Under the pieces are notes generated by a model. The model was not told where the DNA came from, searched no databases, and saw only the letters and a program-made list of their open reading frames with translations. A stretch of 64,000 bases of DNA from Ktedonobacterales bacterium (GTDB lineage Bacteria > Chloroflexota > Ktedonobacteria > Ktedonobacterales > DATBGS01). The position numbers were made by a program, and so were the translations under genes. Positions within the stretch are counted from its first letter, which is position 1. The number at the start of each line of letters is the position of its first letter. Location: assembly GCA_036557285.1 (NCBI GenBank), contig DATBHW010000073.1, positions 551 to 64,550 on the forward strand, given 5' to 3'. Positions 1 through 64,000 of this stretch are shown here, in pieces.

Positions 1-2
1 AA

Positions 3-611
3 GAGGCGTTTGACCCGACGGAGTATGCTCGTTGGGTACGATCATTTGCAACACAGCAAGCGCGTGCTGAAGGGGGCAGCAGAGTTGAGCAGGCGCTTCG
101 TGCTTGTTGGGTGGCGCACCAGCCCACGATTCAGGCGGCAGTGACTTCTCTGGAAACGCTGGCAGATGTGCTGCAAAGGCGATCAGGGCCGCGCGTCATC
201 TGCCACGCTGACTTGCATCCAGGCAATATGATCCGTGACCAGACCGGCCAGGTCTTTGTGATTGATTGGGAGGATGTAATGCTGGCCCCCAAAGAGCGCG
301 ATTTCCTCTTTGTGGGGGAACCGCCAGCGGATGGCTCAGCGGGAGAGGACACCGCCCCTTTTTTTCAAGGGTACGGGCAGACGGAGATAGATTGGATCGC
401 GCTCACGTATTATCGCTGGGAACGGGTTATTACAGACCTGATCGAGGACGCTGGGCAAGTGTTTTTCCGGGATGATCTCGGAGAAGAATCCAGGGCTGAT
501 GCCGTCCAGCGGTTCAGCGACACCTTTGCGGCAGGCTATCAAGTGGATGTGGCCTGGGCCGCTGCGGCCCATCTCCCATCAGACCTCAGCTTTCTCAGTA
601 GACCACAATAG
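3..611 (+). CDS. APH/choline-kinase-like phosphotransferase, C-terminal part (5' end lies outside the window)
   Basis: The frame stays open back to the window start. It carries the catalytic loop HADLHPGNMI and the VIDWED metal-binding motif of the aminoglycoside phosphotransferase family. Confidence 0.7.
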   Translation, partial: EAFDPTEYARWVRSFATQQARAEGGSRVEQALRACWVAHQPTIQAAVTSLETLADVLQRRSGPRVICHADLHPGNMIRDQTGQVFVIDWEDVMLAPKERDFLFVGEPPADGSAGEDTAPFFQGYGQTEIDWIALTYYRWERVITDLIEDAGQVFFRDDLGEESRADAVQRFSDTFAAGYQVDVAWAAAAHLPSDLSFLSRPQ

Positions 612-637
612 ACTTCGATAGAAAGGAAGCGTCACGA

Positions 638-1816
638 TCAGCGCGAACCCCGCGACGTAAGCAGCAGCGCCCGCTCTTCCTGGCTGGTTTCGTGGTTCAG
701 GTTGTCCCCGATGAGGTCTTCCACTTCGGTCAGGCTGTTGGTCTGGACAAGCTGTCGGCGCAGCGAGACAGCATCGAAGAAATCGCGGCAGTACCAGGAA
801 AGGTGCTTGCGCAGTTCAACCCAGCGGTGGCCGGGCAGCAGCCTGGCGAACAGGCGAGCGTGATAGAGGGCGGTGCGCAAGCGTTCCTGGCTGGTAGGGC
901 GCGCGGCTGGAGCGAGCGTCCCGTCATGTAGAGCGCCCGTGCCGCTGGCTCCCAGGTGGGGGGCCGCCAGGGTGGCGCGCATGGCCCGCAGGTCGCGGAA
1001 CAGCCAGGGGTTGCCCATGCTGGCGCGGCCAATGAGGACGCCATGCACACCTGTTTCCAGAATGCGGCGGCGGGCGTCTTCGACGGTGTGGATGTCTCCG
1101 TTGCCCAGGATGAGGGTAGGCGTCTGGCGCACGATGGCGGCTGCTCGTCCGATGGCGTCCCAATTGGCTGATCCGGTATACATCTGGCGCAGCGTGCGCC
1201 CATGGAGCGAGATCGCTACCGGCTCCACCTCCAGCAGCACCTTGACCCAATCCTCGATGACAATCGAGTCATAGCCCAGGCGTGTCTTGACGGAGACTGG
1301 CAGAAGCCGCCGCGCAGTGGGCGCGTGCCGGGCCGCGTTCATCTGGCGGATGCGCGCGATGCGTTCCGACGCCAGGCCGATGCCTTCCAATGTCTGGCCG
1401 TTGGCCCAATCCTCCACGCCCCGTTTGACGGCGCGCACGATCTCTTGCGCCAGCAGCGGCTCGCGGATGAGCGCCGCGCCGCCGCCCTTGCCGGTGACAC
1501 ATTTGGAGGGGCAGCCCATGTTGATGTCCACGCCATCGAAGCCCAGTTCGCAGACCATGATCGCGGAGCGATAAAAGTCCTGCGGCGTCGCGCCGAAGAT
1601 TTGCGCGACTACCGGACGCTCCGCGTCATCGAACAGGAAGGCGTCCAGCAGCCGCACATCACCGCGCCAGAGTCCCTCTACATTGGTGAACTCGGTGAAC
1701 ACGATGTCGGGGCGGCCAATTTCGGCGTGAACCTGCCGAAAAGGCGCGTCGCTTACCCCGTCCATAGGGGCCAGGGCAATGATGGGCTGTGGAAGGGTCT
1801 GCCAGAACGAGGACAC
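638..1816 (-). CDS. dus: tRNA-dihydrouridine synthase
   Basis: LAPMDGVSDAPFR N-terminus, the DINMGCP motif and TIM-barrel flavoenzyme features. Confidence 0.85.
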   Translation of the reverse strand: MSSFWQTLPQPIIALAPMDGVSDAPFRQVHAEIGRPDIVFTEFTNVEGLWRGDVRLLDAFLFDDAERPVVAQIFGATPQDFYRSAIMVCELGFDGVDINMGCPSKCVTGKGGGAALIREPLLAQEIVRAVKRGVEDWANGQTLEGIGLASERIARIRQMNAARHAPTARRLLPVSVKTRLGYDSIVIEDWVKVLLEVEPVAISLHGRTLRQMYTGSANWDAIGRAAAIVRQTPTLILGNGDIHTVEDARRRILETGVHGVLIGRASMGNPWLFRDLRAMRATLAAPHLGASGTGALHDGTLAPAARPTSQERLRTALYHARLFARLLPGHRWVELRKHLSWYCRDFFDAVSLRRQLVQTNSLTEVEDLIGDNLNHETSQEERALLLTSRGSR

Positions 1817-1949
1817 GCATCACTCCTTACATCAGAAGAATAGGCCGCAGCACAGGCTGCCATGCAGGCATCATGCAGGTATATCGAATGTCTTCTCATT
1901 GTGTCCCAACGGAGCGGCTGCTGTCAAGGGAAGCAGGCAAGCGCCTATT

Positions 1950-2128
1950 TGTAGCGCCGCTCCCCTTCGGGGAGGGCCGCTTGCCTCGGCTGGGCCTCGG
2001 CACTCTCGCTCGCTGCGCTCGCTCGCGCGTCCCTTCCAGGCGGCTCAACGCTGGCCTGCTGGTACGTTGGCTTGGAGGGCGAACGCTCGCGCTGGCGAAT
2101 CGTTGGCCGCCTGGAAGGCGGCGCTACA
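1950..2128. repeat. Family-A GC-rich nested-palindrome repeat (core copy, partial flanks)
   Basis: Starts TGTAGCGCCGC and ends GCGGCGCTACA. The interior is shared with copies at 26486-26663 and 48262-48530. Confidence 0.85.
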
Positions 2129-2167
2129 GGTATAAGGTTAGGCGGGGTTGTAACCGCCAGCCGATGG

Positions 2168-3220
2168 TCAGGTGAGGAAAGCGAAACTCTGCTCCATCGG
2201 CGTATAGAACTGTGTTTTATCGCTGTCAAAGGTCGTGATAGGCGAAAGGTAGCTCAGGCTGAAGAGGGTTCCTTTATAGACCAACGACTCCACGACGGCA
2301 TGCAGGCTGCTTTTCTCGCCACAGTCCAACTGATGCCACTGCTGGCCGCCAATGGTGACGGCTGCGGGGGTGGCGTCAGACGCATTCCCCACGACACTAC
2401 AGAAGCCTGTATTGAACAGGTCTTCTTGACCAGACCTCGCGCCTGCGCTAATCGTTACCTGGAAGACCTGGCCGCTGTCACTGGTGAATTCCTCGCCGCT
2501 CGTACCCTGAGCGTCTCCGACTGGCTTCCAATCACTGGGATAGGCAATGCTGAAGGTGCTGCCGGTGAACTTCTTGAAGCCTGCCGGGATGCTTGGGGTA
2601 GGCGTGGAGGCGCCTGGGCCGGTGCTGGTGGCTGGTTTTTTGCCGGTGAGTGCGATGGCAGCGACGATGCCGCCCGCGATCACAACGAGCAGGACAATGG
2701 CAATGATCGCAATGAGGCCGCCCCTGCCCTTTTTGGGCGGCGGCATCATTGGCCCGCCAGGGTATCCCGGCTGCGGCGGTGGAAACGGTGTCCCAGGGTA
2801 TCCCGGCTGCGGCGGTGGAAAGCCGCCCTGTGGCGCGCTGCCAAAGCCTGGAGGCGGCCCATAGCCTGGCTGCGGTGGTGGAAATTGTGGGCCAGGAGGC
2901 TGCGACGGAGGCCCATAGCCCGGCTGCGTGCCTGAGCCAAAGCCTGGTTGTGATGGCGGGAACTGCGGGCCAGGCATGCCCCCTGGCTGCGGCAGGATAT
3001 AGCCCGGCGGCGGCGCGGGCTGCGCTGGCGGGAACTGAGGCGGCGCGCCAAAGCCTGGCTGGGATGGCTGCGGCGGAAATCCATCCGGCTGCTGCCCATA
3101 GGGCGCGCCTGGCGTGGGCGTCTGCCCTGGCGTTGGGGGTCTCACTCGCGTCGTCGGCGACTCATCGTCACTGTTCCCCCCGCCTGGGGGGCCGGATTGA
3201 AATGGCTGATCTGATTGCAT
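2168..3220 (-). CDS. Pro/Gly/Gln-rich membrane-anchored protein with a C-terminal globular domain
   Basis: About 150 aa of PGYGPP/PQFPP repeats, one TM helix (LIAIIAIVLLVVIAGGIVAAIAL), then a non-repetitive extracytoplasmic domain. A 28-bp direct repeat with 36-nt period lies at 2758-2821. Confidence 0.6.
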   Translation of the reverse strand: MQSDQPFQSGPPGGGNSDDESPTTRVRPPTPGQTPTPGAPYGQQPDGFPPQPSQPGFGAPPQFPPAQPAPPPGYILPQPGGMPGPQFPPSQPGFGSGTQPGYGPPSQPPGPQFPPPQPGYGPPPGFGSAPQGGFPPPQPGYPGTPFPPPQPGYPGGPMMPPPKKGRGGLIAIIAIVLLVVIAGGIVAAIALTGKKPATSTGPGASTPTPSIPAGFKKFTGSTFSIAYPSDWKPVGDAQGTSGEEFTSDSGQVFQVTISAGARSGQEDLFNTGFCSVVGNASDATPAAVTIGGQQWHQLDCGEKSSLHAVVESLVYKGTLFSLSYLSPITTFDSDKTQFYTPMEQSFAFLT

Positions 3221-3263
3221 TATGGTTTGTCTGGCGCAGGCGGAAAGCCTGCGCGCCCTCCTT

Positions 3264-3297
3264 TATCGTGTTGGAGAAATTATCGTGTTGGAGAAAT
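3264..3297. repeat. Perfect tandem duplication of the 17-mer TATCGTGTTGGAGAAAT
   Basis: Two identical adjacent units 45-78 nt upstream of the Pro-rich protein start (minus strand). Confidence 0.9.
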
Positions 3298-3463
3298 GGT
3301 ACATTGTTCGCTAGTCTCTCTGAGGGGTTATGTGCTATTCCTATCATCGCGTGCTTTTTGCGCTCTCAAGACTCTAGCATCCACATCAGGGGTTGTCAAG
3401 CTTCCCACTCACACTCTCTTATGGTAGAGCATCATTTCAAGGCCGCTCTCTCGGAAGACGCGT

Positions 3464-3499
3464 AAAAACAGTTTCGTCGCGTGGTGCACGACGAAACTG
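3464..3499 (-). terminator. Intrinsic terminator of metK
   Basis: 11-bp perfect stem CAGTTTCGTCG/CGACGAAACTG followed by TTTTT on the minus strand, 30 nt after the stop. Confidence 0.7.
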
Positions 3500-3529
3500 A
3501 ATGGGCTGAGGATCCGTGCTGTATGGCTG

Positions 3530-4819
3530 CTACTGGCCCGCGACGGTCACGCTCGATGGAGCGCCGATGGCGCGCTTGAGGTCTTCGACCTTATCCAGCC
3601 GCTCCCAGGGGGCGTCAATGTCGGTGCGGCCAAAGTGGCCGTAGGCAGCGGTCGCCTGATAGATGGGCCGTCGCAGTTTGAGCGCCTGGATGATGCCCGC
3701 CGGGCGCAGATCGAAATGCTCGCGGATGAGCCGGGCCAGCGTATTATCATCAACCTTCCCGGTGCCGAACGTCTCTACGAAGATGGCGAGCGGGCGGGCG
3801 ACACCGATAGCATAGGCTACCTGAATCTCGCAGCGATCAGCCAGGCCAGCGGCGACAATATTCTTGGCGACGTGGCGCACCGCATAGGCCGCCGAGCGGT
3901 CAACCTTGGTGGGGTCTTTGCCGCTGAACGCGCCGCCGCCATGACGCGCCATGCCGCCGTAGGTGTCTACGATGATCTTGCGCCCGGTCAGCCCGGCGTC
4001 TCCCATCGGCCCGCCGACGACAAAGCGGCCCGTCGGGTTGACATGATAGGTAGTCTTCTCATCCAGCAGTTCGGGCGGGATGACCTTCTTGATGATATGC
4101 TCTTTCACGTCGGCTGTGATCTGTTGCAGAGAGGCATCCGGGGCATGCTGGGTGGAAATGACAACTGTATCAACGCGCACCGGCTTGCCAAACTCGTACT
4201 GCACCGTGACCTGGCTTTTGCCATCGGGGCGCAGATAGGGCATCGGGCCAGTGCCATCCACAGAAAGGCGGCGCACGCTGGCAAGCTGGCGGGTCAGTTT
4301 GTGGGCCAGGCTGATGGGCATAGGCATCAGTTCGGTGGTTTCGTTGCAGGCAAAGCCGATCATCATGCCCTGGTCGCCCGCGCCAATTTCTTCCAGTTCA
4401 TCATCGGTGAGCGGGCCACTTGACTGGCGCTCTTTCGCTTCCTTGGAACGCGAGACGCCCATATCAATGTCGGGCGATTGCTTGCCAATGGAGGTGGTGA
4501 CGCCGCAGGTGCGATAGTCGAAGCCATAGCGGGCGTCGGTATAGCCGATGTGTTCAATCGTCTGGCGAACAATAGCCGGAATATCGGCCCAGGCGGTGGT
4601 GGTGATTTCGCCGCAGACGAGGATCAGGCCAGTGGTGGTGGCCGTCTCGCAGGCCACGCGGGCGCTCTCGTCCTGGGCGATCAGATTATCCAGCACTGCA
4701 TCGCTGATCTGATCGCACAGCTTGTCGGGGTGTCCCTCGGTGACGCTTTCGCTGGTGAAGAACGTTTTGGGACTGGTCATAAAACTGGTCATGTCTGCTG
4801 GGGGTTTAGAAAAACCCAC
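3530..4819 (-). CDS. metK: S-adenosylmethionine synthetase
   Basis: [34 protein letters not shown] and [25 protein letters not shown] motifs. The true start may be the internal Met at 4792. Confidence 0.95.
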
Positions 4820-4857
4820 TCCTCCCTTCGGAATTCACACGTATGGCAATTGGCGGC

Positions 4858-6204
<1,347 letters not shown>

Positions 6205-6405
6205 TTATGATACTGGCCCTGCCTGCAAGACAAGAAGAGAGAGTGTGTTCTCTCTTTGTGGTAACGAATGACGGCGAAGAGAGTATGCCCGATATGAGGC
6301 GATTGCCAGCAAAAATGTTTCGCTCTGCCGCGCCGCGAGTACACATCATGAGGCGTCTGGGAACACGCTGTCATGCTCATACTTGCTTGTAGTTGGGAGA
6401 ATCTC

Positions 6406-7140
6406 ATGAGATTGGTTCGCTCACCTCTGGTAGCATCGGTGCTGTTGCTGCTGTGCCTTGCAGGGTGCCGATCTGGTGATTATGCTCCTTCAGTGGTTCC
6501 TGAGTGGCTGCTGGGATGGAACCCTCCGGCGAAAGGGATCGATGCTTCTGTGCCTCTTGATACAGCCTTCAAGATGGGAACTATTCTGGAGCATTGGTCT
6601 ACACCAGGCTCGTTACCAGATTCGGCAACTACCTGGCTCTTGCTGGGGAAGACGTTCGGCATTGGGCGGGTTCGGCTCGATGCTGAGGGGTTCTATCAAG
6701 ACCTCGCCTTTCTCTATGTTAATTCCCAGCAGCATACTTGGGATGCGAATGCTACTTCTATCGTCAGTGGGCAGCCCTGTAGCGATGGGAATAAGGTATC
6801 GGGTTCGCTCGTATTTCCTGAGCCTGTCTGCCCCAACGGTCTTTTAACATGGTTTAGCCAGCCTTTCAGCTTTACGCTGACAACCTGGCACTTTGCAACG
6901 CATATCTATGTGCTGATGCGAGCAGGAGTTCAGCTTCACAATGTTGATAGCGATGGTGTCCCCGTTCAGATCGGCTCATTTACCGGACACACGCGCCGAT
7001 CTGGAGAGTTTACCACGATCATCGTGCCAGTCGGTACGAACGAGAGTATGCTGATCGCCACTTCAGCCGGAAAAGAGGTCACAGCGCAGCTTGCCCAGGC
7101 GATGGTTGCTCAGAGGGATGATCTTGTGCCTCTGGATTAG
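6406..7140 (+). CDS. Hypothetical lipoprotein
   Basis: Signal peptide with lipobox LLLLCLAGC. GC content is lower than in the neighbours. Confidence 0.6.
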   Translation: MRLVRSPLVASVLLLLCLAGCRSGDYAPSVVPEWLLGWNPPAKGIDASVPLDTAFKMGTILEHWSTPGSLPDSATTWLLLGKTFGIGRVRLDAEGFYQDLAFLYVNSQQHTWDANATSIVSGQPCSDGNKVSGSLVFPEPVCPNGLLTWFSQPFSFTLTTWHFATHIYVLMRAGVQLHNVDSDGVPVQIGSFTGHTRRSGEFTTIIVPVGTNESMLIATSAGKEVTAQLAQAMVAQRDDLVPLD

Positions 7141-7167
7141 CCGGATGAGCAGAGAGACAGCCTCGTC

Positions 7168-7245
7168 TCACCCTCTGTTCCACAGGCGCGAGACCCAGCG
7201 GCGGCTGCCATGCGCTTCGACAAAGTGGCAGGCGCCGCTGTAGCC
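7168..7245 (-). pseudogene. Relic of a GNAT gene 3' end (last 25 codons plus stop), a direct repeat of 9811-9888
   Basis: 71/75 nt identical to 9814-9888. It translates to GYSGACHFVEAHGSRRWVSRLWNRG*, versus GYGDACRFVEAHGSRRWVSRLWNRG* for the intact gene. Confidence 0.8.
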
Positions 7246-7274
7246 ACAATAGGAACAATGAATCGGCAAAACTG

Positions 7275-7302
7275 TTGACTCTGGCAGCAACCCATTTATA
7301 AT
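7275..7302 (+). promoter_or_regulatory. Putative promoter at the left edge of the low-GC islet
   Basis: TTGACT-N16-TATAAT. Confidence 0.45.
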
Positions 7303-7350
7303 AGGTTATGTAAACGGACAAGCTCTTCCTTCCTTCCTGACGCTTCCAAA

Positions 7351-7860
7351 ATGGAAGGAGGGGTGGCCCTTGAAGCGTGCGGTCTTTCCCCGGTTTCTCA
7401 AACCCTGCACTGGATAATGAGTGTTTCTATCGAGCGCAATTTCACGGAGGATGGCAAAGAAATGTCTGCTCTCGACACCCCGGCAGCCCAGGGTGCTTCT
7501 GGATTCCTGCCTGATAGGCGCTCTGTAGCCCCATTGCTCCTTGGCCCCGCTTGCTGGCATGAGCCAGCCCTTGCCAGGATGGTGAGCCAGGGCAAGGAAA
7601 TCCTGCTTACCCCACGCGAGAATGCCCTGCTCCTGCTCTTGCTGAGCGCGCCCTATGAATGGCACAAGACTGGCGACCTGGCGGCTTTGCTTGGTGAACG
7701 TCTCGGTATGGCAGAGGTTTCTCTGCAATCCGTCCGGCAGACCATGCTGGGCCTGCGCCGCAAACTGGATAGCTGTGCTGTATCCTCTGACCTGCTGCGC
7801 TGCCGTCCTGGGCATGGCTATGGCATTTTCCCGCCCACCATTACCGATCCGCTCTCTTGA
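7351..7860 (+). CDS. Stand-alone OmpR/PhoB-type winged-helix DNA-binding protein (no receiver domain)
   Basis: C-terminal LTPRENALLLLLL...SVRQTMLGLRRKL...RPGHGYGIF resembles the trans_reg_C domain. The start codon is uncertain (7351, 7363 or 7417). Confidence 0.55.
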   Translation: MEGGVALEACGLSPVSQTLHWIMSVSIERNFTEDGKEMSALDTPAAQGASGFLPDRRSVAPLLLGPACWHEPALARMVSQGKEILLTPRENALLLLLLSAPYEWHKTGDLAALLGERLGMAEVSLQSVRQTMLGLRRKLDSCAVSSDLLRCRPGHGYGIFPPTITDPLS

Positions 7861-8089
7861 TACCACGCGGTCAATTCACACCAACACAACACAGATCTGA
7901 CGCAATTACAACGCTATCTTGACGCGCCGCGCTCAATGCTCAGGTTAAACTCTATGCAGCGAAGGAAAGAGGCGGATCGGAGCTTGTAGCCAAGACTGCC
8001 GACGCGATCTCCCGGCAGCATACCTGCTTGAGCTACACTTGTGATCGCTTAATGCGACGGACTTTTTGCATAGTGAAAGGAGACCCAGG

Positions 8090-8617
8090 ATGGGAACACG
8101 GCGAACTCCTGATGCGTCTGCGAAGATAGCTGCCAGGCATATTCTTTCTTGGCGCAGCAGACGCGGATTGATAGCCGTCCTTGTAACTTGCCTGGTTGCG
8201 CTGATGGCATCCAGTGTGAGTTTTGGTGTCGGTGGACATACCCCCGTGGCTCACGCCTCTTCGTGCAATGGTTACTACCGGCAGAGCAACCACTGGGGGG
8301 CCTGGTTTGAGATCGACGGAAGCACAAGCTGTCTCGGAACTCCGCCACAAGGTGTAGCATGGGTTCAACCATGCGGTGCATCGATCACGGTAAACGCGGA
8401 TGTCTGGCTCAGTCAAGGTACTACACCTGGAAGCAATCGCCTTGCGGAGTCTGGACGAACGGGCAACGTGACATATCAAGGCAATTGCAACTGGCATCTA
8501 GCTATCCAGTTAATTGGTTGGGGCCAAATTTTCACGACGCCGCTGTACGCCTGTATGTGGGCCTTAAATCCGAGTAACAATCAATCATTTGATTGGTTTT
8601 GTGTACAGGACTCCTGA
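8090..8617 (+). CDS. Small secreted Cys-rich protein (possible Tat signal)
   Basis: AAAGGAG SD 7 nt upstream of the ATG. N-terminal SWRSRRGLIAVLV...AHA signal, and a mature ~125-aa part with 7 Cys. No family recognised. Confidence 0.5.
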   Translation: MGTRRTPDASAKIAARHILSWRSRRGLIAVLVTCLVALMASSVSFGVGGHTPVAHASSCNGYYRQSNHWGAWFEIDGSTSCLGTPPQGVAWVQPCGASITVNADVWLSQGTTPGSNRLAESGRTGNVTYQGNCNWHLAIQLIGWGQIFTTPLYACMWALNPSNNQSFDWFCVQDS

Positions 8618-8643
8618 GCCATGATTGACGGCCATCATGGCTC
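8616..8643 (+). terminator. Hairpin overlapping the stop codon of the Cys-rich protein gene
   Basis: 10-bp perfect stem GAGCCATGAT/ATCATGGCTC with an 8-nt loop. No U tract. Confidence 0.3.
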
Positions 8644-8854
8644 GGCTTATGCGGTGACCCCTAGAAGGGTGACTCCTCACATTGAGCCATTTGCATCATG
8701 TTCGAGGCCGCGAGACCGCGCGAGACGCGCTGGGGGAGTGTGACGAGAGGCTCAATCCTTTGGCATTCTGCACTAGACATGCTGTCTGGACATCCCAGGC
8801 ATCAGCAATGTTGAGCGTGGCCGAAGCGCCACATGAAGGGAGACTGCACACGCC

Positions 8855-9478
8855 ATGCGGATACGAACCCTACCATTCTTGTTGGTTGCAATCGGGACTC
8901 CAGTGCTGCTGATCATCGCGATCCTCGTGGGGATTTTCTTCTCGCGGACATTGCTCCCGATCACAGCACAACCACTAGGTATCTCCGGATCCCAACCAAC
9001 CCCTATACATCATTACGGCCCTGAAGCTGGAAATATCAGCGATTCACTGATCTCGCCAGACAATGTGACATTTCAGATCGTGGACATCCAACGCGACGCA
9101 ACCAAGTGGCTGTTTCACATCCATGCACATAACAATGCAGATCTTGACACGAAAATCCTGGATGCTGGAACAAGCCACTACTTCATGCTAGGGCTCCAGG
9201 GTCCTGCTGGCACGCCAATCCCGCCCGACCAGGGTGAAGTCATACTGGCTGCGCCAGCGCAGCCAGATGCGGCAGCACACCCAGCATTGCCCGCTGTGGT
9301 CGCGTCGAATGCGGATGTAGATGGATGGCTAGTTGCTGACCTAACGAACGCTAAGTATAAGCCGTTCCAGTTGTTTTACGTGTATGGAACGGTACCGACT
9401 GTAGCGTGCGCGAACCCGAGGGACACGAGCACCTGTCACACAGAAACTGCCTGGAGGACGCTCGTCTGGATGTTGTAG
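8855..9478 (+). CDS. Membrane-anchored hypothetical protein (N-terminal TM plus beta-rich ectodomain)
   Basis: TM helix LPFLLVAIGTPVLLIIAILVGIFF followed by a soluble domain. No family recognised with confidence. Confidence 0.5.
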   Translation: MRIRTLPFLLVAIGTPVLLIIAILVGIFFSRTLLPITAQPLGISGSQPTPIHHYGPEAGNISDSLISPDNVTFQIVDIQRDATKWLFHIHAHNNADLDTKILDAGTSHYFMLGLQGPAGTPIPPDQGEVILAAPAQPDAAAHPALPAVVASNADVDGWLVADLTNAKYKPFQLFYVYGTVPTVACANPRDTSTCHTETAWRTLVWML

Positions 9479-9810
9479 TGTAAGTGACTCGGCATACTAG
9501 TCAGTATCGGGCCATTGAGCCCGCAAAAAGAATTTACAACGTTCAGCATTACGGTCCCTGAAATAGAGCGCATTGGTAGGAGACAAGCGATGGAGGCGAT
9601 GATTCCCAAAAGCATCGCCTCCTTCATCATTGGAGGAGGAGGAGGAGGAATTTCCAGGTCTCCGAGTTCAGTATGAACCCTCGACGTTGTAAATTGCACG
9701 GACGGGCCAAATAGGCCAGGCTGTACTTGCGCTGCCCTGCGTCTTCGCGCAACAAGGTCAAGTGCGAGGCGGCGGCTGACCTGAGACGGAAGCGATAGGG
9801 CTGCTGCGCC

Positions 9811-10698
9811 TTACCCTCTGTTCCACAGACGCGAGACCCAGCGGCGGCTGCCATGCGCTTCGACAAAGCGGCAGGCGTCGCCGTAGCCGATGTTCTTATA
9901 GGCACGAATGGCGGGCGTGTTATCGGCGCGCACGTTCAAGATCGCCAGCGCCTCCGATTGGCCTGGTTCGTCCGGCCCGAAGCCGCGCAGCGCCTCTGCT
10001 GTTACGGCGGCAGTGACGGCCTGCGCGAAGCCGCGCCCACGAAAATGCGGATGGGTGAAGACATTGCCTACAGCGGCAATGCGCTGCGAGGGCGAGATGA
10101 CGTGTGTGCCAGCGGTGGAGACGAGCCGCCCATCCACTTTGATGCCGTAGAAGATGCCACTCTCCAGTTGATAGGCGGCAAAGGCGCTGGCCGAGGCCAT
10201 GCGATAGATGCGATTCAGTTCAGGCAGATCGCGCGCGGTCAAGGGCGCGGCGCGCTCCTGCTCTCTGGCAGGCCGAAAGGCGGCCTTGCTCACGGTCATG
10301 CGCAGCATGTCGCGGATGTGGCGCAGGCGGTAGCGTTTCTCCAGCGTGGGAAGATGCGCTGATTGGGCGGTGATCTGGATAAAAGCGGGGGTTAGCTCTT
10401 GCTCCAGCGGAGCGCACACGGCCCCAGGCTCGCCCATCAGAAAGAGGACCACCGGATCCAGTCGCCCGAACTCCATGGTCAGCCCACGCGCCTCGCCCTG
10501 GGCATCGCTGATCAGAAACCATTGACAGGCGCTAAAATACCCCTCTTCCAGATCGCAGAGGGCGTATCCGGCGTAGAAGCGATCACGGTTCAGGAACGCC
10601 GCGATCTGGTCTTTGTCGGTGGTCTGGCGCACCGTGTAGCGGGCGTGGGTGAATGTCGTCATCAGATTATCTGGCCCCGTTGACCCAATCGGGGTCAA
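9811..10698 (-). CDS. GNAT family N-acetyltransferase
   Basis: Acetyl-CoA motif A VFTHPHFRGRGFAQAV. An alternative start lies at 10662. Confidence 0.8.
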   Translation of the reverse strand: MTPIGSTGPDNLMTTFTHARYTVRQTTDKDQIAAFLNRDRFYAGYALCDLEEGYFSACQWFLISDAQGEARGLTMEFGRLDPVVLFLMGEPGAVCAPLEQELTPAFIQITAQSAHLPTLEKRYRLRHIRDMLRMTVSKAAFRPAREQERAAPLTARDLPELNRIYRMASASAFAAYQLESGIFYGIKVDGRLVSTAGTHVISPSQRIAAVGNVFTHPHFRGRGFAQAVTAAVTAEALRGFGPDEPGQSEALAILNVRADNTPAIRAYKNIGYGDACRFVEAHGSRRWVSRLWNRG

Positions 10699-11608
10699 AG
10701 TGGGTGAAGTTCAGAAATTCGTGGTAGCGCGTGTTGATCTCTCCGGGCGAAAGCGTCTTCAGGCGGCTCATGCCGAAGTCTTCGCAGTGGAACGACCCCA
10801 TGATGTTGCCATGAACTAAGGCGCGCTTAAAGTCGGTAGTCGTCAGATCGCCATTCTTCTGGGAGGCGCGAGCGAGATAGCCGATGAAGCCGCCCGCAAA
10901 GGCATCGCCCGCGCCAGTCGGGTCGCGCACCTCTTCCAGGGGGTAAGCTGGCGCGGCAAAGAAGCTGCCATCTTTGCTGAAGAGCAGCGCGCCATAGGAG
11001 CCTTGCTTGATGACGATCATACGCGGGCCATCGGCCAGGATTTTATGCGCGGCTGTCACCAGGCCGGGTACGTCGGCGTACTGGCGCGCTTCCTCTTCGG
11101 ACATCAGCAGCACGTCAACTTTGCCGATCACCTCTTTGAGTTCTTTGGGCGTGCTGCTGATCCAGAAGTTCATGCTGTCCAGCACGCGCAGGCGCGCGCT
11201 GGTAGTTTGATCCAGCACTTCGTTTTGCAGCGAGGGATGGATATTGGCGAGAAAGAGGATGGGCGCGCTGCGATAGCTGGCGGGGATGATCGGGTGGAAA
11301 TCGGCAAAGACGCCCAGTTCGGTATAGAGTGTGTCGCGGGTGTTCATATCCAGGTGATAGCGCCCGCCCCAGCGGAAGGTACTCCCTTCCACGATCTGGA
11401 TGCCCGCGATGTCTGCGCCCCGGCTGCGGAAGTAGTCCAGGTACGCCTGGGGGAAATCGGTGCCGACGACGCCGATCATGTTGACGGTATCGTAAAACGA
11501 GGCGGCGGCGCAGAAGTGGGCGGCTGCGCCGCCCAGTATATCTTCGGCCCGGCCAAAGGGCGTTTCGACCAGATCAATGCCAATCGAGCCAACAACGAGA
11601 ATCGCCAT
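10667..11608 (-). CDS. PfkB-family carbohydrate/nucleoside kinase
   Basis: N-terminal VVGSIGIDLV and the C-terminal PfkB signature DPTGAGDAFAGGF. Start trimmed to ATG 11608. Confidence 0.85.
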   Translation of the reverse strand: MAILVVGSIGIDLVETPFGRAEDILGGAAAHFCAAASFYDTVNMIGVVGTDFPQAYLDYFRSRGADIAGIQIVEGSTFRWGGRYHLDMNTRDTLYTELGVFADFHPIIPASYRSAPILFLANIHPSLQNEVLDQTTSARLRVLDSMNFWISSTPKELKEVIGKVDVLLMSEEEARQYADVPGLVTAAHKILADGPRMIVIKQGSYGALLFSKDGSFFAAPAYPLEEVRDPTGAGDAFAGGFIGYLARASQKNGDLTTTDFKRALVHGNIMGSFHCEDFGMSRLKTLSPGEINTRYHEFLNFTHFDPDWVNGAR

Positions 11609-11646
11609 TATGAAAATATGCTCCTTATCCACTTGTAGCATCCACT

Positions 11647-11701
11647 TGTAGCGCCGCCTTCCAGGCGGCCAGCGACCAGCCGCCTGGAAGGCGGCGCTAC
11701 A
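11647..11701. repeat. Family-A minimal hairpin copy (55 bp)
   Basis: TGTAGCGCCGCCTTCCAGGCGGC-loop-GCCGCCTGGAAGGCGGCGCTACA, a ~23-bp perfect stem between the HD and PfkB genes. Confidence 0.85.
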
Positions 11702-11709
11702 GGTAGCTT

Positions 11710-12321
11710 TTAGACCTCAGAGCTACCTGTCAATTGCTCCAGAACGCCATCCAGAAAGGCCAGCGTGCGCCCAAACTTTTCGCGGCAGAGTTCTTTGGCG
11801 GTGTCGGTATAGAGCGACTGGAAGAGTTCAACGTAGCGTTCCTCGATATGGTGCAGGATAGCAGAGAGTGCCTCGTTGGTAAAGGTGCGATCAGGATATT
11901 TCGCGCCCAGTTCAATCAGCGAAGTGACGACGGCCAGCCCACCCAGGCGGCTGATTTTATCGGCATCGTAGAGGATTTGGCCCTCGATGGGTACGAGGTC
12001 GCGTTCTTCGGCGGGGGCGGCGAAGCTGTGTACCATGATGGCAGCCTGCACGCAGGCCACGCGCTCCTCTGGCACCCCCCATTCCCTCAGAAACGCCGCA
12101 GCCATTTCGGCGGAGCGCCGGTGATGCTCTTCTTTGCCATAGACGCCCGTGGAAATGTCGTGAAGATACGCCGCCATGACCAGCCCATCGTGGTCAACGT
12201 CTTCCTGGTCAACGGCCAGCATCTTACAGTTGGCGACGATGGTGCTGGCGTAGAGCAGCCCTTCAGGGCCGAGCATCTCTTGCACGTATTGGGTGATTGC
12301 GTCCTGAAGTTCGGGTTCCAT
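11710..12321 (-). CDS. HD-domain phosphohydrolase
   Basis: AAYLHDIS (HD dyad) plus a downstream His/Asp pattern. Confidence 0.75.
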   Translation of the reverse strand: MEPELQDAITQYVQEMLGPEGLLYASTIVANCKMLAVDQEDVDHDGLVMAAYLHDISTGVYGKEEHHRRSAEMAAAFLREWGVPEERVACVQAAIMVHSFAAPAEERDLVPIEGQILYDADKISRLGGLAVVTSLIELGAKYPDRTFTNEALSAILHHIEERYVELFQSLYTDTAKELCREKFGRTLAFLDGVLEQLTGSSEV

Positions 12322-12354
12322 CTCTGCCTCGCGTACCTCGTGTGTCTTGCTGGA

Positions 12355-13458
12355 TCAGGATTTGAGCGCGGCGCGTTGATCGCTGCTGATCCGTGCCAGC
12401 GCCTGGTCGAACGGTGGTCGGGCAATGCCACAATCGGTGATGATGGCGGTGATATAGCGATGCGGCGTGACATCAAAGGCCGGATTAGCTGCGTTGACGC
12501 CCTGCGGCGCGATGCGCACGCCGCGCAGATGGGTTACTTCGTCGGGCGGGCGCTCTTCAATCGTGATCTGCTCGCCAGAAGAGAGCGAGAGATCAATGGT
12601 CGAGCGCGGCGCGACAACATAGAAAGGAATGGTATGTTCCCGCGCCAGGATCGCCAGGCCATAGGTACCAATTTTATTAGCGACATCGCCGTTGGCGGCG
12701 ATGCGGTCTGCGCCCACAAACACGGCGTTGATACCCGCTTTGCGCATGAAGTGCGCGGCCATGTTGTCGGTAATCAGCGTGAGCGGGATGCCTTCCTGCT
12801 GCAATTCCCAGGTGGTAAGGCGCGCCCCCTGTAAGACGGGGCGCGTCTCGTCAACAAAGACATGGACGCGCTTGCCCTGGGCGCGCGCGACAAAGATAGG
12901 CGCCAGCGCGGTCCCGCGCCCGGCGGTGGCGAGCGCGCCCGCGTTGCAATGCGTCAGCAGCGTATCGCCATCGTGAATCAGCGCGGCCCCATAGTCGCCC
13001 ATACGCTGGCAGGCGTCGGCGTCTTCCCTGGCGATAGCCTCGGCTTCCGCCAGTAGACGCGCTGGCAGCCCTGGAGGTGCGCAGCCTTCCGCCAGCGCGG
13101 TCTGCGCCGCGCCGCGCATGCGCTCCAGCGCCCAGGGCAGATTGACCGCCGTCGGGCGGGTGCGCCGCAAGAGGGCGGCTATCTCATCGAACCGTGCCAG
13201 CGCGGCTCCGGCGCTTTCCAGCGCAGCCGATGACGCGCTGAGCAGCCCCAGCGCCAGGCCATAGGCCGCTGCTACGCCAATAGCTGGCGCGCCGCGCACT
13301 TTGAGTGTAATGATGGCTTCAGCAACCTCTTCTGCGCTGCGGCAGGCGAGGATGCTGACCTCATCGGGCAGGCGCGACTGATCGATCATGCGCAGGACGC
13401 CGCGCTGCGTGGCTGGCTCGGTTTCCCACCAGAGCGTTTGGAAAGCTTGGGCTTTCAT
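12355..13458 (-). CDS. mtnA: Methylthioribose-1-phosphate isomerase (eIF-2B alpha/beta/delta family)
   Basis: LRMIDQSRLP, RGAPAIGVAAAYG, THCNAGALAT and GADRIAANGDVANKIGTY. Start trimmed to MKAQAF at 13458. Confidence 0.85.
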   Translation of the reverse strand: MKAQAFQTLWWETEPATQRGVLRMIDQSRLPDEVSILACRSAEEVAEAIITLKVRGAPAIGVAAAYGLALGLLSASSAALESAGAALARFDEIAALLRRTRPTAVNLPWALERMRGAAQTALAEGCAPPGLPARLLAEAEAIAREDADACQRMGDYGAALIHDGDTLLTHCNAGALATAGRGTALAPIFVARAQGKRVHVFVDETRPVLQGARLTTWELQQEGIPLTLITDNMAAHFMRKAGINAVFVGADRIAANGDVANKIGTYGLAILAREHTIPFYVVAPRSTIDLSLSSGEQITIEERPPDEVTHLRGVRIAPQGVNAANPAFDVTPHRYITAIITDCGIARPPFDQALARISSDQRAALKS

Positions 13459-13570
13459 TTTTTGCCGCCTGATCTCGTATTCCTGGCGAGTGGAGCGTCC
13501 ATTGCTTGGGTTATTTCCCCCTCCATTATAGGATAAGTGGCGCTTCCTCACAAGCCGGACGCTCAGGCAG

Positions 13571-13776
13571 GGTTCCACCACCTATCGGGGGGGACTTGTA
13601 GCGCCACCTTCCAGGCGGCTAGCCACCTGTAGCGCCGCCGGGACGGCGGCCAGCGTTGGCCTGCTGGCGCCGTGGCCCGGAGGGCGAACGCTCGCCCTGG
13701 CGCAGCGTTGAGCCGCCAGGATGGCGGCGCTACAAGTAACACGTCTCGCCTACCAACCCCTCGTGTTTGGTGGGAC
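13571..13776. repeat. Family-A element with both flank modules
   Basis: Left GGTTCCACCACCTATCGGGGGGG, a TGTAGCGCC...GGCGCTACA core, and a right flank homologous to the reverse complement of GGTTCTCCCAAATCTGAGGTGTTGGCAAGCGAGGCGTGTTA. Confidence 0.75.
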
Positions 13777-14048
13777 TAAAAAGGCAAGAGAAAAACAATT
13801 CTCAAGATACTTGCGGGACTTTAGTCCTACAAACCGGCGTTTTTCTTTGTTACTGCTCAGACATATGCTACCATTTCACCCGTTGAGTTGTTTTTATCAG
13901 CGCCATTTTTTTAGCGCGTCTTGTTACCCACTTCTCTGTTGTCCGTCACACTATCAGGAGGACCGACACAGCACGTCTGTGTGCCTGCTGATAGGCTGGG
14001 CGGAGCGTATTGCTCTTATCTAGCTATCTTCTGAAGGGGCGCAGTCGT

Positions 14049-14582
14049 ATGGCCAGGGTGGAATCGGAGACCACATGGTCCTTCGAGCGTATCTACGAAG
14101 AATTTAAAACGCCAATCTACAATTATATCTATCATCTGGTCGGGAATCGGGAACAGGCGGATGATCTGACCCAAGACACCTTCTTGAAGGCGTTCAAGGC
14201 GTTACCCAAGATGGATGCGAGCCTGAAGTTGTCTGCCTGGCTGTACCGCATCGCCACTAATACGGCCTATGATGCGCTTCGTCGGCGGAAGCTGATTGCC
14301 TGGCTGCCCTGGCAAGACCTGGATCACGAACCCGCCGATGTGGAAAGCGCCGACCCGCAAGAAACCATTGGGACTACTGAACTGGTGCGCGGCGCGCTCA
14401 AACGCATGCCCGCCCAGTATCGGGCCGCGCTCTTACTGTATACGCAGGAGGGCTTTTCCTATGGTGAGATTGCCCAGACCTTGAGTATTGCAGAGAGCGG
14501 CGTAAAGATGTACCTCTCTCGCGCGCGGCAGTCGTTTCGAGAACACTTCCGGGCGCTGGAGCAGGGAGGAGCTTTGAGATGA
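14049..14582 (+). CDS. ECF-type RNA polymerase sigma-70 factor
   Basis: Region 2 (DDLTQDTFLKAF) and region 4 HTH (FSYGEIAQTLSIAESGVKMYLSRAR). Confidence 0.9.
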   Translation: MARVESETTWSFERIYEEFKTPIYNYIYHLVGNREQADDLTQDTFLKAFKALPKMDASLKLSAWLYRIATNTAYDALRRRKLIAWLPWQDLDHEPADVESADPQETIGTTELVRGALKRMPAQYRAALLLYTQEGFSYGEIAQTLSIAESGVKMYLSRARQSFREHFRALEQGGALR

Positions 14583-16426
14583 ACTGTGATCGGGCTGGAG
14601 AATTGCTCGGCGTGTATCTGCGCGACGAGTTGATGCCCTCCACCCGAGCAGAGGTACAGGCGCACCTGGACCACTGCGCATCCTGTCGCGCTGATCTTGA
14701 TCTTGACCGGCTAGTATTTGAGCTACCCAGGGTCGAACCCTCGGCAGCCTTGCATGAACGCATCTTTTCCTCCCCCGAATTTCGGGAAATCGCGCGAGCG
14801 GTTCGCCTGCAAAACAATCCAGGCGACACGTTCTCCGAGGGCCGATCCTCCGGTGAAAGCCATGCACCGGCTGGAGATAAGATTAGCGCCAATGGCGCCT
14901 ATTCGCATCTGAAGGTGCTGCGTCCCAGTGGGCCAGTGGCCCGCGAGGGAGGCAATGGGCATCATCGCCCGGTTGCCCGGACTGAGCGGAATATTCGGCG
15001 GATAGATTGGCAAGGGATGGCGCTGCGTCTGGTGGCGGCGGCGGCGGTGCTGGTGCTTGTCCTTGGCTCGGCGCTGGTGGCGAAAAACCTGCTGCAAACC
15101 CAGCCTCCCGTTGCTGCTATCCCCACTTTTGACCCGGCTGGCCCGGTGACTGGCCCGTTGGCTGCTGGCAATCGGGCCGTCTATCTGCATAATGGGCGGC
15201 TCTGGAGCGCGCCTGAACACGGCCCACAGATTCGCTCGCCGCTGACTGATAGATCAGTGACGGTGGCTCCCGGTTGGACGGTGGCTCCGGCGGCTGGCTC
15301 GAATGGGGCGCATCACCTGGCGTATATTGATCTGAAGACGGGGACGCTCCATATTATCCAGACGGATGATCGCGCCGACCTGACGGTTGGGCGCGTGGCC
15401 CCGCAGGGCGCTGACCAGGCAACCTTCTGGCAAAGCGCCGAGGGCCGGGCGATTCTGGCCGGACTGGCCTGGGCGCCAGATGCGCGGCAGCTCGCTTTCG
15501 TGGCTGACCGCGATGGCGCGGGCGCGGCGCTGTGGGTTGCCAATGCTGATGGTTCAGCGGCGCGCCCTGTGAGCGGCCCTGCTGCCCCTGGTGTGCTGCC
15601 ATCATTGCCAGCCTGGGCATTGGATGGCTCGGACCTCGCCTATGTGCTGATCGGGAATGACGCTCCCAGCATTTGGAACTATGCCTTTGATGCTAATCCG
15701 CCGCAGATGCTGGAGCAGCGCGCCTGGCCTGGGGGCAATGCCCAGGATGTTGTGCGCGGCCTCTTCTGGACCAGCGATACGCTCAATCCGACGATCACCT
15801 GGAGCGTCGGCACGTCGGATGGAAAGCTGATCAAGGGCCTGTGGTCATATCGGCTTAACCAGACGCCGCATCTGGCGCGGCTGACCTCGCCAGGGGCCAC
15901 CTTTAGCATGGTTGATTATAGCGCGCAGGCTGGCGGTACGGGTTCGTGGCTGGTGGCGCAGGTGAACGTGGGGCTGCGCTCTATCCATGCGGATGGCTCG
16001 GCGGTGATGGGGCTGGCTTCGGGACATATAGCCGCTGTGCGCTGGTCGCCTGATGGTCCCAACGCGCTGTATGTGGTGGCCGAAACTGGCGCGAAGAAGG
16101 GTACGCTCTGGACCTGGACGCCCCTGCTGGGGCAGCGCCAGATCGCCGGGAATGTGTCCCTGAACCCCTTGCCCGCCTGGTCGCCAGATGGCCGATATGT
16201 GCTCTATGTGGCGGACAGCCATGTCTGGAATGCGCTTGCCAGCGGGAGCAGCGAACCGCTCGCTGGCTCAGACGCGGCGACCGCCTTGAGTTGGGCGCCA
16301 GACGGTGCGCGTGTGGCCCTGGCAGGCGCAAGGGGCATTACCATCAGCGATTCAGATGGGAGTTCGCCCAGCCAGGTTGATAACGTGAGCGGCGTAGATG
16401 CAGTGATCTGGACCGCTGTGCCGTAA
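14579..16426 (+). CDS. Anti-sigma factor: zf-HC2 domain, one TM helix and a TolB-like beta-propeller ectodomain
   Basis: ATGA overlap with the sigma gene. HLDHCASC zinc motif, a TM at ~aa 150, and repeated WSPDG/WAPDG propeller motifs. Confidence 0.8.
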   Translation: MNCDRAGELLGVYLRDELMPSTRAEVQAHLDHCASCRADLDLDRLVFELPRVEPSAALHERIFSSPEFREIARAVRLQNNPGDTFSEGRSSGESHAPAGDKISANGAYSHLKVLRPSGPVAREGGNGHHRPVARTERNIRRIDWQGMALRLVAAAAVLVLVLGSALVAKNLLQTQPPVAAIPTFDPAGPVTGPLAAGNRAVYLHNGRLWSAPEHGPQIRSPLTDRSVTVAPGWTVAPAAGSNGAHHLAYIDLKTGTLHIIQTDDRADLTVGRVAPQGADQATFWQSAEGRAILAGLAWAPDARQLAFVADRDGAGAALWVANADGSAARPVSGPAAPGVLPSLPAWALDGSDLAYVLIGNDAPSIWNYAFDANPPQMLEQRAWPGGNAQDVVRGLFWTSDTLNPTITWSVGTSDGKLIKGLWSYRLNQTPHLARLTSPGATFSMVDYSAQAGGTGSWLVAQVNVGLRSIHADGSAVMGLASGHIAAVRWSPDGPNALYVVAETGAKKGTLWTWTPLLGQRQIAGNVSLNPLPAWSPDGRYVLYVADSHVWNALASGSSEPLAGSDAATALSWAPDGARVALAGARGITISDSDGSSPSQVDNVSGVDAVIWTAVP

Positions 16427-16501
16427 AGCGTGCTTCTTCATATCTTTACTGAAGAGGGGACAGTCAAATACCCCCGCTTGAAAGCGGGAGCTTGCAGTTC
16501 G

Positions 16502-17581
16502 CTAAGCAGCAGCGACTACGATAGGCTGTTTGACAGCAGCCCTGGAAATATTGATGGCAGCGTTGTAGTCGGCAGGCGCAGCGTACCCACACGACTGACA
16601 GACGAACTCAGCCTGGCTCTTGCGATTGGCTTTCTCGCAGTGTCCACAGACTGAGCAGGTGCGAGACGTATTGCGCGGGTCTACCAGATGGAGGCAGACG
16701 CCAGCAAGCGCGGCCTTATAGGAGAGGAAGGCACGGAGTTGGGCAAAGGACCAGGAGGCATGGCGATGACGCTGCGACCTTCTAACCGTGCTGTCCGTCC
16801 GTTGACGGATGTGTCTTAGGTCTTCAATCGCTATGCCGCGATGACTGGCCCTGGCTTTGGCAACCAGCTTTTTGCTGAGAACGTGGTTGGTGTTCGTATG
16901 AAAGCGGCGCTCTTTGCGCCGGAGGCGTTTGAGATGGCGTTTGGCCGATTTCGTACCTCGCTTTTGCAGGGCGGCCCGTAACTTCAAGAGGCGCGCTCTG
17001 GTGTGTTCCACCGCTTGCCCGCTGAAGGTGTCTCCGTCGCTGTCGGTGGCGAGGTTGACAATGCCCAGATCAACACCCAGCGTATCGGTAGGCTGCTCTG
17101 CGGGCGGCGTTGGCGCCTCCAGGGTTACGGCCAGAAAAAACACGCCGTTGCGGTAGATCAAATCAGCCTGGCCCTGGATGGCTTGCAGACGCGCCTCTTG
17201 ATACCCGCCAATGAGGAAGGGAACCAGGACACGCCCGGCGCGCGTCAAGAGCGAGACCTGATTCAGCCCCTTGAAGGACATCACCCGCTGGTCATAGACG
17301 ATGGCCCCTTCTGGGCGAAACGCGGGCTTGATGGCCTTATCGCGTTTGTAGACTTCGCTGGTCTTGCTGATGGCGCGTATCGCCAGTTGAGCGGGCAGCC
17401 TAAACTCAGCACGCAGGCGGGCATAGACGTGCTTCTGAAGTGCAAACTTGTTGGCGCTTTTCAGGGTAAATGCCTCTTCTGCTACCGCGTTGCAGGCGGC
17501 GTTAAAAGCGTGCATCACGTCCAAGAGGGCGCGATGCTGCGATGGCGCAGGGGCTAACTTCAAAAGCATGGTCTGTTTCAT
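16502..17581 (-). CDS. tnpB: TnpB (IS200/IS605-family OrfB, RuvC-like RNA-guided nuclease), apparently intact
   Basis: RuvC triad candidates LGVDLGIVN (D), GIAIEDLRHI (E) and ADYNAAINI (D). Zn ribbon CSVCGH...CQSCG. Confidence 0.9.
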   Translation of the reverse strand: MKQTMLLKLAPAPSQHRALLDVMHAFNAACNAVAEEAFTLKSANKFALQKHVYARLRAEFRLPAQLAIRAISKTSEVYKRDKAIKPAFRPEGAIVYDQRVMSFKGLNQVSLLTRAGRVLVPFLIGGYQEARLQAIQGQADLIYRNGVFFLAVTLEAPTPPAEQPTDTLGVDLGIVNLATDSDGDTFSGQAVEHTRARLLKLRAALQKRGTKSAKRHLKRLRRKERRFHTNTNHVLSKKLVAKARASHRGIAIEDLRHIRQRTDSTVRRSQRHRHASWSFAQLRAFLSYKAALAGVCLHLVDPRNTSRTCSVCGHCEKANRKSQAEFVCQSCGYAAPADYNAAINISRAAVKQPIVVAAA

Positions 17582-17587
17582 ACAGAC

Positions 17588-17617
17588 AGTATAACATAGT
17601 TAGAAGTATTATGTCAA
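17588..17617 (-). promoter_or_regulatory. Promoter inside IS element 1 driving tnpB (predicts a leaderless mRNA)
   Basis: On the minus strand, TTGACA-N18-TATACT, with the -10 box ending 6 nt before ATG 17581. Confidence 0.5.
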
Positions 17618-17753
17618 TAGGTAGCAATAGCGAAAGGGGGCGCGGCTTCCTCCCCGGTCTCAAGACACGAGGGCTTCCGCCGCGCAAAATCTGTGATCAG
17701 GCGCTGTTCCCTCCCTTTTTTGCTCTGTGGAAGCTGAAGGGGTCTGCTGGCGT

Positions 17754-18584
17754 ATGAGTAGTCTGGTCTTGAAGCTCATCCTGACTCCGGCGTTGATCGG
17801 GGCAGCCAGCCTGGCTGGTCGGCGGTGGGGGTCAACGGTGAGCGGCTGGCTGGTCGGCCTCCCGCTCACTTCCGGGCCGGTGGCTTTCTTTCTCGCCCTG
17901 AATCACGGCGCGGCGTTTGCTGCCGCTGCTGCTGTCGGCACACTGACCGGAACCATGTCGCAAGCCCCTTTTTGCCTGACCTATGGGTGGCTGGCCCGCC
18001 GCTCTGGCTGGCCGCTCACTCTTGGGATAGGCTATCTTGCCTTCGCCGCAGCAACCGTTGCCCTGCAAAACCTGGCTATCCCCCTGGTCTGGCTCTTTCT
18101 GCTGGTGATCACTGCGCTTGTCCTGGCGCTCTGTCTGATGCCGCGCGGCGCTGAATCTACGCCGAAAGCCGCGCCGCCGCCTCCGCGTTGGGACATCCCC
18201 GCCAGGATGGTTGTGGCGACGGCGTTTGTTCTGCTGCTCACCGGCCTTGCGCCGGTCCTGGGCGCGCGGCTGACCGGGCTGCTGGCTCCGTTCCCGCTCT
18301 ATGCCTCTATTCTGGCGGTCTTTGCGCATCGGCTTCAGGGAGGGGCTTCGGCGGTCAAGGTGCTGCGCGGCCTGCTTTTTGGCCTGTTTGCCTTTGCCGG
18401 GTTCTTTTTGGCGCTGGCGCTGCTGATCGAGCGGGTGGGTATCGCGCCTGCCTTCGCGCGGCCATCGCCGTCGCGCTCACGATCCAGGCTGTCTCACTCT
18501 GGGCGCTTCGCCGCGCCTGAGAACATTTCACTTGTAGCGCCGCCATCTTGGCGGCCAGCCGCTGCGCCAGCGCGCCACTTGTAG
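17754..18584 (+). CDS. Polytopic integral membrane protein (possible -1 frameshift near 18456-18461)
   Basis: At least 7 hydrophobic helices. The last ~40 aa run into a repeat and look non-native. The alternative frame gives a hydrophobic end AAIAVALTIQAVSLWALRRA with a stop at 18520. Confidence 0.55.
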   Translation: MSSLVLKLILTPALIGAASLAGRRWGSTVSGWLVGLPLTSGPVAFFLALNHGAAFAAAAAVGTLTGTMSQAPFCLTYGWLARRSGWPLTLGIGYLAFAAATVALQNLAIPLVWLFLLVITALVLALCLMPRGAESTPKAAPPPPRWDIPARMVVATAFVLLLTGLAPVLGARLTGLLAPFPLYASILAVFAHRLQGGASAVKVLRGLLFGLFAFAGFFLALALLIERVGIAPAFARPSPSRSRSRLSHSGRFAAPENISLVAPPSWRPAAAPARHL

Positions 18585-18686
18585 CGCCGCCTTCCAGGCG
18601 GCCAACGATTCGTCAGAGCGAGCGTTCGCCTTCCAGGCCAACCTACTGACAGGCCAGCGACCAGCCGCCTGGAAGGCGGCGCTACC
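18533..18686. repeat. Family-A repeat (two head motifs, no terminal flanks)
   Basis: TTGTAGCGCCGCC occurs twice (18532 and 18578), and the copy ends GCCGCCTGGAAGGCGGCGCTACC. Confidence 0.8.
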
Positions 18687-18828
18687 AGTCGAAGCCGCCA
18701 GCATGCAACGGGATTTGATATAAGAGACAAAAGAACCCTTGGGCAAGATGGCGTTGTCTGCTACAATAGAAGGTGTCAGGCTGGCATCGAGGCCAACCTC
18801 GCAAACCGAAGAAAGCGGGTAAGGTGTT

Positions 18829-20916
18829 ATGCGTCGAGTGGAGCGAGTGACAGCAGACAGCGCAGTAGGTGTCGAGCCGCGCTATCGGGCTATCAGTGAC
18901 TATGGGGTGATTGGCGATTGCCGCACGGCGGCGCTGGTTGGGCCGGATGGCTCGATTGATTGGTGCTGCCTGCCGCATTTCGACAGCCCCGCGATCTTCT
19001 GCCGTTTGCTCGATGCCGAGCGAGGCGGCTTTTTTCGGATGAATCTGGCGGGCGGCGCGCAATCAGCAATGGCCTATCTACCAGGGACCAATATCCTGGA
19101 AACGACGTTGACCAACGCCAGCGGGCGGCTGCGTCTGCTGGATTTTATGCCTATTCGCAAGCGGCGGCCAAATGCCCGCCTGGCCCGCCATGTGGGCGTG
19201 GCGCTGCTTTCGCGGGCATCTCAGAAGCGGAGCGCGGAGATAGAGCGCGATCTGGGCAACGATGTCGCGGCGTCGCATCGCCTCCAGCGGATGGCGGCCT
19301 GCCTGGAGGGGAGTGTTGAGGTTGAATTGACGCTCAAGGCCACGTTTGATTACGCGCGCCAGGAAGCGCAGATCGAGCGCCAGCATCTTTCGGACGATAT
19401 GACCGGCGCGCTGCTCTGGGACGATGGGCGCTACCTGGCGCTGGTGGTTCGGCGTATACGCGCCAGCGCGGATGGTCTCCAGGCTGCGCCGCTGGCGCTT
19501 GAGCAATCGGATCACACGCTGCGTCTGCGCGCGACTTTGCGGGCGGGCGATCAGTTGGTGGCCGCGCTGAATTACGCGCGAGATCGCGCCGAGGCGCGGC
19601 TGCTGCTGGCCCACTTGGCCCGGCATTCGTTCGAGAAAGACCTGGAGGAGACGCAAGCCTACTGGTTGGATTGGTCGAAAAAGTGCCACTACAGCGGCCC
19701 CTATCGGCAGGCGGTGCTGCGTTCGGCGCTGGCCCTGAAGCTTTGCACCTTTGAGCCAACGGGCGCGATTGTCGCGGCGCCCACGATGTCCTTGCCGGAA
19801 TGGATAGGCGGCGTGCGCAACTGGGACTATCGCTATACCTGGCTGCGCGATTCAAGCTTCACGCTGGCGGCGCTGGCAAACCTGGGCTATCACGAAGAGG
19901 CGTGTCATTACTTTCATTTCCTGCACGACCTGCACCTGCGGCGCGGCGACGATGTACGCATTATGTATAACATTCGCGGGGAATCGGAAGATCACCTGGA
20001 AGAGCGGATACTGGATCACCTGGAAGGCTATCAGGGATCGCGGCCTGTGCGTATTGGCAACGGCGCGGCCCAGCAGCGCCAGCTTGACATCTACGGCGAA
20101 CTGCTGGACGCCGCTTACAGCTACCTGCGCCACGCGGGCTTCCGCCCCAAAAATATTACGCGGTTCAACCGTGATCTCTGGACATTCTGTTCGATGGTGG
20201 CCGATTATGTTATCGAACACTGGCAAGACCTGGATCGCGGTATCTGGGAGGTGCGCGGCGACCCACAGGCGTTCGTCTATTCGCGGGTCATGTGCTGGGT
20301 GGCGCTGGATCGCGCCTGCAAACTGGCCCGTCATTATCAACATGATCACCACGCGGATCGCTGGGAAACGTGCCGCGATGCGATTCATCAGGACATTCTG
20401 AAACACGGCTACAGCGAGCAATTACAGAGCTTTACGCAGGCATATGGGAACACTGCGCTGGACGCCGCCAACCTGCGCCTGCTGCTGGTCAAGTTTTTAT
20501 CGCCGGACAGCCCGCGCATCAAGAAGACCGTTGAGGAGACCCTGCGCACGCTGTCGGGGCCGCATGGGGTGGTCTATCGCTATCGCTCAGCCGCCGACTC
20601 GGAACCAGATGGCACGACGGATGATGGCCTGCCAGGCAAAGAGGGCGCGTTCCTGGCCTGCGCTTTCTGGCTCGTTGATAATCTGTGCTATCTTGGCCGA
20701 ACCGACGAGGCCCGCGAACGCTTTGAGGGGCTGCTGCGCTTCGCCAGCCCGCTTGGCCTGTTTGCGGAGGAAGTGGACCCCGATACCGGCGCGCACCTGG
20801 GCAACTATCCCCAGGCGTTTACGCACATCGGGCTGATTAACAGCGCCGTGACCCTCCATCGGGCGAATGATGGTATCCTGGTTGTCCACCCCAACGCGGC
20901 AACGCATGGCCGGTAA
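18829..20916 (+). CDS. Glycoside hydrolase family 15 (glucoamylase/trehalase-like)
   Basis: N-terminal ISDYGVIGDCRTAALVGPDGSIDWCCLPHFDSPAIF, the NWDYRYTWLRDS catalytic region and an (alpha/alpha)6 C-terminus. Confidence 0.85.
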   Translation: MRRVERVTADSAVGVEPRYRAISDYGVIGDCRTAALVGPDGSIDWCCLPHFDSPAIFCRLLDAERGGFFRMNLAGGAQSAMAYLPGTNILETTLTNASGRLRLLDFMPIRKRRPNARLARHVGVALLSRASQKRSAEIERDLGNDVAASHRLQRMAACLEGSVEVELTLKATFDYARQEAQIERQHLSDDMTGALLWDDGRYLALVVRRIRASADGLQAAPLALEQSDHTLRLRATLRAGDQLVAALNYARDRAEARLLLAHLARHSFEKDLEETQAYWLDWSKKCHYSGPYRQAVLRSALALKLCTFEPTGAIVAAPTMSLPEWIGGVRNWDYRYTWLRDSSFTLAALANLGYHEEACHYFHFLHDLHLRRGDDVRIMYNIRGESEDHLEERILDHLEGYQGSRPVRIGNGAAQQRQLDIYGELLDAAYSYLRHAGFRPKNITRFNRDLWTFCSMVADYVIEHWQDLDRGIWEVRGDPQAFVYSRVMCWVALDRACKLARHYQHDHHADRWETCRDAIHQDILKHGYSEQLQSFTQAYGNTALDAANLRLLLVKFLSPDSPRIKKTVEETLRTLSGPHGVVYRYRSAADSEPDGTTDDGLPGKEGAFLACAFWLVDNLCYLGRTDEARERFEGLLRFASPLGLFAEEVDPDTGAHLGNYPQAFTHIGLINSAVTLHRANDGILVVHPNAATHGR

Positions 20917-20924
20917 TCGCTCAG

Positions 20925-21099
20925 GGTTCTCCCAAATCTGAGGTGTTGGCAAGCGAGGCGTGTTATTTGTAGCGCCGCCATCTTGGCGGCCAGCGTTGGC
21001 CTGCTGGTCCGCTGGCCTGGAGGGCGAACGCTCGCTCTAGCGAATCGTTGGCCGCCTGGAAGGCGGCGCTACAAGTAACCCCCGATAATTGGTGGAACC
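20925..21099. repeat. Family-A full MITE-like element with a perfect 9-bp TSD
   Basis: Termini GGTTCTCCCAAATC...GATAATTGGTGGAACC. ATCGCTCAG occurs at 20916-20924 and again at 21100-21108. Confidence 0.9.
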
Positions 21100-21104
21100 A
21101 TCGC

Positions 21105-21551
21105 TCAGGGGAGCGCGTGATCGAGCTTGCGCAAGAGGGAGAGGAGTTGAGTTTGCTCCTCTGGCGAGAGGGCAGAGAACTGCCTGGCGACAAACCCCTC
21201 CTGAGCAGGTACGGCCTCCCGATAGAGGCGCTGTCCCGCGTCGGTCAGAAAGAGGCGGTTGACCCGTCCCTCTTGCTGTCGGCGAATCAGCCCATGCTGC
21301 TCCAGCCGGTCCAGAAGCTGGCAGATGTTGCCCTTGGTTACGAGGAGTTTGTCGGCCAATTCCTGCTGGGTGATGCCTTCGGCGGAACCGATGCGGGCAA
21401 TCACGTCGAACTGGGCCACGCTCACCCCCCAGGCGCGCAGATGCTCTGCCGAGGCGCGATCCATCTTCTGGAAGACGCGGGCGAGCCGCATCCAGGCCAG
21501 GACGGCTGGCTCGCGCAGCTTCTCCGCGCTTGTTATCGGTTTGCTCTCCAT
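21105..21551 (-). CDS. MarR-family transcriptional regulator
   Basis: Winged HTH ITQQELADKLLVTKGNICQLLDRLEQHGLIRR. Divergent from the PAP2 gene, with a palindrome in the intergenic region. Confidence 0.85.
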   Translation of the reverse strand: MESKPITSAEKLREPAVLAWMRLARVFQKMDRASAEHLRAWGVSVAQFDVIARIGSAEGITQQELADKLLVTKGNICQLLDRLEQHGLIRRQQEGRVNRLFLTDAGQRLYREAVPAQEGFVARQFSALSPEEQTQLLSLLRKLDHALP

Positions 21552-21569
21552 GCCTATAGTTAAGACCTA

Positions 21570-21590
21570 AACCTTGATTTTGTCAAGGTT
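21570..21590. promoter_or_regulatory. Palindromic candidate MarR operator
   Basis: AACCTTGA-N5-TCAAGGTT perfect inverted repeat in the MarR/PAP2 divergent intergenic region. Confidence 0.55.
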
Positions 21591-21630
21591 TTCTACGATA
21601 CTTTGGAAAAAGATGGATTCAGGAGTCTGG

Positions 21631-22485
21631 ATGAAACGGGTGATGGTGATAAAAGCGCGCGTCCTCTCCCCTTTTGGTAAAGGCTGGCATTCGTCGGCCT
21701 CTCCCTGGTTTATCCTGGCAGCAGCACTCCTGCTGCTCTGCCTGTGCTATACCTTCCTGCTCACCAGGGGGGCGCTGAACGCTTCGACGGTGCAGATGGA
21801 GCAGTGGCTCTTAGGCCGTCCGATTACGCGCGCGGATTGCGTGCTGTTAGAGTGGCGGAATGTGGGGAATGCGCTCTTCATCTTGCTGGGAACGATTCTG
21901 CTGGGGGTTGTCTGCATGCTCCTGGGCTATCGCTGGCCGGTGCTGCCATCCCTCGTGGCGCTGCTGTTCATCTGCCTGGTCTGTGAGGGTACGGGCAAGG
22001 TTGTCTTGAGGCAGCCGATCCCCCAGGCGGTGAGCGCGAGCATGCCGGCGCTGGGCTGCCCACAAATCTATACGCAGCCGTCTTCGGCGCGGCTGAGCGC
22101 GGCAGCGGGGATGTGGTGGAACATTCCCCCGGCTTCTCAGGAGGTGGTCGAGCGCATCCACGCGCTTTCCGAGCAGCCATTGCTTTCTGAATGGTACTAT
22201 AGGGCGCGGAGTTATCCAGGCGGCCACGCGATGCGCGGCAGCTTTCTAGGAATACTGGTCTGCTGGTTCTGCTGGAGGCATATCAAGCGCCGGGCCATTC
22301 GCGTGCCGTTGATGGCGCTGGCGCTGCTGGTGGCTTTTGGCGTCGGCTTTATCCAGTTTTATATCGGTGCGCATCTCATCACCGATACGATAGCGGGCTA
22401 TCTGCTCGGCATCGCGGCGGCGTGCTGCGCGATTGGCCTCCTGCTCCTGAATGCGCCCAGACAGCAGCGCGCAGCACCCTCTTGA
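21631..22485 (+). CDS. PAP2-superfamily membrane phosphatase (putative)
   Basis: Multi-TM protein with YPGGH and GAHLITDTIAG resembling PAP2 motifs C2/C3. Start chosen at the ATG with CAGGAG upstream. Confidence 0.55.
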   Translation: MKRVMVIKARVLSPFGKGWHSSASPWFILAAALLLLCLCYTFLLTRGALNASTVQMEQWLLGRPITRADCVLLEWRNVGNALFILLGTILLGVVCMLLGYRWPVLPSLVALLFICLVCEGTGKVVLRQPIPQAVSASMPALGCPQIYTQPSSARLSAAAGMWWNIPPASQEVVERIHALSEQPLLSEWYYRARSYPGGHAMRGSFLGILVCWFCWRHIKRRAIRVPLMALALLVAFGVGFIQFYIGAHLITDTIAGYLLGIAAACCAIGLLLLNAPRQQRAAPS

Positions 22486-22501
22486 CGCCACCACCATCTG
22501 A

Positions 22502-22560
22502 GAAAGAGCAGGCTCGCTGCTCTGCGCCTTGCCGGTGCGAAGCAGCAAGCCTGCTCTTTC
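22502..22560 (+). terminator. Long hairpin downstream of the PAP2 gene
   Basis: 13-bp perfect outer stem GAAAGAGCAGGCT/AGCCTGCTCTTTC with an imperfect inner stem. No clear U tract. Confidence 0.4.
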
Positions 22561-22596
22561 GATGGTTGATTCCGTTGCTGAGCTATTCCTTAGAGC

Positions 22597-22694
22597 GCCT
22601 CACACAACCTCCGCGCGAGCAGAGGCGGGGTTGCAGCGCCGTCCTTCCAGGCGGCAGGGGTGGAGCCAACCGTCGGTTTTGTGAGGCATTCTTA
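22597..22694. repeat. Family-B hairpin repeat abutting the stop codon of phosphoesterase paralog 1
   Basis: GCCTCACACAACC...GGTTTTGTGAGGC outer stem with an inner GCGCCGTCCTTCCAGGCGGC motif. By eye ~93% identical to 37538-37635. Confidence 0.85.
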
Positions 22695-23753
22695 GCCGCG
22701 TGGGCCAACCAGATCGCTCATGGGCTGAACATTGGCGGTGTCGCAGGTGAAGGCCAGGCAGCCCAGTTTCCAGCCGCCCTGGATGGTTGCGAGCATGGAG
22801 AAATGGTTATAGGCCACGTTGGACGTGCGCGGCGCGTGGTCAGAGTGTGAGATGACCAGCGTGACGACATGGCCGCCGCCATTGCCCGGTTCGGCGTCGC
22901 AGCAGCCGCTGGTGTCGCCAAAGCCAGAGTGGGTAGGAGAGCCAGTGAAGTCGCTCTCGTCCCAGGTGACGAAGATCACGGAGTTGCCCGTCCAGGCATG
23001 CGAGTTCATAATCGCGCTGACGGTATTGTTCAGGAAAGCATCACCAGCGGCAATCAACTCCTGGATGTGTCCGAAGCTGCACAGGTCGGTGGCGGGTCCG
23101 CCTCTGCCGTGCATATCGTTGCACTGGTCGGGGCTAATCCAGGTAAAGTCGGCGACATTTTTTTTGCTTGCCAGATCAGTACTCAACTGGCTGAAATCAA
23201 CGATATTTGCTGTGCGTGCCGGGTTTGTCTGGACATCCTGATAGGAGATGAAGGGGTTGTGCTTGCGTTCGTAAAGCTGATTGCCGCAGGCAGACGCCAG
23301 TATATTCCCGTTGCACAAAGAATAGGATTGCATATAGGCTTTCCAGGTCTTGCCATGCGCCTCAAGCTGGTCCACGATGTTGGGTACGGCGATGGTATGG
23401 TCGTTATCATCGAGAATGCCGTTCGTCGCGCCAGATGTGGCCGCGATATAGTTGGGCTGGCTAGGATGGATGACGCCTGTGTAGTTGGTGGCAAGCCCAT
23501 ACCTGGCGGCGGCATCGTTAATCCAGGGCGCGTTGGGATTGCCGATCAGGGCGTCGAAGCCGGTGTTCTCCATCATGATGACGAAGACATGCTGGAAGTT
23601 CTTGAGGTCCGAGCGGTTCCCGGCGGCTGCCTGGACTCCGGCAGCGGGGGCGAATAGCATGACAAAAAGCCCCAGCATGGACAAGGCAACTGCTCCAGGG
23701 ATGCCTACCCTGGTCACGAGACGACTCATGCGCCTATTCCTGTTCATGAGCAT
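22692..23753 (-). CDS. Secreted phosphoesterase-family protein (PLC/AcpA-like), paralog 1
   Basis: Signal peptide, HVFVIMMENTGFDALIG, HPSQPNY and FVTWDESD motifs. Confidence 0.8.
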   Translation of the reverse strand: MLMNRNRRMSRLVTRVGIPGAVALSMLGLFVMLFAPAAGVQAAAGNRSDLKNFQHVFVIMMENTGFDALIGNPNAPWINDAAARYGLATNYTGVIHPSQPNYIAATSGATNGILDDNDHTIAVPNIVDQLEAHGKTWKAYMQSYSLCNGNILASACGNQLYERKHNPFISYQDVQTNPARTANIVDFSQLSTDLASKKNVADFTWISPDQCNDMHGRGGPATDLCSFGHIQELIAAGDAFLNNTVSAIMNSHAWTGNSVIFVTWDESDFTGSPTHSGFGDTSGCCDAEPGNGGGHVVTLVISHSDHAPRTSNVAYNHFSMLATIQGGWKLGCLAFTCDTANVQPMSDLVGPRG

Positions 23754-23981
23754 AGCCCTCCTAACGACGATGTAAAATGACTCAAACGCTGAGACCCGCC
23801 AGGTTGTATCTCCGCAGCGATGGCTGCCCTGATTGCTGAGCAGCCCCTCAGCAGTTCAAGTCTACCATACTAGTATCAAGAACCAGTAGTGATCTCGTGA
23901 TGATAAGGTTAAGGTACTATTATCAGGGGCCGCGTAAAACCCCGCCTTTTAAGGCTGGGGATAGAAGCGGCCACGTTCCGG

Positions 23982-24011
23982 TTGACATGAATGTATAAAC
24001 TATGATAGAAT
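23982..24011 (+). promoter_or_regulatory. Promoter inside IS element 2 driving RHH-tnpB (predicts a leaderless mRNA)
   Basis: TTGACA-N18-TAGAAT, with the -10 box ending 6 nt before ATG 24018. Confidence 0.5.
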
Positions 24012-24017
24012 ACGTAC

Positions 24018-24209
24018 ATGAAGAAATCAACCGAACCCAAGTTGCCACGCTGGACCATCACCATTTCGCCTGCCTTGATTGATGAGTTTCGTACCCTGGC
24101 CGCCGAACATAAACGGTCCTTAAACAGTGAACTGGTCTGGGCCTTAGAGCAATACGCCAAAGCTGAGCGGCGGACAGGGAAGAAGGATGCTGACCCGCAA
24201 GGCGTTTAA
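24018..24209 (+). CDS. Arc/MetJ-type ribbon-helix-helix protein encoded inside the tnpB element
   Basis: RWTITISPALIDEFRTLAAEHKRSLNSELVWALEQY fits beta-strand/helix/helix with the RS-N-E Arc signature. TTGACA-N18-TAGAAT promoter lies 6 nt upstream. The 3' end overlaps tnpB by 23 nt. Confidence 0.7.
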   Translation: MKKSTEPKLPRWTITISPALIDEFRTLAAEHKRSLNSELVWALEQYAKAERRTGKKDADPQGV

Positions 24210-25367
24210 GTATCGCCTCTCCCCGACTCGCGCTCAGGAGCGTATCTTGCTCTGGACGCTTACCCGCTGTCGAGAACTCTACAACGCCGCCCTGCAAGAG
24301 CGCCGTGATGCCTATCGTATGGGGGGCGTTTCTATCCGCGGCTTCCATCAAATCAACCAACTGCCGGAAATCAAGCAAGAGCGACCGGAATATGCCGACA
24401 TCCACAGCCAGATCTTGCAAGATGTCTTGCGTCGGGTGGATAAGGCCATGCAAGGGTTTTTTCGGCGCGTGAAGGTGGGCCAAAAGCCCGGCTATCCGCG
24501 TTTTCAGGGGCGCAACCGCTACGATAGTTTCATGTATCCCCAGGCGGGCTTTGCGCTGGCGGGCGAACGCTTGACGCTCTCCAAACTTGGAGACGTCAAG
24601 GTGCGCCTGCATCGCCCGCTAGTGGGGCAGGTAAAAACCTGCACGATCAAGCGCGAAGCCGATCAATGGTATGTCTGCTTCTCCTGTGAGGTGGAAGAAG
24701 AACCGGTGCCCGTGAGTGATGAAGCGGTTGGCCTGGATTTGGGCCTGCTGCATTTTGCCACGCTCTCCACTGGGGAAACCATCGAAAACCCGCGCCACTA
24801 CCGCAAAGGACTGAAGAAGTTAGCGCTAGCGCAGCAGAAGGTGTCCCGCTGCAAACGTGGTTCCCATCGGCGGGAACGGGCCAGGAAGGCCGTAGCGCGT
24901 GCCCATCGCAAGATTCGTAACCAGCGCCATGACTTCCTGCACAAAGCGGCGCGCTCCCTGGTCAATCGCTATGGCCTGATCGTCATGGAAGACCTGAAAA
25001 TCACGAATATGAGTGCCGCGCCCGCACCCAAGCCCGCCCCAAACCAGGACGGCGCGTATTTGCCTAACGGAGCCAGCGCCAAGGCTGGCTTGAATCTGTC
25101 GATTCTTGATGCTGGTTGGGGCCAGTTCCAAACCCTCTGTGTCGCCAAGGCTGCAAGTGCCGGACGCCTAGTAGAGTTTGTGGACCCCGCTATACAAGCC
25201 AGCGGTGTAGCCAATGCGGAGCGATTGCCAAGAAAGAGCTTTCTGAACGCTGGCATAGTTGCTCCTGTGGCTGCGAACTAGACCGCGATCACAACGCGGC
25301 GATCAACATTCTTCAGGCTGGGAAGCAGCCCACAGGTCTACGGGCCTGGAGAAGCCCCCTGCTTTAG
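24187..25367 (+). pseudogene. tnpB: TnpB (IS200/IS605 OrfB) interrupted by a 1-nt frameshift in a C4 run (25185-25188)
   Basis: Frame 1 (24187-25281) has the N-terminus MLTRKAFKYRLSPT, VGLDLG (D) and LIVMEDL (E). Frame 0 (to 25367) has PRYTSQRCSQCG...CSCGCELDRDHNAAINI (Zn ribbon plus the third Asp). Confidence 0.8.
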
Positions 25368-25481
25368 CAGTGGGGTACTTCACATACATCTCATGAAAGA
25401 AGGGATGGCACAGCCGTTGCAGAGCCATGAGCGGACTGTAGGATGCCGCTCTTCCCAAAGGCTGAGCGTAGAGGAGAACAC

Positions 25482-26432
25482 ATGAGCGCAGAGATGATTG
25501 GGCTTTGGATCGGCTTTAATCTGGCGGTGCTGGCTCTGCTGGCGCTGGACCTGGGGGTGTTTAATCGCCAGGCGCACGAGGTTTCTCTGCGCGAAGCCGC
25601 GATCTGGAGCGCCGTGTGGGTGGGGCTTTCACTGCTCTTTAATCTCTTTATCTTCTTCTGGCGAGGGACCGACACCGGCCTCGATTTTCTAACCGCCTAT
25701 CTGATCGAGAAGTCGCTCAGCGTTGATAATATCTTTGTGTTTGTCTTGATCTTTTCGGCCTTTAGCGTGCCTGCCAGGTATCAGCATCGCGTCCTCTTCT
25801 GGGGGGTGCTGGGCGCGATTGTGATGCGCGGCCTGCTGATTCTGGCGGGTACGACATTGATCGCCCTCTTTCACTGGCTGCTCTACGTATTTGGCGCGTT
25901 CCTGATTCTGACGGGCATTCGGCTGGCCTGGCGGCAAGAGCAGCAGATGCACCCTGATAAGCATCCGCTGGTGCGGCTGGCCCGGCGCTTCGTGCCTGTG
26001 ACCGCCGATTTTGAGGGGCCGCACTTTTTTGCGCGCAAAGAGGGGCGTCTCTTCATCACGCCGCTGCTGCTGGTGCTGCTGGTGGTGGAGAGCGCCGATC
26101 TGCTCTTTGCGCTCGATTCTATTCCGGCGGTCTTTGCCATCACGCTTGATCCGTTTATTGTCTATACCTCCAATGTCTGCGCGATCCTGGGGCTGCGCGC
26201 GCTCTATTTCCTGCTGGCCGATCTGGTGGAGCGTTTCCACTACCTCAAGTTCGGGCTGGCGGTGATTCTGACGCTGGTCGGCTTCAAGCTGCTGCTGGCC
26301 GACCTCTATCACATTCCCATTGGCATCTCGCTGGGAGCGATTGCTCTCGTCCTCACGGCTGCTGTTATAGCTTCGCTCCTGCGCCCGCCAAAAAAGCCAG
26401 CGCGCGAAGCAGAAAAGAAGGCGCCGGTCTAA
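25482..26432 (+). CDS. TerC/Alx-family integral membrane protein
   Basis: YLIEKSLSVDNIFVF and ADLLFALDSIPAV repeats. GAGGAG SD upstream of ATG 25482. Confidence 0.85.
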   Translation: MSAEMIGLWIGFNLAVLALLALDLGVFNRQAHEVSLREAAIWSAVWVGLSLLFNLFIFFWRGTDTGLDFLTAYLIEKSLSVDNIFVFVLIFSAFSVPARYQHRVLFWGVLGAIVMRGLLILAGTTLIALFHWLLYVFGAFLILTGIRLAWRQEQQMHPDKHPLVRLARRFVPVTADFEGPHFFARKEGRLFITPLLLVLLVVESADLLFALDSIPAVFAITLDPFIVYTSNVCAILGLRALYFLLADLVERFHYLKFGLAVILTLVGFKLLLADLYHIPIGISLGAIALVLTAAVIASLLRPPKKPAREAEKKAPV

Positions 26433-26456
26433 CCGCCAGCGTCAAGGGTCAGGATG

Positions 26457-26688
26457 GGTTCCACCAATTATCGGGGGTTGCCACTTGTAGCGCCGCCCCC
26501 CTTCGGGAAGGGCCGCTTGCCTCGGCTATGCCTCGGCATGCTCGCTCCCGTTGGTCGCTCGCGCGTCCCTCCAGGCGGCTCAACGCTGGCCTGCTGGTGT
26601 GTTGGCCCGCAGGGCAAACGCTCGCGCTGGCGCAGCGGTGGCCGCCTGGAAGGCGGCGCTACAAGTGGCCCCGCTTTTTGCTAGAACC
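26457..26688. repeat. Family-A full MITE-like element with a perfect 9-bp TSD
   Basis: Termini GGTTCCACCAATTATCGGGGG...GCTAGAACC. GTCAGGATG occurs at 26448-26456 and again at 26689-26697. Confidence 0.9.
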
Positions 26689-26784
26689 GTCAGGATGCCC
26701 TTCCTTGCTCGCTGCCTTGGGATGCGATACAATCTGGTTAAGAGTTTCTCATACGCTGTCGAGACTGGAGTGGAGTTGTTCTGG

Positions 26785-27549
26785 ATGAGAACGCCGATTA
26801 TCGCGGGCAACTGGAAGATGCACTATGGCCCCGTGGAGGCTGAGGAGTTTGTGGCGGGGATTCTGCCTGGCCTGCATGAACTGCATGAAGTCGAGCGGGT
26901 GCTGTGCCCGCCTGCTGTCTCTCTGACCTCGGTGGCTGGCGCGATTGCCGGGAGCGAGGTGAAGCTGGGCGCGCAAAATATGTTCTATGAAGCCCAGGGG
27001 GCGTATACCGGCGAGATTTCACCCACGATGCTGCAAGGTCTGTGCGCGTATGTCATCCTGGGCCATTCAGAGCGGCGCGGCTATTTTGGCGAGACCGATG
27101 AACTGGTGAATAAAAAGGTCCATGCCGCGCTGAGGTATCATCTGCGGCCCATTGTCTGCGTGGGCGAGCGGCTGGAGCAGCGCGAGGCAGGGCAGACCGA
27201 GCAGGTTATTCGCGCACAGGTGCATGGAAGCCTGGGTGGGCTGCCTGCGGAGCGCGTCGCTGAGGTGGTGGTAGCCTACGAGCCGATCTGGGCGATTGGC
27301 ACAGGCCGCGCCGCAACCGCCCAGGATGCTGTGGCGGTCGTGCAGTTGATTCGCGCTGTGCTGGCCGATCTCTATGGCGCGGGGACGGCCCAGGCGGTGC
27401 GCGTGCAATATGGTGGCAGCGTCACGGCGGCCAACATCAGCGAATTTGTCTCCCAGCCCGACATTGACGGCGCGCTGGTCGGCGGAGCTTCGTTGAAACC
27501 AGAGTTTGTTGAGATTGTGCGTGCCACAGTTGAAGCGAAGGGTCATTAA
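26785..27549 (+). CDS. tpiA: Triosephosphate isomerase
   Basis: IAGNWKMH, ILGHSERR, AYEPIWAIGTG and GGASL motifs. The annotated ORF's N-terminal extension lies in a repeat and was trimmed. Confidence 0.95.
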   Translation: MRTPIIAGNWKMHYGPVEAEEFVAGILPGLHELHEVERVLCPPAVSLTSVAGAIAGSEVKLGAQNMFYEAQGAYTGEISPTMLQGLCAYVILGHSERRGYFGETDELVNKKVHAALRYHLRPIVCVGERLEQREAGQTEQVIRAQVHGSLGGLPAERVAEVVVAYEPIWAIGTGRAATAQDAVAVVQLIRAVLADLYGAGTAQAVRVQYGGSVTAANISEFVSQPDIDGALVGGASLKPEFVEIVRATVEAKGH

Positions 27550-27550
27550 C

Positions 27551-28390
27551 GTGGGCAACATTTACGATGGCATCCAATCGGCGCTGAATCGGGGCGAACA
27601 GGTAGCGGTGGTGACGATTGTTAAGACGACTGGCTCGTCGCCACGCCCGGCAGGAACGAAGATGCTGGTGCATCTGGATGGCCGGGTGGTGGGTACGCTG
27701 GGCGGCCCACTGCTGGACAGCCGGGGCGCGCAAGACGCGCTGGAAACGCTGAAAGATGGCGTTCCACGCGCGGCGCGCTATACCATCGAGGCCGATACCG
27801 GCGAGACGGCTGGAAGCTGCGGCGGCACGATGGAGGTGTTTGTCGAGGCGGTGCGCCCGGAGCAGCGGTTGATTCTGGTTGGCGGCGGCTATGTGGCCCA
27901 GGCGTTGGCGCGCTTTGCCGAGCATCTGGATTTTCGGCTGCTGGTGGTTGATGATCGCCGCGATCTGGTGAACCCTCAGACGTTCCCCGAAAGCGCGCAG
28001 CTTCATTTTGGCGAGATTCCGCAGATGATTGCGGAGTTGCAGCCCGATAGCTCCACCTGGATTGTGGTGGTCACACGCGGGCATACCCTGGATAAAGAGG
28101 CGCTGCGCGTGGCCTTGCAATCGCCCGCGCCCTACGTGGGCATGATTGGCAGCCCCGGCAAGGTGCGGCGCATCTTCCGCGAGCTACTGCACGAGGGCAT
28201 CCCCCGCGAGCGGCTGGAGCAGGCGCACGCGCCGATTGGCCTGGACCTGGGCGCGGAAACGCCCGATGAGATCGCTCTGGCGATTGCCGCCGAGATGCTG
28301 CTGCTGCGGCGCGGCGGCACAGGCCGTCCGCTGCATCAGATTCATCGCATGCTCGAAGAGGTTGAGGCCAGGGAAACGGCTGGCGGTTGA
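27551..28390 (+). CDS. XdhC/CoxI-family accessory protein
   Basis: N-terminal AVVTIVKTTGSSPRPAGTKMLV and a Rossmann-like LILVGGGYVAQALARFA. GTG start 1 nt after the tpiA stop. Confidence 0.8.
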   Translation: MGNIYDGIQSALNRGEQVAVVTIVKTTGSSPRPAGTKMLVHLDGRVVGTLGGPLLDSRGAQDALETLKDGVPRAARYTIEADTGETAGSCGGTMEVFVEAVRPEQRLILVGGGYVAQALARFAEHLDFRLLVVDDRRDLVNPQTFPESAQLHFGEIPQMIAELQPDSSTWIVVVTRGHTLDKEALRVALQSPAPYVGMIGSPGKVRRIFRELLHEGIPRERLEQAHAPIGLDLGAETPDEIALAIAAEMLLLRRGGTGRPLHQIHRMLEEVEARETAGG

Positions 28391-28407
28391 GATTGCGTCC
28401 CGCCGCC

Positions 28408-28923
28408 TCACTTGCTCGCTTCGACAGAAATGGTGACATCTGTGGTCTGGGTGTCCGATTCGTGCTGCGTGAGCGTGATGGTAGCGAAACGCTGCGCCTT
28501 AAAATACTCCTGGACCAATCCCTGCGGGCCTTCAGGGTTATCATGCAAGAGCCGCCAATGGTTCTTGCCCATCTGCGTCTTGAAAAAGTCGTCCAGCGTT
28601 TTCAAGTCCTGGGGGATGCGATACGCGCAGCTGGTGGTTGCGCCCGTGATTGCGGTGGACCCGACCTGAACGGCGTTATCGGGGATGACAATATCGGGCA
28701 GCTTGCCGCTGCAAGCGGTAAATGGGATGGGGGTGGGGGATGGCGTGCCGCCGACTGTGGGCGTGCCGCCAGGGGTGGCGCTGCCCACAGTGCCTGGGCT
28801 GCTGGCGGCTGTCGGCGTCTGGCTTGCGCCTCTGGTATCCGATTGGCAGCCTGACAGGGCTGCGATCATGAGCAGGGCCAGCAGAACAAAGACGGCGCCC
28901 AGGCGCCGGGTAGGTTGTGACAT
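28408..28923 (-). CDS. Hypothetical lipoprotein
   Basis: Lipobox LMIAALSGC. GGAGG SD upstream of ATG 28923. Confidence 0.6.
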   Translation of the reverse strand: MSQPTRRLGAVFVLLALLMIAALSGCQSDTRGASQTPTAASSPGTVGSATPGGTPTVGGTPSPTPIPFTACSGKLPDIVIPDNAVQVGSTAITGATTSCAYRIPQDLKTLDDFFKTQMGKNHWRLLHDNPEGPQGLVQEYFKAQRFATITLTQHESDTQTTDVTISVEASK

Positions 28924-29003
28924 AGCATCCTCCGCTGCAAACATACTCCTTACCAGTTTCATCTTCCTCACCTCAAAACCTCATCTATTATACCAAATCC
29001 GCG

Positions 29004-29057
29004 TGTAGCGCGTCCCCCCTGCGACGAAACGCTGGCCGCCTGGAAGGCGGCGCTGCA
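29004..29057. repeat. Family-A degenerate fragment
   Basis: TGTAGCGCGTCC...GCCGCCTGGAAGGCGGCGCTGCA. Confidence 0.6.
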
Positions 29058-29186
29058 AGTACAACGCGCCTCTTCAAGCGAACTTAGGATAAACTGTCCT
29101 TCTAGTTCTGTCCTTTTGACCGGGGTATCGCCAGGCGAGGCATGTTACAATCTGAGGAGTAAACGCTTCGATCAGAGGAGTGTACC

Positions 29187-30485
29187 ATGTTGCTTGACCG
29201 CCTGGGTTGGCGGCGCTTTGGGCGCGATGTCTGGCTGTTGTTGATCTTTACGTTGGGCAAAGGTTTTCAATTGAGCATCGGCGCGGTGACGATTAACCTG
29301 TATGTCTATAGCCTGGGCTATCGGCAAGATTTTGTGGGTCTGTTTGCCGGAATGTCGGCGCTGGGTGGACTCTTGATGGCGGTTCCGGCGGGCATGATTT
29401 CTGATCGGCTGGGCAGAAAGCCGGTGCTGCTCTTTACCGGCCTGATTACCCCGCTGACCCTGGTCGCTATTGCCTTCAGTACTTCCGAGTCGGCGCTGCT
29501 GGTTTCTGCCCTGCTCAATGGCCTGTTTGCCTCGTTCTACTGGGTGACGGCGATACCGATGCTGGCGGAAAGCGTGGGCGATGACGAGCGTGTCGGGGCG
29601 CTGGCGATGAACAGCTTTTTATTGCTGGGCCTTGGCGCGCTGGGCAGCCTGGTCGGAGGCTTTGTCCCTGAGCTTGTGGCGATGGTGATTCATCAGCCCG
29701 CTACCGATCCTGTGCCGCTGCGTATCGGGGTGCTGGCGGCGGCGGCGATAGTCGTACTGGCCGCGCTGCCGCTGTTCTGGCTGCGCGCGCCAGCAGCCAG
29801 AAAGCAGCGAAAAACCAGAAGCGGCGAACAGCCCGCATCACCACGCCAGGGGCAGGCCGAAATCCGCCAGGACGCGCAGACCAGGACGCCCCCGGCAGCT
29901 TCGCGGCGCTCGATTCTGGTCCTGTTTGCCATGCTGCTCATCCCTGATCTGTTCATTACGTTTGGTGAGGGCATCGTGGTGGGCTTGCTGCAACTCTTCT
30001 TTTTCCTCAAGTTTGGCTTGCAGCCAGGCGCGCTGGGCGGCCTGTTCACCATTGCCGGGCTTTTGGGCGGGCTGGGCGGGCTGGGCGCGCCCCTGGTGGT
30101 GAAACGCTGGGGGAAACTGCGCACAACGACCAGCTTGCAACTGGCGACGGCTCCGGTAATGCTGATTACCGGCTTTGCGCCCTGGCTGGCTGTTGCGGCA
30201 GGGGGCGAATATACGCGCACGCTGATGCGGGCGCTGATCGATCCGGTGTATTCGGCCTTCGCTCTTGAGCAGCTTCCCGAAGAACGCCGCGCAACCGGCT
30301 TCGGCTTTTATTCCGTGACCTGGGGCCTGGGCTACAGCCTGGGTCCGGCGCTGGGTGGCTGGCTTCAGGCGCGGGTGGGCCTGTCGGCGTCGTTTATCGT
30401 GGGGGCGCTCTGCCTGACGATAGCTCCCACGCTGCTGCTCATGTTCTTTGGCCGCCGCCGGGGCGCAGCATCATTGCCTGTGTGA
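29187..30485 (+). CDS. MFS transporter
   Basis: 12-TM profile, with the MISDRLGRKP loop motif between TM2 and TM3. Confidence 0.8.
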   Translation: MLLDRLGWRRFGRDVWLLLIFTLGKGFQLSIGAVTINLYVYSLGYRQDFVGLFAGMSALGGLLMAVPAGMISDRLGRKPVLLFTGLITPLTLVAIAFSTSESALLVSALLNGLFASFYWVTAIPMLAESVGDDERVGALAMNSFLLLGLGALGSLVGGFVPELVAMVIHQPATDPVPLRIGVLAAAAIVVLAALPLFWLRAPAARKQRKTRSGEQPASPRQGQAEIRQDAQTRTPPAASRRSILVLFAMLLIPDLFITFGEGIVVGLLQLFFFLKFGLQPGALGGLFTIAGLLGGLGGLGAPLVVKRWGKLRTTTSLQLATAPVMLITGFAPWLAVAAGGEYTRTLMRALIDPVYSAFALEQLPEERRATGFGFYSVTWGLGYSLGPALGGWLQARVGLSASFIVGALCLTIAPTLLLMFFGRRRGAASLPV

Positions 30486-30532
30486 TGAGTTTCAGCAGGG
30501 AAGGCTAGAAATAGAATGAGAGCAATTTCCCT

Positions 30533-31795
30533 ATGTTGCGCAACCGGACGCTGCTCGCAGTTTCGATAGCTGTCTGCGCGGCTTATATTGGTATTGGCAT
30601 GGTGGTGCCGGTGCGCGTCTTGTACGCGCAGTCTCAGGGGGCCACTCTGGCGATCATCGGGGCGATGGCCTCAGCCTATCTGATCTCGAATTTCATCTTT
30701 CAATATCCAAGCGGCTGGTTGGCGGATCGCTGGGGGCGCAAGCCGATGATTGTGTGCAGCCTGCTGCTTCAAGCCGCGCTCTCGCTGGTCTATCTGGTAA
30801 TTGTTGACCCTCTCTTGTTTGTCGTGCTGCGCTTCGCCGAGGGCATGGTCGCAGCCGCGTTTCTGCCTTCAGCGCGGGCGCTGATTGCGGATGCCGTGCC
30901 TACGGAGAAACGCGGCGAGTCCTACGGCATTTTTAGCGCCTTTTTCAACGCTGGCTTTCTCGTCGGGCCGGCGCTGGGTGGCCTGCTCGGTGGCCTGGGC
31001 TATACCCTGCCGTTTATCGGCGCGGCCCTCTTTCGTCTGGTGGCGCTGGCGCTGGTCCTGGTGATGATTCAGGCGCCAGCGCGGCGGCAGCAGCATGAAG
31101 AAAGCGAGTCCTCTGTCCGGCTGCGCGCGCTCTTTACTATGCCGCTGGTTGGCAGTTATCTGCTGGCCTTTGGTGACTATCTCTACCTGGGTTTTGATCT
31201 GGCGCTGGTCCCCCTGTGGATGCACGACCATTTAGGGGCGTCGGTGGAATGGATCGGCGCATCCTATATTTTCTGGGCGATTCCGGGGATTCTGCTGGCG
31301 CCGCTCGCCGGACGCATTGCAGACCGGCGACGGCGCTCGACGATGATGCTGGTCTTTGGCTTGAGCCAGGTACCGCTCTATATGGTGTATGGCCTCTCAA
31401 ACTGGTTTTTCCTGGTAGCGGCGCTTTATCTGGCGCATGGGACATTGTATGCTTTTATCCAGCCCGCCGTTGATTCGCACGTGGCGACAGCAGCCGCCAG
31501 CCAGGCGCGGGCGCGGGTTATGGGGATGTATTCGACCTTCGGTCTGCTTGGCGCGTTCGTTGGGGCGAACGGCTTGAGCCTGCTCTATGGCTGGAACTTT
31601 CGCGCTCCGCTCTTCGCTATGGGTATCGGCTATGGCGCGTGCGTCTTGATCGGTGGCCTGCTGATCCGCCAGGCGGAGAAACAGCATCGCTGGCTCTACC
31701 AGCCCAGGGATGGCGCAGCCCAGGCGGCGCTTCCGGCAGGCGTCCAGGCAGGTATGCAAGCGGCTGAGCGCCACGAAGCGGAAGTAACTGACTAA
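30533..31795 (+). CDS. MFS transporter (drug/H+ antiporter-like)
   Basis: GWLADRWGRKP motif and a 12-TM profile. Confidence 0.85.
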   Translation: MLRNRTLLAVSIAVCAAYIGIGMVVPVRVLYAQSQGATLAIIGAMASAYLISNFIFQYPSGWLADRWGRKPMIVCSLLLQAALSLVYLVIVDPLLFVVLRFAEGMVAAAFLPSARALIADAVPTEKRGESYGIFSAFFNAGFLVGPALGGLLGGLGYTLPFIGAALFRLVALALVLVMIQAPARRQQHEESESSVRLRALFTMPLVGSYLLAFGDYLYLGFDLALVPLWMHDHLGASVEWIGASYIFWAIPGILLAPLAGRIADRRRRSTMMLVFGLSQVPLYMVYGLSNWFFLVAALYLAHGTLYAFIQPAVDSHVATAAASQARARVMGMYSTFGLLGAFVGANGLSLLYGWNFRAPLFAMGIGYGACVLIGGLLIRQAEKQHRWLYQPRDGAAQAALPAGVQAGMQAAERHEAEVTD

Positions 31796-31829
31796 TCGCA
31801 GGCCAGCAATAGAAAGAGGTAGTCTTCTG

Positions 31830-32897
31830 GTGAACATCGCCTTGAACAGTTCAACGGGAATTGAACAGGTTAACAATATTTTGCGCGAGGTGATTGGCCG
31901 CTTCGAGCTATCCTTCCCAGGACGCATACGAAGCTACTTGCTCGGCGGCAGCTACAGCGATGGAAGCGCGGTTGGTTACAACCGTTCCCCTAACTCCAGC
32001 GATATTGACCTGTTCGTCATCTTCCGGGGTACCATCAAGGAAACTGAGGAGTCGGCCTTCCACAGCGTGGTGGAGGAGTGCCAACGCCTCAGCCCGCTGG
32101 CGCTCGACGCGCATGCCTATTCGGAGGATGACCTGTTGCAGCCGCCGCGCCCTGAAGCCACCCAGACGAGCTTTCTCACCGCGCTCATCAAGGGCGCCAG
32201 TCTGCTCGTCTATGGCAACGACCTTCGGATGGAGTTGCCCGCTGTGCCATTCTCGCGCTACGTCCTCGATGTCATCGAATCCGGGGTGTTCCACCTGGGC
32301 ATTCCGCGCCAGAGGGAAGCGCTCGCTTACCCGTTAATGACACCCCTCGCGCCGCCGCTCGCATACCCTGATCCTGAGGGTGAGTTTTATGGCTATGATG
32401 CTGTACCCGCGCGGCCAGATGCCCCACGCGGGACGCGTGTGCTGGTTGCTATTACCGCATGGATCGCTACGCTAATCCTCGCGCTGGAGACCGGGCGTTA
32501 TGCCGGCCAGAAGACTCAGAGCATCCGACTGTGCAAAGAGCATCTTCCCAACGATCATAGGGCGCAACTCGCGGCGACCATCTATATCGCTTGCAAGGGG
32601 GCATGGCGCTATGGGCTTCCTGAAGGCAAAGAGGGCCGTGAGCGGCTGCGCGGCTGGTGTCAAGAGACGCTTGCCCTGGAGAACGAATATTTGCGGCTCT
32701 GTCGCGGCTACATACTGGCTCAATTGCAGCAGGGTGGGACAGATGAGCAGCGGCAGGCGGCCAGTATCTTGCAGAGTGTCATCTATAGGGATAAAGAGAT
32801 TGTGTCGGCCCTCACTGCTCTGGCGCAGCCCCCACCTCAGATGGGGTCTCTCGACTTTCGAGAGACCCCATCTGAAAGGTTTGGCAAGCAGCGTTGA
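31830..32897 (+). CDS. Nucleotidyltransferase-domain protein (ANT/pol-beta-like)
   Basis: GGSYSDGSAV...SDIDLFVIF matches the GS-(x)n-DxD NTase signature. The C-terminal helical domain is of unknown function. Confidence 0.6.
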   Translation: MNIALNSSTGIEQVNNILREVIGRFELSFPGRIRSYLLGGSYSDGSAVGYNRSPNSSDIDLFVIFRGTIKETEESAFHSVVEECQRLSPLALDAHAYSEDDLLQPPRPEATQTSFLTALIKGASLLVYGNDLRMELPAVPFSRYVLDVIESGVFHLGIPRQREALAYPLMTPLAPPLAYPDPEGEFYGYDAVPARPDAPRGTRVLVAITAWIATLILALETGRYAGQKTQSIRLCKEHLPNDHRAQLAATIYIACKGAWRYGLPEGKEGRERLRGWCQETLALENEYLRLCRGYILAQLQQGGTDEQRQAASILQSVIYRDKEIVSALTALAQPPPQMGSLDFRETPSERFGKQR

Positions 32898-32903
32898 ACA
32901 GGT

Positions 32904-34517
32904 CTATTTGGCTTTCACCATCTCGGCGGCCTCGCTGTGGCGCGGTTCCGGGCGGATGCCTGGGCAGCGTTGGGCCAGGGCATGGACTACCAGCGGCAGC
33001 GTCAGGGTCGAGTCGGCGCTGGAGAGCATCGCTTCCAGCGCGGGGAATGGCTCCGTTCCGCCCAGCGTGACGCTGTAGCGATAGGCCAGGGGCGTCGGGC
33101 TGAGCCGCGCCGCCTGGCGCAGCATCTCCGCAGGCGCGGCTGCGCGGCTGCCCACCAGGATCACGCCTGAATGCCGGGCGCTGGCGAGCGTGCCAGCCAG
33201 TTCCAGCGCGTCGCCGGTGGTGTCGAACTGGATGTGTCCCTTGCCCTGAGTGCGCGCGGCGGCCAGCGCCACCCCAATGGGGCTGCTGGCGATGTCGGGC
33301 GCGTAGATCGGGATGCCCATCTCGGCGGCGGCCTGAATGATGCCCTTGCGTGGGGCCATGTGTCGCAGCGCCGCGCCCAGCCGCCGAAAAAATGCGCTCG
33401 TCGTCAGGGTGGTCGCCTCCGCCAGCGTGGCGCTGAAATCAATCAGCAGCGTTTCGGTCTGGCGCAGTTCCTCGCGGGAGGCAGCCAGATCGGCGGTGCG
33501 TTCATAGCCGCTGGCAAAGAGCGCCACATCGGTGACGTGCGCGGCGCTCTGATAATGCCTGGAGCCGCGCGCCTCGTGCAGATCATGGAAGAGATTTTCG
33601 GCGCTGACGATCAGCCCGTTGATGGCGCGATGCTCGATCAGATAGACGAGCAGTTCGCGCAGCCCGGCGGGAATCAGCGGGCCGGAAAGTCCCAGCAAGA
33701 TCGTAGAGTCTGCGTCGCGCAGCATGCGTTCCCAGAGGTTGAGCGCGGCGGCGAGCCGCTGTCCTTCGGAACCCAGCCCGCTCATTTTGTCCAGCAGACC
33801 ACTGATCGAGGCGGTTGGGTTGATCTGGATCGGTTCGGTGGGGAGCATCTCTGGCGCAGCGGCGGGCGTGGCGCTGGCTCTGTGCGCCTTGCCCTTGCTG
33901 TTCCCTTTGTCGGCGCTGTGCGCCGGGTCCGGCGCTGCTGCTCCGTAGGTTCCGTAGTCGGGAGTGACCCCATATTGCGGCCAGATCATACGACCTGTCT
34001 GATTGAACTGCTCGTCACGTCGGGCCAGATGCTCGCGCACGCCATCTTTCTTGTCTGCCAGGGATGCGAGGTCTGCGGCGCGGCGGCCAGCAGCCCTCAG
34101 CAGCGGTTGGCCGGTTTCGGCGTCGCTGCCAAACGCACCATGATGTGGCCCATGAAAGCTGAGACCGCGCTGCAACAGGACGCGATCCATCTCCTGCACC
34201 TCAAGGGCTTCTTTGATATAGGTGATGGCGGTCTCGTGGTCGAAGTTGCGACACGAGAAAATGTCCATCGTAAAGTAGTCGAGTTCGGGGAAGGTGTGGA
34301 TGGCGATATGGCTTTCGGCGATGACAACAAGGCCAGACACGCCGGAGTATTCCGGGTCGGGGGCCTGGTATTCGAACATATACGGCCCGCCGATTTTCGT
34401 CATGCCAATCGCGCGAGGGTAGTCGTTGAGGAGTTGTTCAATCAGAATCCGGTCGCCAAGCTTTTGGGTGTTGCACTTGCTCCCATCAATAATCAGGTGA
34501 GGGCCGAACAACTTCAC
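32904..34517 (-). CDS. Fusion protein: pyruvoyl AdoMetDC/SpeD-like decarboxylase (N-terminal) plus deoxyhypusine-synthase-like domain (C-terminal)
   Basis: N-terminal ~120 aa: GPHLIIDG...VSGLVVIAESHIAIHTFPE (ES|H self-cleavage site). A ~110-aa Ala/Pro-rich linker follows. C-terminal: ILLGLSGPLIPAGLRELLVYLIEHRAINGLIVSAENLFHDL...RHY, GIPIYAPDIASSPIG and DSTLTLPL, like DHS family motifs. GTG start with AAGGAG. Confidence 0.75.
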   Translation of the reverse strand: MKLFGPHLIIDGSKCNTQKLGDRILIEQLLNDYPRAIGMTKIGGPYMFEYQAPDPEYSGVSGLVVIAESHIAIHTFPELDYFTMDIFSCRNFDHETAITYIKEALEVQEMDRVLLQRGLSFHGPHHGAFGSDAETGQPLLRAAGRRAADLASLADKKDGVREHLARRDEQFNQTGRMIWPQYGVTPDYGTYGAAAPDPAHSADKGNSKGKAHRASATPAAAPEMLPTEPIQINPTASISGLLDKMSGLGSEGQRLAAALNLWERMLRDADSTILLGLSGPLIPAGLRELLVYLIEHRAINGLIVSAENLFHDLHEARGSRHYQSAAHVTDVALFASGYERTADLAASREELRQTETLLIDFSATLAEATTLTTSAFFRRLGAALRHMAPRKGIIQAAAEMGIPIYAPDIASSPIGVALAAARTQGKGHIQFDTTGDALELAGTLASARHSGVILVGSRAAAPAEMLRQAARLSPTPLAYRYSVTLGGTEPFPALEAMLSSADSTLTLPLVVHALAQRCPGIRPEPRHSEAAEMVKAK

Positions 34518-34671
34518 GCTCCTTACACGGCCACAGGGCCGCTAACTATTGCCTGTATGGAAGCAGGCGATATACCAGGAAAGATAGCTGCCAAGCAAGG
34601 TATTGGGCAGTTTGCGGGTGGTCAGCGTACTGCCATCGGTACTCATACAGTCGGTCCTTTCGTACTCCGAC

Positions 34672-34709
34672 AAAAAACACCCCAAAAACACGCGCGTTCG
34701 CATGTTTTT
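34672..34709 (-). terminator. Terminator/attenuator-like hairpin inside the SpeD-DHS leader
   Basis: Minus-strand AAAAACATGCG-AACG-CGCGTGTTTTTGGGGTGTTTTTTG. The 7-bp core stem includes a G-U pair that would be a C-A mismatch on the plus strand. Confidence 0.3.
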
Positions 34710-34832
34710 GCCAGGGCCTGCCCAGCGAGGGGTGCGCGGGTGTCCGTTCGGTTGAAGTCCTGCGTTTGTGGAGCGGCGCCCACACTGACGCCTGCTCAGG
34801 TAAACTACGATGAACTACAAGGCACTGGTGAG

Positions 34833-34862
34833 AGTATAGCATATGGCGCTATGAATACGCAA
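34833..34862 (-). promoter_or_regulatory. Putative promoter of the SpeD-DHS fusion gene leader
   Basis: On the minus strand, TTGCGT-N18-TATACT with a TGC extended -10 box. It lies ~310 nt upstream of the GTG start. Confidence 0.4.
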
Positions 34863-34970
34863 AGGGAACGGCGCGGGTTGCAGCACGTTGCCAATGCGCA
34901 GCGAGCAGCGTACAATTAGAAACAATCTTTCTAAGAACACCATCTTTCTACTCAGGAGACGAAGCCGCCA

Positions 34971-36047
34971 ATGACGGATTTCAAGTCTTTTCCCATCTTT
35001 GATGGACACAACGATACGCTGCTGGCTCTGCATTTTGCCGAGCGCGGGGGCGGACGGAGTTTCTTTACTCAGAGCGAAAGCGGCCACCTTGATCTGCCTC
35101 GCGCCCGGCTCGGTGGGTTTGGTGGAGGCTTCTTCGCTATCTTTCCGGCTGCTCCTTCGACAAATCGGCACATGAAAGAGCAACTCGCCACAAGCGAAAC
35201 CGGCTACGAGGTCCAGCCCTTCCCGGCCATCGATCCGGCCTATGCCCAGCAATTCACGCTCGCGGTGGCGGCGCGCCTGTTCCGGCTGGAGGCCGAGTCA
35301 GCCGGGCAGGTCAGGGTGGTGCGCGGCGTTGATGCCCTTCGTTCCTGCCTTCAGGAAGGCGTTCTGGCGGTTGTCTTGCATTTCGAGGGGGCTGAGGCGA
35401 TTGCCCCGGACCTCGATGCGCTGGAGGTCTTTTACCAGGCGGGATTGCGTTCGTTGGGCATCGTCTGGAGCCGCCCGAATATCTTTGGGCATGGCGTTCC
35501 CTTCAAGTTTCCCCATTCGCCCGATACCGGCCCAGGACTCACCGACGCTGGCCGTGAACTGGTGCGCGCCTGCAACCGATTGGGCATTATGCTTGATCTG
35601 GCGCACCTGAACGAACAGGGCTTTTGGGACGTGGCGCGCCTGTCGGACGCGCCGCTGGTGGTGACGCATGCCGCCGCGCACGCGCTCTGCCCCTCGACGC
35701 GCAACCTGACCGATAAGCAATTGGAGGCGATCAGGGCGTCCGAAGGGATGGTCGGGCTGATCTTCGAGACGGCGAATTTGCGCGAGGACGCTGCTGAGAA
35801 CCCTGATACCCCGCTGGACGTGCTGATTCGCCACCTGGAGTATCTGGTAGAGCATCTAGGTATAGACAGCGTTGGTTTTGGCTCGGACTATGATGGCGGG
35901 ATTGTTCCCCCACAAGACCTGCATGATGTTTCAGGGCTGCCCAGGCTGCTGGCCGCCTTGCAGGCGCGTGGCTATGATGACGCGGCCCTGCGCAAAATCA
36001 CCCACGAGAACTGGTTACGGGTGCTGGGCAAAAGCTGGCGCGCCTGA
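34971..36047 (+). CDS. Membrane (renal-type) dipeptidase, peptidase M19
   Basis: FDGHNDTLL, the HFEGAE pattern and the DYDG motif. Confidence 0.9.
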   Translation: MTDFKSFPIFDGHNDTLLALHFAERGGGRSFFTQSESGHLDLPRARLGGFGGGFFAIFPAAPSTNRHMKEQLATSETGYEVQPFPAIDPAYAQQFTLAVAARLFRLEAESAGQVRVVRGVDALRSCLQEGVLAVVLHFEGAEAIAPDLDALEVFYQAGLRSLGIVWSRPNIFGHGVPFKFPHSPDTGPGLTDAGRELVRACNRLGIMLDLAHLNEQGFWDVARLSDAPLVVTHAAAHALCPSTRNLTDKQLEAIRASEGMVGLIFETANLREDAAENPDTPLDVLIRHLEYLVEHLGIDSVGFGSDYDGGIVPPQDLHDVSGLPRLLAALQARGYDDAALRKITHENWLRVLGKSWRA

Positions 36048-36182
36048 AGCGGGCTGACCAGATACCGCTCTCATGTTCTGACGTTTCGGCATCAAGTTTT
36101 CCGATTCTGGCGCGCGCGAACGGAAGTATCATCTTGGAAGCGCCAGCCATGATGACGAGATGTTCGGTTCAAGATGGCCCTC

Positions 36183-36211
36183 TTGACACTGTAGAATGAG
36201 TGTTCTATAAT
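36183..36211 (+). promoter_or_regulatory. Consensus sigma-70-type promoter
   Basis: TTGACA (36183-36188), a 17-nt spacer and TATAAT (36206-36211). Confidence 0.6.
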
Positions 36212-36218
36212 GAGAGGG

Positions 36219-36340
36219 CAATGGAGTGGGTGATCCCCATTGGCGGAACCTGCTCCTTCATCATCTTCAGTACATTACTGTGTGCTTCCGTGTGCGAGAG
36301 GGCAGCGGCTACGTATTGGCCGCTGCCCTCTCGTTTTTCT
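36219..36340 (+). ncRNA. Candidate ~120-nt sRNA or terminated leader (unknown family)
   Basis: Consensus promoter TTGACA-N17-TATAAT (36183-36211). Intrinsic terminator with a 14-bp perfect stem GAGAGGGCAGCGGC/GCCGCTGCCCTCTC (36296-36332) followed by GTTTTTCTTG. Confidence 0.45.
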
Positions 36341-36368
36341 TGCTTAAAATATCGCATTACGATAGAAT
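36340..36368 (+). promoter_or_regulatory. Putative promoter of the HEAT-repeat gene
   Basis: TTGCTT-N17-TAGAAT directly after the terminator. Confidence 0.4.
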
Positions 36369-36441
36369 GAATTGTGCGGTAGAGAAGGAGAGAGCCGTTT
36401 CTTTCTGTCCGGCTTTTGCGCTTTCAGAGGGGAGGTTTCTT

Positions 36442-37527
36442 ATGCTGTCAGGTCATGAATCTGTATCCTCCCGGCCTTCTGATGATCTGCCCGACGATCT
36501 GATTGAGCCAGGCGCATCAGAGAACCAGAACGCGGCCCCTGAAACGCCTCCGCCTCCAGTGGGGACGACACCTCCGGCGGAGCTGGTGGAGCTGGCTGCC
36601 CAGGGAAAACGTGGCGCCGCCTGGCGTTTGCTGCACTGGATTGGCGAGGATAACCGCGAGGCCATTGAGGCGATCAGGCGATTTCCAGACCAGCGCCTGC
36701 TGAAGTTGTTACTGGAGTGGTTGGCGGTAGGTACCTGGGGAGGGAAACCTTTTACTGTGCCACGAGCCATGCGCCAGCCGCATTTTCGCACGCAGGTGAG
36801 TACGTTCTTTTTGCCTGGTTCGGGCGCGCCAGAGGGGCATGTCAAAGAGGTATTGTGCGCCGGGCTGCGCCATCCCCAGGGGGCGGTGCGCGCAACCGCC
36901 GCGCACCTGCTGGGAGTGCTGGGCGATCCGGCGGCAGCGCCCGATCTCGTCGAGGCGCTGCGTGACCCTCTATCGGCGGTGCGGGTGCAGGCAGCGAAAG
37001 CGTTGGGGCGGCTGCATGTCCCTCAGACGGCTGCTGCGCTGGTGAGCGCCTTCCACTCTCATGATGAGGCGCTGGCGAGTCAGGCGCATCAGGCGCTGCT
37101 TCAGCCTGGCCTGGCATCGGTGCCGCCATTGATAGCGGCAGCCCACGCGCCTGACGCCTGGGTGCGCTGGCAGGCGGTGCGCACGTTGGGCGACCTCCAT
37201 GACGCGCGTGGCCTGGCTCCTCTGGTGGAGCGGCTGACCGATAGCGATCATGCGGTTGCCTGGATGGCGGCACGAGTATTGGCTTCGATGGGCGCTCCGG
37301 TGGTTGAGGAGGTGCTGGGCCTGTTGTTGCGCGCGCCGGATACGCCCCAACTGATGGAGACGGCGGCTTATGTTTTGCGCGCTCAGCGCAACCCACAGGT
37401 GAAGAACGTGCTGGCGCCGGTCATTCGCAGCATGCACGACGTTGATTATCGGGTGGTGGTCCCGCTGGAGGTTCAACGCGCGCTGAAAACGTTGGCCGGG
37501 AGCGGCGTCAGGAGTGCTTCGGGCTGA
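36442..37527 (+). CDS. HEAT/PBS-lyase-like repeat protein
   Basis: Repeated VRxxAAxALGxLGDPxAxxxL units. Start trimmed to ATG 36442 (GGGGAGG SD). Confidence 0.75.
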   Translation: MLSGHESVSSRPSDDLPDDLIEPGASENQNAAPETPPPPVGTTPPAELVELAAQGKRGAAWRLLHWIGEDNREAIEAIRRFPDQRLLKLLLEWLAVGTWGGKPFTVPRAMRQPHFRTQVSTFFLPGSGAPEGHVKEVLCAGLRHPQGAVRATAAHLLGVLGDPAAAPDLVEALRDPLSAVRVQAAKALGRLHVPQTAAALVSAFHSHDEALASQAHQALLQPGLASVPPLIAAAHAPDAWVRWQAVRTLGDLHDARGLAPLVERLTDSDHAVAWMAARVLASMGAPVVEEVLGLLLRAPDTPQLMETAAYVLRAQRNPQVKNVLAPVIRSMHDVDYRVVVPLEVQRALKTLAGSGVRSASG

Positions 37528-37537
37528 GGCTTAAGCG

Positions 37538-37635
37538 CACCTCACACAACCTCCGCACGAGCAGGGGCGGGGTTGTAGCGCCGTCCTTCCAGGCGGCAGG
37601 GGTGGGGCCAACCGTCGGTTGTGTGAGGCATTCTA
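37538..37635. repeat. Family-B hairpin repeat abutting the stop codon of phosphoesterase paralog 2
   Basis: CCTCACACAACC...GGTTGTGTGAGG outer stem. Direct repeat TAAGCGC at 37532-37538 and 37634-37640. Confidence 0.85.
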
Positions 37636-38601
37636 AGCGCCAGCGAAAAAATCGCGCATGGGATGCGTGCAGGAGCAGGCGGCATCGCCCAGTTTGCCAA
37701 GACCCCAGGCTTCTTCAATGGTCAGCAGCAGCGACGCATGGTTATAGGCCACATGAGACACAAACCCCGGCTTGCTGAGCGGCGAAATCACCAGCATGGG
37801 GATATGGCCGCCATCCGCGATCTGACAGCAGCCCGCATCGCTGCTGCCTTCGTCCCAGATCAGAAACAATACGCTCGATTGCCAGTCCGGGGAGCGGAGA
37901 ATCTGGGGCAGGAAGCTTTTCAGCCAGGCGTCGCCGGTTGCCACGCCGCAATCGTGCATATCATGGCAAAGATTGGGCGTGATCCAGACAAAATTGGGCA
38001 GGGCGTGCGCTCTGAGGTTGCTGGCAAAACTAGAGAGCGGGACGACGTTGGCGCAGCGTTTCGGGTTGGTGCGGATGTTATCAAAGTAGATAAAGGGGTT
38101 ATGCCGCTGGGCATAGTCTCCGTCGTCACCGACGAAGCAGGGCGACGGCATATCCTCCATGTAGGCTTTCCAGCTTTTTCTGGCGGTCTCTAACTGGTCC
38201 ACCAGATTGGGCGCATGCACAAAACAGGTCTCGCAATCGCTGTCTATCCCAAAGGTGCTGCCGCCCAGCAGTTCGAGATAATTGGGCAGGCTGGGATGAG
38301 TGATGCCAAAGTAATTGGCGGCTCTGCTGTAGCGATGGGCCAGGCTGTTGATGTAAGGCGCTTCACTATTGCCTATTACGTCGCTGGATTCTTCGTTTTC
38401 CATCACGAGAACGAAGATATGCTTGAAGTTGGGAAGCCCTGAAGCGGCAGGCTGAGCGGTTGCGGTTGCAGTGGGCGTATGGGGGCTGCCTGTGGGTGTC
38501 GCCGCTGATGGTGGAGATGGTGCCTGCCCGATTGATGATGATGAGCAGCTTGCGAGCAGCAAAAGCACCAGGCTGGAAGCCGCACTTATGCGCTTCAGCA
38601 T
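37633..38601 (-). CDS. Phosphoesterase-family lipoprotein (PLC/AcpA-like), paralog 2
   Basis: Lipobox LLLLASCSS, HIFVLVMENEESSDVIG, HPSLPNY and FLIWDEGS. By eye ~45% identical to paralog 1. Confidence 0.8.
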   Translation of the reverse strand: MLKRISAASSLVLLLLASCSSSSIGQAPSPPSAATPTGSPHTPTATATAQPAASGLPNFKHIFVLVMENEESSDVIGNSEAPYINSLAHRYSRAANYFGITHPSLPNYLELLGGSTFGIDSDCETCFVHAPNLVDQLETARKSWKAYMEDMPSPCFVGDDGDYAQRHNPFIYFDNIRTNPKRCANVVPLSSFASNLRAHALPNFVWITPNLCHDMHDCGVATGDAWLKSFLPQILRSPDWQSSVLFLIWDEGSSDAGCCQIADGGHIPMLVISPLSKPGFVSHVAYNHASLLLTIEEAWGLGKLGDAACSCTHPMRDFFAGA

Positions 38602-38605
38602 ATAA

Positions 38606-38707
38606 ACAACCCTCCTCTTTCTGTAGACTCATGTGGGCTGATGCAATTTCTGTTCCTAAAATAAGCATAGCCGATGCTGTCCAGCCCACAGAAAAGAGGA
38701 GGGTTGT
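38606..38707 (-). promoter_or_regulatory. Long-range anti-SD/SD hairpin in the 5' UTR of phosphoesterase paralog 2
   Basis: On the mRNA, ACAACCCTCCTCTTTTCTGT (reverse complement of 38688-38707) pairs with ACAGAAAGAGGAGGGTTGT (reverse complement of 38606-38624). The second arm contains the SD GAGGAGGG, 4 nt from the ATG. The stem is extended by GGGCTG/CAGCCC. Confidence 0.5.
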
Positions 38708-38733
38708 CGGCGCGGGGCGCGGAATAACGCGCG

Positions 38734-39630
38734 TTATTCCGCGCCCTTGCGGCTGAGGACGGCGGGAACGGTAAGCGCCAGCAGTTTCAGATCATACCAG
38801 AAGGATTGCTTTTGTATATATTCCAGGTCCATTTGCACCATTTCTTCGAAGCTGACCCTGCTGCGCCCGTGTACCTGCCAGGGTCCGGTCATCCCCGGCA
38901 GGGTATCCAGCCGCCTCAGATGCCAGGAATCATAGAGGCCGACCTCATAGGGAATGGGTGGGCGTGGCCCCACCAGGCTCATATCACCACGCAGCACATT
39001 GAACAACTGCGGCAGTTCGTCGAGGCTGGTGTGCCGCAGCACATGGCCTAATGGCGTCACGCGAGGGTCGCGCGGGGCGCCGCCGCGCCTGGGCGTATTC
39101 GCCTGGGGCTGCTCGTTAGCTACCTGCGCGCCATCAACTTTGCCAGATGATCGCTCGCCTCGTAAAAATTGTTCGTAGGCCAGTTGATGTAAGCGTTCAT
39201 CGCAGTTGACATACATAGAGCGGAACTTATACATCACAAAATGGCGTCCGCCAAAGCCGACGCGCTTCTGGCAAAAGAGTGCTGGCCCGCGCGAAGTCAG
39301 GCGGATCAGCAGGGCTGCCACCAGGAGTACTGGCGCGCATGCGATGAGGGCGATCAAAGCAACCGAGCAATCCAGGCAGCGTTTTGCGAGAAAATAGCCT
39401 GGTCGGCCTGTGGCTCGCGCCACAGCCTGCCAGGGCTGCAACTGGACGGGTTCATCTGGTGTGGAGACAACCGCAAACCGGCTGGAGTGGAACTCAGCAG
39501 CCGCTAGCGGATTCTGGGCTGTTGTTGTGTTCGCTGCCGGGGGGATGGCGACGGTTGGCCCCGAAGGTCTGCGCTCACCTCCTCCAAATGGAGGGCGGTA
39601 CTGACGATCTACTACTTCTTCATGTATCAT
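38734..39630 (-). CDS. Polyprenyl-phosphate sugar phosphotransferase (bacterial sugar transferase family)
   Basis: [42 protein letters not shown] and PGMTGPWQV. Confidence 0.85.
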
Positions 39631-39864
39631 CTATGAATGTCTCCCTACCATACGCCGACTTGATCTACCTATCTTTCATAGAATACCCGCTCCGCTGGTC
39701 TATCGGGTTATCCCCGCGTTGCAAGATGGTAGAGAAGCTGATAGGTAAGGTGGTAGTTCGCTAACATTGGGATGACATTTCTTTCATCTTTTCTTCATGT
39801 CGCCATCATCTCCCTTTAATTTCGTTGGGAGGATACAAGGCTCAGATACCGCCCGCACAGAGCG

Positions 39865-40857
39865 TCACTTGCCGGAGGATCTCGCAGACACAGGGGTTAG
39901 CTGGTTAGCGCGGCGAGAGCGAGTGGGTTGGGCAAGCGCCTCCAGGGCATCGGGATCGGTCATGACTGGGAAAATGTTGAGGCCGGTGATCTCGCGCAGT
40001 TGATGCAGGACGCCGCTGTCGGTGGGATCAGCCAGCGCCACCGTCAGCGCGTTACGGTCGCGGCCAATGGGCAGGCATTGGAGTTGGCGCATCACTTCCA
40101 CCGGGAGCAAATTGCGGACGCTGCCTGGAATACGCTGTGGCGGCGCTATATAGGGAACCCCCAGCGTCCGCGCCCGCGCCCGCGCGAGCGGCTCGGCCCG
40201 CTGCATCGGCTCCCTGCCTCTCAGCGCCAGCCGCGCTTCAGATGAAAACTCCGCTGCGAAGGGTACGGTCAGTGGGGGGCGCAGGTGGGTGGCCGCTTTG
40301 CTGGCCTTCTCCTGGGCGGCGCTGGGCTGGCCCTGGGCCAGCGTCATGGCTGGCTCGCGCTCGACAAGCTGATCCAGCCTGGGCAGCGTGCCTTTCCCGG
40401 CGCCAGTCGCGGGTACCATTCGCAGGCGCGGCTTCAATGCCAAAGCCACCAGGGTCTGACTCTCGGCAGCCTGTTCCGGCGCAGAGGCGATCCCTATCTG
40501 AAGGGAACTGGTCAGCGGCTTGCATTTACTGAGCATGCGCCGGAAGCGCCTCACCGCATGCAGCGCCCCATCGCCTTCAGCGCCCAGGAGGATTGCCGCG
40601 CAGCTTCTCTCGCCGCAGCGTATGACGACATCTGATCGGCGGAAGCAGGCGATCAATAGCTGCTCAACATCATCCATGCAAGCCTTCGCCTTGCCGCACG
40701 CATCAGCGCCAGCCTCGGCGGAGACCTCCCCAACCAACACCAGCAACGTCAGCGTCGGCCACGTCGCCAGCAACAATCGCAAAGTGTCTGTCAGCGCCTG
40801 ATAGGGGCCTGGTTCTAACGAGTGGGGCTGAACAGAATCTCTCACCTCTGTACCCAT
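39865..40857 (-). CDS. Degenerate GGDEF-like domain fused to a T2SSE_N (GspE N-terminal-like) domain
   Basis: RRSDVVIRCGERSCAAILLG follows the RxGGDEFxxLL pattern with CGERS in place of GGDEF. C-terminal LPIGRDRNALTVALADPTD...ITGLNIFPVMTD is T2SSE_N-like. Start set at 40857 (AAGGAGAG SD). Confidence 0.55.
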   Translation of the reverse strand: MGTEVRDSVQPHSLEPGPYQALTDTLRLLLATWPTLTLLVLVGEVSAEAGADACGKAKACMDDVEQLLIACFRRSDVVIRCGERSCAAILLGAEGDGALHAVRRFRRMLSKCKPLTSSLQIGIASAPEQAAESQTLVALALKPRLRMVPATGAGKGTLPRLDQLVEREPAMTLAQGQPSAAQEKASKAATHLRPPLTVPFAAEFSSEARLALRGREPMQRAEPLARARARTLGVPYIAPPQRIPGSVRNLLPVEVMRQLQCLPIGRDRNALTVALADPTDSGVLHQLREITGLNIFPVMTDPDALEALAQPTRSRRANQLTPVSARSSGK

Positions 40858-41166
40858 GCAGATGCTCTCCTTGTCTACAGCACAGAACCTTGATAGAGGC
40901 TGGCGGGGTCGCAGTGCGTCGTGGCGCAAGTGAACACGGCGCTGTTATCACCCGCCGCAAAGAGTTGGGCAAGCCAGGCGAAATCCTCTCTATTGGCTGC
41001 TCCAGTACCGGTTTGGCCGCAAGCTCTATTACAGAAGAGTGTAGTGAACAGGGGGGGTAATCCGGGTGAGGGTATGTTGCGATATGGTTGAGAACGGGAA
41101 GCGCCAGGTGATACTCTCAATCCCCTGGTGGAGATGAGCTTTCTGGCGGTATTGGAGACGGGATCA

Positions 41167-42342
41167 TCAGCGGCGTATCGCGCGCGCCTGGAGCAGACTT
41201 TCCGCGCCGAACTGTCGGCGCAGCAGGCCGGTAAAGGCGTCCCGCAGCACGGCTTTCAACAGCAGGCGCTGAGCCAGAATACCAACGCGGCTGGTGGGCG
41301 CGAAAGATTTGGCAAGCCCGCGCGCGTGCTTCTGCTGGGTCTGGACGTGTGGGCGCATCCGCTGCTCATAGCGGCGAAAGGCTTCCTGATACGCGGCGGC
41401 TTCGCGCAAGGCTTCGGCCAGGAGATAGGCTCCTCCCATAGCGAGTGAAGCCCCTTGCCCCGAAACCAGCGTGGGACAGCCGCAGGCATCGCCGACGAGG
41501 GCCACCCGGCCCTGAGACCAGGAAGGCATGCGAATCTGGCTCACGGCGTCGAGGAAGATATGCTCAGAGGGAGAAACGTCAGCAAGCAACTGCGGTGTAA
41601 TCCAGCCCATCTCCGCGAACACCTGGCGCAGCCGTGTCAGACGCTGCTCTTGCGGCAGCCGATCCGGCTCCGCCTGATGATACAGGAAAAAGGTGATGAT
41701 CTCGCCTTCCTGTCGGCTGACATACGCGCCCACTGTGCGACCAGGCACGCTGTACATCTGCCAGCTACGACCGATGCCATAGCGGTCGGCAAGCGGATAG
41801 CTCGCCACCATGTAGCCAAGGAAATGGCTAAAGCGGTCTTCCGGCCCAAACACCAGTTCCCGGGTCAGGGAATGCACACCGTCCGCGCCGATGAGGAGAT
41901 CGAACGACTCACTCGTCCCGTCGGTGAAGGCCACATCCACCGCATCAGCGCCGGTATGGATGGAAGCGAGTGAGCGGTCAAAACGAACTTCGACCTGCCC
42001 GCCCAGCGCGTCATAGAGCGCCTCTTCGAGCGTCCAGTGCATGAGTCCCAGGTACTTTCCCTGCGTGACACGCTGCAAGAGCGCCCTTTCCAGTGTCGCA
42101 ATCGGCTTTCCTGCTCGATTGACGTAGGCAATCGTGTCCAGCGGAATCTGCTGAGACGCCAGCCGGTCAATGAGGCCCATGCGCCGGGCGACATCGTAGC
42201 CTGTGCCGAAAAAGTCAATCGCATATCCGTCCCGACGGAGACCTGTCGCTTGTTCAATGACCACTGCGGGAATGGCGTATTGATGGAGCCAATAGGCCAG
42301 CGTGAGTCCGGCGATGCCGCCGCCGGAAATTAGGACGCGCAT
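41167..42342 (-). CDS. FAD-dependent aromatic-ring monooxygenase
   Basis: MRVLISGGGIAGLTLAYWL dinucleotide fold, GADGVHS and LVGDACG motifs. Confidence 0.85.
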   Translation of the reverse strand: MRVLISGGGIAGLTLAYWLHQYAIPAVVIEQATGLRRDGYAIDFFGTGYDVARRMGLIDRLASQQIPLDTIAYVNRAGKPIATLERALLQRVTQGKYLGLMHWTLEEALYDALGGQVEVRFDRSLASIHTGADAVDVAFTDGTSESFDLLIGADGVHSLTRELVFGPEDRFSHFLGYMVASYPLADRYGIGRSWQMYSVPGRTVGAYVSRQEGEIITFFLYHQAEPDRLPQEQRLTRLRQVFAEMGWITPQLLADVSPSEHIFLDAVSQIRMPSWSQGRVALVGDACGCPTLVSGQGASLAMGGAYLLAEALREAAAYQEAFRRYEQRMRPHVQTQQKHARGLAKSFAPTSRVGILAQRLLLKAVLRDAFTGLLRRQFGAESLLQARAIRR

Positions 42343-42380
42343 GATCGGCTGCTCTCTGTCAAGCCATCAGGAGAGGCTGT

Positions 42381-43085
42381 TTAATCCTGTCCTGGCCCCG
42401 ATATAGGCGGGCTAAACGTATAGCCAACGCCGGGGACCGTCAGCACATAGCGTGGGCTGCCCGGTTCGGGTTCCACCTTCTGGCGCAAATGGCGGATATG
42501 GGTCTTCACCAGCCCGCCGTCGCCAACCTCATTATAGCCCCAGACGCGCTCGATAATGGTATCGGTGGTTAGCACCTGCCCGGCATGGGTGAGCAGCAGG
42601 TGCAGCAGCCGACTCTCTGTCGGCGTCAGGCGCATGCGTGCACCGTTGCGGCTGACCTCATGGCGGCTGACATCCAGGCTGATGGGGCCGATGGTGATAG
42701 AGGAGCCGTTCATCGGGCTGCTCACGCTCACGGCGCGGCGGGCCGCCGCCTGAATGCGGGCCAGCAACTGGCGCGGACGAAAAGGCTTGCGCAGAAAATC
42801 ATCGGCCCCCAACTCCAGCGCGCGCACCTCATCATCCTCGCGGTCCAGGCAGGTCAGGACGATGACCAGGGCATTGGATTCGCCGCGCATGCGACGAACC
42901 ACCTCAAATCCATCGAATTTGGGCATCTGAATATCAAGGAGAACCAGATCGGGGGGCTGCTCGCGCCACCGCTTCATAGTCTGCTCACCGTCAAAGGCCA
43001 CCGTCACTTGATGCCCATGCGCCCGCAGCCAATACATCAACATGTCAACCAATTCGCGGTCATCGTCAGCGATCAGAATCCTCAT
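42381..43085 (-). CDS. OmpR-family response regulator
   Basis: Receiver MRILIADDD...DLVLLDIQMPKFDG plus a winged-helix C-terminus (VLTVPGVGYTF). Confidence 0.9.
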   Translation of the reverse strand: MRILIADDDRELVDMLMYWLRAHGHQVTVAFDGEQTMKRWREQPPDLVLLDIQMPKFDGFEVVRRMRGESNALVIVLTCLDREDDEVRALELGADDFLRKPFRPRQLLARIQAAARRAVSVSSPMNGSSITIGPISLDVSRHEVSRNGARMRLTPTESRLLHLLLTHAGQVLTTDTIIERVWGYNEVGDGGLVKTHIRHLRQKVEPEPGSPRYVLTVPGVGYTFSPPISGPGQD

Positions 43086-43250
43086 GGTATGGCGCCCTTT
43101 CCTAGCAACACACTCCAATTCGTGTCAATTATAGCCGCTCAATCCAACTTCACGCAATTATCCTGGCCCATATCATCCTTGCAGACGAGGGGAGCAGCAG
43201 GCGGAAGCGCCCAGCCCCGGCATAGATCTATCGAATGGTTTGGATCAGCG

Positions 43251-44825
43251 TCAGCGCATTGACGCTGCCCCGTGTGATGCCCCCATTCCGAGGGCGGCGG
43301 CGCTGTCTCTGCCAGGCTCGCTCCCCAAAAAATACATATGCGCGGCGGCGTCCAGCAGTTGGGGCGAAAGTTCCGCCGCCACGCCGTAATAGCGCGCCAG
43401 CGCCACCACATGCCTGAGCAAGTCACGCGGGTGACAGGCGCGCAGCGAGCGTCGTGTTTGTTGGTAGTGCTGGCTCAACAAATGAAGAAACCCCGTATCT
43501 GAGAAGGCCACGCCCATAGACCGACAGATGCGCATCAGAATCTCGCGGTACTGCTCTGGCGTTGGGTCGCTGATCCAGACTTTATTGGGGACGCGCCGCA
43601 GAAACGCCTCATCCACCAGATCGGCTGGCCGCAGGTTGGTCGAAAACACCACCATAGCGGCAAAGGGAAAGGCCACTTTCTGTCCATTCATCAAGGTCAT
43701 GAAATCAATGCCGCGCTCCAGTGGCACAATCCAGCGATTTAAGAGTTCCTGGGGGCGGGTCTGCTGGCGGCCAAAATCATCAATCAAGAAGACCCCGGCA
43801 GCCGCCTTCAACTGCAACGGGCATTCATAGAGACGCAGCCGGTCATTAAATTGGAGGTCGAGGCTGCTGATCACGAGTTCGCCGCCTGCGTGAACGAGCG
43901 GCGGCTGGCAGAAGACCCATCGCTCATCAATGCGCCCGCTCCCATCGGCTCCGTCCAGGGACATCGGCACATGGACTGAAGGGTCGAAGACCGGCAGCAC
44001 ATGGCCGCGTACCTCGATGGCATAGGGTACAAAAACCCCGCCAGCGAACATAGTGGTAATGGCTTCGGCAATCGCCGTCTTGCCGTTGCCTGGATGTCCC
44101 CACAGGAAAAGCGCCCCGCCGCGACTGATCGCTACCCCGATCTGATCGATAATATCATCAGCCAGCACCAGATGGCTGAGGCGCTGGCGCACAATGGCGC
44201 GCATCACGGCGGGCCGCGCCTGCACCTGCCCATTAAGCACAGAACAATAATTGACAAACGAGACGGGCGCTGGTCCCACATATCCGTTGCGCTCGAACGC
44301 TTCGCGCGCGCGGATACGCCCCTGTTCAGTGGGTCTGAAGCTCAAGGCGCTGCCGCCGACACCCATCCCAATGGAGCGGGCGCTGTCTGTCGCCCCGGCA
44401 GCCACCTCAATCAACCCATCCCGGCGTAAGACGGTCAGCAGATCATCCAGCACCCCGTTGAGCGGCAGGCGCAGTTGGGCAGATACGGCGGTGGCGCTCA
44501 GCGTCCCGCCCGCGTTGACGATCACCTTCAGCGCCAGTTCCTGAAGGAGACCAGGGTCCAGGTCGGTCTCCCCAACGGTGGTCGGGCGAAGCGGCGGCCC
44601 TTGCGTACCGCGTCGGTATCGGTCTCCTGACGTGGGGTCCATTGGCAGCGGGCCAGAGGTGCGCATGCCAGCCGACAGCGCCCCGGAGGGCCGCCCATCA
44701 CCTGATGCCGGAAGCGCGTGGGAGGGAGAAAGCGGCCCGGAAGTACGCCTTTCGCCGAGCGGGCCGCTCATGCCGCTGCCTGGGTGTCGGACGACTCCCC
44801 CCGTTTCACTGCCGCGATGTTGCAT
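43251..44825 (-). CDS. AAA+ ATPase with a disordered TSGPL-repeat N-terminus
   Basis: Walker A GHPGNGKT, Walker B VFLIDDFG and sensor-1 FSTN. The N-terminal ~90 aa is low complexity with 3 x (R)TSGPL. Confidence 0.7.
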   Translation of the reverse strand: MQHRGSETGGVVRHPGSGMSGPLGERRTSGPLSPSHALPASGDGRPSGALSAGMRTSGPLPMDPTSGDRYRRGTQGPPLRPTTVGETDLDPGLLQELALKVIVNAGGTLSATAVSAQLRLPLNGVLDDLLTVLRRDGLIEVAAGATDSARSIGMGVGGSALSFRPTEQGRIRAREAFERNGYVGPAPVSFVNYCSVLNGQVQARPAVMRAIVRQRLSHLVLADDIIDQIGVAISRGGALFLWGHPGNGKTAIAEAITTMFAGGVFVPYAIEVRGHVLPVFDPSVHVPMSLDGADGSGRIDERWVFCQPPLVHAGGELVISSLDLQFNDRLRLYECPLQLKAAAGVFLIDDFGRQQTRPQELLNRWIVPLERGIDFMTLMNGQKVAFPFAAMVVFSTNLRPADLVDEAFLRRVPNKVWISDPTPEQYREILMRICRSMGVAFSDTGFLHLLSQHYQQTRRSLRACHPRDLLRHVVALARYYGVAAELSPQLLDAAAHMYFLGSEPGRDSAAALGMGASHGAASMR

Positions 44826-45054
44826 AGTTCTAACCTCATCATCGGTACAGCGCGCAAACCTGCGCGAGACGCAGGAAATCGGCGCTGATCTTCCCTGGTT
44901 TTCCTTCCGTCGAACGTTTTCTGGCTATCGAAAGCTCCATTTATGCTCAAGTACTGATACGAATAACTGCCTCAAGAGTATCAGTGGGCGAGCGTGAACA
45001 GCTATGAGTACCAATGAAGAATACTGAAACATGCTGGAGAGCGAAGCACAAACG

Positions 45055-45096
45055 GGGCCAGTTGGCAAACGGACCGCTCCGTTTGCCAACTGGCCC
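45055..45096 (-). terminator. Strong hairpin downstream of the 4-TM protein gene
   Basis: 19-bp perfect stem GGGCCAGTTGGCAAACGGA/TCCGTTTGCCAACTGGCCC with a 4-nt loop, and a modest T-rich tail. Confidence 0.5.
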
Positions 45097-45124
45097 TGCT
45101 AACCTCTGAGGCGCAGCGAGTGCG

Positions 45125-45781
45125 CTAGAGGGCGTGGCTCTTGCCGCGCCACCCCTGCAAAGGTCGTGAACCGGCAATGCCACCTAATACTGCCAGAATC
45201 AGCCCGATCATCAGCGCAGTAAACATCGCCCAGGCGGTGGACGCCATGTTTCCACCCATAGTCATGGTAGGCGCGCCGATCCCCCCCGGAGTCCTCAATA
45301 TCACGGCAATATTGGCGCCCATAAAGCCAAGAATGCCGCCTGCGCCAATAACCACCAGAACCAGAATGGCTACGAGAGAAAGCGCCCAGGCCAGGGCGCT
45401 GTTCAGAATGGCCGCGCCCACGCCGCGCACGCCAGCGGCGCGCGCCGTGACCCAGCCGCCCAGGAAGTAGGCCACGATGCCAGTAAGGATACCCCAACCA
45501 TAAACAAAAGCAGTGGGTACGGAACCCCAGACGGTTGACCCAATAGCGGTGCCGAGTGCACCGATAACAGCCAGTGTCGCAACAATAGTGAAGAATCCAC
45601 TCCAGATCGGCCCCCAGCGAACCCAATCGCTCCAGGCCAGCGGCCCTGCCTGGCTTTTGGAGGCCGCTGAAACCCCTGGCGGTTGCTGCCCCTGGGCAGG
45701 CACGTTAGGCACGTTTGGCTGCTGGGGTATATACTCTCTCCGTAAGGGTTCTTGCTCCTGATACCCTGGTGCTTGTTGCAT
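45125..45781 (-). CDS. Gln/Pro-rich N-terminus plus 4-TM membrane protein
   Basis: Perfect AAGGAGG SD upstream of ATG 45781, and four hydrophobic helices. A strong hairpin lies downstream. Confidence 0.55.
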   Translation of the reverse strand: MQQAPGYQEQEPLRREYIPQQPNVPNVPAQGQQPPGVSAASKSQAGPLAWSDWVRWGPIWSGFFTIVATLAVIGALGTAIGSTVWGSVPTAFVYGWGILTGIVAYFLGGWVTARAAGVRGVGAAILNSALAWALSLVAILVLVVIGAGGILGFMGANIAVILRTPGGIGAPTMTMGGNMASTAWAMFTALMIGLILAVLGGIAGSRPLQGWRGKSHAL

Positions 45782-45897
45782 GAAATTCACCTCCTTAAAC
45801 CAGAGCGTATGCAGGGTCAACACCGTTACACATACTAAGAGGGTGCATAACCCATGCCACCAGGGCTGATTAGTCGCCTGGTCCATAAAGAGGGCAA

Positions 45898-45951
45898 ATA
45901 AACTTAATATTACTATTGACTTTATTAAAGCAAAGTGCTATAAACTTAATA
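45898..45951 (+). promoter_or_regulatory. DUF2089 operon promoter flanked by a 12-bp direct repeat
   Basis: TTGACT-N17-TATAAA (45916-45944). ATAAACTTAATA occurs at 45898-45909 and 45940-45951, and the second copy overlaps the -10 box. Confidence 0.45.
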
Positions 45952-46001
45952 GTTAGACCTGCACCGCAGCGCGCGAAGGCAGAGAAAGGACAGGAGCGGA
46001 T

Positions 46002-46427
46002 ATGTACGACGTAAGCGGACGTTGCCCGGTTTGTGGGGGACAAATGGCGATTACCCGCCTGGAGTGTGGGACGTGCCACAGCGCCCTGGAGGGGCAGTTT
46101 ACCGTGAATGGTTCAGGCCGAGGCGCTGGCGAAGGCGACAGCTACTTTGGCCGACTCGAACGCCTGAGCCGCGACCAGCTTGAGTTTGTTGAAGTATTCC
46201 TGCGTTGTCGCGGGATTATCAAAAATGTTGAGGCGATTCTTGATATTTCGTATCCTACCGTCAAAGCGCGGCTAAACAATGTGATTGAGAGCCTGGGTTT
46301 CCAGGTGGAAGAAGAGATGCCTGACCCTGAGCGCCGCCGCGAGCGCCGCGAAATCTTGCAGGAACTGGCCCAGGGCAAAATCACCACCGAAGAGGCCCAC
46401 CGCCGTCTGGCGGCGGAAAACGAATAA
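46002..46427 (+). CDS. DUF2089-like Zn-ribbon/HTH protein
   Basis: CPVCGGQM...CGTCH zinc ribbon and LSRDQLEFVEVFLRCRGIIKNVEAILDISYPTVKARL HTH. SHOCT-like tail QGKITTEEAHRRL. Confidence 0.75.
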   Translation: MYDVSGRCPVCGGQMAITRLECGTCHSALEGQFTVNGSGRGAGEGDSYFGRLERLSRDQLEFVEVFLRCRGIIKNVEAILDISYPTVKARLNNVIESLGFQVEEEMPDPERRRERREILQELAQGKITTEEAHRRLAAENE

Positions 46428-46447
46428 CACGACAGAGGGAGGGGATT

Positions 46448-48136
46448 ATGAGCAGCGAACAAACCGTCTCTGGCGGATTCAACCGTATCGAAATCGGGCG
46501 GGCCGAAGGCGAGCTAGAAGTGCTGGGCTGGGATGAGCCAACTATCCGTATTGTAGGGCATGATGAGGAGGACAGCCCCTACGCAGGCACTGAAGGCGTC
46601 CTGCGGCTGGAGCGTCTGCATGACGATGTGACCATCAGCGCGCCGCGCAGTGTCAGCCTCTATATCCTCAGTGCCAAGGGCGACGTGGTGATCCGTGGCA
46701 TTGGGGGGAACGTGCGCCTGGACGCGGGGGCTGGCGATGTGCAGGTACAGGACGTGGGCAGCGTGCAACTGGGCGCCATCAGCGGCGATACGCAGCTCGA
46801 AGGCTGCCAGGGGGACGCGCGCCTGAACGCTATTTCCGGCGATCTGGTGGCGCGCAACCTGGGGAGCCTGGAGATTACGGGCGCGGTCAACGGCGATCTT
46901 CAGGTGAACGATGTCGTTGGCGAGGTGAACTTGAGGCATACTGTCAATGGGGACGCGCACTTTGCCCATGTCGGCCATGTCGCTGTTTCTAACATGCGTG
47001 GCGATTGCCGCGTCACCCAGGCGGGCAGTGTGGTGGTCAGCAACCTGGGCGGGGATTTGGACGTAGAAGAGGTAGAAGGTTTCTGCCATATCCAGAACAT
47101 GCACGGCGACGCGAAGCTGCGGCAGTGCGGCGGGGTGGCGACGTTGGATAACGTGGGCGGCGATCTGCAAGCAACGGACATGCGCGGCGGCATTGCTACC
47201 GGCCATGTCAGCGGGGATGTCCGTCTGGATACTCCGCTGCTCAAAGACGCCGCCTATACGGTTCACGCTTCGGGCGACATTTCGCTGCGCGTGCGTGGCT
47301 CCTTGCACGCTCGCTTTGTGGCGCAGACGCTTGGGGGGACGATCCATACACGCCTGCCGCTTACGGTGGAGCGCGGGCGGCGGCGGCATCTGGTGGGGGC
47401 TATCGGACGAGCCGAGGCTGTTGTGACTTTGCAGAGTGATGGCGGCGACATCACGATCACCGCCGCCGATTCTACCCAGGAGGACTTCATGACCGACGAG
47501 TATAACGACACATTTGGGGACAGGGAAGAGGCTGCTACAGGCGGCGAAATGCGCTTTGGGCGCGGCTTTGGGCTCCGTTGGGACAGAGGACCAGGCCGCT
47601 TTACCTTTGCGACGGGCTATCGTGACGACCCTGATGGCCCAGGCGATCCGCGCATCCGCCGCGAGCGTGGCCGCAAGGGCAAGTTTCCTTTTGAGTGGGA
47701 CGAAACCCAGCGCGAAGACTATGAGCGCCGCATCCGCGAGATGAGTGATCGCACCGCTCAGGCCGCGCGCAAGGCCGCCGAGCGCGCCACTGAATATGCC
47801 GAGCGCGCCGCCAAGCGCGCCCGCGAAACCGATTGGGAATCCGTTGGCCGCGATGTGCGCAGTGCTATCGAGCGCGCGATGGGCGAGATGGAACATCTGC
47901 TTGAGCAGTTCCGAGGTGGCCCAGGCGCTCCTCCTCCCCCGCGCCCACCGCACGCGCCGCCCCCACCGCCCCGCCCCGGAAGCCAGGCGCAGCGCGTGCC
48001 AATTGAGCAAGATGAGCAGGCGGCTCCGCCCAACAAGGACGAGCAGGACGCGCGGCGGCGCACGATTCTTGAACAACTGCGCAGCGGCGCTATCTCGATG
48101 GATGAGGCCGAGCGCCAGCTTGATGGCCTGCGCTAA
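46448..48136 (+). CDS. DUF4097-like beta-helix repeat protein with a charged/Pro-rich C-terminal extension
   Basis: Many GD(V/L)xV repeats, then an RE-rich coiled segment, PPPPRPPHAPPPPPRP and a SHOCT-like SGAISMDEAERQL tail. GAGGGAGGGG SD. Confidence 0.7.
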   Translation: MSSEQTVSGGFNRIEIGRAEGELEVLGWDEPTIRIVGHDEEDSPYAGTEGVLRLERLHDDVTISAPRSVSLYILSAKGDVVIRGIGGNVRLDAGAGDVQVQDVGSVQLGAISGDTQLEGCQGDARLNAISGDLVARNLGSLEITGAVNGDLQVNDVVGEVNLRHTVNGDAHFAHVGHVAVSNMRGDCRVTQAGSVVVSNLGGDLDVEEVEGFCHIQNMHGDAKLRQCGGVATLDNVGGDLQATDMRGGIATGHVSGDVRLDTPLLKDAAYTVHASGDISLRVRGSLHARFVAQTLGGTIHTRLPLTVERGRRRHLVGAIGRAEAVVTLQSDGGDITITAADSTQEDFMTDEYNDTFGDREEAATGGEMRFGRGFGLRWDRGPGRFTFATGYRDDPDGPGDPRIRRERGRKGKFPFEWDETQREDYERRIREMSDRTAQAARKAAERATEYAERAAKRARETDWESVGRDVRSAIERAMGEMEHLLEQFRGGPGAPPPPRPPHAPPPPPRPGSQAQRVPIEQDEQAAPPNKDEQDARRRTILEQLRSGAISMDEAERQLDGLR

Positions 48137-48238
48137 AGACTGGCAGCAAAGACAAGGGCAGGCGTCCTCCAAAACAGGTGGAGGACGCCTGCCCTTGTCT
48201 TGTCGGCTGCTTTGACACCTCTTTTTGTCTGCCCTTAT

Positions 48239-48556
48239 GGTTCTCCCAAATCTGAGGTGTTGGCAAGCGAGGCGTGTTACTGGTAGCGCCGCCTCCCTTC
48301 GGGAAGGGCCGCTTGCCTCCCCCTGCGGGGAGCGGCCCTTGCGGGAACCAGGTTCCCGCATTCTCCCTCGCTGCGCTCGGTCGCGGGCCGCTGCTGTTGC
48401 CCCGTCCTCTCGCTCCCGGTGGTCGCTCGCGCGTCCCTCCTGGCGGCCAGCGTTGGCCTGCTGGTCCGCTGGCCTGGAGGGCGAACGCTCGCCAGGGCGC
48501 AGCGTTGGCCGCCTGGAAGGCGGCGCTACAAGTGGCCCCCGATAATTGGTGGAACC
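48239..48556. repeat. Family-A full MITE-like element (longest copy) with an 8-bp TSD
   Basis: Termini GGTTCTCCCAAATCTGAGG...CCCCCGATAATTGGTGGAACC. GCCCTTAT occurs at 48231-48238 and again at 48557-48564. Confidence 0.9.
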
Positions 48557-48646
48557 GCCCTTATGGGCGAGCTTGCGCAAAAGCCCTCAACCATGTTACA
48601 GTATGTAAGGTGAAGTGTTTTTTACACGAGGGGGAGGGAACATTAG

Positions 48647-48946
48647 ATGATCCGCCATGAACTCATCTTGCGCCTACGTAGTGATACCAATCGGGAGGTG
48701 ATTGATCGCACGCTGACCGATGTGAAAGAACTCCTGGCAGGCATTCCTGGCGTCATCGAGACGCGCTCTGGCGTCAATAACGCTCCGTCCTATCGGCACG
48801 CGCTGCTCGTTGTCTACGTGGAGAACGAGCGTGCGCTTCAGCGATTCAGCCGCCACCCGCTTCACGCGCGCGCGGTGCGCCTCCTCAGCCGTTTGACTGA
48901 ATCATATACCATTGCCAGCCTGCCCGTCGGCGTCCAGCCGAAATAA
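48647..48946 (+). CDS. Dabb (stress-responsive alpha/beta-barrel) domain protein
   Basis: MIRHELILRLR...GIPGVIETRSGVN...ALQRFSRHPLH pattern. Confidence 0.75.
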   Translation: MIRHELILRLRSDTNREVIDRTLTDVKELLAGIPGVIETRSGVNNAPSYRHALLVVYVENERALQRFSRHPLHARAVRLLSRLTESYTIASLPVGVQPK

Positions 48947-49070
48947 CCCGCTCTCTCTACTACCAATCAGCCATCTTCTGGCCGGAACATCGGATTGATG
49001 CTCCGGCTTTTTGCTGCCATCAGACGCCTGGCGGCGCCAGCCCTGCCCCGATAGGCGCAGCGTATGTACT

Positions 49071-49195
49071 TGCAGCGCCGCTCACTTGCGGCGCCGCCTG
49101 GAAGGTGGCTCATCGTCGGGCTACCGGAACGTTCGCGCTCCAGGGCAACCGCTCGCCCAGCCGCAGCGGCTAGCCGCCTGGAAGGCGGCGCTACA
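49071..49195. repeat. Family-A core copy (variant head TGCAGCGCCGC)
   Basis: Ends GCCGCCTGGAAGGCGGCGCTACA. Lies just downstream of the PPTase gene. Confidence 0.75.
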
Positions 49196-49259
49196 AGTAG
49201 GCAGCCGCCTGTCCGCCGCCGGGATGGCGGCGGTACCGGTACAGACGCCCGTAGGCGGT

Positions 49260-50021
49260 TTAACCGCCAGCCTGCTGCCAACATGTGAGAGAAGCAGGCT
49301 GCCCCTGCACAGCCAGCGCCGCAACGTAGCCGGGACCAGGAGAGAGCGCGTGGAGCGACCAATCTGAGCTATCCTGGCCCTCTTCTCTGGTCGCCAGAAG
49401 TGCCGCTGGCTCCCCAGGAGCGAGCGAAACATCGAACAGGTTCAGGTCGAGCGAAAGACCCAGACCCCTCGCTTTGACATAGGCTTCTTTGCGGGTCCAG
49501 CAATTCAGGAAGGCTTCTTGCTTGTCCTGCGCAGCAACCGCCTGGAGCGCGTACACCTCATGGGGGGAGAAGAACCGCGTGGCGATTTGCTCATAGTCTG
49601 CGCCAGCGGGGCTGATCTGTTCGAGATCAATGCCGATAGCTCCGCAGCGTGTGATCGCGTAGAGGGCCAGGTCGTGGGAGTGCGCCAGATTGAAAAGCAG
49701 CGGCTCACTCCCTACTTCATCGGCGAGGGCTGGCTTGCCATATTCGTTGTAGGAGAAGCGCAGTGTCTGCGGCTCCCTGCTCAGATAGCGGCCCAGGATG
49801 CTTCTGAGCATGCCCCGCGCCGCGATAAAGCGGGCGCGGTCCCGTGAGAAGCGAAACTGCGACGCTCGCTGCCGTTCATCGGCAGCGAGCGTCTGCTCCA
49901 GCGCCTGCATATGTGACGCCGACAGGTTCAGCCTGGCGCGCCAGATATGCGCCTCGTCGGATGCTAAGATGGGTCGCTCTGGCGCCGCGCTCCAGAGGGA
50001 CTCCTGCGCGCTCAGCGTCAT
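49260..50021 (-). CDS. Sfp-type 4'-phosphopantetheinyl transferase
   Basis: GIDLEQI and WTRKEAYVKARG motifs. Start ATG 50021 overlaps the NRPS stop (ATGA). Confidence 0.85.
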   Translation of the reverse strand: MTLSAQESLWSAAPERPILASDEAHIWRARLNLSASHMQALEQTLAADERQRASQFRFSRDRARFIAARGMLRSILGRYLSREPQTLRFSYNEYGKPALADEVGSEPLLFNLAHSHDLALYAITRCGAIGIDLEQISPAGADYEQIATRFFSPHEVYALQAVAAQDKQEAFLNCWTRKEAYVKARGLGLSLDLNLFDVSLAPGEPAALLATREEGQDSSDWSLHALSPGPGYVAALAVQGQPASLTCWQQAGG

Positions 50022-53000
50022 ACCCGCTCTAGCTCGGCCTCCTGAACTTTTGCCAGGCAGGCGCTGAACTCTTCGGCCAGGCTGGAAAGGTGTTTGGTGA
50101 GGCAGCTCAGATGATCGCCAGGAATGACGTGCAGTTCCGTTTCTTGCGCGGCATCGGCAAGCCCGCGCCATTCGCTGGAGTCAGCGACTTCCTCTTTTGC
50201 CCAGAAGAACGTGATCTTGCCAGGATAAGCGCCAGGCGTATAAGCGGCTAACATCCAGGCAGTCATTGACCAGCGATCCCGGCAAAGCGTCGCCAGGGTT
50301 GGGAAAATCGCGCGGAGGCTGGGAAACGCCGCGCTCCCCTTGCCACGCCTGCGCCCGGCCTTGTTCATCTCCCGCCGGTACGGCGCAAACCGCAGGTACT
50401 TATAGAGGTGCCGTACCCACAGGAACGAATAGAACTGGCGATATTCTCCGATCCGCAGCGCCTTGCCAGGCAGGCTGATCGCGCGGCGCGTCAATTTGTC
50501 GGAGGCCGGAGCAGGCGGTGTGGGGTCAATCAAAACCAGCAAATCAACCTGCTGCCCTTGCCCTTGAAGCTGCCGGGCTATTTCATAGGCCAGCAGACCG
50601 CCGATGCAAAAGCCGCCCAGCAGATACGGACCTTCCGGCTGAATGGCCTGGATTGACCTTACATGCGTGGCCGCCATCGCCTCGAATGTGGGCGGAGCCT
50701 GCCGGGTATCAAACTTATACGGCTCGACGGTGTAGAAAGGCTGTTCTGGCCCCAGGTGATCAGCCAGGGGGAAGCAGTAGTAAGCGCCGCCGATGCGATC
50801 CTCGTGCATATAGAAGATCGGGCGTCTGGAACCGCCGGATTGAACCGCCACCACCGGCGCTTCGGCGATGGTAATGTCTTGTGACAGAATCTCGGCAAGC
50901 TGTTCAATCGTTGGCCCCGCAAAGAAGGTCGCCAGCGGAATCTTTTTGCCAAAGACCTGCTCGATGCCATTGACCAGGCGGGCTGCAAGGAGTGAATGCC
51001 CGCCTAAGAAGAAGAAGTTATCCCTGATCCCGATGGGCCGCGCCTCCAACAGTTCCTCCCAGAGATGGATCAGTTGATAGTGGACCATAGACATGGGCGG
51101 AACATAGTGTTCTTCCGCCGCGCTGTCCAGTTCAGGCGCGGGCAAGGCGCGTCGGTCTATTTTGCCGTTGGGCGTCTCAGGGAAGGCATCCAGCGTGGTG
51201 AAGGCCGCAGGTATCATGTAATCCGGCAGGTATTCACGCAAAAAGCTGCGCAGTTCATTGGCCTTGATTTCTTGCTGCTGGTGCGCGACGACGTAGGCGA
51301 CCAGGCGTTTGTCGCCCGGTGTATCCTCGCGGGCCAGCACCACCGCCTGCCGCACCGCCGGGTGCTGGACCAGTGTCGTCTCGATTTCGCCCAGTTCGAT
51401 GCGGAAGCCGCGAATCTTCACCTGAAAATCAACGCGCCCCAAGTGATCGATCTGCCCATCGGCGCGATAGCGGGCCAGATCGCCGGTCCTGTAGAGGCGC
51501 GCGTCTGGCCTGGCGCTAAAGGGATGGGGAATGAATCGCTCGGCGGTTAACTCCGGGCGATTGAGATAGCCGCGAGCCAGGCCGTCGCCCCCAATATAGA
51601 GTTCGCCTGGCACGCCGATGGGCGTTGGATTCAGGTGGGCGTCAAGCACGTAGATTTCTGTGTTGGCAATCGGACGCCCAATCGAGAGATCGTCTGCCGA
51701 CTGAACCAGAGAAAGCGTAGACCAGATGGTCGTTTCCGTCGGGCCGTACATGTTCCAGACGGAACCCGCTCTCGGCAGAAGCTGCGCGGCCAGTTCCGGG
51801 GGGAAAGCTTCGCCGCCGCAGAGAATCTTCAAGTACGGGCTGCCCTGCCACCCGGCGGCCAGCAGCAGCCGCCAGGTAACGGGTGTCGCCTGCATCACCG
51901 TAGCGCCGGAACGGGCCATGAGTTCGGCCAGCGCCGCGCCGTTGACAGTCGTTTCCCGGCTGGCGATGATGACCCGCGCGCCGACGATCAGCGGCAGGAA
52001 GAGTTCAAGACCGGCAATATCGAATGAGAGCGTGGTGATAGCCAGCAGCCGATCATTCGCCGTCAGCCCTGGCTGCTGGCGCATCGAGAGCAGGAAGTTG
52101 ACGACGGCGCGATGGGGAATCTGAACGCCCTTTGGCTTCCCCGTCGAGCCAGAGGTATAAATCACATAGGCCAGGTTCTCGGGGTTGGCCTGGGAGACCG
52201 GATTGAGGCTGCTCTGCTGTTTGAGCAGCGCCGCGTCGGCATCCAGGCGAACAATTTTGGCTGCGCCAGCGGGCAGTTGTGTCGTCAGGCGCTGCTGTGT
52301 GACCAGCGCCATGACCTGGGCATCCTCCAGCATGAAGGCCAGCCGTTCCTGGGGAAAGGCCGGGTCCAGTGGAATGTAGGTTCCGCCCGCCTTGAGGATG
52401 CCCAGCAGGCCCACGACCATCTCCAAAGAGCGTTCCATATACAGGCCCACGCGCACATCCGGGCCGACTCCCAGCTTCTGGAGGTAATGAGCAAGCTGAT
52501 TTGCGCGCTGGTTCAGTGCTTGATAGGTCAGTTGTTCCTTCTCATACACCAGGGCTACCCCTTCTGGTGTTCGCTGCGCCTGCGCCTCAAAAAGCTGGTG
52601 AACACACTCGTTCTCAGGATAGGCTGCCTGGGTGGCATTCCATGCTACCAGCAGTTGGCTGCGCTCCGCTTCTGTCAGCAGCGGCAGCCGAGAAAGGGGC
52701 TGGTCGGGGTTGGCTGCGATGTCTTGGAGCAAGGTCTGGAAATGCCCGGCCATCCGCTCGATGGTGGCGGCCTCAAAGAGATCGATATTGTACTCCAGCG
52801 ATCCGACCAGGCTGCCCGCCTCTTCCCAGATGTAGAGGGTCAGATCGAACTTGGACATGCTGATCTCTACGTCTAGGGAAGAGAGCGACAACCCGGCAGC
52901 CTCGACAGCGGTTGGCGCGGCATTCTGGTCGGCAATGACCACCTGGAAGAGCGGCGAATGGCTCAGGCTGCGTTCGGGGTGCAGCGCCTCCACCAACTTC

Positions 53001-54118
53001 TCGAAGGGCAGTTCATGATGGGCATACGCCTCCAGCGCCATTTTGCGTACCCGCTTGAGCAGTTCCCGAAAGCCGGGGTCGCCCGAAAGATCGGTGCGCA
53101 GCACCAGCATCGTGACCAGATACCCGATCAACTCCTGAACCTCGCTGCGGTTGCGGTTGGCGATAGGCGAACCCACCACGATGTCTTCCTGCCCAGTATA
53201 GCGGGAAAGCAGCACGTTGAAAGCCGCCAGCAAAGTCATGAAGATCGTCGCGCCTTCCTGCTGACTCAACGTCTGAATCTGCTCGGTGAGCGCCCTGGAG
53301 AGTCGAAAATTGTGGACGGCCCCACGAAAGGTCTGGATGGCCGGGCGTGGATGATCGGTAGGCAAATCCAGCACTGCGGGAGCGTCGGCCAACTGCTGTT
53401 TCCAGTAGGTAAGCTGGTCTTCCATCCGCTCCCCTTGCAGCCACTCGCGGCGCCAGAGGGCATAATCAGCGTATTGGATGGGCAGTTCAGGCAGCGGTGA
53501 TGGCTGTCCGGCGGTGAAGGCGCTGTAGAGGGTGGTCAGTTCTCGGACCAGAATACCTACCGACCACCCATCAGAGATGATGTGGTGCATGAGCAGAAGC
53601 AGGATATGTTCCTGCTCCGTCAGCCGGAACAGCATGGTCCGCAGCAGCGGCCCCTGGGCAAGATCGAATGGGCGCGTTATCTCCTCATTGATGGACTGTA
53701 TGGCTCGCGGCCAGCGCGCGCGATCTTCCAGGTCGCGCAGGTCTACCACCGAAAAAGGTAACTGGAGGGAGGAGGCGATCATCTGCACCGGGCGACCCTC
53801 GATGGCGGGGAACGTGGTACGCAAGGACTCGTGGCGTTTCACGATTTCTTGCAGGCTTTGCTCAAGCGCGGCGAGGTCGAGCGGGCCACTCAGGCGCAGC
53901 GCGTAGGGCAGATTATACGCCGCGCTGCCTGGAGTCAGTTGGTCAATGAACCAGAGCGGCTCCTGGGCAAAGGAGAGCGGTGGGTTAGACATGACCTGGC
54001 TGCGGCGCGGGATCGCCGTCGGGGTGGTCGTCACTTTTTGCTGCTCGATGAGCCGCTTCAGCAGGATTTCGCGTTTCTCCGGGGAAAGGTCTGCAATGCG
54101 TTTTGACAGGTCACTCAT
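50018..54118 (-). CDS. NRPS module 3: C-A-T-TE
   Basis: C domain MHHIISDGWS. A domain LAYVIYTSGSTGKPKG, NMYGPTE, GELYIGG and PNGKIDRRALP. T domain FFFLGGHSLL. TE domain GPYLLGGFCIGG...IPGDH. Confidence 0.95.
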   Translation of the reverse strand: MSDLSKRIADLSPEKREILLKRLIEQQKVTTTPTAIPRRSQVMSNPPLSFAQEPLWFIDQLTPGSAAYNLPYALRLSGPLDLAALEQSLQEIVKRHESLRTTFPAIEGRPVQMIASSLQLPFSVVDLRDLEDRARWPRAIQSINEEITRPFDLAQGPLLRTMLFRLTEQEHILLLLMHHIISDGWSVGILVRELTTLYSAFTAGQPSPLPELPIQYADYALWRREWLQGERMEDQLTYWKQQLADAPAVLDLPTDHPRPAIQTFRGAVHNFRLSRALTEQIQTLSQQEGATIFMTLLAAFNVLLSRYTGQEDIVVGSPIANRNRSEVQELIGYLVTMLVLRTDLSGDPGFRELLKRVRKMALEAYAHHELPFEKLVEALHPERSLSHSPLFQVVIADQNAAPTAVEAAGLSLSSLDVEISMSKFDLTLYIWEEAGSLVGSLEYNIDLFEAATIERMAGHFQTLLQDIAANPDQPLSRLPLLTEAERSQLLVAWNATQAAYPENECVHQLFEAQAQRTPEGVALVYEKEQLTYQALNQRANQLAHYLQKLGVGPDVRVGLYMERSLEMVVGLLGILKAGGTYIPLDPAFPQERLAFMLEDAQVMALVTQQRLTTQLPAGAAKIVRLDADAALLKQQSSLNPVSQANPENLAYVIYTSGSTGKPKGVQIPHRAVVNFLLSMRQQPGLTANDRLLAITTLSFDIAGLELFLPLIVGARVIIASRETTVNGAALAELMARSGATVMQATPVTWRLLLAAGWQGSPYLKILCGGEAFPPELAAQLLPRAGSVWNMYGPTETTIWSTLSLVQSADDLSIGRPIANTEIYVLDAHLNPTPIGVPGELYIGGDGLARGYLNRPELTAERFIPHPFSARPDARLYRTGDLARYRADGQIDHLGRVDFQVKIRGFRIELGEIETTLVQHPAVRQAVVLAREDTPGDKRLVAYVVAHQQQEIKANELRSFLREYLPDYMIPAAFTTLDAFPETPNGKIDRRALPAPELDSAAEEHYVPPMSMVHYQLIHLWEELLEARPIGIRDNFFFLGGHSLLAARLVNGIEQVFGKKIPLATFFAGPTIEQLAEILSQDITIAEAPVVAVQSGGSRRPIFYMHEDRIGGAYYCFPLADHLGPEQPFYTVEPYKFDTRQAPPTFEAMAATHVRSIQAIQPEGPYLLGGFCIGGLLAYEIARQLQGQGQQVDLLVLIDPTPPAPASDKLTRRAISLPGKALRIGEYRQFYSFLWVRHLYKYLRFAPYRREMNKAGRRRGKGSAAFPSLRAIFPTLATLCRDRWSMTAWMLAAYTPGAYPGKITFFWAKEEVADSSEWRGLADAAQETELHVIPGDHLSCLTKHLSSLAEEFSACLAKVQEAELERV

Positions 54119-54124
54119 CTCACG

Positions 54125-57100
54125 TCATCTCTCCGTTCGCTTGCTCTCAATTACCAGGATGTCTTGCGCTTCATGATCGGAAAGCTGCTCAAGCTCTGCG
54201 AGCAACTGGGCCGTTACTCCATCTTCGATCTGGTCGGCCTGACACTGCACAATTCTTATAGCCAGGCTGGCTATCGTTGGCGCCTCAAAGAGACTGGACA
54301 ACGGAAGCTCTATATTGAAGATGTCATGCGCCCGCGAGAGGGCGCGCACCGCCAGGAGCGAATGCCCCCCCAACTCAAAGAAGTTCTCGTTGATGCCCAC
54401 CTGCTTGAGTCCCAGCAGTTCTGTCCAGATCGCGGCCAGTTGTTCCTCGGTAGGGGTGCGCGGCGCTGCAAGAGCCGCTTCTGGCTGTTCTCTGTCGCCC
54501 TCCGGGGCAGGCAGCGCCCGCCGGTTCAGTTTGCCGTTGGGGGTCAGCGGCACATATTCTAACATAACAAATGCCGATGGGATCATATGCTCTGGCAGGT
54601 GTTCCTTCAAGAAGCCGCGCAGGGCGCTGCTGGTGGGGGACTGGCCCGCAGCAGGCACAAGATACGCCACCAGGCGCTTCTCGCCAGGGGTGTCTTCGCG
54701 GGCCACGACCACTGCCTCGCGGACCTGGGGATGCTGGCTCAGGATACTCTCGATCTCGCCTGGTTCGATACGGAAGCCCCGAATCTTCACCTGGAAGTCG
54801 GCGCGCCCGATGTACTCCAGATTGCCATCGGGATGATAGCGGGCGAGATCGCCGGTCTTGTAGAGGCGCGCGCCTGGCTCCTGACTGAACGGGTTGGGGA
54901 TAAACCGCTCGGCGGTCAGTTCCGGGCGGTTCAGATAGCCACGCGCCAATCCGTCGCCGCCGATATAGAGTTCGCCAGGCACACCGATAGGGACAGGCTG
55001 AAGGTGGGCGTCAAGCGCGTAAACCTGCAAGTTGGCGTTAGGCCGACCAATGAGTATCGTGGAAACCTCCTGATCTTCGCCCTCCCTCACCAGATCATAG
55101 GTGGTTGCGCCGATGGTTGCCTCGGTTGGGCCATAGCAGTTGCTCCAGCGAACGCGCTTAGGGACGCGCTCCTGCCAGAGCGTCAGACGCTGTAGCAGGG
55201 CTTGCTCGCCCCCCGTGATGACCCAGCGCAGGCTCTCCGGCAGCGGTGTGTTTGCTTTGGCGAGTTCATAGGTCCAGGTATGCCAGTAGGCTGTCGGGAG
55301 GTTCAGAATGCTCAGCCGCTCATGCTCTATGAGCCGGAACAATTCCTCGAAGGTCAGGGCAACCTGTACAGGCCGCAGCACCAGCGCGGCCCCCGCCAGC
55401 CAGCATGGGAAGATTTCCTCTGCTGCCGTATCAAAGCTGAGCGAAGCAAATTGCAAGATGCGATCAGCAGGCCGGACATCGAAGTGTTTGATAAAGGCCA
55501 GGTTATGGTTGACGAGCGCGCGATGGGCAATCTGAACGCCCTTCGGTTTCCCCGTAGAGCCAGAGGTGTAGATGACATAGGCCAGGTTGTCGGCCTGGAC
55601 CGCGCTGACGGGGTTCGTCGTGGGTTCTTGAGCGATTTCTGCCCACTGCCCATCCAGGCAAATGACGCGAGCGTTCTGCGCGGGAAGCTGCGCCAGCAGA
55701 TGCTGCTGCGTGAGTAGAACGGCTGCCTGGCTGTCCTCCAGCATGAAGGCCAGGCGCTCTGTGGGATAGCTGGGGTCCAGCGGCACATACGCGCCGCCCG
55801 CCTTGAAAATACCGAGGAGTCCCACCGCCATTTCCAGCGAACGCTCCACACAGAGGCCCACGAGTGTCTCTGGCCCCACCCTTTGCTTTTGGAGATGATG
55901 GGCCAGTTGGTTGGCGCGCGCGTTCAGTTCCCCATAGGTAAGCTGGCGCCCCTCGCTGACAAGAGCTACTGCGTCTGGCGCGCGCGCCACCTGCTGCTCG
56001 AAGAGCCAGTGGACACACTGGTCCTGGGGGTAATCGGCTTGGGTAGCATTCCACTCTACCAGCATCTGCTCTCGCTCGGCCTCTGGTAAGAGCAAAAGCT
56101 GGGAGATAGGTTGGTCGGGATCAACCGCGATGCCTTCCAGCAGCGTCTGGAAATGCCCAGCCATCCGCTCGATGGTCGCCGCCTCGAACAGATCGGTGTT
56201 GTAATCGAACGTGCCGCTGAGATCCTCTGGCCGCTCCTTTAAGGCGAGGCTCAGGTCAAACCCGGCGTCGAGGCCAGCCCCGATATGCAGCAGGGCGGCA
56301 GCCCACCCGGAAGGCAGGGCAGGCGGCGGCGATTCAAGCGTAAACATCGTCTGGAAGAAGGGGTTCTGCCGTGGCGCGCGCTCCGGGTGGAGTTCTTTGA
56401 CCAGATGCTCGAAGGGCATGTCCTCGTGATCCAGCGTGGAGAGCGTGGTCTCGCGTACCCGCTGAAGCAGCGCCCGGAAGCCTGGATCGCCAGAGAGGTC
56501 CAGACGCAGGGCCAGGGTATTGATGAAGACGCCCAACAGCCCACGGACTTCTTCCTGCTTGCGGCCAGCGGAAGGGGTACCAATAATGAGGTCCTCCTGG
56601 CCGGAACAGCGCGCCAACAGGACAGCGTAGGCGGCCAGCAGAGTCATGAAAAGGGTAGCGCCCCCCTGCTGGCTGAGGGCTTTGAGGGCAGCGGTTGTCT
56701 GTGCAGGCAGGGTGAACGAATGCGCGCACATCTGGCCTTTGGAGGCGACGGGACGCGGGTGATCGCCAGGCAGCGCAAGATCGGTTGGCGCTCCGGCCAG
56801 ATGATGCTTCCAGAAATCCAGATGCTCTGCCAATGCCCTTTCGTCGAGCGTTTCGCGCTGCCAGCAGGCGTAATCGGCATATTGGATGGGCAGCTCTGGC
56901 AAGAGCGAGGGCTGGCCGGTCGCATACGCCTGGTAGAGAGCATATAGCTCTGGCAGGAGTATCTGCGAGACAGAGAAGCCATCGGAGATGATGTGATGGA
57001 GGGTTAAGAACAGCCGATGCTCCTCATCGTCCAGGCAAACGAGGCGGGCGCGCAGCGGGGGCGCCTGCGAGAGATCAAAGGGCGCGGTGGTATTCTCTGC

Positions 57101-57517
57101 TGCCAGTCGCAGCGCCTCAGCTTCGCGTTCAGTCCTGGGCAGGCGGCGCAGGTCCGTGAAGGGCAGCCGGAAGATGGAGGGCGGATGAATTTGTTGGACA
57201 GGCTGCCCCTCTATCAGTGGAAAACTGGTGCGCCAAACTTCGTGACGCCGGATGAGTTCGTTGAAGCTCTGTTCAAGAGCCGCTCGATCGAGCGGCCCAG
57301 GCAGAGAGATACTCACACTCAGGTGATAGACAGGAAGATGCGGGGTGAGTCGGCTCAGCAGCCAGAATTGCTGCTGCGCAAAGGACAGCGGCACAGGCCC
57401 ATCGTGGGCGCGTCGAGTGATTGTTTCAGCATCCACGCTTGTCGGAAACAGCTTGCCCCGCAAGAGCTTTTCCAGCAGGGCGCGTTTGGCCTCAGAGAGA
57501 TTGCTTGTGTCTGACAT
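54125..57517 (-). CDS. NRPS module 2: C-A-T
   Basis: C domain LHHIISDGFS. A domain LAYVIYTSGSTGKPKG, NCYGPTE and PNGKLNRRALP. T domain FFELGGHSLL. Confidence 0.95.
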   Translation of the reverse strand: MSDTSNLSEAKRALLEKLLRGKLFPTSVDAETITRRAHDGPVPLSFAQQQFWLLSRLTPHLPVYHLSVSISLPGPLDRAALEQSFNELIRRHEVWRTSFPLIEGQPVQQIHPPSIFRLPFTDLRRLPRTEREAEALRLAAENTTAPFDLSQAPPLRARLVCLDDEEHRLFLTLHHIISDGFSVSQILLPELYALYQAYATGQPSLLPELPIQYADYACWQRETLDERALAEHLDFWKHHLAGAPTDLALPGDHPRPVASKGQMCAHSFTLPAQTTAALKALSQQGGATLFMTLLAAYAVLLARCSGQEDLIIGTPSAGRKQEEVRGLLGVFINTLALRLDLSGDPGFRALLQRVRETTLSTLDHEDMPFEHLVKELHPERAPRQNPFFQTMFTLESPPPALPSGWAAALLHIGAGLDAGFDLSLALKERPEDLSGTFDYNTDLFEAATIERMAGHFQTLLEGIAVDPDQPISQLLLLPEAEREQMLVEWNATQADYPQDQCVHWLFEQQVARAPDAVALVSEGRQLTYGELNARANQLAHHLQKQRVGPETLVGLCVERSLEMAVGLLGIFKAGGAYVPLDPSYPTERLAFMLEDSQAAVLLTQQHLLAQLPAQNARVICLDGQWAEIAQEPTTNPVSAVQADNLAYVIYTSGSTGKPKGVQIAHRALVNHNLAFIKHFDVRPADRILQFASLSFDTAAEEIFPCWLAGAALVLRPVQVALTFEELFRLIEHERLSILNLPTAYWHTWTYELAKANTPLPESLRWVITGGEQALLQRLTLWQERVPKRVRWSNCYGPTEATIGATTYDLVREGEDQEVSTILIGRPNANLQVYALDAHLQPVPIGVPGELYIGGDGLARGYLNRPELTAERFIPNPFSQEPGARLYKTGDLARYHPDGNLEYIGRADFQVKIRGFRIEPGEIESILSQHPQVREAVVVAREDTPGEKRLVAYLVPAAGQSPTSSALRGFLKEHLPEHMIPSAFVMLEYVPLTPNGKLNRRALPAPEGDREQPEAALAAPRTPTEEQLAAIWTELLGLKQVGINENFFELGGHSLLAVRALSRAHDIFNIELPLSSLFEAPTIASLAIRIVQCQADQIEDGVTAQLLAELEQLSDHEAQDILVIESKRTER

Positions 57518-57641
57518 GATGCTCTATCACTCCTAGTGGAGAGCGTCTTTCGCTGTCAATGGCGGCTTCCAAATCAGCCCCTGATGTGCTCAGCTTAAGC
57601 GAGAGACGATTCCACTATTAAAACGGGTTCGCAGTGCCCTT

Positions 57642-60600
57642 TTAACTCAATAACTGCTGCAATTCTTCGTCGCTCAGCGTCTCTAGTTTGGTCAAAATCA
57701 CTTCTTCAATGGTGGCGGCCAACTCGCGGACTGTGGGCGCGTCGAAAAGGGTGCGCAAGGAAAGCTTTACCTTGAAGGTTTCGTTCATCCGCGCGATAGC
57801 CTGAGTACCCAACAAAGAATTGACCCCGATCATAAAGAAGTTCTCGTCGAGGCCAACCTGCTCCACTTTCAGGAAGCCAGCCAGGATCGCCGCCACTTCA
57901 ATTTCCATAGGCGTGCTGGGCAGTGCGCCGATCTCATCACGCACGAGATGATCGGTATCTGGCGCGGGCAGGGCGCGGCGATCCACTTTGCCGTTGGGGG
58001 TCAGCGGCATCTGCTCTACCATTACAAAGGCCGATGGTATCATGTAATCCGGCAAATACTCCTTCAGAAAGCTGCGCAGCCCCGCGTGAGCAGGCGGGTC
58101 TCCTTCGCCTGCTACGAAATAGGCCACCAGGCGCTTATCGCCTGGGGTATCTTCGCGGGCCACCACGACAGCCGCGCGTATTGCCGGATGCTGCCGGAGC
58201 AGCGTCTCGACTTCGCCCAGTTCGATGCGGAAGCCGCGCACCTTCACCTGATGATCCAAGCGTCCTAGAAAATCAATTTCCCCTGTAGGCAAATAGCGTG
58301 CCAGATCGCCTGTTCTGTAGAGCCGCGCCCCTGGATCGGCGCTAAACGGGTCGGGAACAAATCGCTCAGCCGTCAATTCCGGGCGATTGAGATACCCGCG
58401 CGCCAGACCGGCCCCGCCAATATAGAGTTCGCCAGAGACGCCAATGGGGACAGGCTGAAGGGAAGCATCGAGCAGATAGACCTGAGTGTTGGCAATCGGG
58501 ACGCCGATGGTGATCAGATTGGTATCGGGCGTGATCTGGCGGATGGTGGACCAGATGGTCGTCTCCGTTGGGCCGTAGAGGTTCCACAAAGACGCGCACT
58601 TGTTCAGCAATTGCTGAGCCAGGTCACGCGGCAGGGCTTCGCCCCCACAGAGCATCTTCAGGCGCGGGTCTCCCGACCAGCCCGCCTCCAACAGCAGCCG
58701 CCAGGTAACGGGTGTCGCCTGCATTACGGTTGTTCCGGTACGCGCCATCGTCTCCGCCAGCACCGTCCCGCTCACCGCTGTTTCGCGGCTGGCGATAACC
58801 ACCCGCGCGCCGACCAGCAGCGGCAGGAAAAGTTCAAGGGCAGCAATATCGAAGGATAACGTAGTGACGGCCAGCCAGGTATCCTCCGCCGTCAGTCCGG
58901 GCCGCTCGCGCATGGACAACAAAAAGTTCACCACCGTGCGCTGGAGTATCTGGACTCCTTTGGGCCGCCCTGTGGACCCCGAAGTGTAGATGACATAGAC
59001 CAGATTCTCGGCAGTGGACAGGCTGGCAGGGTTCGTCTGATCTTGCTCGGCCAGCAGCCGCGCGTCGGCGTCAAGGCGCACGACCTGTGCATTCTGTGTG
59101 GGCAGCAAGGACGCCAGCGTGGCTTGCGTGACGAGGACCGGAACCTGGGCATCTGTCAGCATGAAGGCCAGCCGCTCAGCCGGATATGTGGGGTCCAACG
59201 GCACATACGCGCCGCCCGCCTTGAGAATGCCCAGCAGGCCAACCTCCATCTCCAGCGAACGCTCCAGACACAGGCCCACCAGTACGTCTGGACCCACGCC
59301 AAGCTGGCGCAGGTAGTGAGCCAGTTGATTGGCACGCGCATTGAGTTCTTGATAGGTAAATGCAGCGCCCTCATAGATCACGGCTGTGGCCTGCGGTGTG
59401 CGCGCCGCCTGCTCCTCGAAAAGCTGATGAATACAGACATTGGTGGGGAACGCTCGTTGGGTGGCGTTCCACTCCTCCAGCAGTTTTTGCTCCGCTGGCG
59501 TCAGGATAGGTAAAGCAGAAAGGGGCCGATTGGGGTCAGCGACGATGCTCTCCAGCAGCGTCTGCCAGTGTCCGACCATGCGCTCGATGGTTGTCCTATC
59601 GAACAGGTCCGAGTTGTACTCGAAGCGGCCAATAAGCCCCTCTGGTCGGTCATCGAGTTCGAGGGACAGATCGAACTTGGACGTTCCGACGGTCACATCC
59701 ATCTGCGTCAGCGTCCACCCGGAGGGCAGCGCCGTCAGCGGAGGCTCCAGGGTCAGCAACACCTGGAAGAGCGGATTCTGAGCGAGGTTTCGCTCCAGTT
59801 GCAGTTCCTTGATGAGATACTCGAAAGGTACCTCTTCATAGGTAATCGCCGAGGTCGTCACTTCGCGCACGCGCATCAGCAGTTCGCGGAAGGTCGGGGC
59901 ACCGGATAAGTTGGTGCGCAGCACCAGGGTATTGAGGAAAAAGCCGATCATGCGCTCGACTTCGGGGCGCTTGCGTCCTCCGGTGGCTGTGCCGATGACC
60001 ATATCATCCTGCGCCGTATAGCGGTAAAGCAGCGTGTTGAATGCCGCCGCCAACAGGATATAGAAGGTCACGCCCTCCTGGCGGCTCAGGGCTTTGAGCG
60101 CGTCAGTCAAGGGCTTTCCAATCGCAAAGGGGCGCATGGACCCGGCGTAGGTCTGTGCTGGCGGGCGCGGGCGATCAAAAGGCAATTCTAGGGTGGCGGG
60201 CGCGCCTTCAAGCTGTTTTTTCCAATAGACAAGCTGGTCGTCGAACTTTTCCTTTGGGAGCCATTCACGCTGCCAGGCGGCGTAATCGGTATATTCGATC
60301 TCTAATGGGGGCAGCGGAGAAGGCTGGCCTGCTAAAAAAGCCTCGTAAAGCGCGCGCAGTTCTGGAAGAAACACCTGATAAATGGCAACCCCATCAAAAA
60401 TGATATGGTGCATCGTCAGGAACAGGCGATGCTCCTCATCCGCCAGTTGTATAAAGAGCGCGCGCAGCAGCGGCCCCTGGGCAAGATCGAAGAGAATGCG
60501 CGCGTCTTCTGTTGCCAGCCGCAGCGCCTCGGCCTCTCGTTCAGCTTCAGGCAGGCGCCGCAGGTCCACCAGGGGCAGCCTGACGGTTGAGGGAGGATGC

Positions 60601-60929
60601 ACCATCTGGACCGGCTGCCCATCCACCAGCGGAAAGCTGGTGCGCCAGGCTTCGTGGCGCTTGATGAATTCATTAAAACTCTGCTCCAGCGTTGCTACAT
60701 CCAGCGGGCCAGGCAGGTGAATGGTGACGCACTCGTTGTAGACAGGAATATCAGGCATCATTTGGGCGAGCAGCCACAATTGCTGCTGTCCAAAAGACAG
60801 CGGCGCAAAGCCTGTCTGAGTCCGCCGGGAGATAGCAGGGATACCTGTGGTAGCCTGCGGGAGATTGCCCCGCATCAGTTTATCCAGCAGGGCGCGTTTA
60901 GCCTCTGAGAGATTGCTTGTATCTGACAT
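57642..60929 (-). CDS. NRPS module 1: C(starter)-A-T
   Basis: Start trimmed to ATG 60929 (GGAGAAGGAA SD). C domain MHHIIFDGVA. A domain LVYVIYTSGSTGRPKG, NLYGPTE and PNGKVDRRALP. T domain with an atypical FFMIGVNSLL core. Confidence 0.95.
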   Translation of the reverse strand: MSDTSNLSEAKRALLDKLMRGNLPQATTGIPAISRRTQTGFAPLSFGQQQLWLLAQMMPDIPVYNECVTIHLPGPLDVATLEQSFNEFIKRHEAWRTSFPLVDGQPVQMVHPPSTVRLPLVDLRRLPEAEREAEALRLATEDARILFDLAQGPLLRALFIQLADEEHRLFLTMHHIIFDGVAIYQVFLPELRALYEAFLAGQPSPLPPLEIEYTDYAAWQREWLPKEKFDDQLVYWKKQLEGAPATLELPFDRPRPPAQTYAGSMRPFAIGKPLTDALKALSRQEGVTFYILLAAAFNTLLYRYTAQDDMVIGTATGGRKRPEVERMIGFFLNTLVLRTNLSGAPTFRELLMRVREVTTSAITYEEVPFEYLIKELQLERNLAQNPLFQVLLTLEPPLTALPSGWTLTQMDVTVGTSKFDLSLELDDRPEGLIGRFEYNSDLFDRTTIERMVGHWQTLLESIVADPNRPLSALPILTPAEQKLLEEWNATQRAFPTNVCIHQLFEEQAARTPQATAVIYEGAAFTYQELNARANQLAHYLRQLGVGPDVLVGLCLERSLEMEVGLLGILKAGGAYVPLDPTYPAERLAFMLTDAQVPVLVTQATLASLLPTQNAQVVRLDADARLLAEQDQTNPASLSTAENLVYVIYTSGSTGRPKGVQILQRTVVNFLLSMRERPGLTAEDTWLAVTTLSFDIAALELFLPLLVGARVVIASRETAVSGTVLAETMARTGTTVMQATPVTWRLLLEAGWSGDPRLKMLCGGEALPRDLAQQLLNKCASLWNLYGPTETTIWSTIRQITPDTNLITIGVPIANTQVYLLDASLQPVPIGVSGELYIGGAGLARGYLNRPELTAERFVPDPFSADPGARLYRTGDLARYLPTGEIDFLGRLDHQVKVRGFRIELGEVETLLRQHPAIRAAVVVAREDTPGDKRLVAYFVAGEGDPPAHAGLRSFLKEYLPDYMIPSAFVMVEQMPLTPNGKVDRRALPAPDTDHLVRDEIGALPSTPMEIEVAAILAGFLKVEQVGLDENFFMIGVNSLLGTQAIARMNETFKVKLSLRTLFDAPTVRELAATIEEVILTKLETLSDEELQQLLS

Positions 60930-61143
60930 ATTTTTGTTATTTCCTTCTCCTACTTCCTTCTCCTCATGAGAAGGGAAATGGCGCCGGGGATGGTAGAAAG
61001 GACTTGCCTTTGTCCTGAAGAAATACCATAGAGCCTCTCTCTTGAGAAGAGAGAGAAGATGGGTTGAGATATGGTTATGACTATGCCCAAGAGGGGTATG
61101 AATTGTGATACTGCGTCCCGCTCGTCGAGGCATGAGCAGACTC

Positions 61144-61384
61144 GGTTCCACCAACTATCGGAGGCGTCACCTGTAGCGCCGCCATCTTGGCGGCCACCGC
61201 TGCGCCAGGGCGAGCGTTCGCCCTCCAGGCCACCGGACCAGTGGGCCAACGTTGAGCCGCCTGGAGGGACGCGCGAGCGACCAACGGGAGCGAGAGTGCC
61301 GAGGCCCAGCCGAGGCAAGCGGCCCTTCCCGAAGGGATGGCGGCGCTACGAGTACCATGCCTCGCTTGCCAGATCTCATTTTTT
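61144..61384. repeat. Family-A full MITE-like element, inverted orientation, with an 8/9 TSD
   Basis: 11-bp perfect TIR GGTTCCACCAA...TTGGTGGAACC. Flanked by AGCAGACTC (61135-61143) and AGCGGACTC (61385-61393). Confidence 0.85.
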
Positions 61385-61517
61385 GGTGGAACCAGCGGAC
61401 TCTGCGTGGTTACAATTCTGAAGAGGACGTGTTATCCTTAGCATAAGGTCAAGAGTTTCTTCGGGTATGTGCAGCGTCTTCGTAGCGTGTACCTGTCAGA
61501 TAAAGAGATGATGTGGC

Positions 61518-62189
61518 ATGAGGGTGCTCATTGTAGAAGATGAACAACGCCTGGTCCGTTTGATGAAGCGGGTGTTGGAAGAAGAACGCTACGTGGTGGA
61601 TGTGGCCTATGACGGTGAGGAGGGCCTCGAAAAAGCTGGTTCGGGCGCTTATGACCTGATCGTGCTGGACATTATGCTGCCCTATCGGGATGGGGTCGCG
61701 GTCTGCCGCTGGCTGCGCAGGCATCAGATTGCGACGCCCATCCTCATGCTGACGGCGCGCGATCAGCTAGAGGATAAAGTCAACGGGCTGGATGCGGGAG
61801 CTGACGACTATCTGACCAAGCCGTTTGCTTTTGAGGAACTGCTGGCGCGGCTCCGCGCCCTGGCCCGCCGCGCGCCAGCGCCGCCGCAGGAGCCGGTGTT
61901 GCATGTGGGCAATCTGACGCTGGATGTACAGCGGCATGAGGTGCAGCGAGACGGCCAGCCGATTCCTTTGACGCTGCGCGAGTTTGCCTTGCTGGAATAT
62001 TTGATGCGCCATCCGGGCCAGGCGCTCTCGCGGACGCAGATTACCAACCATGTCTGGCCGGATGAGAGCGAGGCAGTCAGCAATATTGTGGATATTTATA
62101 TTCACTATCTGCGCGAAAAAGTGGATCGTGGCTTTGAGCCAGCCCTGATACGAACGGTGCGAGGCATTGGCTATAGTATGCGAGGATAA
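61518..62189 (+). CDS. OmpR-family response regulator
   Basis: MRVLIVEDE...DLIVLDIMLPYRDG receiver and a winged-helix C-terminus (RTVRGIGYSM). Confidence 0.9.
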   Translation: MRVLIVEDEQRLVRLMKRVLEEERYVVDVAYDGEEGLEKAGSGAYDLIVLDIMLPYRDGVAVCRWLRRHQIATPILMLTARDQLEDKVNGLDAGADDYLTKPFAFEELLARLRALARRAPAPPQEPVLHVGNLTLDVQRHEVQRDGQPIPLTLREFALLEYLMRHPGQALSRTQITNHVWPDESEAVSNIVDIYIHYLREKVDRGFEPALIRTVRGIGYSMRG

Positions 62190-62195
62190 TAGGGT

Positions 62196-63641
62196 ATGAG
62201 TTCGGCTTTATTCACTGTCACCCGCCGCCGCCTGGTGCTGTGGAATATTGCGGTGACGGGGGTGATTATCCTGGCCTTTGGCCTGGTGGCGTATGTCGTG
62301 GCTGACCGCGTGCTGTCCGGGGAGATGGATAATCAATTGGCTGCGCGCGCGGAGCAGGCGGAGAATAGTCTGAGCCAGGGCCGCACGCTCGATCTGGACA
62401 ATGATAACGATTATAATGTGGATATTCTCTTGCTGCTCAGCCCCGATGGCGACGTGTTGCAAAGCTCGCTGCACGAACCCCTGACGGGGCTGCCAGATTG
62501 GGAGGCGGCGCAGACCGCGCTGGCGAATGACTGGCCGGATGTGCGCACCGTGTCGGTTGGGGCGAGCGGGACCATCAGTGTGCGCTTATGGACAGAGGAG
62601 ATGAAGCGCGATGGCGCTCTGGTGGGGGTGCTGCAACTGGGGATTTGGACCCAGCCTTATGAGCATGAACTGCATCGGCTGCTGCTGGTACTGGCGCTGG
62701 TCAGCTTCGGCGCTCTCGCGCTGGCGCTGTTGGGGGGGATTTTCCTGGCGAGCCGCGCGCTGGCTCCCGTGCGAACCGCTTTTCAGCGCCAGCGCGATTT
62801 TGTGGGAGATGCCTCCCATGAACTACGAACGCCGCTGATGCTGATTCGAGCAGACATTGAGGTGTTGGGGCGTACCCTGCGCGCCAGCCGCGCCAGGCTG
62901 CCGGTGGCTACCCTGGCAGCGCGGCGAACAGGTGAATCGCTGCCCCTGCTGGCGCTGACAGCGCCAGATGAGCAAACGGAAGGCGTAGAGGGCGAATACC
63001 TGGAGGACCAGTTGGAGTTAGTCGGGGATGCGCTGGGGGAGATAGACCGGATGACTCGCCTGCTCAGGGAACTGCTCACGCTGGCGCGGCTGGATGGCGG
63101 CGCTGTGCAGGCGACGCATCAGCCTGTGGCGCTAAGCGAGCAGATGGCCGGGTTGGTGGCGCGCACGCGCCGCCGAGCGGAAGCGCACGGCTTGAAGATG
63201 GATGCCCATCTGGAACCAGGCATCGTCGTCTGGGGCGATGCCGATCAACTGCGGCAGCTCTGGCTGATCCTGCTGGAGAACGCCATACGCTATAACCGGC
63301 CAGCAGGCCGCATCACCGTGACTGGATGGACCGAAGAGCAGCAGGCGTGTGTTTGTGTGACGGATGGTGGGGTGGGTATCGCGCCGACGGACCTGCCGCG
63401 TGTGTTCGAGCGGTTCTATCGGGCCGATAAAGCGCACACGCGCGCGCCTGGCCCAAAAGCAGCGCGCGACCTGGAAGCGGAGCAGGCCGAGGCGTCCTGG
63501 CAGATGGGGGCAGGCGCCGGACTGGGGCTGGCGATTGCCCAGGAGATTGTGCAGGCCCATGCAGGCCAGATAAGCGTTACCAGCGCCCCGCATGAGGGGA
63601 CCAGCTTTACCGTCCGTCTCCCACTGGCGTCGCCTCGTTGA
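62196..63641 (+). CDS. Sensor histidine kinase (2 TM, HAMP, HisKA, HATPase_c)
   Basis: H-box GDASHELRTPL, N-box LLENAIRYN and G-box GLGLAIAQEIV. Insertions lie after the H-box and in the ATP lid. Confidence 0.9.
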   Translation: MSSALFTVTRRRLVLWNIAVTGVIILAFGLVAYVVADRVLSGEMDNQLAARAEQAENSLSQGRTLDLDNDNDYNVDILLLLSPDGDVLQSSLHEPLTGLPDWEAAQTALANDWPDVRTVSVGASGTISVRLWTEEMKRDGALVGVLQLGIWTQPYEHELHRLLLVLALVSFGALALALLGGIFLASRALAPVRTAFQRQRDFVGDASHELRTPLMLIRADIEVLGRTLRASRARLPVATLAARRTGESLPLLALTAPDEQTEGVEGEYLEDQLELVGDALGEIDRMTRLLRELLTLARLDGGAVQATHQPVALSEQMAGLVARTRRRAEAHGLKMDAHLEPGIVVWGDADQLRQLWLILLENAIRYNRPAGRITVTGWTEEQQACVCVTDGGVGIAPTDLPRVFERFYRADKAHTRAPGPKAARDLEAEQAEASWQMGAGAGLGLAIAQEIVQAHAGQISVTSAPHEGTSFTVRLPLASPR

Positions 63642-64000
63642 TAAGCCGCAGACTCCATAGCCCCTTTCCCCTGCATGCAGCCAACGCTCAGTAGCCCTTT
63701 GTGGGCAAATCAGCCTCGCTTGAATCCTCTCTCATCATTTTCCAATCATTCCTTGTTACAATCGAGGCAGATTGTATGCCAACCTTGCAGTATAGTATGC
63801 TTCGTAATGACTGGAAAGAAGAGTAGGACTGTGGCGATGATGGTAGAGCAACCTTCTGTAAGTAGGATGCAGAAGGGAGGCGCATCCCATGTGTTACGCC
63901 CCCTGAACCTCCTGAACGATTTTGCGGAACTCAGGACTTTACTCCTATCAACGCTGGAGATGGCCGCTGCCTCTCTCCCTTCACCGAACGGTTCAGCAAA

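Follow-up and report, generated by a model that had tools for sequence, protein, structure and literature searches.

ISKra4-type insertion sequence ends around a REP-like core: a probable MITE family beside promoter-like sites in an uncultured soil Ktedonobacterales bacterium

Analysis of a 64-kb stretch of DNA (hereafter the window) indicates, with high confidence, that its GGTTC…GAACC repeats form a MITE family, which is built from the ends of an ISKra4-type insertion sequence (IS) around a REP-like core and belongs to an uncultured soil Ktedonobacterales host (Chloroflexota). The window holds 4 complete copies with GGTTC…GAACC inverted ends and flanking duplications of 8-9 bp. Their ends are identical to, or align with, those of transposase-encoding ISs in related genomes, most of them lie at a fixed distance from a promoter-like site, and they are absent from the orthologous positions of related genomes at the 2 loci compared. 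A sequence-only reading of this DNA had described a GGTTC…GAACC repeat family with a nested-palindrome core and 8-9 bp duplications; this family proved to be real, and the sequences quoted for it were recovered at or near the places where they had been put.

Anatomy of the copies in the window

The complete copies range in size from 175 to 318 bp, and their ends pair as GGTTC(C/T)…GGAACC in all 4 cases. Three of them have exactly the limits that had been read from the letters (20925-21099, 26457-26688, and 48239-48556), but the fourth, which starts at 61144, ends at 61393 and not at 61384. A fifth copy, previously called less clear, is indeed present, but it begins with GTCCC instead of GGTTC at one end and is devoid of a duplication. 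The copies and the duplications of the focal one are as follows.

48239..48556: focal MITE copy, 318 bp; B end 48239-48279, REP-like core 48283-48529, A end 48536-48556
48231..48238: left target-site duplication of the focal copy, GCCCTTAT; 9 bp if the next G is counted
48557..48564: right target-site duplication of the focal copy, GCCCTTAT
20925..21099: MITE copy, 175 bp; B end, REP dimer, A end; 9-bp duplication ATCGCTCAG (20916-24 / 21100-08)
26457..26688: MITE copy, 232 bp; A end and A'-type end GGTTCTAGCAAAAAGCGGGG; 9-bp duplication GTCAGGATG (26448-56 / 26689-97)
61144..61393: MITE copy, 250 bp; A end, core, B-like end; duplication AGCAGACTC (61135-43) / AGCGGACTC (61394-402)
13571..13776: decayed MITE copy, 206 bp; A end with 2 mismatches, B-like end starting GTCCC, no duplication

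Within the window, module A (GGTTCCACCAATTATCGGGGG, 21 nt) has 5 matches at up to 3 mismatches compared to 0 expected in shuffles, and module B (41 nt) has 2 exact matches compared to 0 expected. Between the ends, the focal copy consists of a 175-bp backbone and a 143-nt hairpin-rich insertion that sits within the loop of its first REP unit, while a 75-nt version of the same nested segment is found in the 61144 copy. The long hairpins of the copies are predicted to fold with -95 to -176 kcal/mol (z -4.0 to -6.2 vs shuffles). The A'-type end of the 26457 copy resembles the left end of an IS in L023 (see below), and the core of this copy is flipped relative to its own ends, unlike in the other copies. 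The 20925 copy is located between the stop codons of the convergent GH15 and MarR genes, with the MarR stop codon lying inside the duplication.

Ends shared with ISKra4-family insertion sequences

Scans with the exact 21-nt end of module A, in which the source contig was not among the sequences scanned, returned 4 loci from reference genomes and 11 further loci from metagenomes; the reference-genome matches were confined to Ktedonobacterales/Chloroflexota MAGs. Module A is the inverted repeat of an IS (21 nt, ending …GGAACC): it is identical at 21/21 positions to the ends of ISs from other contigs, one of 2076 bp in L020/L008 (left end) and one of 1405 bp in L023 (right end). Module B, in a side-by-side alignment, resembles the left end of the ISs in L023 and L025 together with about 20 nt of subterminal DNA.

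L023, 2413-3817: complete IS, 1405 bp; left end GGTTCCACCAAAAAGAGGGGG, right end module A; perfect 9-bp duplication CAGCAGCGG
L020, 1751-3826: complete IS; left end module A

The ISs bearing these ends, all of which come from related MAGs or metagenome contigs, can be assigned to the ISKra4 family by their transposases. Full-length transposases of 431-434 aa score 235-241 bits on the NCBIfam model NF033572 (ISKra4 family; cut-off 205), whereas their scores of 89-96 bits on the ISLre2 profile remain below its cut-off of 200. In L008 and L011, an ORF for an ISKra4-family transposase, starting MYVTVSLKIEL, begins about 65 nt after module A, and in L008 an Rfam match places an ORF-less group II intron inside the IS, between module A and the ORF. 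The full ISs of L020 and L025 lack duplications. ISKra4 transposases have been classified as prokaryotic Mutator-like DDE transposases (p-MULT 4), and p-MULT elements are described as having inverted repeats of 18-39 bp with a terminal C and as generating duplications of 8 or 9 bp (PMC3942029). The window copies, with a 21-nt repeat, a terminal C, and duplications of 8-9 bp, fit this description.

Within the window, a tblastn search with the IS transposase revealed no ISKra4-type homologue, and the Pfam domain lists of the window genes contain no other DDE or Y1 transposase, the only related entries being 2 TnpB genes (IS200/IS605 family). An autonomous IS with these ends was likewise not found in the part of the same genome that our analysis reached, namely the 64 kb and about 10 kb more of the 175-kb contig. 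The suggestion that the copies are non-autonomous, DDE-mobilized elements without a cognate transposase in the window is thus borne out by the identity of their ends with ISKra4-family inverted repeats and by the empty tblastn search, and the recommended search for an IS with GGTTC(C/T) inverted repeats led to ISKra4-family ISs, in related Ktedonobacterales contigs. As the window copies encode no ISKra4-family transposase, while the parent ISs do, the copies are to be regarded as derivatives and not as members of the ISKra4 group themselves. Furthermore, since the transposase is absent from the window, their mobilization would have to occur in trans.

It could be argued that the copies go back to as many separate insertions of a full-length IS, each of which lost its interior in place, so that the short elements never transposed. 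Deleted ISs with these ends do exist (5'-truncated transposase genes lie between them in L013 and L014, and fragments are found in L011 and L019), and the ends differ between copies (A, A', B, and B-like). However, the 20925 copy, the focal 48239 copy, and a copy at 6940-7114 of L005 are colinear and have the B-core and core-A junctions in common, with 91-95% identity at 3 unrelated loci in 2 genomes. Independent in-place decay of full ISs would not yield such a common, non-IS core with identical junctions at unrelated loci, and remnants of transposase coding sequence are absent from all window copies (tblastn). We therefore consider in-place decay very unlikely, and favor the transposition of short elements.

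Target-site duplications

The duplications adjoin the ends directly in all 4 complete window copies, with lengths of 9, 9, 8, and 9 bp in the order of their positions. A base-by-base check found the duplications ATCGCTCAG and GTCAGGATG to be identical at 9/9 positions, GCCCTTAT at 8/8, and the pair AGCAGACTC / AGCGGACTC at 8/9. The flanking repeats that had been noted at 20916, 26448, and 48231 are therefore upheld, but the right-hand repeat of the fourth pair is located at 61394-61402 and not at 61385-93. Duplications were also found outside the window, namely at the 175-bp copy of L005 (CAAGGTATG, 9 bp), at a 93-bp relative in L015 (AATGAATGC, 9 bp), and in L014 (8-9 bp).

That the flanking repeats might belong to a larger duplicated segment had been named as an observation that would speak against insertion; the flanks beyond the 8-9 bp repeats are unrelated to each other. 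This also bears on the question of whether the copies could be artefacts, arising from a chimeric metagenome assembly or from the segmental duplication of larger blocks. Short-read contigs of other samples do break within elements (L003, L004, L029, and L034), as might be expected under this explanation. However, the window corresponds to positions 27514-91513 of a 175.7-kb JGI metagenome contig, the contigs of this strain from 4 samples are 100% identical (as determined through exact-protein look-ups of flanking genes), and identical long contigs cross the copies in 3 independent samples. As the same assembly was obtained in 3 JGI samples, the sequence is not an assembly artefact. Together with the unrelated flanks and with a gene order around the copies that agrees with that of related genomes, this leaves a negligible probability for an artefactual origin, and the 8-9 bp repeats are best understood as insertion footprints.

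Insertion upstream of promoter-like sites

For 13 independent insertions, comprising MITEs and full ISs, the flanking DNA was scored for sigma-70-like promoters against TTGACA / TATAAT with a spacer of 16-18 nt and with the -35 box starting 14-18 nt outward from either end. A score of at least 8/12 was reached by 9 of the 13 insertions, in which the -35 box was observed 15-17 nt from the end, compared to 3.3% of random window positions (binomial P ~3e-11). Scores of at least 10/12 were reached by 4 of the 13, compared to 0.07% of random window positions. When the offset was scanned from 0 to 44 nt, a sharp peak became apparent, with scores of at least 8 in 6 elements at 16 nt, in 2 each at 15 and 17 nt, and in close to none elsewhere. 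The proposed tabulation of duplication length and target preference thus gives 8-9 bp for the former and a -35 peak at 16 nt for the latter.

In the window, 4 of the 5 copies are located 16-17 nt upstream of a promoter-like site that is directed at the neighboring gene, while for the 20925 copy the same scoring revealed no promoter at 16 nt. The window sites are listed below, together with 2 flanks from other loci (-35 box, spacer, -10 box).

48573..48602, plus strand: promoter-like site of the Dabb gene; TTGCGC, 18 nt, TACAGT; -35 box 16 nt past the focal MITE end; outward flank of 48556 GCCCTTATGGGCGAGC; conserved
26705..26733, plus strand: promoter-like site of tpiA; TTGCTC, 17 nt, TACAAT; -35 box 16 nt past the MITE end; outward flank of 26688 GTCAGGATGCCCTTCC; conserved
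61410..61438, plus strand: promoter-like site; TTACAA, 17 nt, TATCCT; 16 nt past the MITE end; outward flank of 61393 AGCGGACTCTGCGTGG; faces the response-regulator gene at 61518
13525..13553, minus strand: promoter-like site; TTGTGA, 17 nt, TATAAT, 10/12; 17 nt out from the A end at 13571; faces an IF-2B-family gene
L023, outward flank of the IS: CCGCTGCTGGAGGCGC; TTGACA, 17 nt, TATACT
L005, outward flank of the MITE: CATACCTTGAGCAGAA; TTGACC, 17 nt, TATCAT

In a stricter promoter scan, only 1 of the 4 window sites passes, namely that of the 13571 copy; the other 3 score 7-8/12 and fail, although 2 of these 3 are supported by conservation. For these 3 sites, our assignment is based on the offset scan and on conservation. 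TnGBS/ISLre2 elements and a set of ISs of the ISKra4 group, including ISKra2, 4, 5, and 6, have been reported to insert approximately 16 bp upstream of the -35 box of sigma-A promoters, and in the ISKra4 group the promoter can lie on either side of the element, which was attributed to the near identity of its 2 repeats (PMC3942029). As far as it can be read from promoter-like motifs, the spacing observed here is the published target preference of the ISKra4 group.

The conservation of 2 of these sites was revealed by a comparison with related genomes. Upstream of tpiA, the element is absent from L035, L036, and L038, in which TIM is 88-89% identical, and the promoter-like site (TTGCTC/TTGCCT-N17-18-TACAAT) is kept in all 3. 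Correspondingly, L040 and L042 (DUF4097 78-80% identical) have no element in front of the Dabb gene, and both have kept the promoter-like site TTGCGC-N17-18-TACAGTAT. The order of DUF4097 gene, hairpin, and Dabb gene in L040 is that of the focal locus, while L042 has a CMD-family gene between DUF4097 and Dabb. At both loci, the window copies end exactly 16 nt before the conserved -35 boxes. The conservation of these promoters in relatives that lack the element indicates that they are real enough to be kept and identifies the element as a lineage-specific insertion. The comparison of strains for empty sites, which had been recommended, therefore succeeded between related species at 2 loci, but the contigs of the same strain, being 100% identical, display no insertion polymorphism. 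Matches resembling GGTTCCGCCAA in L040 and L042 were considered as a possible element and rejected, as they represent a short conserved motif.

The REP-like core

The repeating unit of the core reads GTAGC-GCCGCC-(5-nt loop)-GGCGGC, with a 6-bp stem and the loops TTCCA, ATCTT, ATCCT, or GGGAC. Its boundary sequence GTAGCGCCGCC matches the window 26 times at up to 1 mismatch (3.0 +/- 1.6 expected), and 19 of these matches are exact, whereas none were found in about 43 kb from related genomes. The exact GTAGCGCCGCC heads stand in inverted pairs with their GTAG heads pointing outward, and such inverted pairs of core units occupy 11 sites in the 64 kb, all of them between called genes. Besides the units within the MITE copies, the window contains 6 core-only clusters without IS ends and duplications; the intervals concerned are the following.

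1949..2128: core-only REP-like cluster, no IS ends; 87-88% identical to the cores of the 26457 and 61144 copies
11647..11701: minimal core, REPIN-like doublet of 2 inverted GTAG-tagged units, filling a 68-nt gap between same-strand genes
18533..18686: core-only cluster of 3 GTAG-tagged units, 2 direct and 1 inverted
29004..29057: degenerate core-only unit
49071..49244: core-only cluster between convergent genes, with units ending at 49195 and 49244

The unit at 49205-49244 had previously been overlooked. Judged by their sequence, the core units are built in the manner of GTAG-tagged REPs, a class known, along with REPIN-like doublets, from Chloroflexi (PMC3733652), and they probably represent a separate repeat family. 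The idea that internal hairpin modules behave in a REP/BIME-like manner is therefore well founded, with GTAG-tagged units inside the copies and core-only copies that lack the ends. A RAYT encoded in the window as the mobilizer of the core was considered and dropped, as the Y1_Tnp domain was found in none of the window genes and only the 2 TnpB genes are present.

The cores found between the ISKra4-type ends are not the same everywhere. In L015, L016, and L018, the same IS ends surround GTAG-GGGCGACC-CTTGC-GGTCGCCC, and in L007, L009, and L017 they surround still other GC-rich palindromes. The occurrence of the same ends around differing palindromes across lineages indicates that ISKra4 ends have been combined with local palindromes repeatedly.

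These findings have to be weighed against a purely REP-based origin, according to which the copies are REP/BIME/REPIN elements that owe their spread to recombination or to a RAYT (Y1 tyrosine transposase), with GGTTC…GAACC as an outer palindrome unrelated to DDE transposases. The GTAG tag, the 6-bp stem, the 5-nt loop, the inverted dimers, and the 6 occurrences without ends are consistent with this, as are the known presence of GTAG REPs in Chloroflexi (PMC3733652) and the 2 IS200/IS605-family TnpB genes within the window. However, ISKra4-family ISs that encode a transposase have inverted repeats identical to the ends of the copies, and these ends recur around unrelated cores in L007, L009, L015, and L017. 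Furthermore, complete copies bear 8-9 bp duplications, which Y1 transposition does not produce, the 16-nt promoter spacing fits ISKra4 biology, and a Y1/RAYT gene is absent from the window. RAYT activity or recombination as the sole mechanism is refuted by this evidence, and an origin of the family without a DDE element appears extremely improbable.

Proposed mechanism

We propose that complete copies retained only the 2 ends of an IS: module A is its 21-nt inverted repeat, and module B or A' is its left inverted repeat, in some cases followed by about 20 nt of subterminal DNA. In place of the transposase gene, the copies carry GTAG-tagged, GC-rich REP-like hairpins arranged as inverted dimers, and in some copies extra hairpin segments are nested in the loop of one hairpin. 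An ISKra4-type transposase provided from elsewhere in the genome would then bind both ends in trans, and the element would move via a circular intermediate, by analogy with the ISKra4 family. Insertion would generate the 8-9 bp duplication and would preferably take place approximately 16 bp upstream of a sigma-A-type -35 box, in either orientation. For the acquisition of the core, we envisage that REP-like units colonized the MITE or were captured when it was formed, or that selection favored hairpin cores by which the ends are brought together.

Possible consequences for the host

The sequence-only reading had placed many copies at gene 3' ends, where they could act as terminators. This is not supported, as 4 of the 5 window copies are located upstream of promoter-like sites, T-runs are absent, and the gene upstream of the focal copy has a hairpin of its own, of which the structure but not the sequence is conserved in L040. 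Specifically, none of the 4 promoter-adjacent copies scanned has a terminator-like T-run at the element ends, and a search with Rfam 15 revealed no match at gathering score in the whole window.

A broader co-option by the host, with the hairpins acting in insulation, termination, or RNA stability or offering sites to DNA-binding proteins, would be compatible with a MITE origin. It could draw on the very stable predicted folds (-95 to -176 kcal/mol, z -4 to -6), on the location of the elements between an upstream gene and the next promoter, and on the influence of REPs and MITEs on mRNA stability and termination in other bacteria (PMC3733652). However, besides the missing T-run signature at the scanned MITE ends and the missing Rfam match, orthologous promoters do without the element in related genomes, the gene upstream of the focal copy retains its own hairpin, and transposase targeting alone accounts for the position. 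Co-option is therefore rather unlikely in our assessment. The best-supported interpretation is that of a selfish, trans-mobilized element, the position of which follows from the targeting of the transposase, while a hairpin of 175-318 bp located 16 nt before a putative promoter may have an insulating or regulatory side effect.

Relation to known systems

MITEs, ISKra4 elements, promoter-targeting Mutator-like transposases, and GTAG REPs are each already known. What distinguishes the family described here is that a MITE has inherited promoter-proximal targeting and that it carries a REP-like cargo. In the searchable literature, with ISfinder lying outside the search, we came across neither a description of MITEs derived from ISKra4 elements nor one of MITEs in Ktedonobacteria.

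The closest known relatives are the ISs of the ISKra4 group, exemplified by ISKra2/4/5/6 of Ktedonobacter racemifer (Guerillot et al. 2014, PMC3942029), with which the window copies share the host order Ktedonobacterales, the terminal C, duplications of 8-9 bp, and a position approximately 16 nt upstream of a sigma-A-type -35 box, with the promoter on either side. Their inverted repeat is also the same as in the ISKra4-family ISs recovered in the present analysis. In contrast to these ISs, the window copies lack a transposase gene, measure 175-318 bp compared to about 1.4 kb, and have an interior of REP-like palindromes that is not derived from the IS. TnGBS/ISLre2 elements (p-MULT 3) similarly insert 15-17 nt upstream of the -35 box of sigma-A promoters and generate 8-9 bp duplications, but they belong to a different transposase family, are autonomous, have a single orientation, and occur in Firmicutes.

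With other bacterial MITEs, such as Correia/NEMIS, RUP, ERIC, and Nezha, the family has in common that its members are short and non-coding, have terminal inverted repeats matching an IS as well as target-site duplications, occur as several intergenic copies, fold into strong hairpins, and would depend on a transposase supplied in trans. It differs from them in its parent, a Mutator-like ISKra4 element, in its promoter-proximal targets at a fixed distance, and in the presence of a second repeat class as cargo. The core, in turn, resembles the GTAG REPs, REPINs, and BIMEs (Di Nocera et al. 2013, PMC3733652) in the combination of GTAG with a GC-rich 6-bp stem and a 5-nt loop, in forming inverted dimers and clusters, in its extragenic location, and in the existence of stand-alone copies without duplications. 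Unlike in these systems, the REP dimer of complete window copies is enclosed by DDE-type inverted repeats and would move with them, no RAYT is seen in the window, and one REP loop accommodates long hairpin-rich segments.

It is tempting to speculate that the 2 non-autonomous repeats cooperate, with GTAG REPs repeatedly settling in ISKra4-derived MITEs and being delivered by them to positions 16 nt upstream of promoters. While we regard this as doubtful, it would, if true, constitute a lineage-specific layer of promoter insulation or regulation and provide REPs with a second, RAYT-independent route of spread.

The MITE family does not overturn current understanding. It ties an abundant and hitherto unexplained repeat of an uncultured Ktedonobacterales genome to a specific transposase family and extends the promoter targeting of Mutator-like ISKra4 elements to miniature derivatives. 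Furthermore, the combination of DDE-type ends with a REP-like core shows that 2 classes of small bacterial repeats can merge, which bears on how hairpin repeats spread and, because these elements break short-read assemblies, matters for repeat annotation. Finally, the position of the copies, 16 nt ahead of -35 boxes, can serve as a pointer to likely sigma-A promoters in organisms for which transcript data are lacking.

Sequence around the MITE ends

The left duplication of the focal MITE (48231-48238) and the first bases of the element are straddled by a promoter-like site, so that a promoter directed into the MITE may have arisen through its insertion. Upstream, 3' of the DUF4097 gene, lies a long hairpin with a counterpart in L040, one of the two relatives compared at this locus.

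48212-48241, plus strand: promoter-like site TTGACA-18-TATGGT (10/12 matches)
48150-48200 (L040, 3104-3165): long perfect hairpin 3' of the DUF4097 gene

A clear T-run is absent from the hairpin; in L040, its structure is kept while the stem sequence differs, the pattern expected of a functional terminator.

Two different MITE copies have an identical 13-mer, CGAGCTTGCGCAA, which includes a -35-like TTGCGC, near their A end, the 21-nt terminal inverted repeat identical to ISKra4-family ends. It is found at 21122-21134, 22 nt from the end and within the MarR coding sequence, compared to 11 nt from the end at 48568-48580. This sharing could be due to chance or could represent a target-recognition cue.

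Other repeats and genes in the window

The two phosphoesterase (PF04185) paralogues each carry, immediately 3' of the stop codon, one copy of a 105-nt repeat, in which a 12-bp inverted repeat (CCTCACACAACC / GGTTGTGTGAGG) encloses a REP-like unit of the type GT(A/G)CAGCGCCGTCCTTCCAGGCGGC. Instead of being mobile, this repeat may have been duplicated as a 3' element. The repeat families D1-D12 of the window are accounted for by the homologous modules that its three NRPS genes share.

22592-22696 and 37534-37638: 105-nt repeat, copies 92% identical
7164-7245 and 9807-9888: 82-nt direct repeat, 93% identical
50018-60929, minus strand: three tandem NRPS genes (1366, 1130 and 1095 aa)
49260-50021: phosphopantetheinyl transferase gene, accompanying the NRPS genes
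16502-17581, minus strand: TnpB gene (OrfB_IS605 / Cas12f-like TNB)
24187-25281, plus strand: TnpB gene (OrfB_IS605 / Cas12f-like TNB)

No Pfam match was obtained for the ORFs of region 6373-9500, where the 82-nt repeat sits, and neither TnpB gene is adjoined by a Y1 TnpA gene. The second TnpB gene is flanked by a phosphoesterase gene and terC; at the corresponding place in L035, one of the three relatives compared at the tpiA locus, both the TnpB gene and terC are absent.

Module-A ends in other contigs

In L008 and L020, two related contigs with an ISKra4-family IS, an intron separates the left inverted repeat from the transposase start codon, and its insertion lengthened the IS from approximately 1.4 kb to 2076 bp.

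L008, 904-1560, minus strand (also in L020): ORF-less group II intron (Rfam RF00029, 47.7 bits)

In L006 (1-330), the minus-strand gene adjoining the module-A end contains tandem 18-nt repeats (AGTCCAAACAGTCCCTTT) that reach the contig end. Furthermore, L005 (7115-7160) and L007 (6076-6120), which stem from different MAGs, contain homologous minus-strand coding sequence (…DFE(N/K)AL…) at equal distance beyond the A end, despite which the cores of their elements differ. These loci may represent an old insertion common to both, with the core since replaced.

Follow-up and report, generated by a model that had tools for sequence, protein, structure and literature searches.

The stretch of DNA analysed here, 64,000 nucleotides of a Ktedonobacterales (Chloroflexota) genome that we refer to as the window, carries on its minus strand a block of four genes that, judging from its sequence, probably forms an intact and uncharacterised NRPS, made up of three single-module proteins (M1, M2 and M3) and its own Sfp-type PPTase. 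If the cluster is expressed, its product would most likely be a very small peptide, Gly-Arg(-like)-Gly. The block lies as an island in a chromosomal position that is conserved, belongs to an already known kind of cluster and is fairly ordinary; the genome is that of a soil bacterium, and the Ktedonobacterales are rich in orphan NRPS clusters.

The open reading frames and the Pfam assignments confirmed that three co-directional genes encode one module each, as claimed in an earlier note on this DNA (Table 1). The domain order across the block is C-A-T, C-A-T, C-A-T-TE and ACPS plus AASDHPPT_N, with E values from 1e-10 to 1e-123; in M1 the Pfam boundaries are C 40-484, A 504-981 and T 1012-1074 (amino acids). 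The gene calls for M1-M3 and the PPTase agree with those of an identical contig at JGI, a Ktedonobacterales MAG encodes a protein identical to M1 (NCBI HEY7350649.1), and no protein of the block shares its 90%-identity cluster with another sequence. The three C domains (PF00668, E 1e-103 to 1e-123) keep the HHxxxDG motif, in agreement with the first reading, in the forms HHIIFDG, HHIISDG and HHIISDG. The A domains are recognised by PF00501 and PF13193 and retain the Asp235/Lys517 pair (D first and K last in all three codes), and the core motifs A3, A5, A7, A8 and A10 are seen in the translations of the three modules. PF00550 is present in M1, M2 and M3, and the T domain cores are GVNSL, GGHSL and GGHSL, the first of them being the atypical core already pointed out for T1.

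Table 1. Features of the NRPS block (positions counted from the first nucleotide of the window)
Feature	Position	Strand	Basis or remark
M1: helix, C1, A1 (predicted Gly), T1, putative C-terminal docking tail	57642..60929	-	1095 aa; translation and Pfam
M1 N-terminal helix MSDTSNLSEAKRALLDKLMRGNL, putative class-1 docking element	60861..60929	-	near-identical to the start of M2
C1 condensation domain, elongation type (LCL-like)	59478..60812	-	Pfam E 5e-106; HHIIFDG at 60390-60410
A1, code DILQLGLIWK (predicted Gly)	57987..59420	-	Pfam and code extraction
T1 carrier domain	57708..57896	-	Pfam PP-binding E 1.7e-14; GVNSL core at 57813-57827
M1 C-terminal tail ...LTKLETLSDEELQQLLS, putative class-1 docking tail	57645..57707	-	tail type of A-T loaders
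M2: class-1 helix, C2, A2 (Arg-like), T2, putative class-2 docking tail	54125..57517	-	1130 aa
A2, code DTENIGCIGK (predicted basic amino acid, best guess Arg)	54530..56002	-	code extraction
M2 C-terminal tail ...LLAELEQLSDHEAQDILVIESKRTER, putative class-2 docking tail	54128..54256	-	tail type found before an M3-type helix
M3: class-2 helix, C3, A3 (predicted Gly), T3, TE	50018..54118	-	1366 aa
Type I TE, Cys nucleophile	50021..50860	-	best PDB sequence and fold match AB3403 (4zxh)
TE triad Cys1171, Asp1198, His1336	50606-50608, 50525-50527, 50111-50113	-	positions verified
PPTase, Sfp-type	49260..50021	-	253 aa; Pfam ACPS and AASDHPPT_N

The start of the PPTase gene overlaps the stop codon of M3 in the sequence ATGA at positions 50018-50021, and this 4-bp overlap also occurs in the orthologous loci L038 and L040, which upholds the claim of a translationally coupled Sfp-type PPTase. 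The protein shows PF01648 and PF22624 together with the motifs GIDLE and WTRKEAYVK, and it is assigned to the Sfp type, whose defining features here are a length of about 230-250 aa, the GxD and WxxKEA motifs and an ACPS fold of two lobes. The neighbourhood was searched by comparing with Pfam every ORF in the window that is 200 aa or longer, and by a six-frame motif scan. The description of the cluster as an orphan is upheld. An acyl ligase, a free carrier protein, an MbtH protein, a tailoring enzyme or an exporter was not found in or beside the block, and no other NRPS-related gene was detected in the 64-kb window or in the approximately 3.5 kb past its right edge. An A-T initiation module and a starter C domain are likewise absent from the window and this flank, and M1-M3 all open with an elongation-type C domain.

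The specificity codes of the A domains were obtained with two procedures, motif anchoring and pairwise alignment, which gave identical strings (DILQLGMIWK for A3, the other two in Table 1), and these are the codes that had been read by eye. The A3 code is the published Gly signature Gly(10), and that of A1 is Gly(8), which is present in 28 characterised domains (PMC12283262, supplement). These exact agreements with published Gly signatures support the prediction that A1 and A3 activate Gly, as had been proposed for modules 1 and 3. The Gly A domains of DhbF (bacillibactin) and BaeJ/Ta-1 have the same 10-residue codes as A1 and A3, and DhbF (5u89) is among the top whole-module PDB matches, but the pathway contexts of these proteins are unlike that of the block.

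For A2, no exact match was found among the characterised codes. The best agreement (7 of 10 positions) is with the Arg code DAENIGAITK, and 6 of 10 positions agree with the Arg code DTEDVGCVDK and also with ApnA A1; the code of the M2 orthologue, DTENIGTITK, agrees with DAENIGAITK in 8 of 10 positions. The pocket region of A2 is only 20-26% identical to those of A1 and A3, whereas the latter two are approximately 80% identical to each other. Glu239 is present in A2, and the nearest solved structure for its pocket subdomain is ApnA A1 (4d4g, E 7.6e-31), from the anabaenopeptin synthetase of Planktothrix. The amino acids activated by ApnA A1 are Arg and Tyr, with Lys as another in some strains, and its published codes follow the pattern DVE[DS]IG..[EA]K for Arg, Lys or Tyr (PMC5311044). 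Asp235, Glu239, Ile299, Gly301, Ile330, Lys517 and the stretch LPTAYWH are shared by both domains; in contrast, A2 has Thr236, Asn278, Cys322 and Gly331, and it comes from another phylum and another pathway. The Arg-like codes and the ApnA A1 pocket are in line with the cationic substrate that had been suggested for module 2, and A2 would fall in the Arg/Lys/Orn group, with Arg as the best guess and Lys or Orn as possible substrates.

As read previously, related helices are found at the N-terminus of the three proteins. Over their first 66 nt, M1 and M2 agree at 59 positions (89%), and the upstream non-coding DNA is unalignable; outside the helix patch, C1 and C2 show only 56% protein identity, and therefore the near-identity of the first two genes at the DNA level, which the earlier note had proposed, is limited to the helix-coding patch. 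The related suggestion of module duplication was overstated: M1 and M2 are closely alike in the helix patch, and M1 and M3 in the A pocket region, but a close likeness is not seen elsewhere. These relations point to cassette shuffling rather than to a simple duplication.

Several lines of evidence favour the view that the N-terminal helices are docking elements. The class-1 helix motif is present at the N-terminus of 63 of 120 Cys-TE homologues (stand-alone TEs), and in the AF2 model of M1 a helix of low pLDDT at residues 9-20 is followed by a disordered linker. In addition, helices and matching tails are found in adjacent genes: the class-1 tail next to the class-1 helix in at least five other loci (L031, L036, L037, L042 and L050, where it is the tail of A-T loaders), and the class-2 tail next to the M3-type, or class-2, helix in L038 and L050. 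From this gene adjacency we infer two putative docking classes.

In the TE of M3, the nucleophile elbow GGFCIGG aligns with GGWCFGG of AB3403 (4zxh), with Cys in place of the Ser of GxSxG. For the rest of the triad, VLIDPT aligns with VMIDTR and IPGDH with LPGDH; the Asp lies at position I and the His near the C-terminus. Position I is the canonical site of the triad Asp, after beta-6, unlike the arrangement in ObiF and SulM (PMC11298585). All of the 120 nearest homologues carry this Cys, as do 119 of the 150 top-ranking representatives; it is invariant in the TE alignment, and the AF2 model of the domain has a pLDDT of 89.9. AB3403 (ABBFA_003403, 4ZXH/4ZXI) is an uncharacterised termination module of Acinetobacter baumannii with the same C-A-T-TE order as M3; it holds a glycine in the A-domain pocket (PMC10510592), in parallel with the Gly code of M3, and in both TEs a Cys nucleophile is combined with a triad Asp at the usual post-beta-6 site. 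However, the two proteins are distant (the TEs are approximately 25% identical, and the match between the C domains reaches only E 1e-34), and the TE of M3 has a long, basic helical lid. Moreover, AB3403 consists of one module, which is supplied by a stand-alone A domain and a carrier protein encoded in the same operon (PMC10510592), whereas the block has three modules and lacks a loader; Pfam scans of the window did not reveal a feeder of the AB3403 kind. The Cys nucleophile of the TE had been overlooked in the first reading.

In the mechanism that we propose, the PPTase would convert the three carrier domains to the holo form, A1 and A3 would load Gly, and A2 a basic amino acid, Arg being the best guess and Lys or Orn possible. 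The order M1-M2-M3 would be set by terminal docking pairs, a class-1 pair formed by the tail of M1 and the helix of M2, and a class-2 pair formed by the tail of M2 and the helix of M3. The two peptide bonds would be made by C2 and C3, and the tripeptidyl thioester would then be transferred to the cysteine, not a serine, of the TE, from which it could be released by hydrolysis, cyclisation or oligomerisation.

Relatives of the block are found in other loci. An orthologue of M2 (P0038, 70% identical) is located on L031, which holds a module whose C domain is deleted; an orthologue of M3 (P0365, 61% identical) is in the syntenic loci L038-L040, and L050 includes a relative of M3 at 63% identity. 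L038 is syntenic with the window and has orthologous flanking genes. Only M3 and the PPTase of the block are retained in the syntenic sister locus, where the upstream modules differ and the first of them is an A-T loader; the flanking genes are 79-96% identical, in contrast with 58-61% for M3 and the PPTase. More generally, the Ktedonobacteria-type clusters of L036, L037, L038-L040, L042, L046 and L050, which are uncharacterised, follow the scheme [A-T loader]-[C-A-T]n-[C-A(Gly)-T-TE(Cys)]-[PPTase]. These clusters match the block in their single-module proteins, the two docking classes, the Cys-TE family, the Gly terminal module and the coupled PPTase, but all of them open with an A-T loader and the block does not. 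The specificities of the internal modules differ from those of the block (Ser-like codes, DPRHLALLAK and codes of the DAWT type), and a P450, a C-T didomain protein or a hexapeptide-repeat transferase accompanies some of these clusters. L045 holds a second trimodular cluster, an unrelated one, that likewise opens with C-A(Gly)-T; no loader is visible there.

The first domain of the line, C1, is of the elongation type and falls outside the Cs clade according to the ranking of PDB matches: the E values are 2e-94 for Txo2, 9e-86 for DhbF C2 and 1e-70 for TycC6, as against 1.3e-16 and 1.3e-12 for the starter domains RzmA-Cs (7C1H) and CDA-C1 (4JN3). Like these starter domains, C1 is the first domain of its assembly line, but it bears a putative protein-docking helix. 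Because its Cs matches are far weaker than those with elongation C domains, C1 was rejected as a starter (lipoinitiation) C domain. It is not vestigial, given that none of 31 near-invariant columns deviates and all the core motifs are kept. The nearest relatives of C1 (65-71% identity) stand behind stand-alone A-T loader proteins that end in ...K[LI]E.MSDEE..LL; among the inspected relatives that have a loader (L031, L036-L038, L042, L046, L050 and L051), its gene lies immediately upstream or, within the cluster, at a distance of a few genes. Consequently, the inference of N-acylation from a leading C domain was not supported, since C1 is close to elongation C domains and its relatives are fed by A-T loaders.

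Since C1 is intact and carries a class-1 helix with no partner nearby, there are two alternatives: a loader encoded elsewhere supplies an additional residue at the N-terminus, the fourth of the peptide, or the chain starts with Gly and C1 remains idle. We tentatively consider that an A-T loader with a class-1 tail, or a different carrier-bound donor of this kind, could dock to M1 and give X-Gly-Arg(-like)-Gly, a possibility that refines the main explanation and does not contradict it. The integrity of C1, its retained helix, the loaders that precede all of its closest relatives, and those that open the sister loci L038 and L050 speak for such a donor, but the window and its right flank hold no loader gene, and in the inspected relatives that have one this gene belongs to the cluster itself. 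Equally tentatively, M1 could act as the loading module for plain Gly-Arg(-like)-Gly, C1 and its helix being the baggage of a C-A-T cassette insertion. The upstream differences in the sister locus and the identity contrast between flanks and shared genes fit a cassette replacement, L031 represents the opposite event, and no gene for a C1 donor is nearby; nevertheless, the constraint on C1 is unrelaxed, its helix patch keeps 89% DNA identity to M2, and the C-A(Gly)-T start of L045 suggests that this arrangement is not accidental.

Lipoinitiation along the lines proposed in the earlier note, in which C1 would N-acylate Gly with an acyl-CoA or acyl-ACP from primary metabolism to give an acyl-tripeptide, seems unlikely. 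The first position of C1 and the similar start of L045 agree with it, and the elongation-like C domains of, for example, AB3403 and EntF take non-peptidyl donors from stand-alone carrier proteins (PMC10510592); against it are the remoteness of C1 from RzmA-Cs and CDA-C1, the lack of an acyl ligase or ACP gene near the block, and the docking helix, which points to a protein partner and not to a CoA substrate. Given that the loader of most relatives is absent, the block could instead be a non-productive relic of recombination, in a locus that is clearly recombination-prone, and the atypical T1 core and the uniqueness of the cluster at 90% identity are consistent with this; we consider it improbable in view of 11.7 kb of uninterrupted reading frames with complete catalytic motifs, the conserved coupling of the PPTase and a C1 that has not decayed. 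Finally, as M1 is the only protein of the block with both a class-1 helix and a class-1 tail, it might dock to itself head to tail. C1 would then join the Gly-S-T1 of two M1 proteins to make a run of glycines of varying length at the N-terminus before M2 takes over, and the Cys-TE would release the product non-hydrolytically, for instance by side-chain lactamisation or oligomerisation. We regard this as very unlikely; if true, M1 would represent a self-docking NRPS module that is used iteratively.

The best-supported reading of this block, as judged from sequence, is that it would specify an intact trimodular NRPS for a Gly-Arg(-like)-Gly core, released by a cysteine thioesterase. ORF calls and translation showed that it is filled by four closely packed minus-strand genes, which encode three single-module proteins, M1, M2 and M3, with condensation (C), adenylation (A) and carrier (T) domains, and an Sfp-type 4'-phosphopantetheinyl transferase (PPTase); the Pfam matches of all four are well over threshold. 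M1 and M2 are separated by 124 bp and M2 and M3 by 6 bp, and the stop codon of M3 is overlapped by the start of the PPTase gene. The C-domain motifs (HHIIFDG, HHIISDG and HHIISDG), the T cores (GVNSL, GGHSL and GGHSL) and the N-terminal sequences agree with the description in the earlier note. M1 and M2 agree at 59 of their first 66 nt, and the non-coding DNA upstream of them does not align. Identical proteins are present in a Ktedonobacterales bacterium MAG (HEY7350646-49) and on a 175.7-kb JGI contig; the 90%-identity clusters of M1, M2, M3 and the PPTase have one member each. A promoter and terminator scan of positions 48500-61700 gave a result no better than that for shuffled sequence.

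Positions of the NRPS genes, of other features of the window and of features in related loci from other genomes or metagenomes
Feature	Source	Positions	Strand	Length	Domains or remarks
M1	window	57642-60929	-	1095 aa	C-A-T (Pfam)
M2	window	54125-57517	-	1130 aa	C-A-T (Pfam)
M3	window	50018-54118	-	1366 aa	C-A-T-TE (Pfam)
Sfp-type PPTase	window	49260-50021	-	253 aa	ACPS + AASDHPPT_N; GIDLE and WTRKEAYVK motifs
Block of four genes	window	49260-60929	-
M3/PPTase overlap	window	50018-50021	-		ATGA
Divergent two-component pair	window	61518-63641			upstream of M1
Dabb gene	window	48647-48946
FAD oxygenase gene	window	41167-42342			FAD_binding_3
Orthologous flank	window	38734-48136
Orthologous flank	L038	14882-24104
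Two neighbouring MFS transporter genes	window	29187-31795	+
IS605-family OrfB/TnpB-like gene	window	24187-25281	+
IS605-family OrfB/TnpB-like gene	window	16502-17581	-
Methionine-cycle genes	window	12355-13581	-
Methionine-cycle genes	window	3530-6135	-
A-T protein upstream of M2 orthologue	L031	1104-3053
Three-module line with PPTase	L045	9983-21400			metagenomic
Stand-alone Cys-TE gene	L033	10001-10999
C-T didomain protein	L050	13442-15403

The specificity codes of the A domains, DILQLGLIWK (M1), DTENIGCIGK (M2) and DILQLGMIWK (M3), were the same by motif-anchored and alignment-based extraction; as a control, the same alignment columns gave DVESIGVIAK for ApnA A1, the Arg/Tyr-activating domain of anabaenopeptin synthetase, consistent with its published codes. 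Among the 2051 characterised A domains compiled in a 2025 paper, DILQLGLIWK is the most frequent glycine signature (28 domains, DhbF among them) and DILQLGMIWK is also a glycine signature (BaeJ, Ta-1 and Gly-MOX modules). For DTENIGCIGK there is no exact match; this code shares 7 of 10 positions with the Arg code DAENIGAITK, 6 with the Arg code DTEDVGCVDK, and 5 with Orn and Lys codes. The code of P0038, an M2 orthologue with 70% identity, is DTENIGTITK, which matches DAENIGAITK at 8 of 10 positions, and the solved structure nearest to the pocket subdomain of A2 is ApnA A1 (E 7.6e-31). From these code and pocket comparisons the predicted order is Gly, Arg (or another basic residue), Gly; glycine is a firm prediction for modules 1 and 3, and Arg is predicted with moderate confidence for module 2. 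A text-string literature search for DILQLGLIWK and DTENIG returned nothing, and the codes were found only in the tables of one compilation. In the A4-A5 region identity is about 80% between A1 and A3 and 20-26% between A2 and either; outside this region the identity among the three is 55-90%. Such a contrast indicates that the specificity subdomain was exchanged.

Two other guides to module 2 and to specificity in general were set aside. A siderophore with hydroxy-ornithine at module 2, prompted by the D-x-E-N codes of Orn, is not favoured because the Arg codes fit better, the Pfam hits include no N-hydroxylase (K_oxygenase), the FAD_binding_3 gene is outside the NRPS block, and no transporter is adjacent. 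LgrA module 2 is the best whole-module PDB match, yet its Gly code, DIANLCIIYK, differs, so this likeness is uninformative on specificity.

In the proposed scheme M1, M2 and M3 would act in order to build the Gly-Arg(-like)-Gly core, and the thioesterase (TE) domain of M3 would release the product. The nucleophile elbow of this domain, GGFCIGG, has Cys1171 in place of Ser, a feature absent from the earlier note; the triad includes Asp1198 (VLIDPT) and His1336 (IPGDH). The best PDB match, both by sequence (E 2e-20) and by Foldseek (E 1.9e-13) with an AF2 model of the domain as query (pLDDT 89.9), is the AB3403 TE of Acinetobacter baumannii; its elbow, GGWCFGG, aligns residue for residue with that of M3. 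AB3403, for which no product is known, has the C-A-T-TE order, and glycine was present in the A domain of its crystals (PMC10510592); apart from it, ObiF (beta-lactone) and SulM (beta-lactam) are the only NRPS TEs of known structure that use a Cys nucleophile (PMC11298585). The triad Asp is at the usual position in AB3403 and M3, in contrast to ObiF and SulM. Membership of the beta-lactone/beta-lactam group was rejected because the Asp occupies position I rather than II and because the predicted C-terminal Gly has no beta-nucleophile. Cys is present in all 120 closest TE homologues; an exhaustive search recovered 466 representatives at E <= 1e-30, and among the best 150 the nucleophile is Cys in 119 and Ser in 7, with 24 unresolved by the pattern. 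The family includes fused (A-T-TE, C-A-T-TE) as well as stand-alone proteins; no product is known for any member, and many of the stand-alone ones carry a putative docking helix. In L033-L035 a stand-alone Cys-TE gene is located among glycosyltransferases and a polysaccharide deacetylase, and an A-T protein with a P450 and a Formyl_trans_N-C-A-T-TE fusion are also found nearby.

The N-terminal helix of M1 and M2, M.D...LSEAKRALL[DE]KL.RG, is found beyond this cluster as well. Of the 120 closest TE homologues, at least 63 are stand-alone ~330-aa proteins that carry it: they begin MPDT.ELSEAKRALLEKYLRGDLPQ and pass straight into the thioesterase. The same consensus start is shared by a large family of such Cys-thioesterases (P0129-P0244). 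In an AF2 model of M1, residues 9-20 form a low-confidence helix, from which a disordered linker runs to residue 41 and leads into a confident C domain, as would be expected of a tethered docking helix. Two classes of putative docking pairs were distinguished by gene adjacency. In class 1, one protein ends in a short tail, ...K[LI]E.[ML]SDEE..LL, and that of the next gene carries the LSEAKRALLEK helix (M1 to M2, and L031, L036, L037, L042 and L050); in class 2, a longer tail, LLAELE...D.E.Q..L plus an extension, is followed by MSDL..RIA.LSPEKRE.LL.RL (M2 to M3, and L038 and L050). These pairings support the predicted colinear order M1, M2, M3. Related clusters also contain C-T didomain proteins with docking helix and tail and no A domain (L050 and P0268), the one in L050 with a variant HHLLGDG motif.

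The leading C domain of M1 (C1) had been taken as a sign of N-acylation, which its affinities do not bear out: its best matches are elongation-type C domains (Txo2 2e-94, Txo1 4e-93, DhbF C2 9e-86, TycC6 1e-70), and those to structurally characterised starter C domains are weak (RzmA-Cs 1e-16, CDA-C1 1e-12). Priming of C1 by an acyl-CoA or acyl-ACP is unlikely; the Pfam scan, which covered all window ORFs of at least 200 aa and the small neighbours of the block, found no acyl ligase, free carrier protein, MbtH protein, tailoring enzyme or exporter next to it, and a six-frame motif scan found neither an MbtH signature nor an additional carrier site. Pairwise identities of C1 are 56% with C2, 50% with C3 and 58% with the P0038 C domain, and the nearest relatives of C1 in a collection of 5.8 billion proteins are from Ktedonobacteraceae (65-71% identity, helix included). 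Those with context follow stand-alone A-T loader proteins: L036 has a loader, a P450 and then helix-C-A(Gly)-T-TE, L037 an A-MT-T loader and then helix-C-A(Gly)...T-TE, and in L042, L046, L050 and L051 an A-T loader precedes modules with a leading C domain. C1-type domains are thus elongation domains that would take their donor from a stand-alone loader.

It is possible, if doubtful, that a loader encoded elsewhere in the genome feeds C1 in trans in a four-unit line. Gene adjacency shows that the M1 helix would expect a class-1 tail, and the sole one in the cluster is that of M1 itself; docking of M1 on itself, with iterative use, is very improbable. An idle C1 that takes no part in chain start is given about the same weight as the loader in trans. 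In L045 the line is C-A(Gly)-T, C-A(DMKNFGIANK)-T, C-A(DALWLGGTFK, Val-like)-T-TE(Cys) and PPTase, with termini unlike those of this cluster (...SREAHR tails) and neither a loader nor any NRPS domain in the 10 kb upstream; lines that start with C-A(Gly)-T therefore occur at least twice. A set of 99 related C domains gave 31 alignment columns with at least 95% conservation; C1 deviates at none of these and C2 at 3 (family median 0.5). C1 is thus not decaying, and the earlier note's proviso of an inactive or vestigial first C domain finds no support here; that the whole cluster is a dead relic is quite unlikely.

A contig search with M2 among species representatives found no orthologous cluster, only relatives of 36-55% identity with other architectures. 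Loci L038-L040 contain an M3 orthologue, P0365, which shares 61% identity along its whole length; a PPTase (58% identity) comes after it, with the 4-bp overlap kept. The flanking genes (sugar transferase, MshEN, response regulator, two unknown proteins, DUF2089 and DUF4097) are also orthologous there, with identities of 95.6% for the response regulator, 93.6% for DUF2089, 79% for a 524/534-aa protein, 63% for the sugar transferase and 57% for MshEN, and for this reason the NRPS is taken to be at a conserved chromosomal site, with the flanking block inverted relative to the NRPS between the two. Of the L038 genes, the hexapeptide-repeat transferases and the 413-aa T-TE gene are missing from the window, where the FAD oxygenase and Dabb genes are found instead. 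Upstream of its M3 orthologue the sister locus has a hexapeptide-repeat transferase and a single A-T-C-A-T protein whose codes (DPRHLALLAK-like and DAWT-type) differ from those here. A third variant, L050, reads A-T, C-A(Ser-like)-T, C-T, C-A(Gly)-T-TE, PPTase. In L031 the gene immediately before that of the M2 orthologue encodes an A-T protein that retains 'MSEVSNLS' and the C-A linker and has lost the entire C domain, as though an elongation module had been turned into a loader in nature; this protein is preceded by a ...A(Gly)-T protein. Taken together, these loci show that single-module cassettes with compatible ends are exchanged, shortened and joined, while the terminal module and the PPTase at their centre stay conserved. 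The helix-and-tail code appears to let Ktedonobacteria shuffle such cassettes.

Ktedonobacteria have many NRPS clusters with very limited MIBiG similarity and mostly LCL and DCL C domains (PMC6497799), and the present cluster is of this already known kind, an orphan NRPS of a phylum rich in clusters little like characterised ones. It stands out by beginning with an intact elongation C domain and no loader, by its TE of the AB3403-type Cys family, some members of which are stand-alone and bear the helix, and by a putative docking code of two classes deduced from adjacency. Its practical worth is its size: three single-module proteins and a dedicated PPTase take up 11.7 kb, which should make heterologous expression easy; the cluster could serve to ask what AB3403-type cysteine thioesterases do and how a short helix-and-tail code sets partner choice.

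Downstream of the PPTase the window encodes the Dabb protein, DUF4097, DUF2089, two unknown proteins, a response regulator, the FAD oxygenase, an MshEN protein and a sugar transferase; on the other side, the JGI contig adds just a hydrolase and a glycosyltransferase in the ~3.5 kb past the right edge. The MFS transporter pair was not counted in the block because it is ~18 kb from the NRPS. The methionine-cycle genes (SAM synthetase, adenosylhomocysteinase and an IF-2B-family, methylthioribose-1-phosphate isomerase-like protein) have no apparent tie to the NRPS. Of the two IS605-family genes, the minus-strand one has a Cas12f1-like TNB domain.

Follow-up and report, generated by a model that had tools for sequence, protein, structure and literature searches.

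The thioesterase (TE) domain that closes an assembly line of the non-ribosomal peptide synthetase (NRPS) type in a 64,000-nucleotide stretch of DNA from a Ktedonobacterales bacterium (contig DATBHW010000073.1; the whole stretch is referred to here as the window) is, as judged from its sequence and a predicted structure, a genuine type I NRPS thioesterase that is intact and whose triad, Cys1171-His1336-Asp1198, has the canonical topology. On sequence comparison, the nucleophilic cysteine is the inherited norm of a large and widespread clade of release domains and not a private substitution, and the domain is a member of a known rare type, not an isolated oddity. It is proposed tentatively, with a little less than even confidence, that this member of the inherited-Cys clade forms a peptidyl-S-Cys thioester and that the nucleophile resolving it is not water but, most likely, an acceptor of the sugar type.

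The assembly line and its terminal thioesterase

The NRPS operon lies on the minus strand and encodes three C-A-T modules and a phosphopantetheinyl transferase, with the following features.

57642-60929, minus strand: NRPS protein 1, 1095 aa from the ATG at 60929; C-A(Gly)-T, A-domain code DILQLGLIWK, intact HHIIFDG
54125-57517, minus strand: NRPS protein 2, 1130 aa; C-A-T, A-domain code DTENIGCIGK
50018-54118, minus strand: NRPS protein 3, 1366 aa (HEY7350647.1); C-A(Gly)-T-TE termination module, assigned from the ORF, Pfam domains and A-domain code
50888-51073, minus strand: carrier (T) domain of NRPS protein 3 (PF00550); phosphopantetheine-site Ser1042 in GGHSL, codon 50995-50993
50021-50863, minus strand: thioesterase domain, residues 1086-1366; alpha/beta-hydrolase core and a long lid of helices (about 90 residues, 120-207 of the fragment), assigned from PF00975, an AlphaFold2 model and Foldseek
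50606-50608, minus strand: codon TGC of Cys1171, the predicted nucleophile in the elbow G-F-C-I-G, aligned with the catalytic Ser/Cys of solved TEs
50525-50527, minus strand: codon GAC of Asp1198 (LVLIDP), the predicted triad acid at canonical position I, aligned with IVMID of AB3403 and following strand 106-112 in the model
50111-50113, minus strand: codon CAT of His1336 (IPGDH), the predicted triad base in the loop after strand 241-247, paired with the PGDH of AB3403 in a second, weak alignment stretch
49260-50021, minus strand: Sfp/HetI-type 4'-phosphopantetheinyl transferase (PPTase), 253 aa (HEY7350646.1); Pfam ACPS, NCBIfam HetI-like

All three modules open with an intact C domain, and the N-terminal docking-like segments of NRPS proteins 1 and 2 are nearly identical. 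The TTG start at 61154 listed for NRPS protein 1 is probably an over-extension, a judgement for which the gene call in L089 was consulted. When the first C domain was ranked against the PDB, its best matches were ordinary LCL-type domains, with no starter domain of CDA or RzmA in the top 60. The A-domain code of NRPS protein 2, with Glu at position 239, resembles Orn/hydroxy-Orn-type codes such as DMENLGLINK, and the substrate of this domain is possibly Orn/Lys-like. The terminal code in NRPS protein 3, DILQLGMIWK, corresponds to Gly, in keeping with the C-terminal Gly module named in a first-pass annotation of this DNA. The ATG of the PPTase gene overlaps the stop codon of NRPS protein 3 (ATGA), and this translational coupling, together with the intact C and T motifs, points to an active assembly line.

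A Pfam search of the 1366-aa ORF identified a Condensation domain (residues 47-490), an AMP-binding domain (510-852, with its C-terminal part at 911-986), a PP-binding domain (1016-1077) and a Thioesterase domain (PF00975, 1116-1353; 82.3 bits, cutoff 26.4), the last of which lies directly C-terminal to the last carrier domain, the arrangement that defines type I NRPS/PKS TEs. The first-pass annotation had placed the thioesterase at 50018-50900, an interval whose upper end is out of frame; the in-frame stretch is 50021-50863. Its reading of the active site, a Cys nucleophile in a GxCxG elbow encoded by TGC (50608-50606 on the minus strand) with Asp and His in place downstream, agrees with the sequence, with alignments to solved TEs and with the topology of the model, and the Cys falls inside the nucleophile elbow. 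The elbow reads GGFCIGG, and the strings PEGPYLLGGFCIGGLLAYEIARQL, LVLIDP and IPGDH are all present in the translation. HMMER alignments pair Cys1171 with the catalytic Ser in three solved TEs, namely Skyxy-TE (GWSLG) and the TEs of oocydin (GYSMG) and GbnD6 (GYSQG), and with the Cys in AB3403 (GGWCFGG). The AlphaFold2 model of the domain (pLDDT 88, pTM 0.87) predicts, in fragment numbering, a nucleophile elbow composed of strand 80-85, Cys86 and helix 87-101, a strand at 106-112 followed by Asp113, lid helices at 120-207, and a strand at 241-247 preceding His251; the elbow, the acid after the next core strand, the His in a C-terminal loop and the inserted helical lid are those of the TE fold. 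All Foldseek matches of this model are TEs, the best of them all of type I. NCBIfam contains no model specific to this TE and gave partial matches only, to those for Pks13 and EntF, with scores well short of the cutoffs.

Cysteine as the state of a clade

The clade comprises 469 clusters at 50% identity, counted at E ≤ 1e-30. Cys occupies the elbow column in 258 of the 264 nearest homologues (98%) and in 138 of 144 when only 50%-identity representatives are counted, and the closest homologues (69% identity) share the GFCIG elbow; a Cys that takes the place of the catalytic Ser in alignments to characterised TEs, and that homologues keep, marks the domain as a Cys-type (GxCxG) TE. A frequency of this order places the cysteine beyond chance, and its near-invariance across about 470 clusters argues for selection on the thiol. 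The first-pass annotation had described the elbow as GxCxG instead of GxSxG: the Cys is indeed present, whereas the wording of a substitution does not hold, since Cys is the conserved state of the clade. Natural variation from Asp to Asn or Glu was observed at the triad acid within the same clade.

The clade extends over Ktedonobacteria, Actinomycetota, Acidobacteriota, Cyanobacteria and other phyla. An alignment-based scan of GTDB species genomes returned at least 591 matches in many phyla, and a search of the same genomes with the exact TE peptides found no relative. The 106 terminal A-domain codes read from the clade are diverse (Gly, Ser, Thr, Val/Ile, Lys/Orn-like and beta-Ala-like), and a link between Cys-TEs and one terminal amino acid, considered in view of the terminal Gly common to AB3403 and the window TE, was rejected on this basis.

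Cys-type TEs account for about 2% of TEs (PMC13288461), and few have been studied: ObiF, SulM and PmxB/MacB, with AB3403 by structure only. Taken as one domain in one window, a canonical triad with a Cys nucleophile is a variant to be expected and already on record; the significance of the window locus is that it offers a way into a far larger, phylogenetically broad, Cys-conserving clade that is without an assayed or solved member and is recurrently built into glycan-assembly operons. Literature searches on GxCxG TEs, on Ktedonobacteria NRPSs and on the products of AB3403 turned up no work on this clade.

Gene neighbourhood and release of the peptide

Genes of the GT2/GT4, Wzx-like, Bac_transf or polysaccharide-deacetylase types occur within 10 kb in 29 of 55 GxCNG-type relatives, a count confined to Cys-clade loci, and in 14 of the 53 nearest loci a glycan-type gene on the strand of the TE ORF adjoins it at no more than 400 nt; Pfam confirms the adjacency of glycan genes in loci L049 and L019. 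The nearest full-length relative (L086; 58% TE identity) has a partly syntenic flank and carries epimerase, GT4, GT61 and Bac_transf genes around its NRPS and PPTase genes. Within the GFCIG sub-branch, which has a hydrophobic residue after the Cys and includes the window TE itself, glycan genes were found in none of three loci, all of them short or incomplete. On the source contig, a GT1-like gene, an epimerase, a GT4, two GT9 and a Wzx gene are located just beyond the end of the window, and a Bac_transf gene is located inside it (38734-39630). The window NRPS operon is not contiguous with these genes: on one side it is separated from the glycan genes by a response regulator, a histidine kinase and an opposite-strand 1063-aa ORF, and on the other about 9.6 kb of unrelated genes lie between it and Bac_transf. 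A search for tailoring genes at 29-49 kb of the window found none clearly tied to the NRPS; this region encodes MFS transporters, an M19 dipeptidase, a HEAT-repeat protein, a phosphoesterase, the Bac_transf protein, an MshEN-domain protein and an FAD monooxygenase.

Beyond the identity of the domain, we infer every step of the release mechanism. The Gly-X-Gly chain produced by the three C-A-T modules, perhaps N-acylated, would be moved from the phosphopantetheine arm on Ser1042 to Cys1171 by an energy-neutral transthioesterification, yielding a peptidyl-S-enzyme thioester; a nucleophile that is not water would then resolve this thioester, and the TE would thus act as a transferase and not as a hydrolase. 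MacB-TE gives the cyclic product only, and its C89S mutant gives hydrolysis only (PMC13288461); the C1146S mutant of ObiF is likewise mainly hydrolytic (PMC6668435). As replacement of Cys by Ser leads to hydrolysis in the two Cys-TEs tested by mutation, Cys appears to be kept in order to avoid hydrolysis. The likeliest acceptor would be the amine or hydroxyl group of an intermediate, be it a sugar, a glycan or a glycolipid, that the glycosyltransferase, Wzx and Bac_transf genes on the flanks supply. A sugar acceptor is proposed because the gene neighbourhoods of the clade and of the source contig suggest it, the identity of the acceptor being conjecture, and the glycosyltransferases could equally glycosylate an already released product. 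A broader and rather doubtful proposal is that the window TE and its clade of about 470 clusters are carrier-protein-dependent peptidyl or aminoacyl transferases onto sugar acceptors in glycan or glycolipid pathways of the Wzx/Bac_transf type; one such acceptor could be an amino sugar unmasked by co-encoded deacetylases. If so, these enzymes would have their counterpart outside NRPSs in Dlt D-alanylation or in mycolyl transfer by Pks13 and would contribute to cell-surface decoration in Ktedonobacteria and Actinomycetota, providing a new bacterial route by which non-ribosomal peptides are placed on surface polymers; the conservation of the thiol would also be explained, since a thioester acyl-enzyme would partition to amine or hydroxyl acceptors over water.

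A plain hydrolase, in which the inherited Cys has no special consequence and a linear (acyl-)Gly-X-Gly acid is released, is unlikely but carries appreciable weight: the triad is complete and canonical, Gly thioesters are unhindered, the NRPS operon contains no acceptor-making gene, and the diverse terminal A-domain codes of the clade imply no single special chemistry. This reading is opposed by the hydrolytic outcome of the Cys-to-Ser change in both mutated Cys-TEs (PMC13288461, PMC6668435) and by the near-invariance of the Cys, with the selection on the thiol that it implies. Intramolecular aminolysis or cyclo-oligomerisation, in which a residue-2 side-chain amine, or the N-terminal amine after dimerisation, would yield a lactam or a cyclic hexapeptide, seems improbable. 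The module 2 code resembles those of the Orn/hydroxy-Orn type, and the docking-like segments common to proteins 1 and 2 could permit iteration, but this substrate assignment is weak, a tripeptide ring of 9 or 10 members would be strained, and the C domain at the start of every module suggests that the N-terminus is acylated and unavailable. In the polymyxin family, Cys-TEs cyclise efficiently to macrolactams; PmxB-TE and MacB-TE, however, are reported to cluster with Ser-type cyclases, and MacB-TE not with a Cys clade (PMC13288461).

That the window TE forms a beta-lactone or a beta-lactam, as ObiF and SulM do, is exceedingly improbable and can be considered effectively refuted. ObiF and SulM form a thioester acyl-enzyme and have the GxCxG nucleophile in common with the window TE, but in both the Asp has moved to position II, a relocation held to be diagnostic, and Gly occupies position I (PMC6668435, PMC11298585), whereas the Asp of the window TE is at position I. 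The Gln-Cys-Asn motif and cationic pocket of SulM do not apply to the window TE, in which the elbow reads Phe-Cys-Ile, and while ObiF and SulM act on a beta-OH or a beta-sulfamate-amine (PMC6668435, PMC11298585), the terminal Gly of the window chain offers neither a beta-OH nor a beta-NH2. Furthermore, sequence and profile searches of the PDB with the TE alone retrieved neither enzyme at E ≤ 0.01. The first-pass annotation had thought these chemistries unlikely, and it is the position of the Asp, the missing Gln-Cys-Asn motif and the terminal Gly that make them so. Equally hard to credit is an artefact or dead domain, in which an error of sequencing or assembly would have turned a Ser into the Cys, or the TE would be inactive. 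A one-base change would turn TGC into a Ser codon (TCC or AGC), but the identical 1366-aa protein is recorded on five contigs, which largely answers the call for re-sequencing of this codon in the first-pass annotation, and the Cys recurs both in the GFCIG elbow of the 69%-identical homologues and in 98% of relatives; the intact ORF, full triad and coupled PPTase argue against an inactive domain.

Comparison with known thioesterases

The Cys-TEs named in the first-pass annotation, ObiF and SulM, belong to this group, but the list was incomplete, as AB3403 (PMC11298585) and the polymyxin/macolacin TEs (PMC13288461) were missing. AB3403 (ABBFA_003403; PDB 4ZXH/4ZXI), the C-A-T-TE termination module of Acinetobacter baumannii, is the best solved match to the TE alone (E = 2e-20; 7.5e-23 in a profile search) and shows the highest sequence identity, 25%, among the Foldseek matches. 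Both domains have a nucleophilic Cys in a G-aromatic-C-hydrophobic-G elbow (GGWCFGG in AB3403, GGFCIGG in the window TE), and in both the Asp occupies the canonical position I (PMC11298585). Both proteins are single-polypeptide C-A-T-TE modules whose A domain activates Gly (PMC5376624), and both operons include a PPTase. The resemblance is confined to the N-terminal 118 residues (38% identity, only slightly more than the 34% over about 115 residues for a Ser-type TE), whereas the lid and C-terminal half hardly align (0.7 bits). The AB3403 operon (A1S_0112-0119) also encodes an acyl-CoA synthetase, an acyl-CoA dehydrogenase, a free ACP and an RND pump (PMC5376624); no acyl-activating, ACP or RND genes of this kind were found in the window, and the window NRPS is not an AB3403-type system. 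A Dieckmann cyclase of the NcmC/TrdC type, which is free-standing and acts on a beta-ketoacyl-aminoacyl thioester, was also considered; the profile match to NcmC is marginal (E = 0.0066), and this candidate was rejected, as the window TE is fused and its upstream unit is an amino acid without a beta-keto carbon.

The triad of PmxB-TE and MacB-TE, which are compared here by their published description, is Cys-His-Asp and, as in the window TE, keeps its acid at the canonical site (PMC13288461). Their Cys is needed for conventional aminolytic release, and the acid position tolerates Ser or Asn (PMC13288461), which resembles the Asp-to-Asn/Glu variation in the clade of the window TE; as these enzymes perform ordinary macrolactamisation, a Cys nucleophile alone is no sign of exotic chemistry. 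Their substrates are lipodecapeptides, which they close through Dab4 to a ring of 7 residues; the window chain has only three residues. The TE of Pks13 provides the top Foldseek matches (E of about 4e-14, TM of about 0.6) and the best partial NCBIfam match. It differs from the window TE in its Ser nucleophile, PKS context and lipid substrate, at about 19% identity, but both have a large helical lid, and the Pks13 TE loads its mycolyl product onto trehalose, acting as an acyltransferase to a sugar acceptor (PMC11649247).

The thioesterase domain and its cysteine

The three NRPS genes are co-directional, and the third encodes the C-terminal thioesterase (TE); residue numbers below refer to NRPS protein 3.

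57642–60929, minus strand: NRPS protein 1, C-A-T, A-domain code DILQLGLIWK
54125–57517, minus strand: NRPS protein 2, C-A-T, A-domain code DTENIGCIGK
50018–54118, minus strand: NRPS protein 3 ORF, 1366 aa, C-A-T-TE, A-domain code DILQLGMIWK
50021–50018, minus strand: ATGA, in which the ATG of a HetI/Sfp-type PPTase overlaps the NRPS stop
residues 47–490: Condensation (Pfam)
residues 510–852, C-terminal part 911–986: AMP-binding (Pfam)
residues 1016–1077: PP-binding (Pfam)
residues 1116–1353: Thioesterase, PF00975 (Pfam, 82.3 bits; gathering score 26.4)
50021–50863, minus strand: TE stretch, in frame
50608–50606, minus strand: TGC, nucleophile Cys1171
50527–50525, minus strand: GAC, Asp1198
50113–50111, minus strand: CAT, His1336

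The three strings quoted in the first-pass annotation were all found in the protein encoded by ORF 50018–54118, and the elbow codon is TGC, as it had stated; the interval that it assigned to the TE (50018–50900) does contain the domain, but the upper end is out of frame. A TE query of 281 residues was aligned against all PDB chains using HMMER, and Cys1171 was found to face the catalytic Ser of the Skyxy-TE (GWSLG), the oocydin TE (GYSMG), and the GbnD6 TE (GYSQG). The best PDB match was AB3403, a C-A-T-TE protein of Acinetobacter baumannii (4ZXH/4ZXI, E = 2e-20), which carries Cys at the same column (GGWCFGG) and whose IVMID pairs with LVLID of the window's TE. A confident AlphaFold2 model built from a 20-sequence alignment (pLDDT 88, pTM 0.87) has the expected TE topology (numbered within the 281-residue TE query): Cys86 lies between strand 80–85 and helix 87–101, Asp113 directly follows strand 106–112, a helical lid of approximately 90 residues spans 120–207, and His251 is located in the loop behind strand 241–247. 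A Foldseek search of the PDB returned only type I TEs (Pks13, GbnD6, NocB, AB3403, Skyxy, FAS, and EntF), among which AB3403 showed the highest identity (25%). Alignment and model thus bear out the earlier observation that the Cys occupies the nucleophile elbow with the Asp and His positions kept. The window's TE is a complete Cys-His-Asp type I TE; it closes a Gly-X-Gly line, and its thiol is conserved across the clade.

A clade of Cys-type thioesterases

In the public collection the exact 1366-aa sequence is HEY7350647.1, from a MAG of the Ktedonobacterales, and it is listed for five contigs. A word-indexed search identified 398 TE homologues at E<=1e-5, and 469 were found at E<=1e-30 when 1.84 billion cluster representatives were searched exhaustively. 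When the triad columns were mapped onto all 264 retrieved homologue sequences, 258 had Cys as the nucleophile and the other 6 had Ser (Cys in 138 of 144 representatives at 50% identity). The Cys is neither a sequencing error nor a one-off, and an artefact is a vanishingly improbable explanation. Within the clade, the elbow is most often G[FWY]CNG; it is GFCIG in the window's TE and in the two relatives nearest to it (69% identity). The acid (Asp, 190/264) and base (His, 194/264) columns are less conserved than the Cys and are absent from whole subgroups; the variable acid column agrees with published Cys-type TEs, some of which naturally carry Asn or Ser in place of the acid (PMC13288461). In the Cys-TEs of four loci from Streptosporangiaceae and other Actinomycetes MAGs (L025, L035, L040, L041), the acid is Asn (LVNP) and the base position lacks His (EGALM); because the nucleophile Cys is the sole triad residue left, the catalytic mechanism there would have to differ. 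When a single genome was scanned for each GTDB species, at least 591 encoded relatives were found, in Ktedonobacteria, other Chloroflexota, Actinomycetota, Acidobacteriota, Cyanobacteria, Myxococcus, Planctomycetota, Verrucomicrobiota, and others. The Cys-TE is therefore real, and the reasoning of the first-pass annotation holds up, but the feature is less exceptional than it had been framed: members of this large clade normally carry Cys, and TEs of the Cys type are already documented as a minority class.

Many of the nearest relatives are not NRPS termini but proteins of approximately 330 aa encoded behind an A-T didomain (Leu code DAWFLGNVVK) and a P450, with GT2-GT2-Wzx-like genes directly after them; others are single C-A-T-TE proteins in similar operons of Chloroflexota and Actinomycetota. 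Neighborhood genes were detected by phmmer with seed proteins from annotated contigs, counting GT2, GT4, Wzx-like, Bac_transf, polysaccharide deacetylase, and UDP-Glc dehydrogenase as glycan-assembly genes. Such genes were found within 10 kb in 29 of 55 GxCNG-type loci and adjoin the TE ORF in the same orientation in 14 of the 53 nearest loci; the loci of more distant relatives mostly lack them. A cassette that recurs in other Ktedonobacteria comprises A-T (Leu code DAWFLGNVVK), P450, Cys-TE (stand-alone or C-A-T-TE), GT2, GT2, and Wzx-like genes, and several of its stand-alone TEs have Gln in place of the triad His (PGKQM, PSKQM).

L003 6642–14980: cassette
L004 1793–7496: cassette
L048 8494–14775: cassette
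L049 3355–14624: cassette

At three further loci (L002 11977–14274; L023 7626–9785; L029 11199–13234), Cys-TE genes directly adjoin genes for a PALP enzyme and an ornithine-cyclodeaminase-like protein, a pair that resembles SbnA/SbnB of 2,3-diaminopropionate (Dap) synthesis. Dap is the residue cyclized by SulM, the sulfazecin TE, to a beta-lactam; lactam chemistry is therefore conceivable at these loci, in contrast to the window.

This clade-level picture, with no characterized member, variable acid and base positions, and repeated embedding in glycan operons, is what the analysis adds; with it, why a cysteine is used becomes a question that can be tested.

The assembly line and its surroundings

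Stachelhaus codes were drawn from alignment to GrsA-PheA, using a reference sequence validated by DAWTIAAICK at the canonical positions. The codes of modules 1 and 3 are classical Gly codes; that of module 2, with Glu at 239, we take, with low confidence, to be closest to the Orn/hydroxy-Orn code DMENLGLINK. HHxxxDG is intact in all three C domains and the carrier Ser in all three T domains. An intact C domain heads each protein, the first 23 residues of proteins 1 (60861–60929, minus strand; MSDTSNLSEAKRALLDKLMRGNL) and 2 (57449–57517, minus strand; MSDTSNLSEAKRALLEKLLRGKL) are near-identical, their C-terminal tails are also similar (LETLSDEELQQLL, LEQLSDHEAQDIL), and the window contains neither a loading module nor an ACP or acyl ligase; chain initiation and protein order are thus ambiguous, and the line may possibly iterate. 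The mechanical ORF of protein 1 begins at TTG 61154 (extension 60930–61154, minus strand), and the source-contig gene call and the paralogous N-termini favor the ATG at 60929 (1095 aa).

The closest full-length relative of the window's TE, P0121 (58% TE identity), lies at locus L086 in the order A-T-C-A-T, hexapeptide-repeat acyltransferase, C-A(Gly)-T-TE, and ATGA-coupled PPTase, flanked by epimerase, GT4, GT61, and Bac_transf genes. Window positions 38734–46930 are syntenic with L086 14889–24104 of a related MAG (Bac_transf, MshEN-domain protein, response regulator (94% identical), 524-aa protein, 253-aa protein, DUF2089, DUF4097) and inverted relative to the NRPS-PPTase operon, an orientation consistent with a single inversion. 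The source contig (L089) runs on past the window end: beyond a response regulator, a histidine kinase, and a 1063-aa ORF with a weak HAD-like match come GT1-like, NAD-epimerase/dehydratase, GT4, and two GT9 genes in the orientation of the NRPS genes and then a Wzx-type Polysacc_synt gene; the block from the 1063-aa ORF onward spans L089 11642–21446 (window-equivalent 63837–73641, mostly beyond the window end). Because of these genes, the glycan association extends to the window's locus, in non-operonic form. A 688-aa ORF (46514–48580, minus strand), which has no Pfam match and is antisense to a DUF4097 (toastrack) gene (46448–48136, plus strand), is probably spurious; long ORFs of this sort are to be expected in DNA with 60% G+C.

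Release and comparison with known Cys-type thioesterases

According to a 2026 study, the polymyxin and macolacin TEs belong to the Cys type, a class of approximately 2% of TEs, and perform efficient macrolactamization without hydrolysis; they are unable to use oxoester substrates, and Cys-to-Ser substitution abolishes cyclization and leaves hydrolysis only (PMC13288461). ObiF, the obafluorin beta-lactone TE, likewise mainly hydrolyzes as C1146S (PMC6668435). The lesson drawn from these enzymes is that a thiol is retained where the acyl-enzyme has to react with a partner other than water. We tentatively favor a release in which the peptidyl chain would pass to Cys1171 by transthioesterification and acyl-Cys1171 would then be captured by a nucleophile other than water, preferably an external amine or hydroxyl borne on a sugar, because of the glycan gene context, the deacetylases that occur alongside, and a fold like that of Pks13, whose TE transfers mycolate to trehalose (PMC11649247). 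Plain hydrolysis, the activity left to the Ser variants, is unlikely though a serious contender, and intramolecular or oligomerizing aminolysis of the polymyxin kind is rather improbable.

Beta-lactone or beta-lactam formation was rejected, in line with the earlier view that a Gly module makes it unlikely, and has a negligible chance of being correct. The Asp of ObiF and SulM has moved to position II, and SulM is further distinguished by a cationic pocket and a Gln-Cys-Asn motif (PMC6668435, PMC11298585), whereas the window's TE has its Asp at position I and a Phe-Cys-Ile elbow and follows a Gly module; neither TE was retrieved at E<=0.01 in TE-only sequence and profile searches.

According to the SulM paper, AB3403 is the only solved TE besides ObiF and SulM with a nucleophilic Cys, and its Asp has stayed at position I, the usual site (PMC11298585). 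Its TE shows 38% identity to the window's TE over the N-terminal 118 residues only (34% for a Ser-type TE), the two lids do not align (HMMER), its operon partners are absent from the window's locus, and MS is the sole basis for its putative product, Ac-505 (PMC5376624); the window's TE is not a demonstrated member of the AB3403 system. Both proteins have a nucleophilic Cys, a position I Asp, and a C-A-T-TE layout, both activate Gly, and each has a PPTase in its operon (PMC5376624); AB3403 is the closest known relative of the window's TE.
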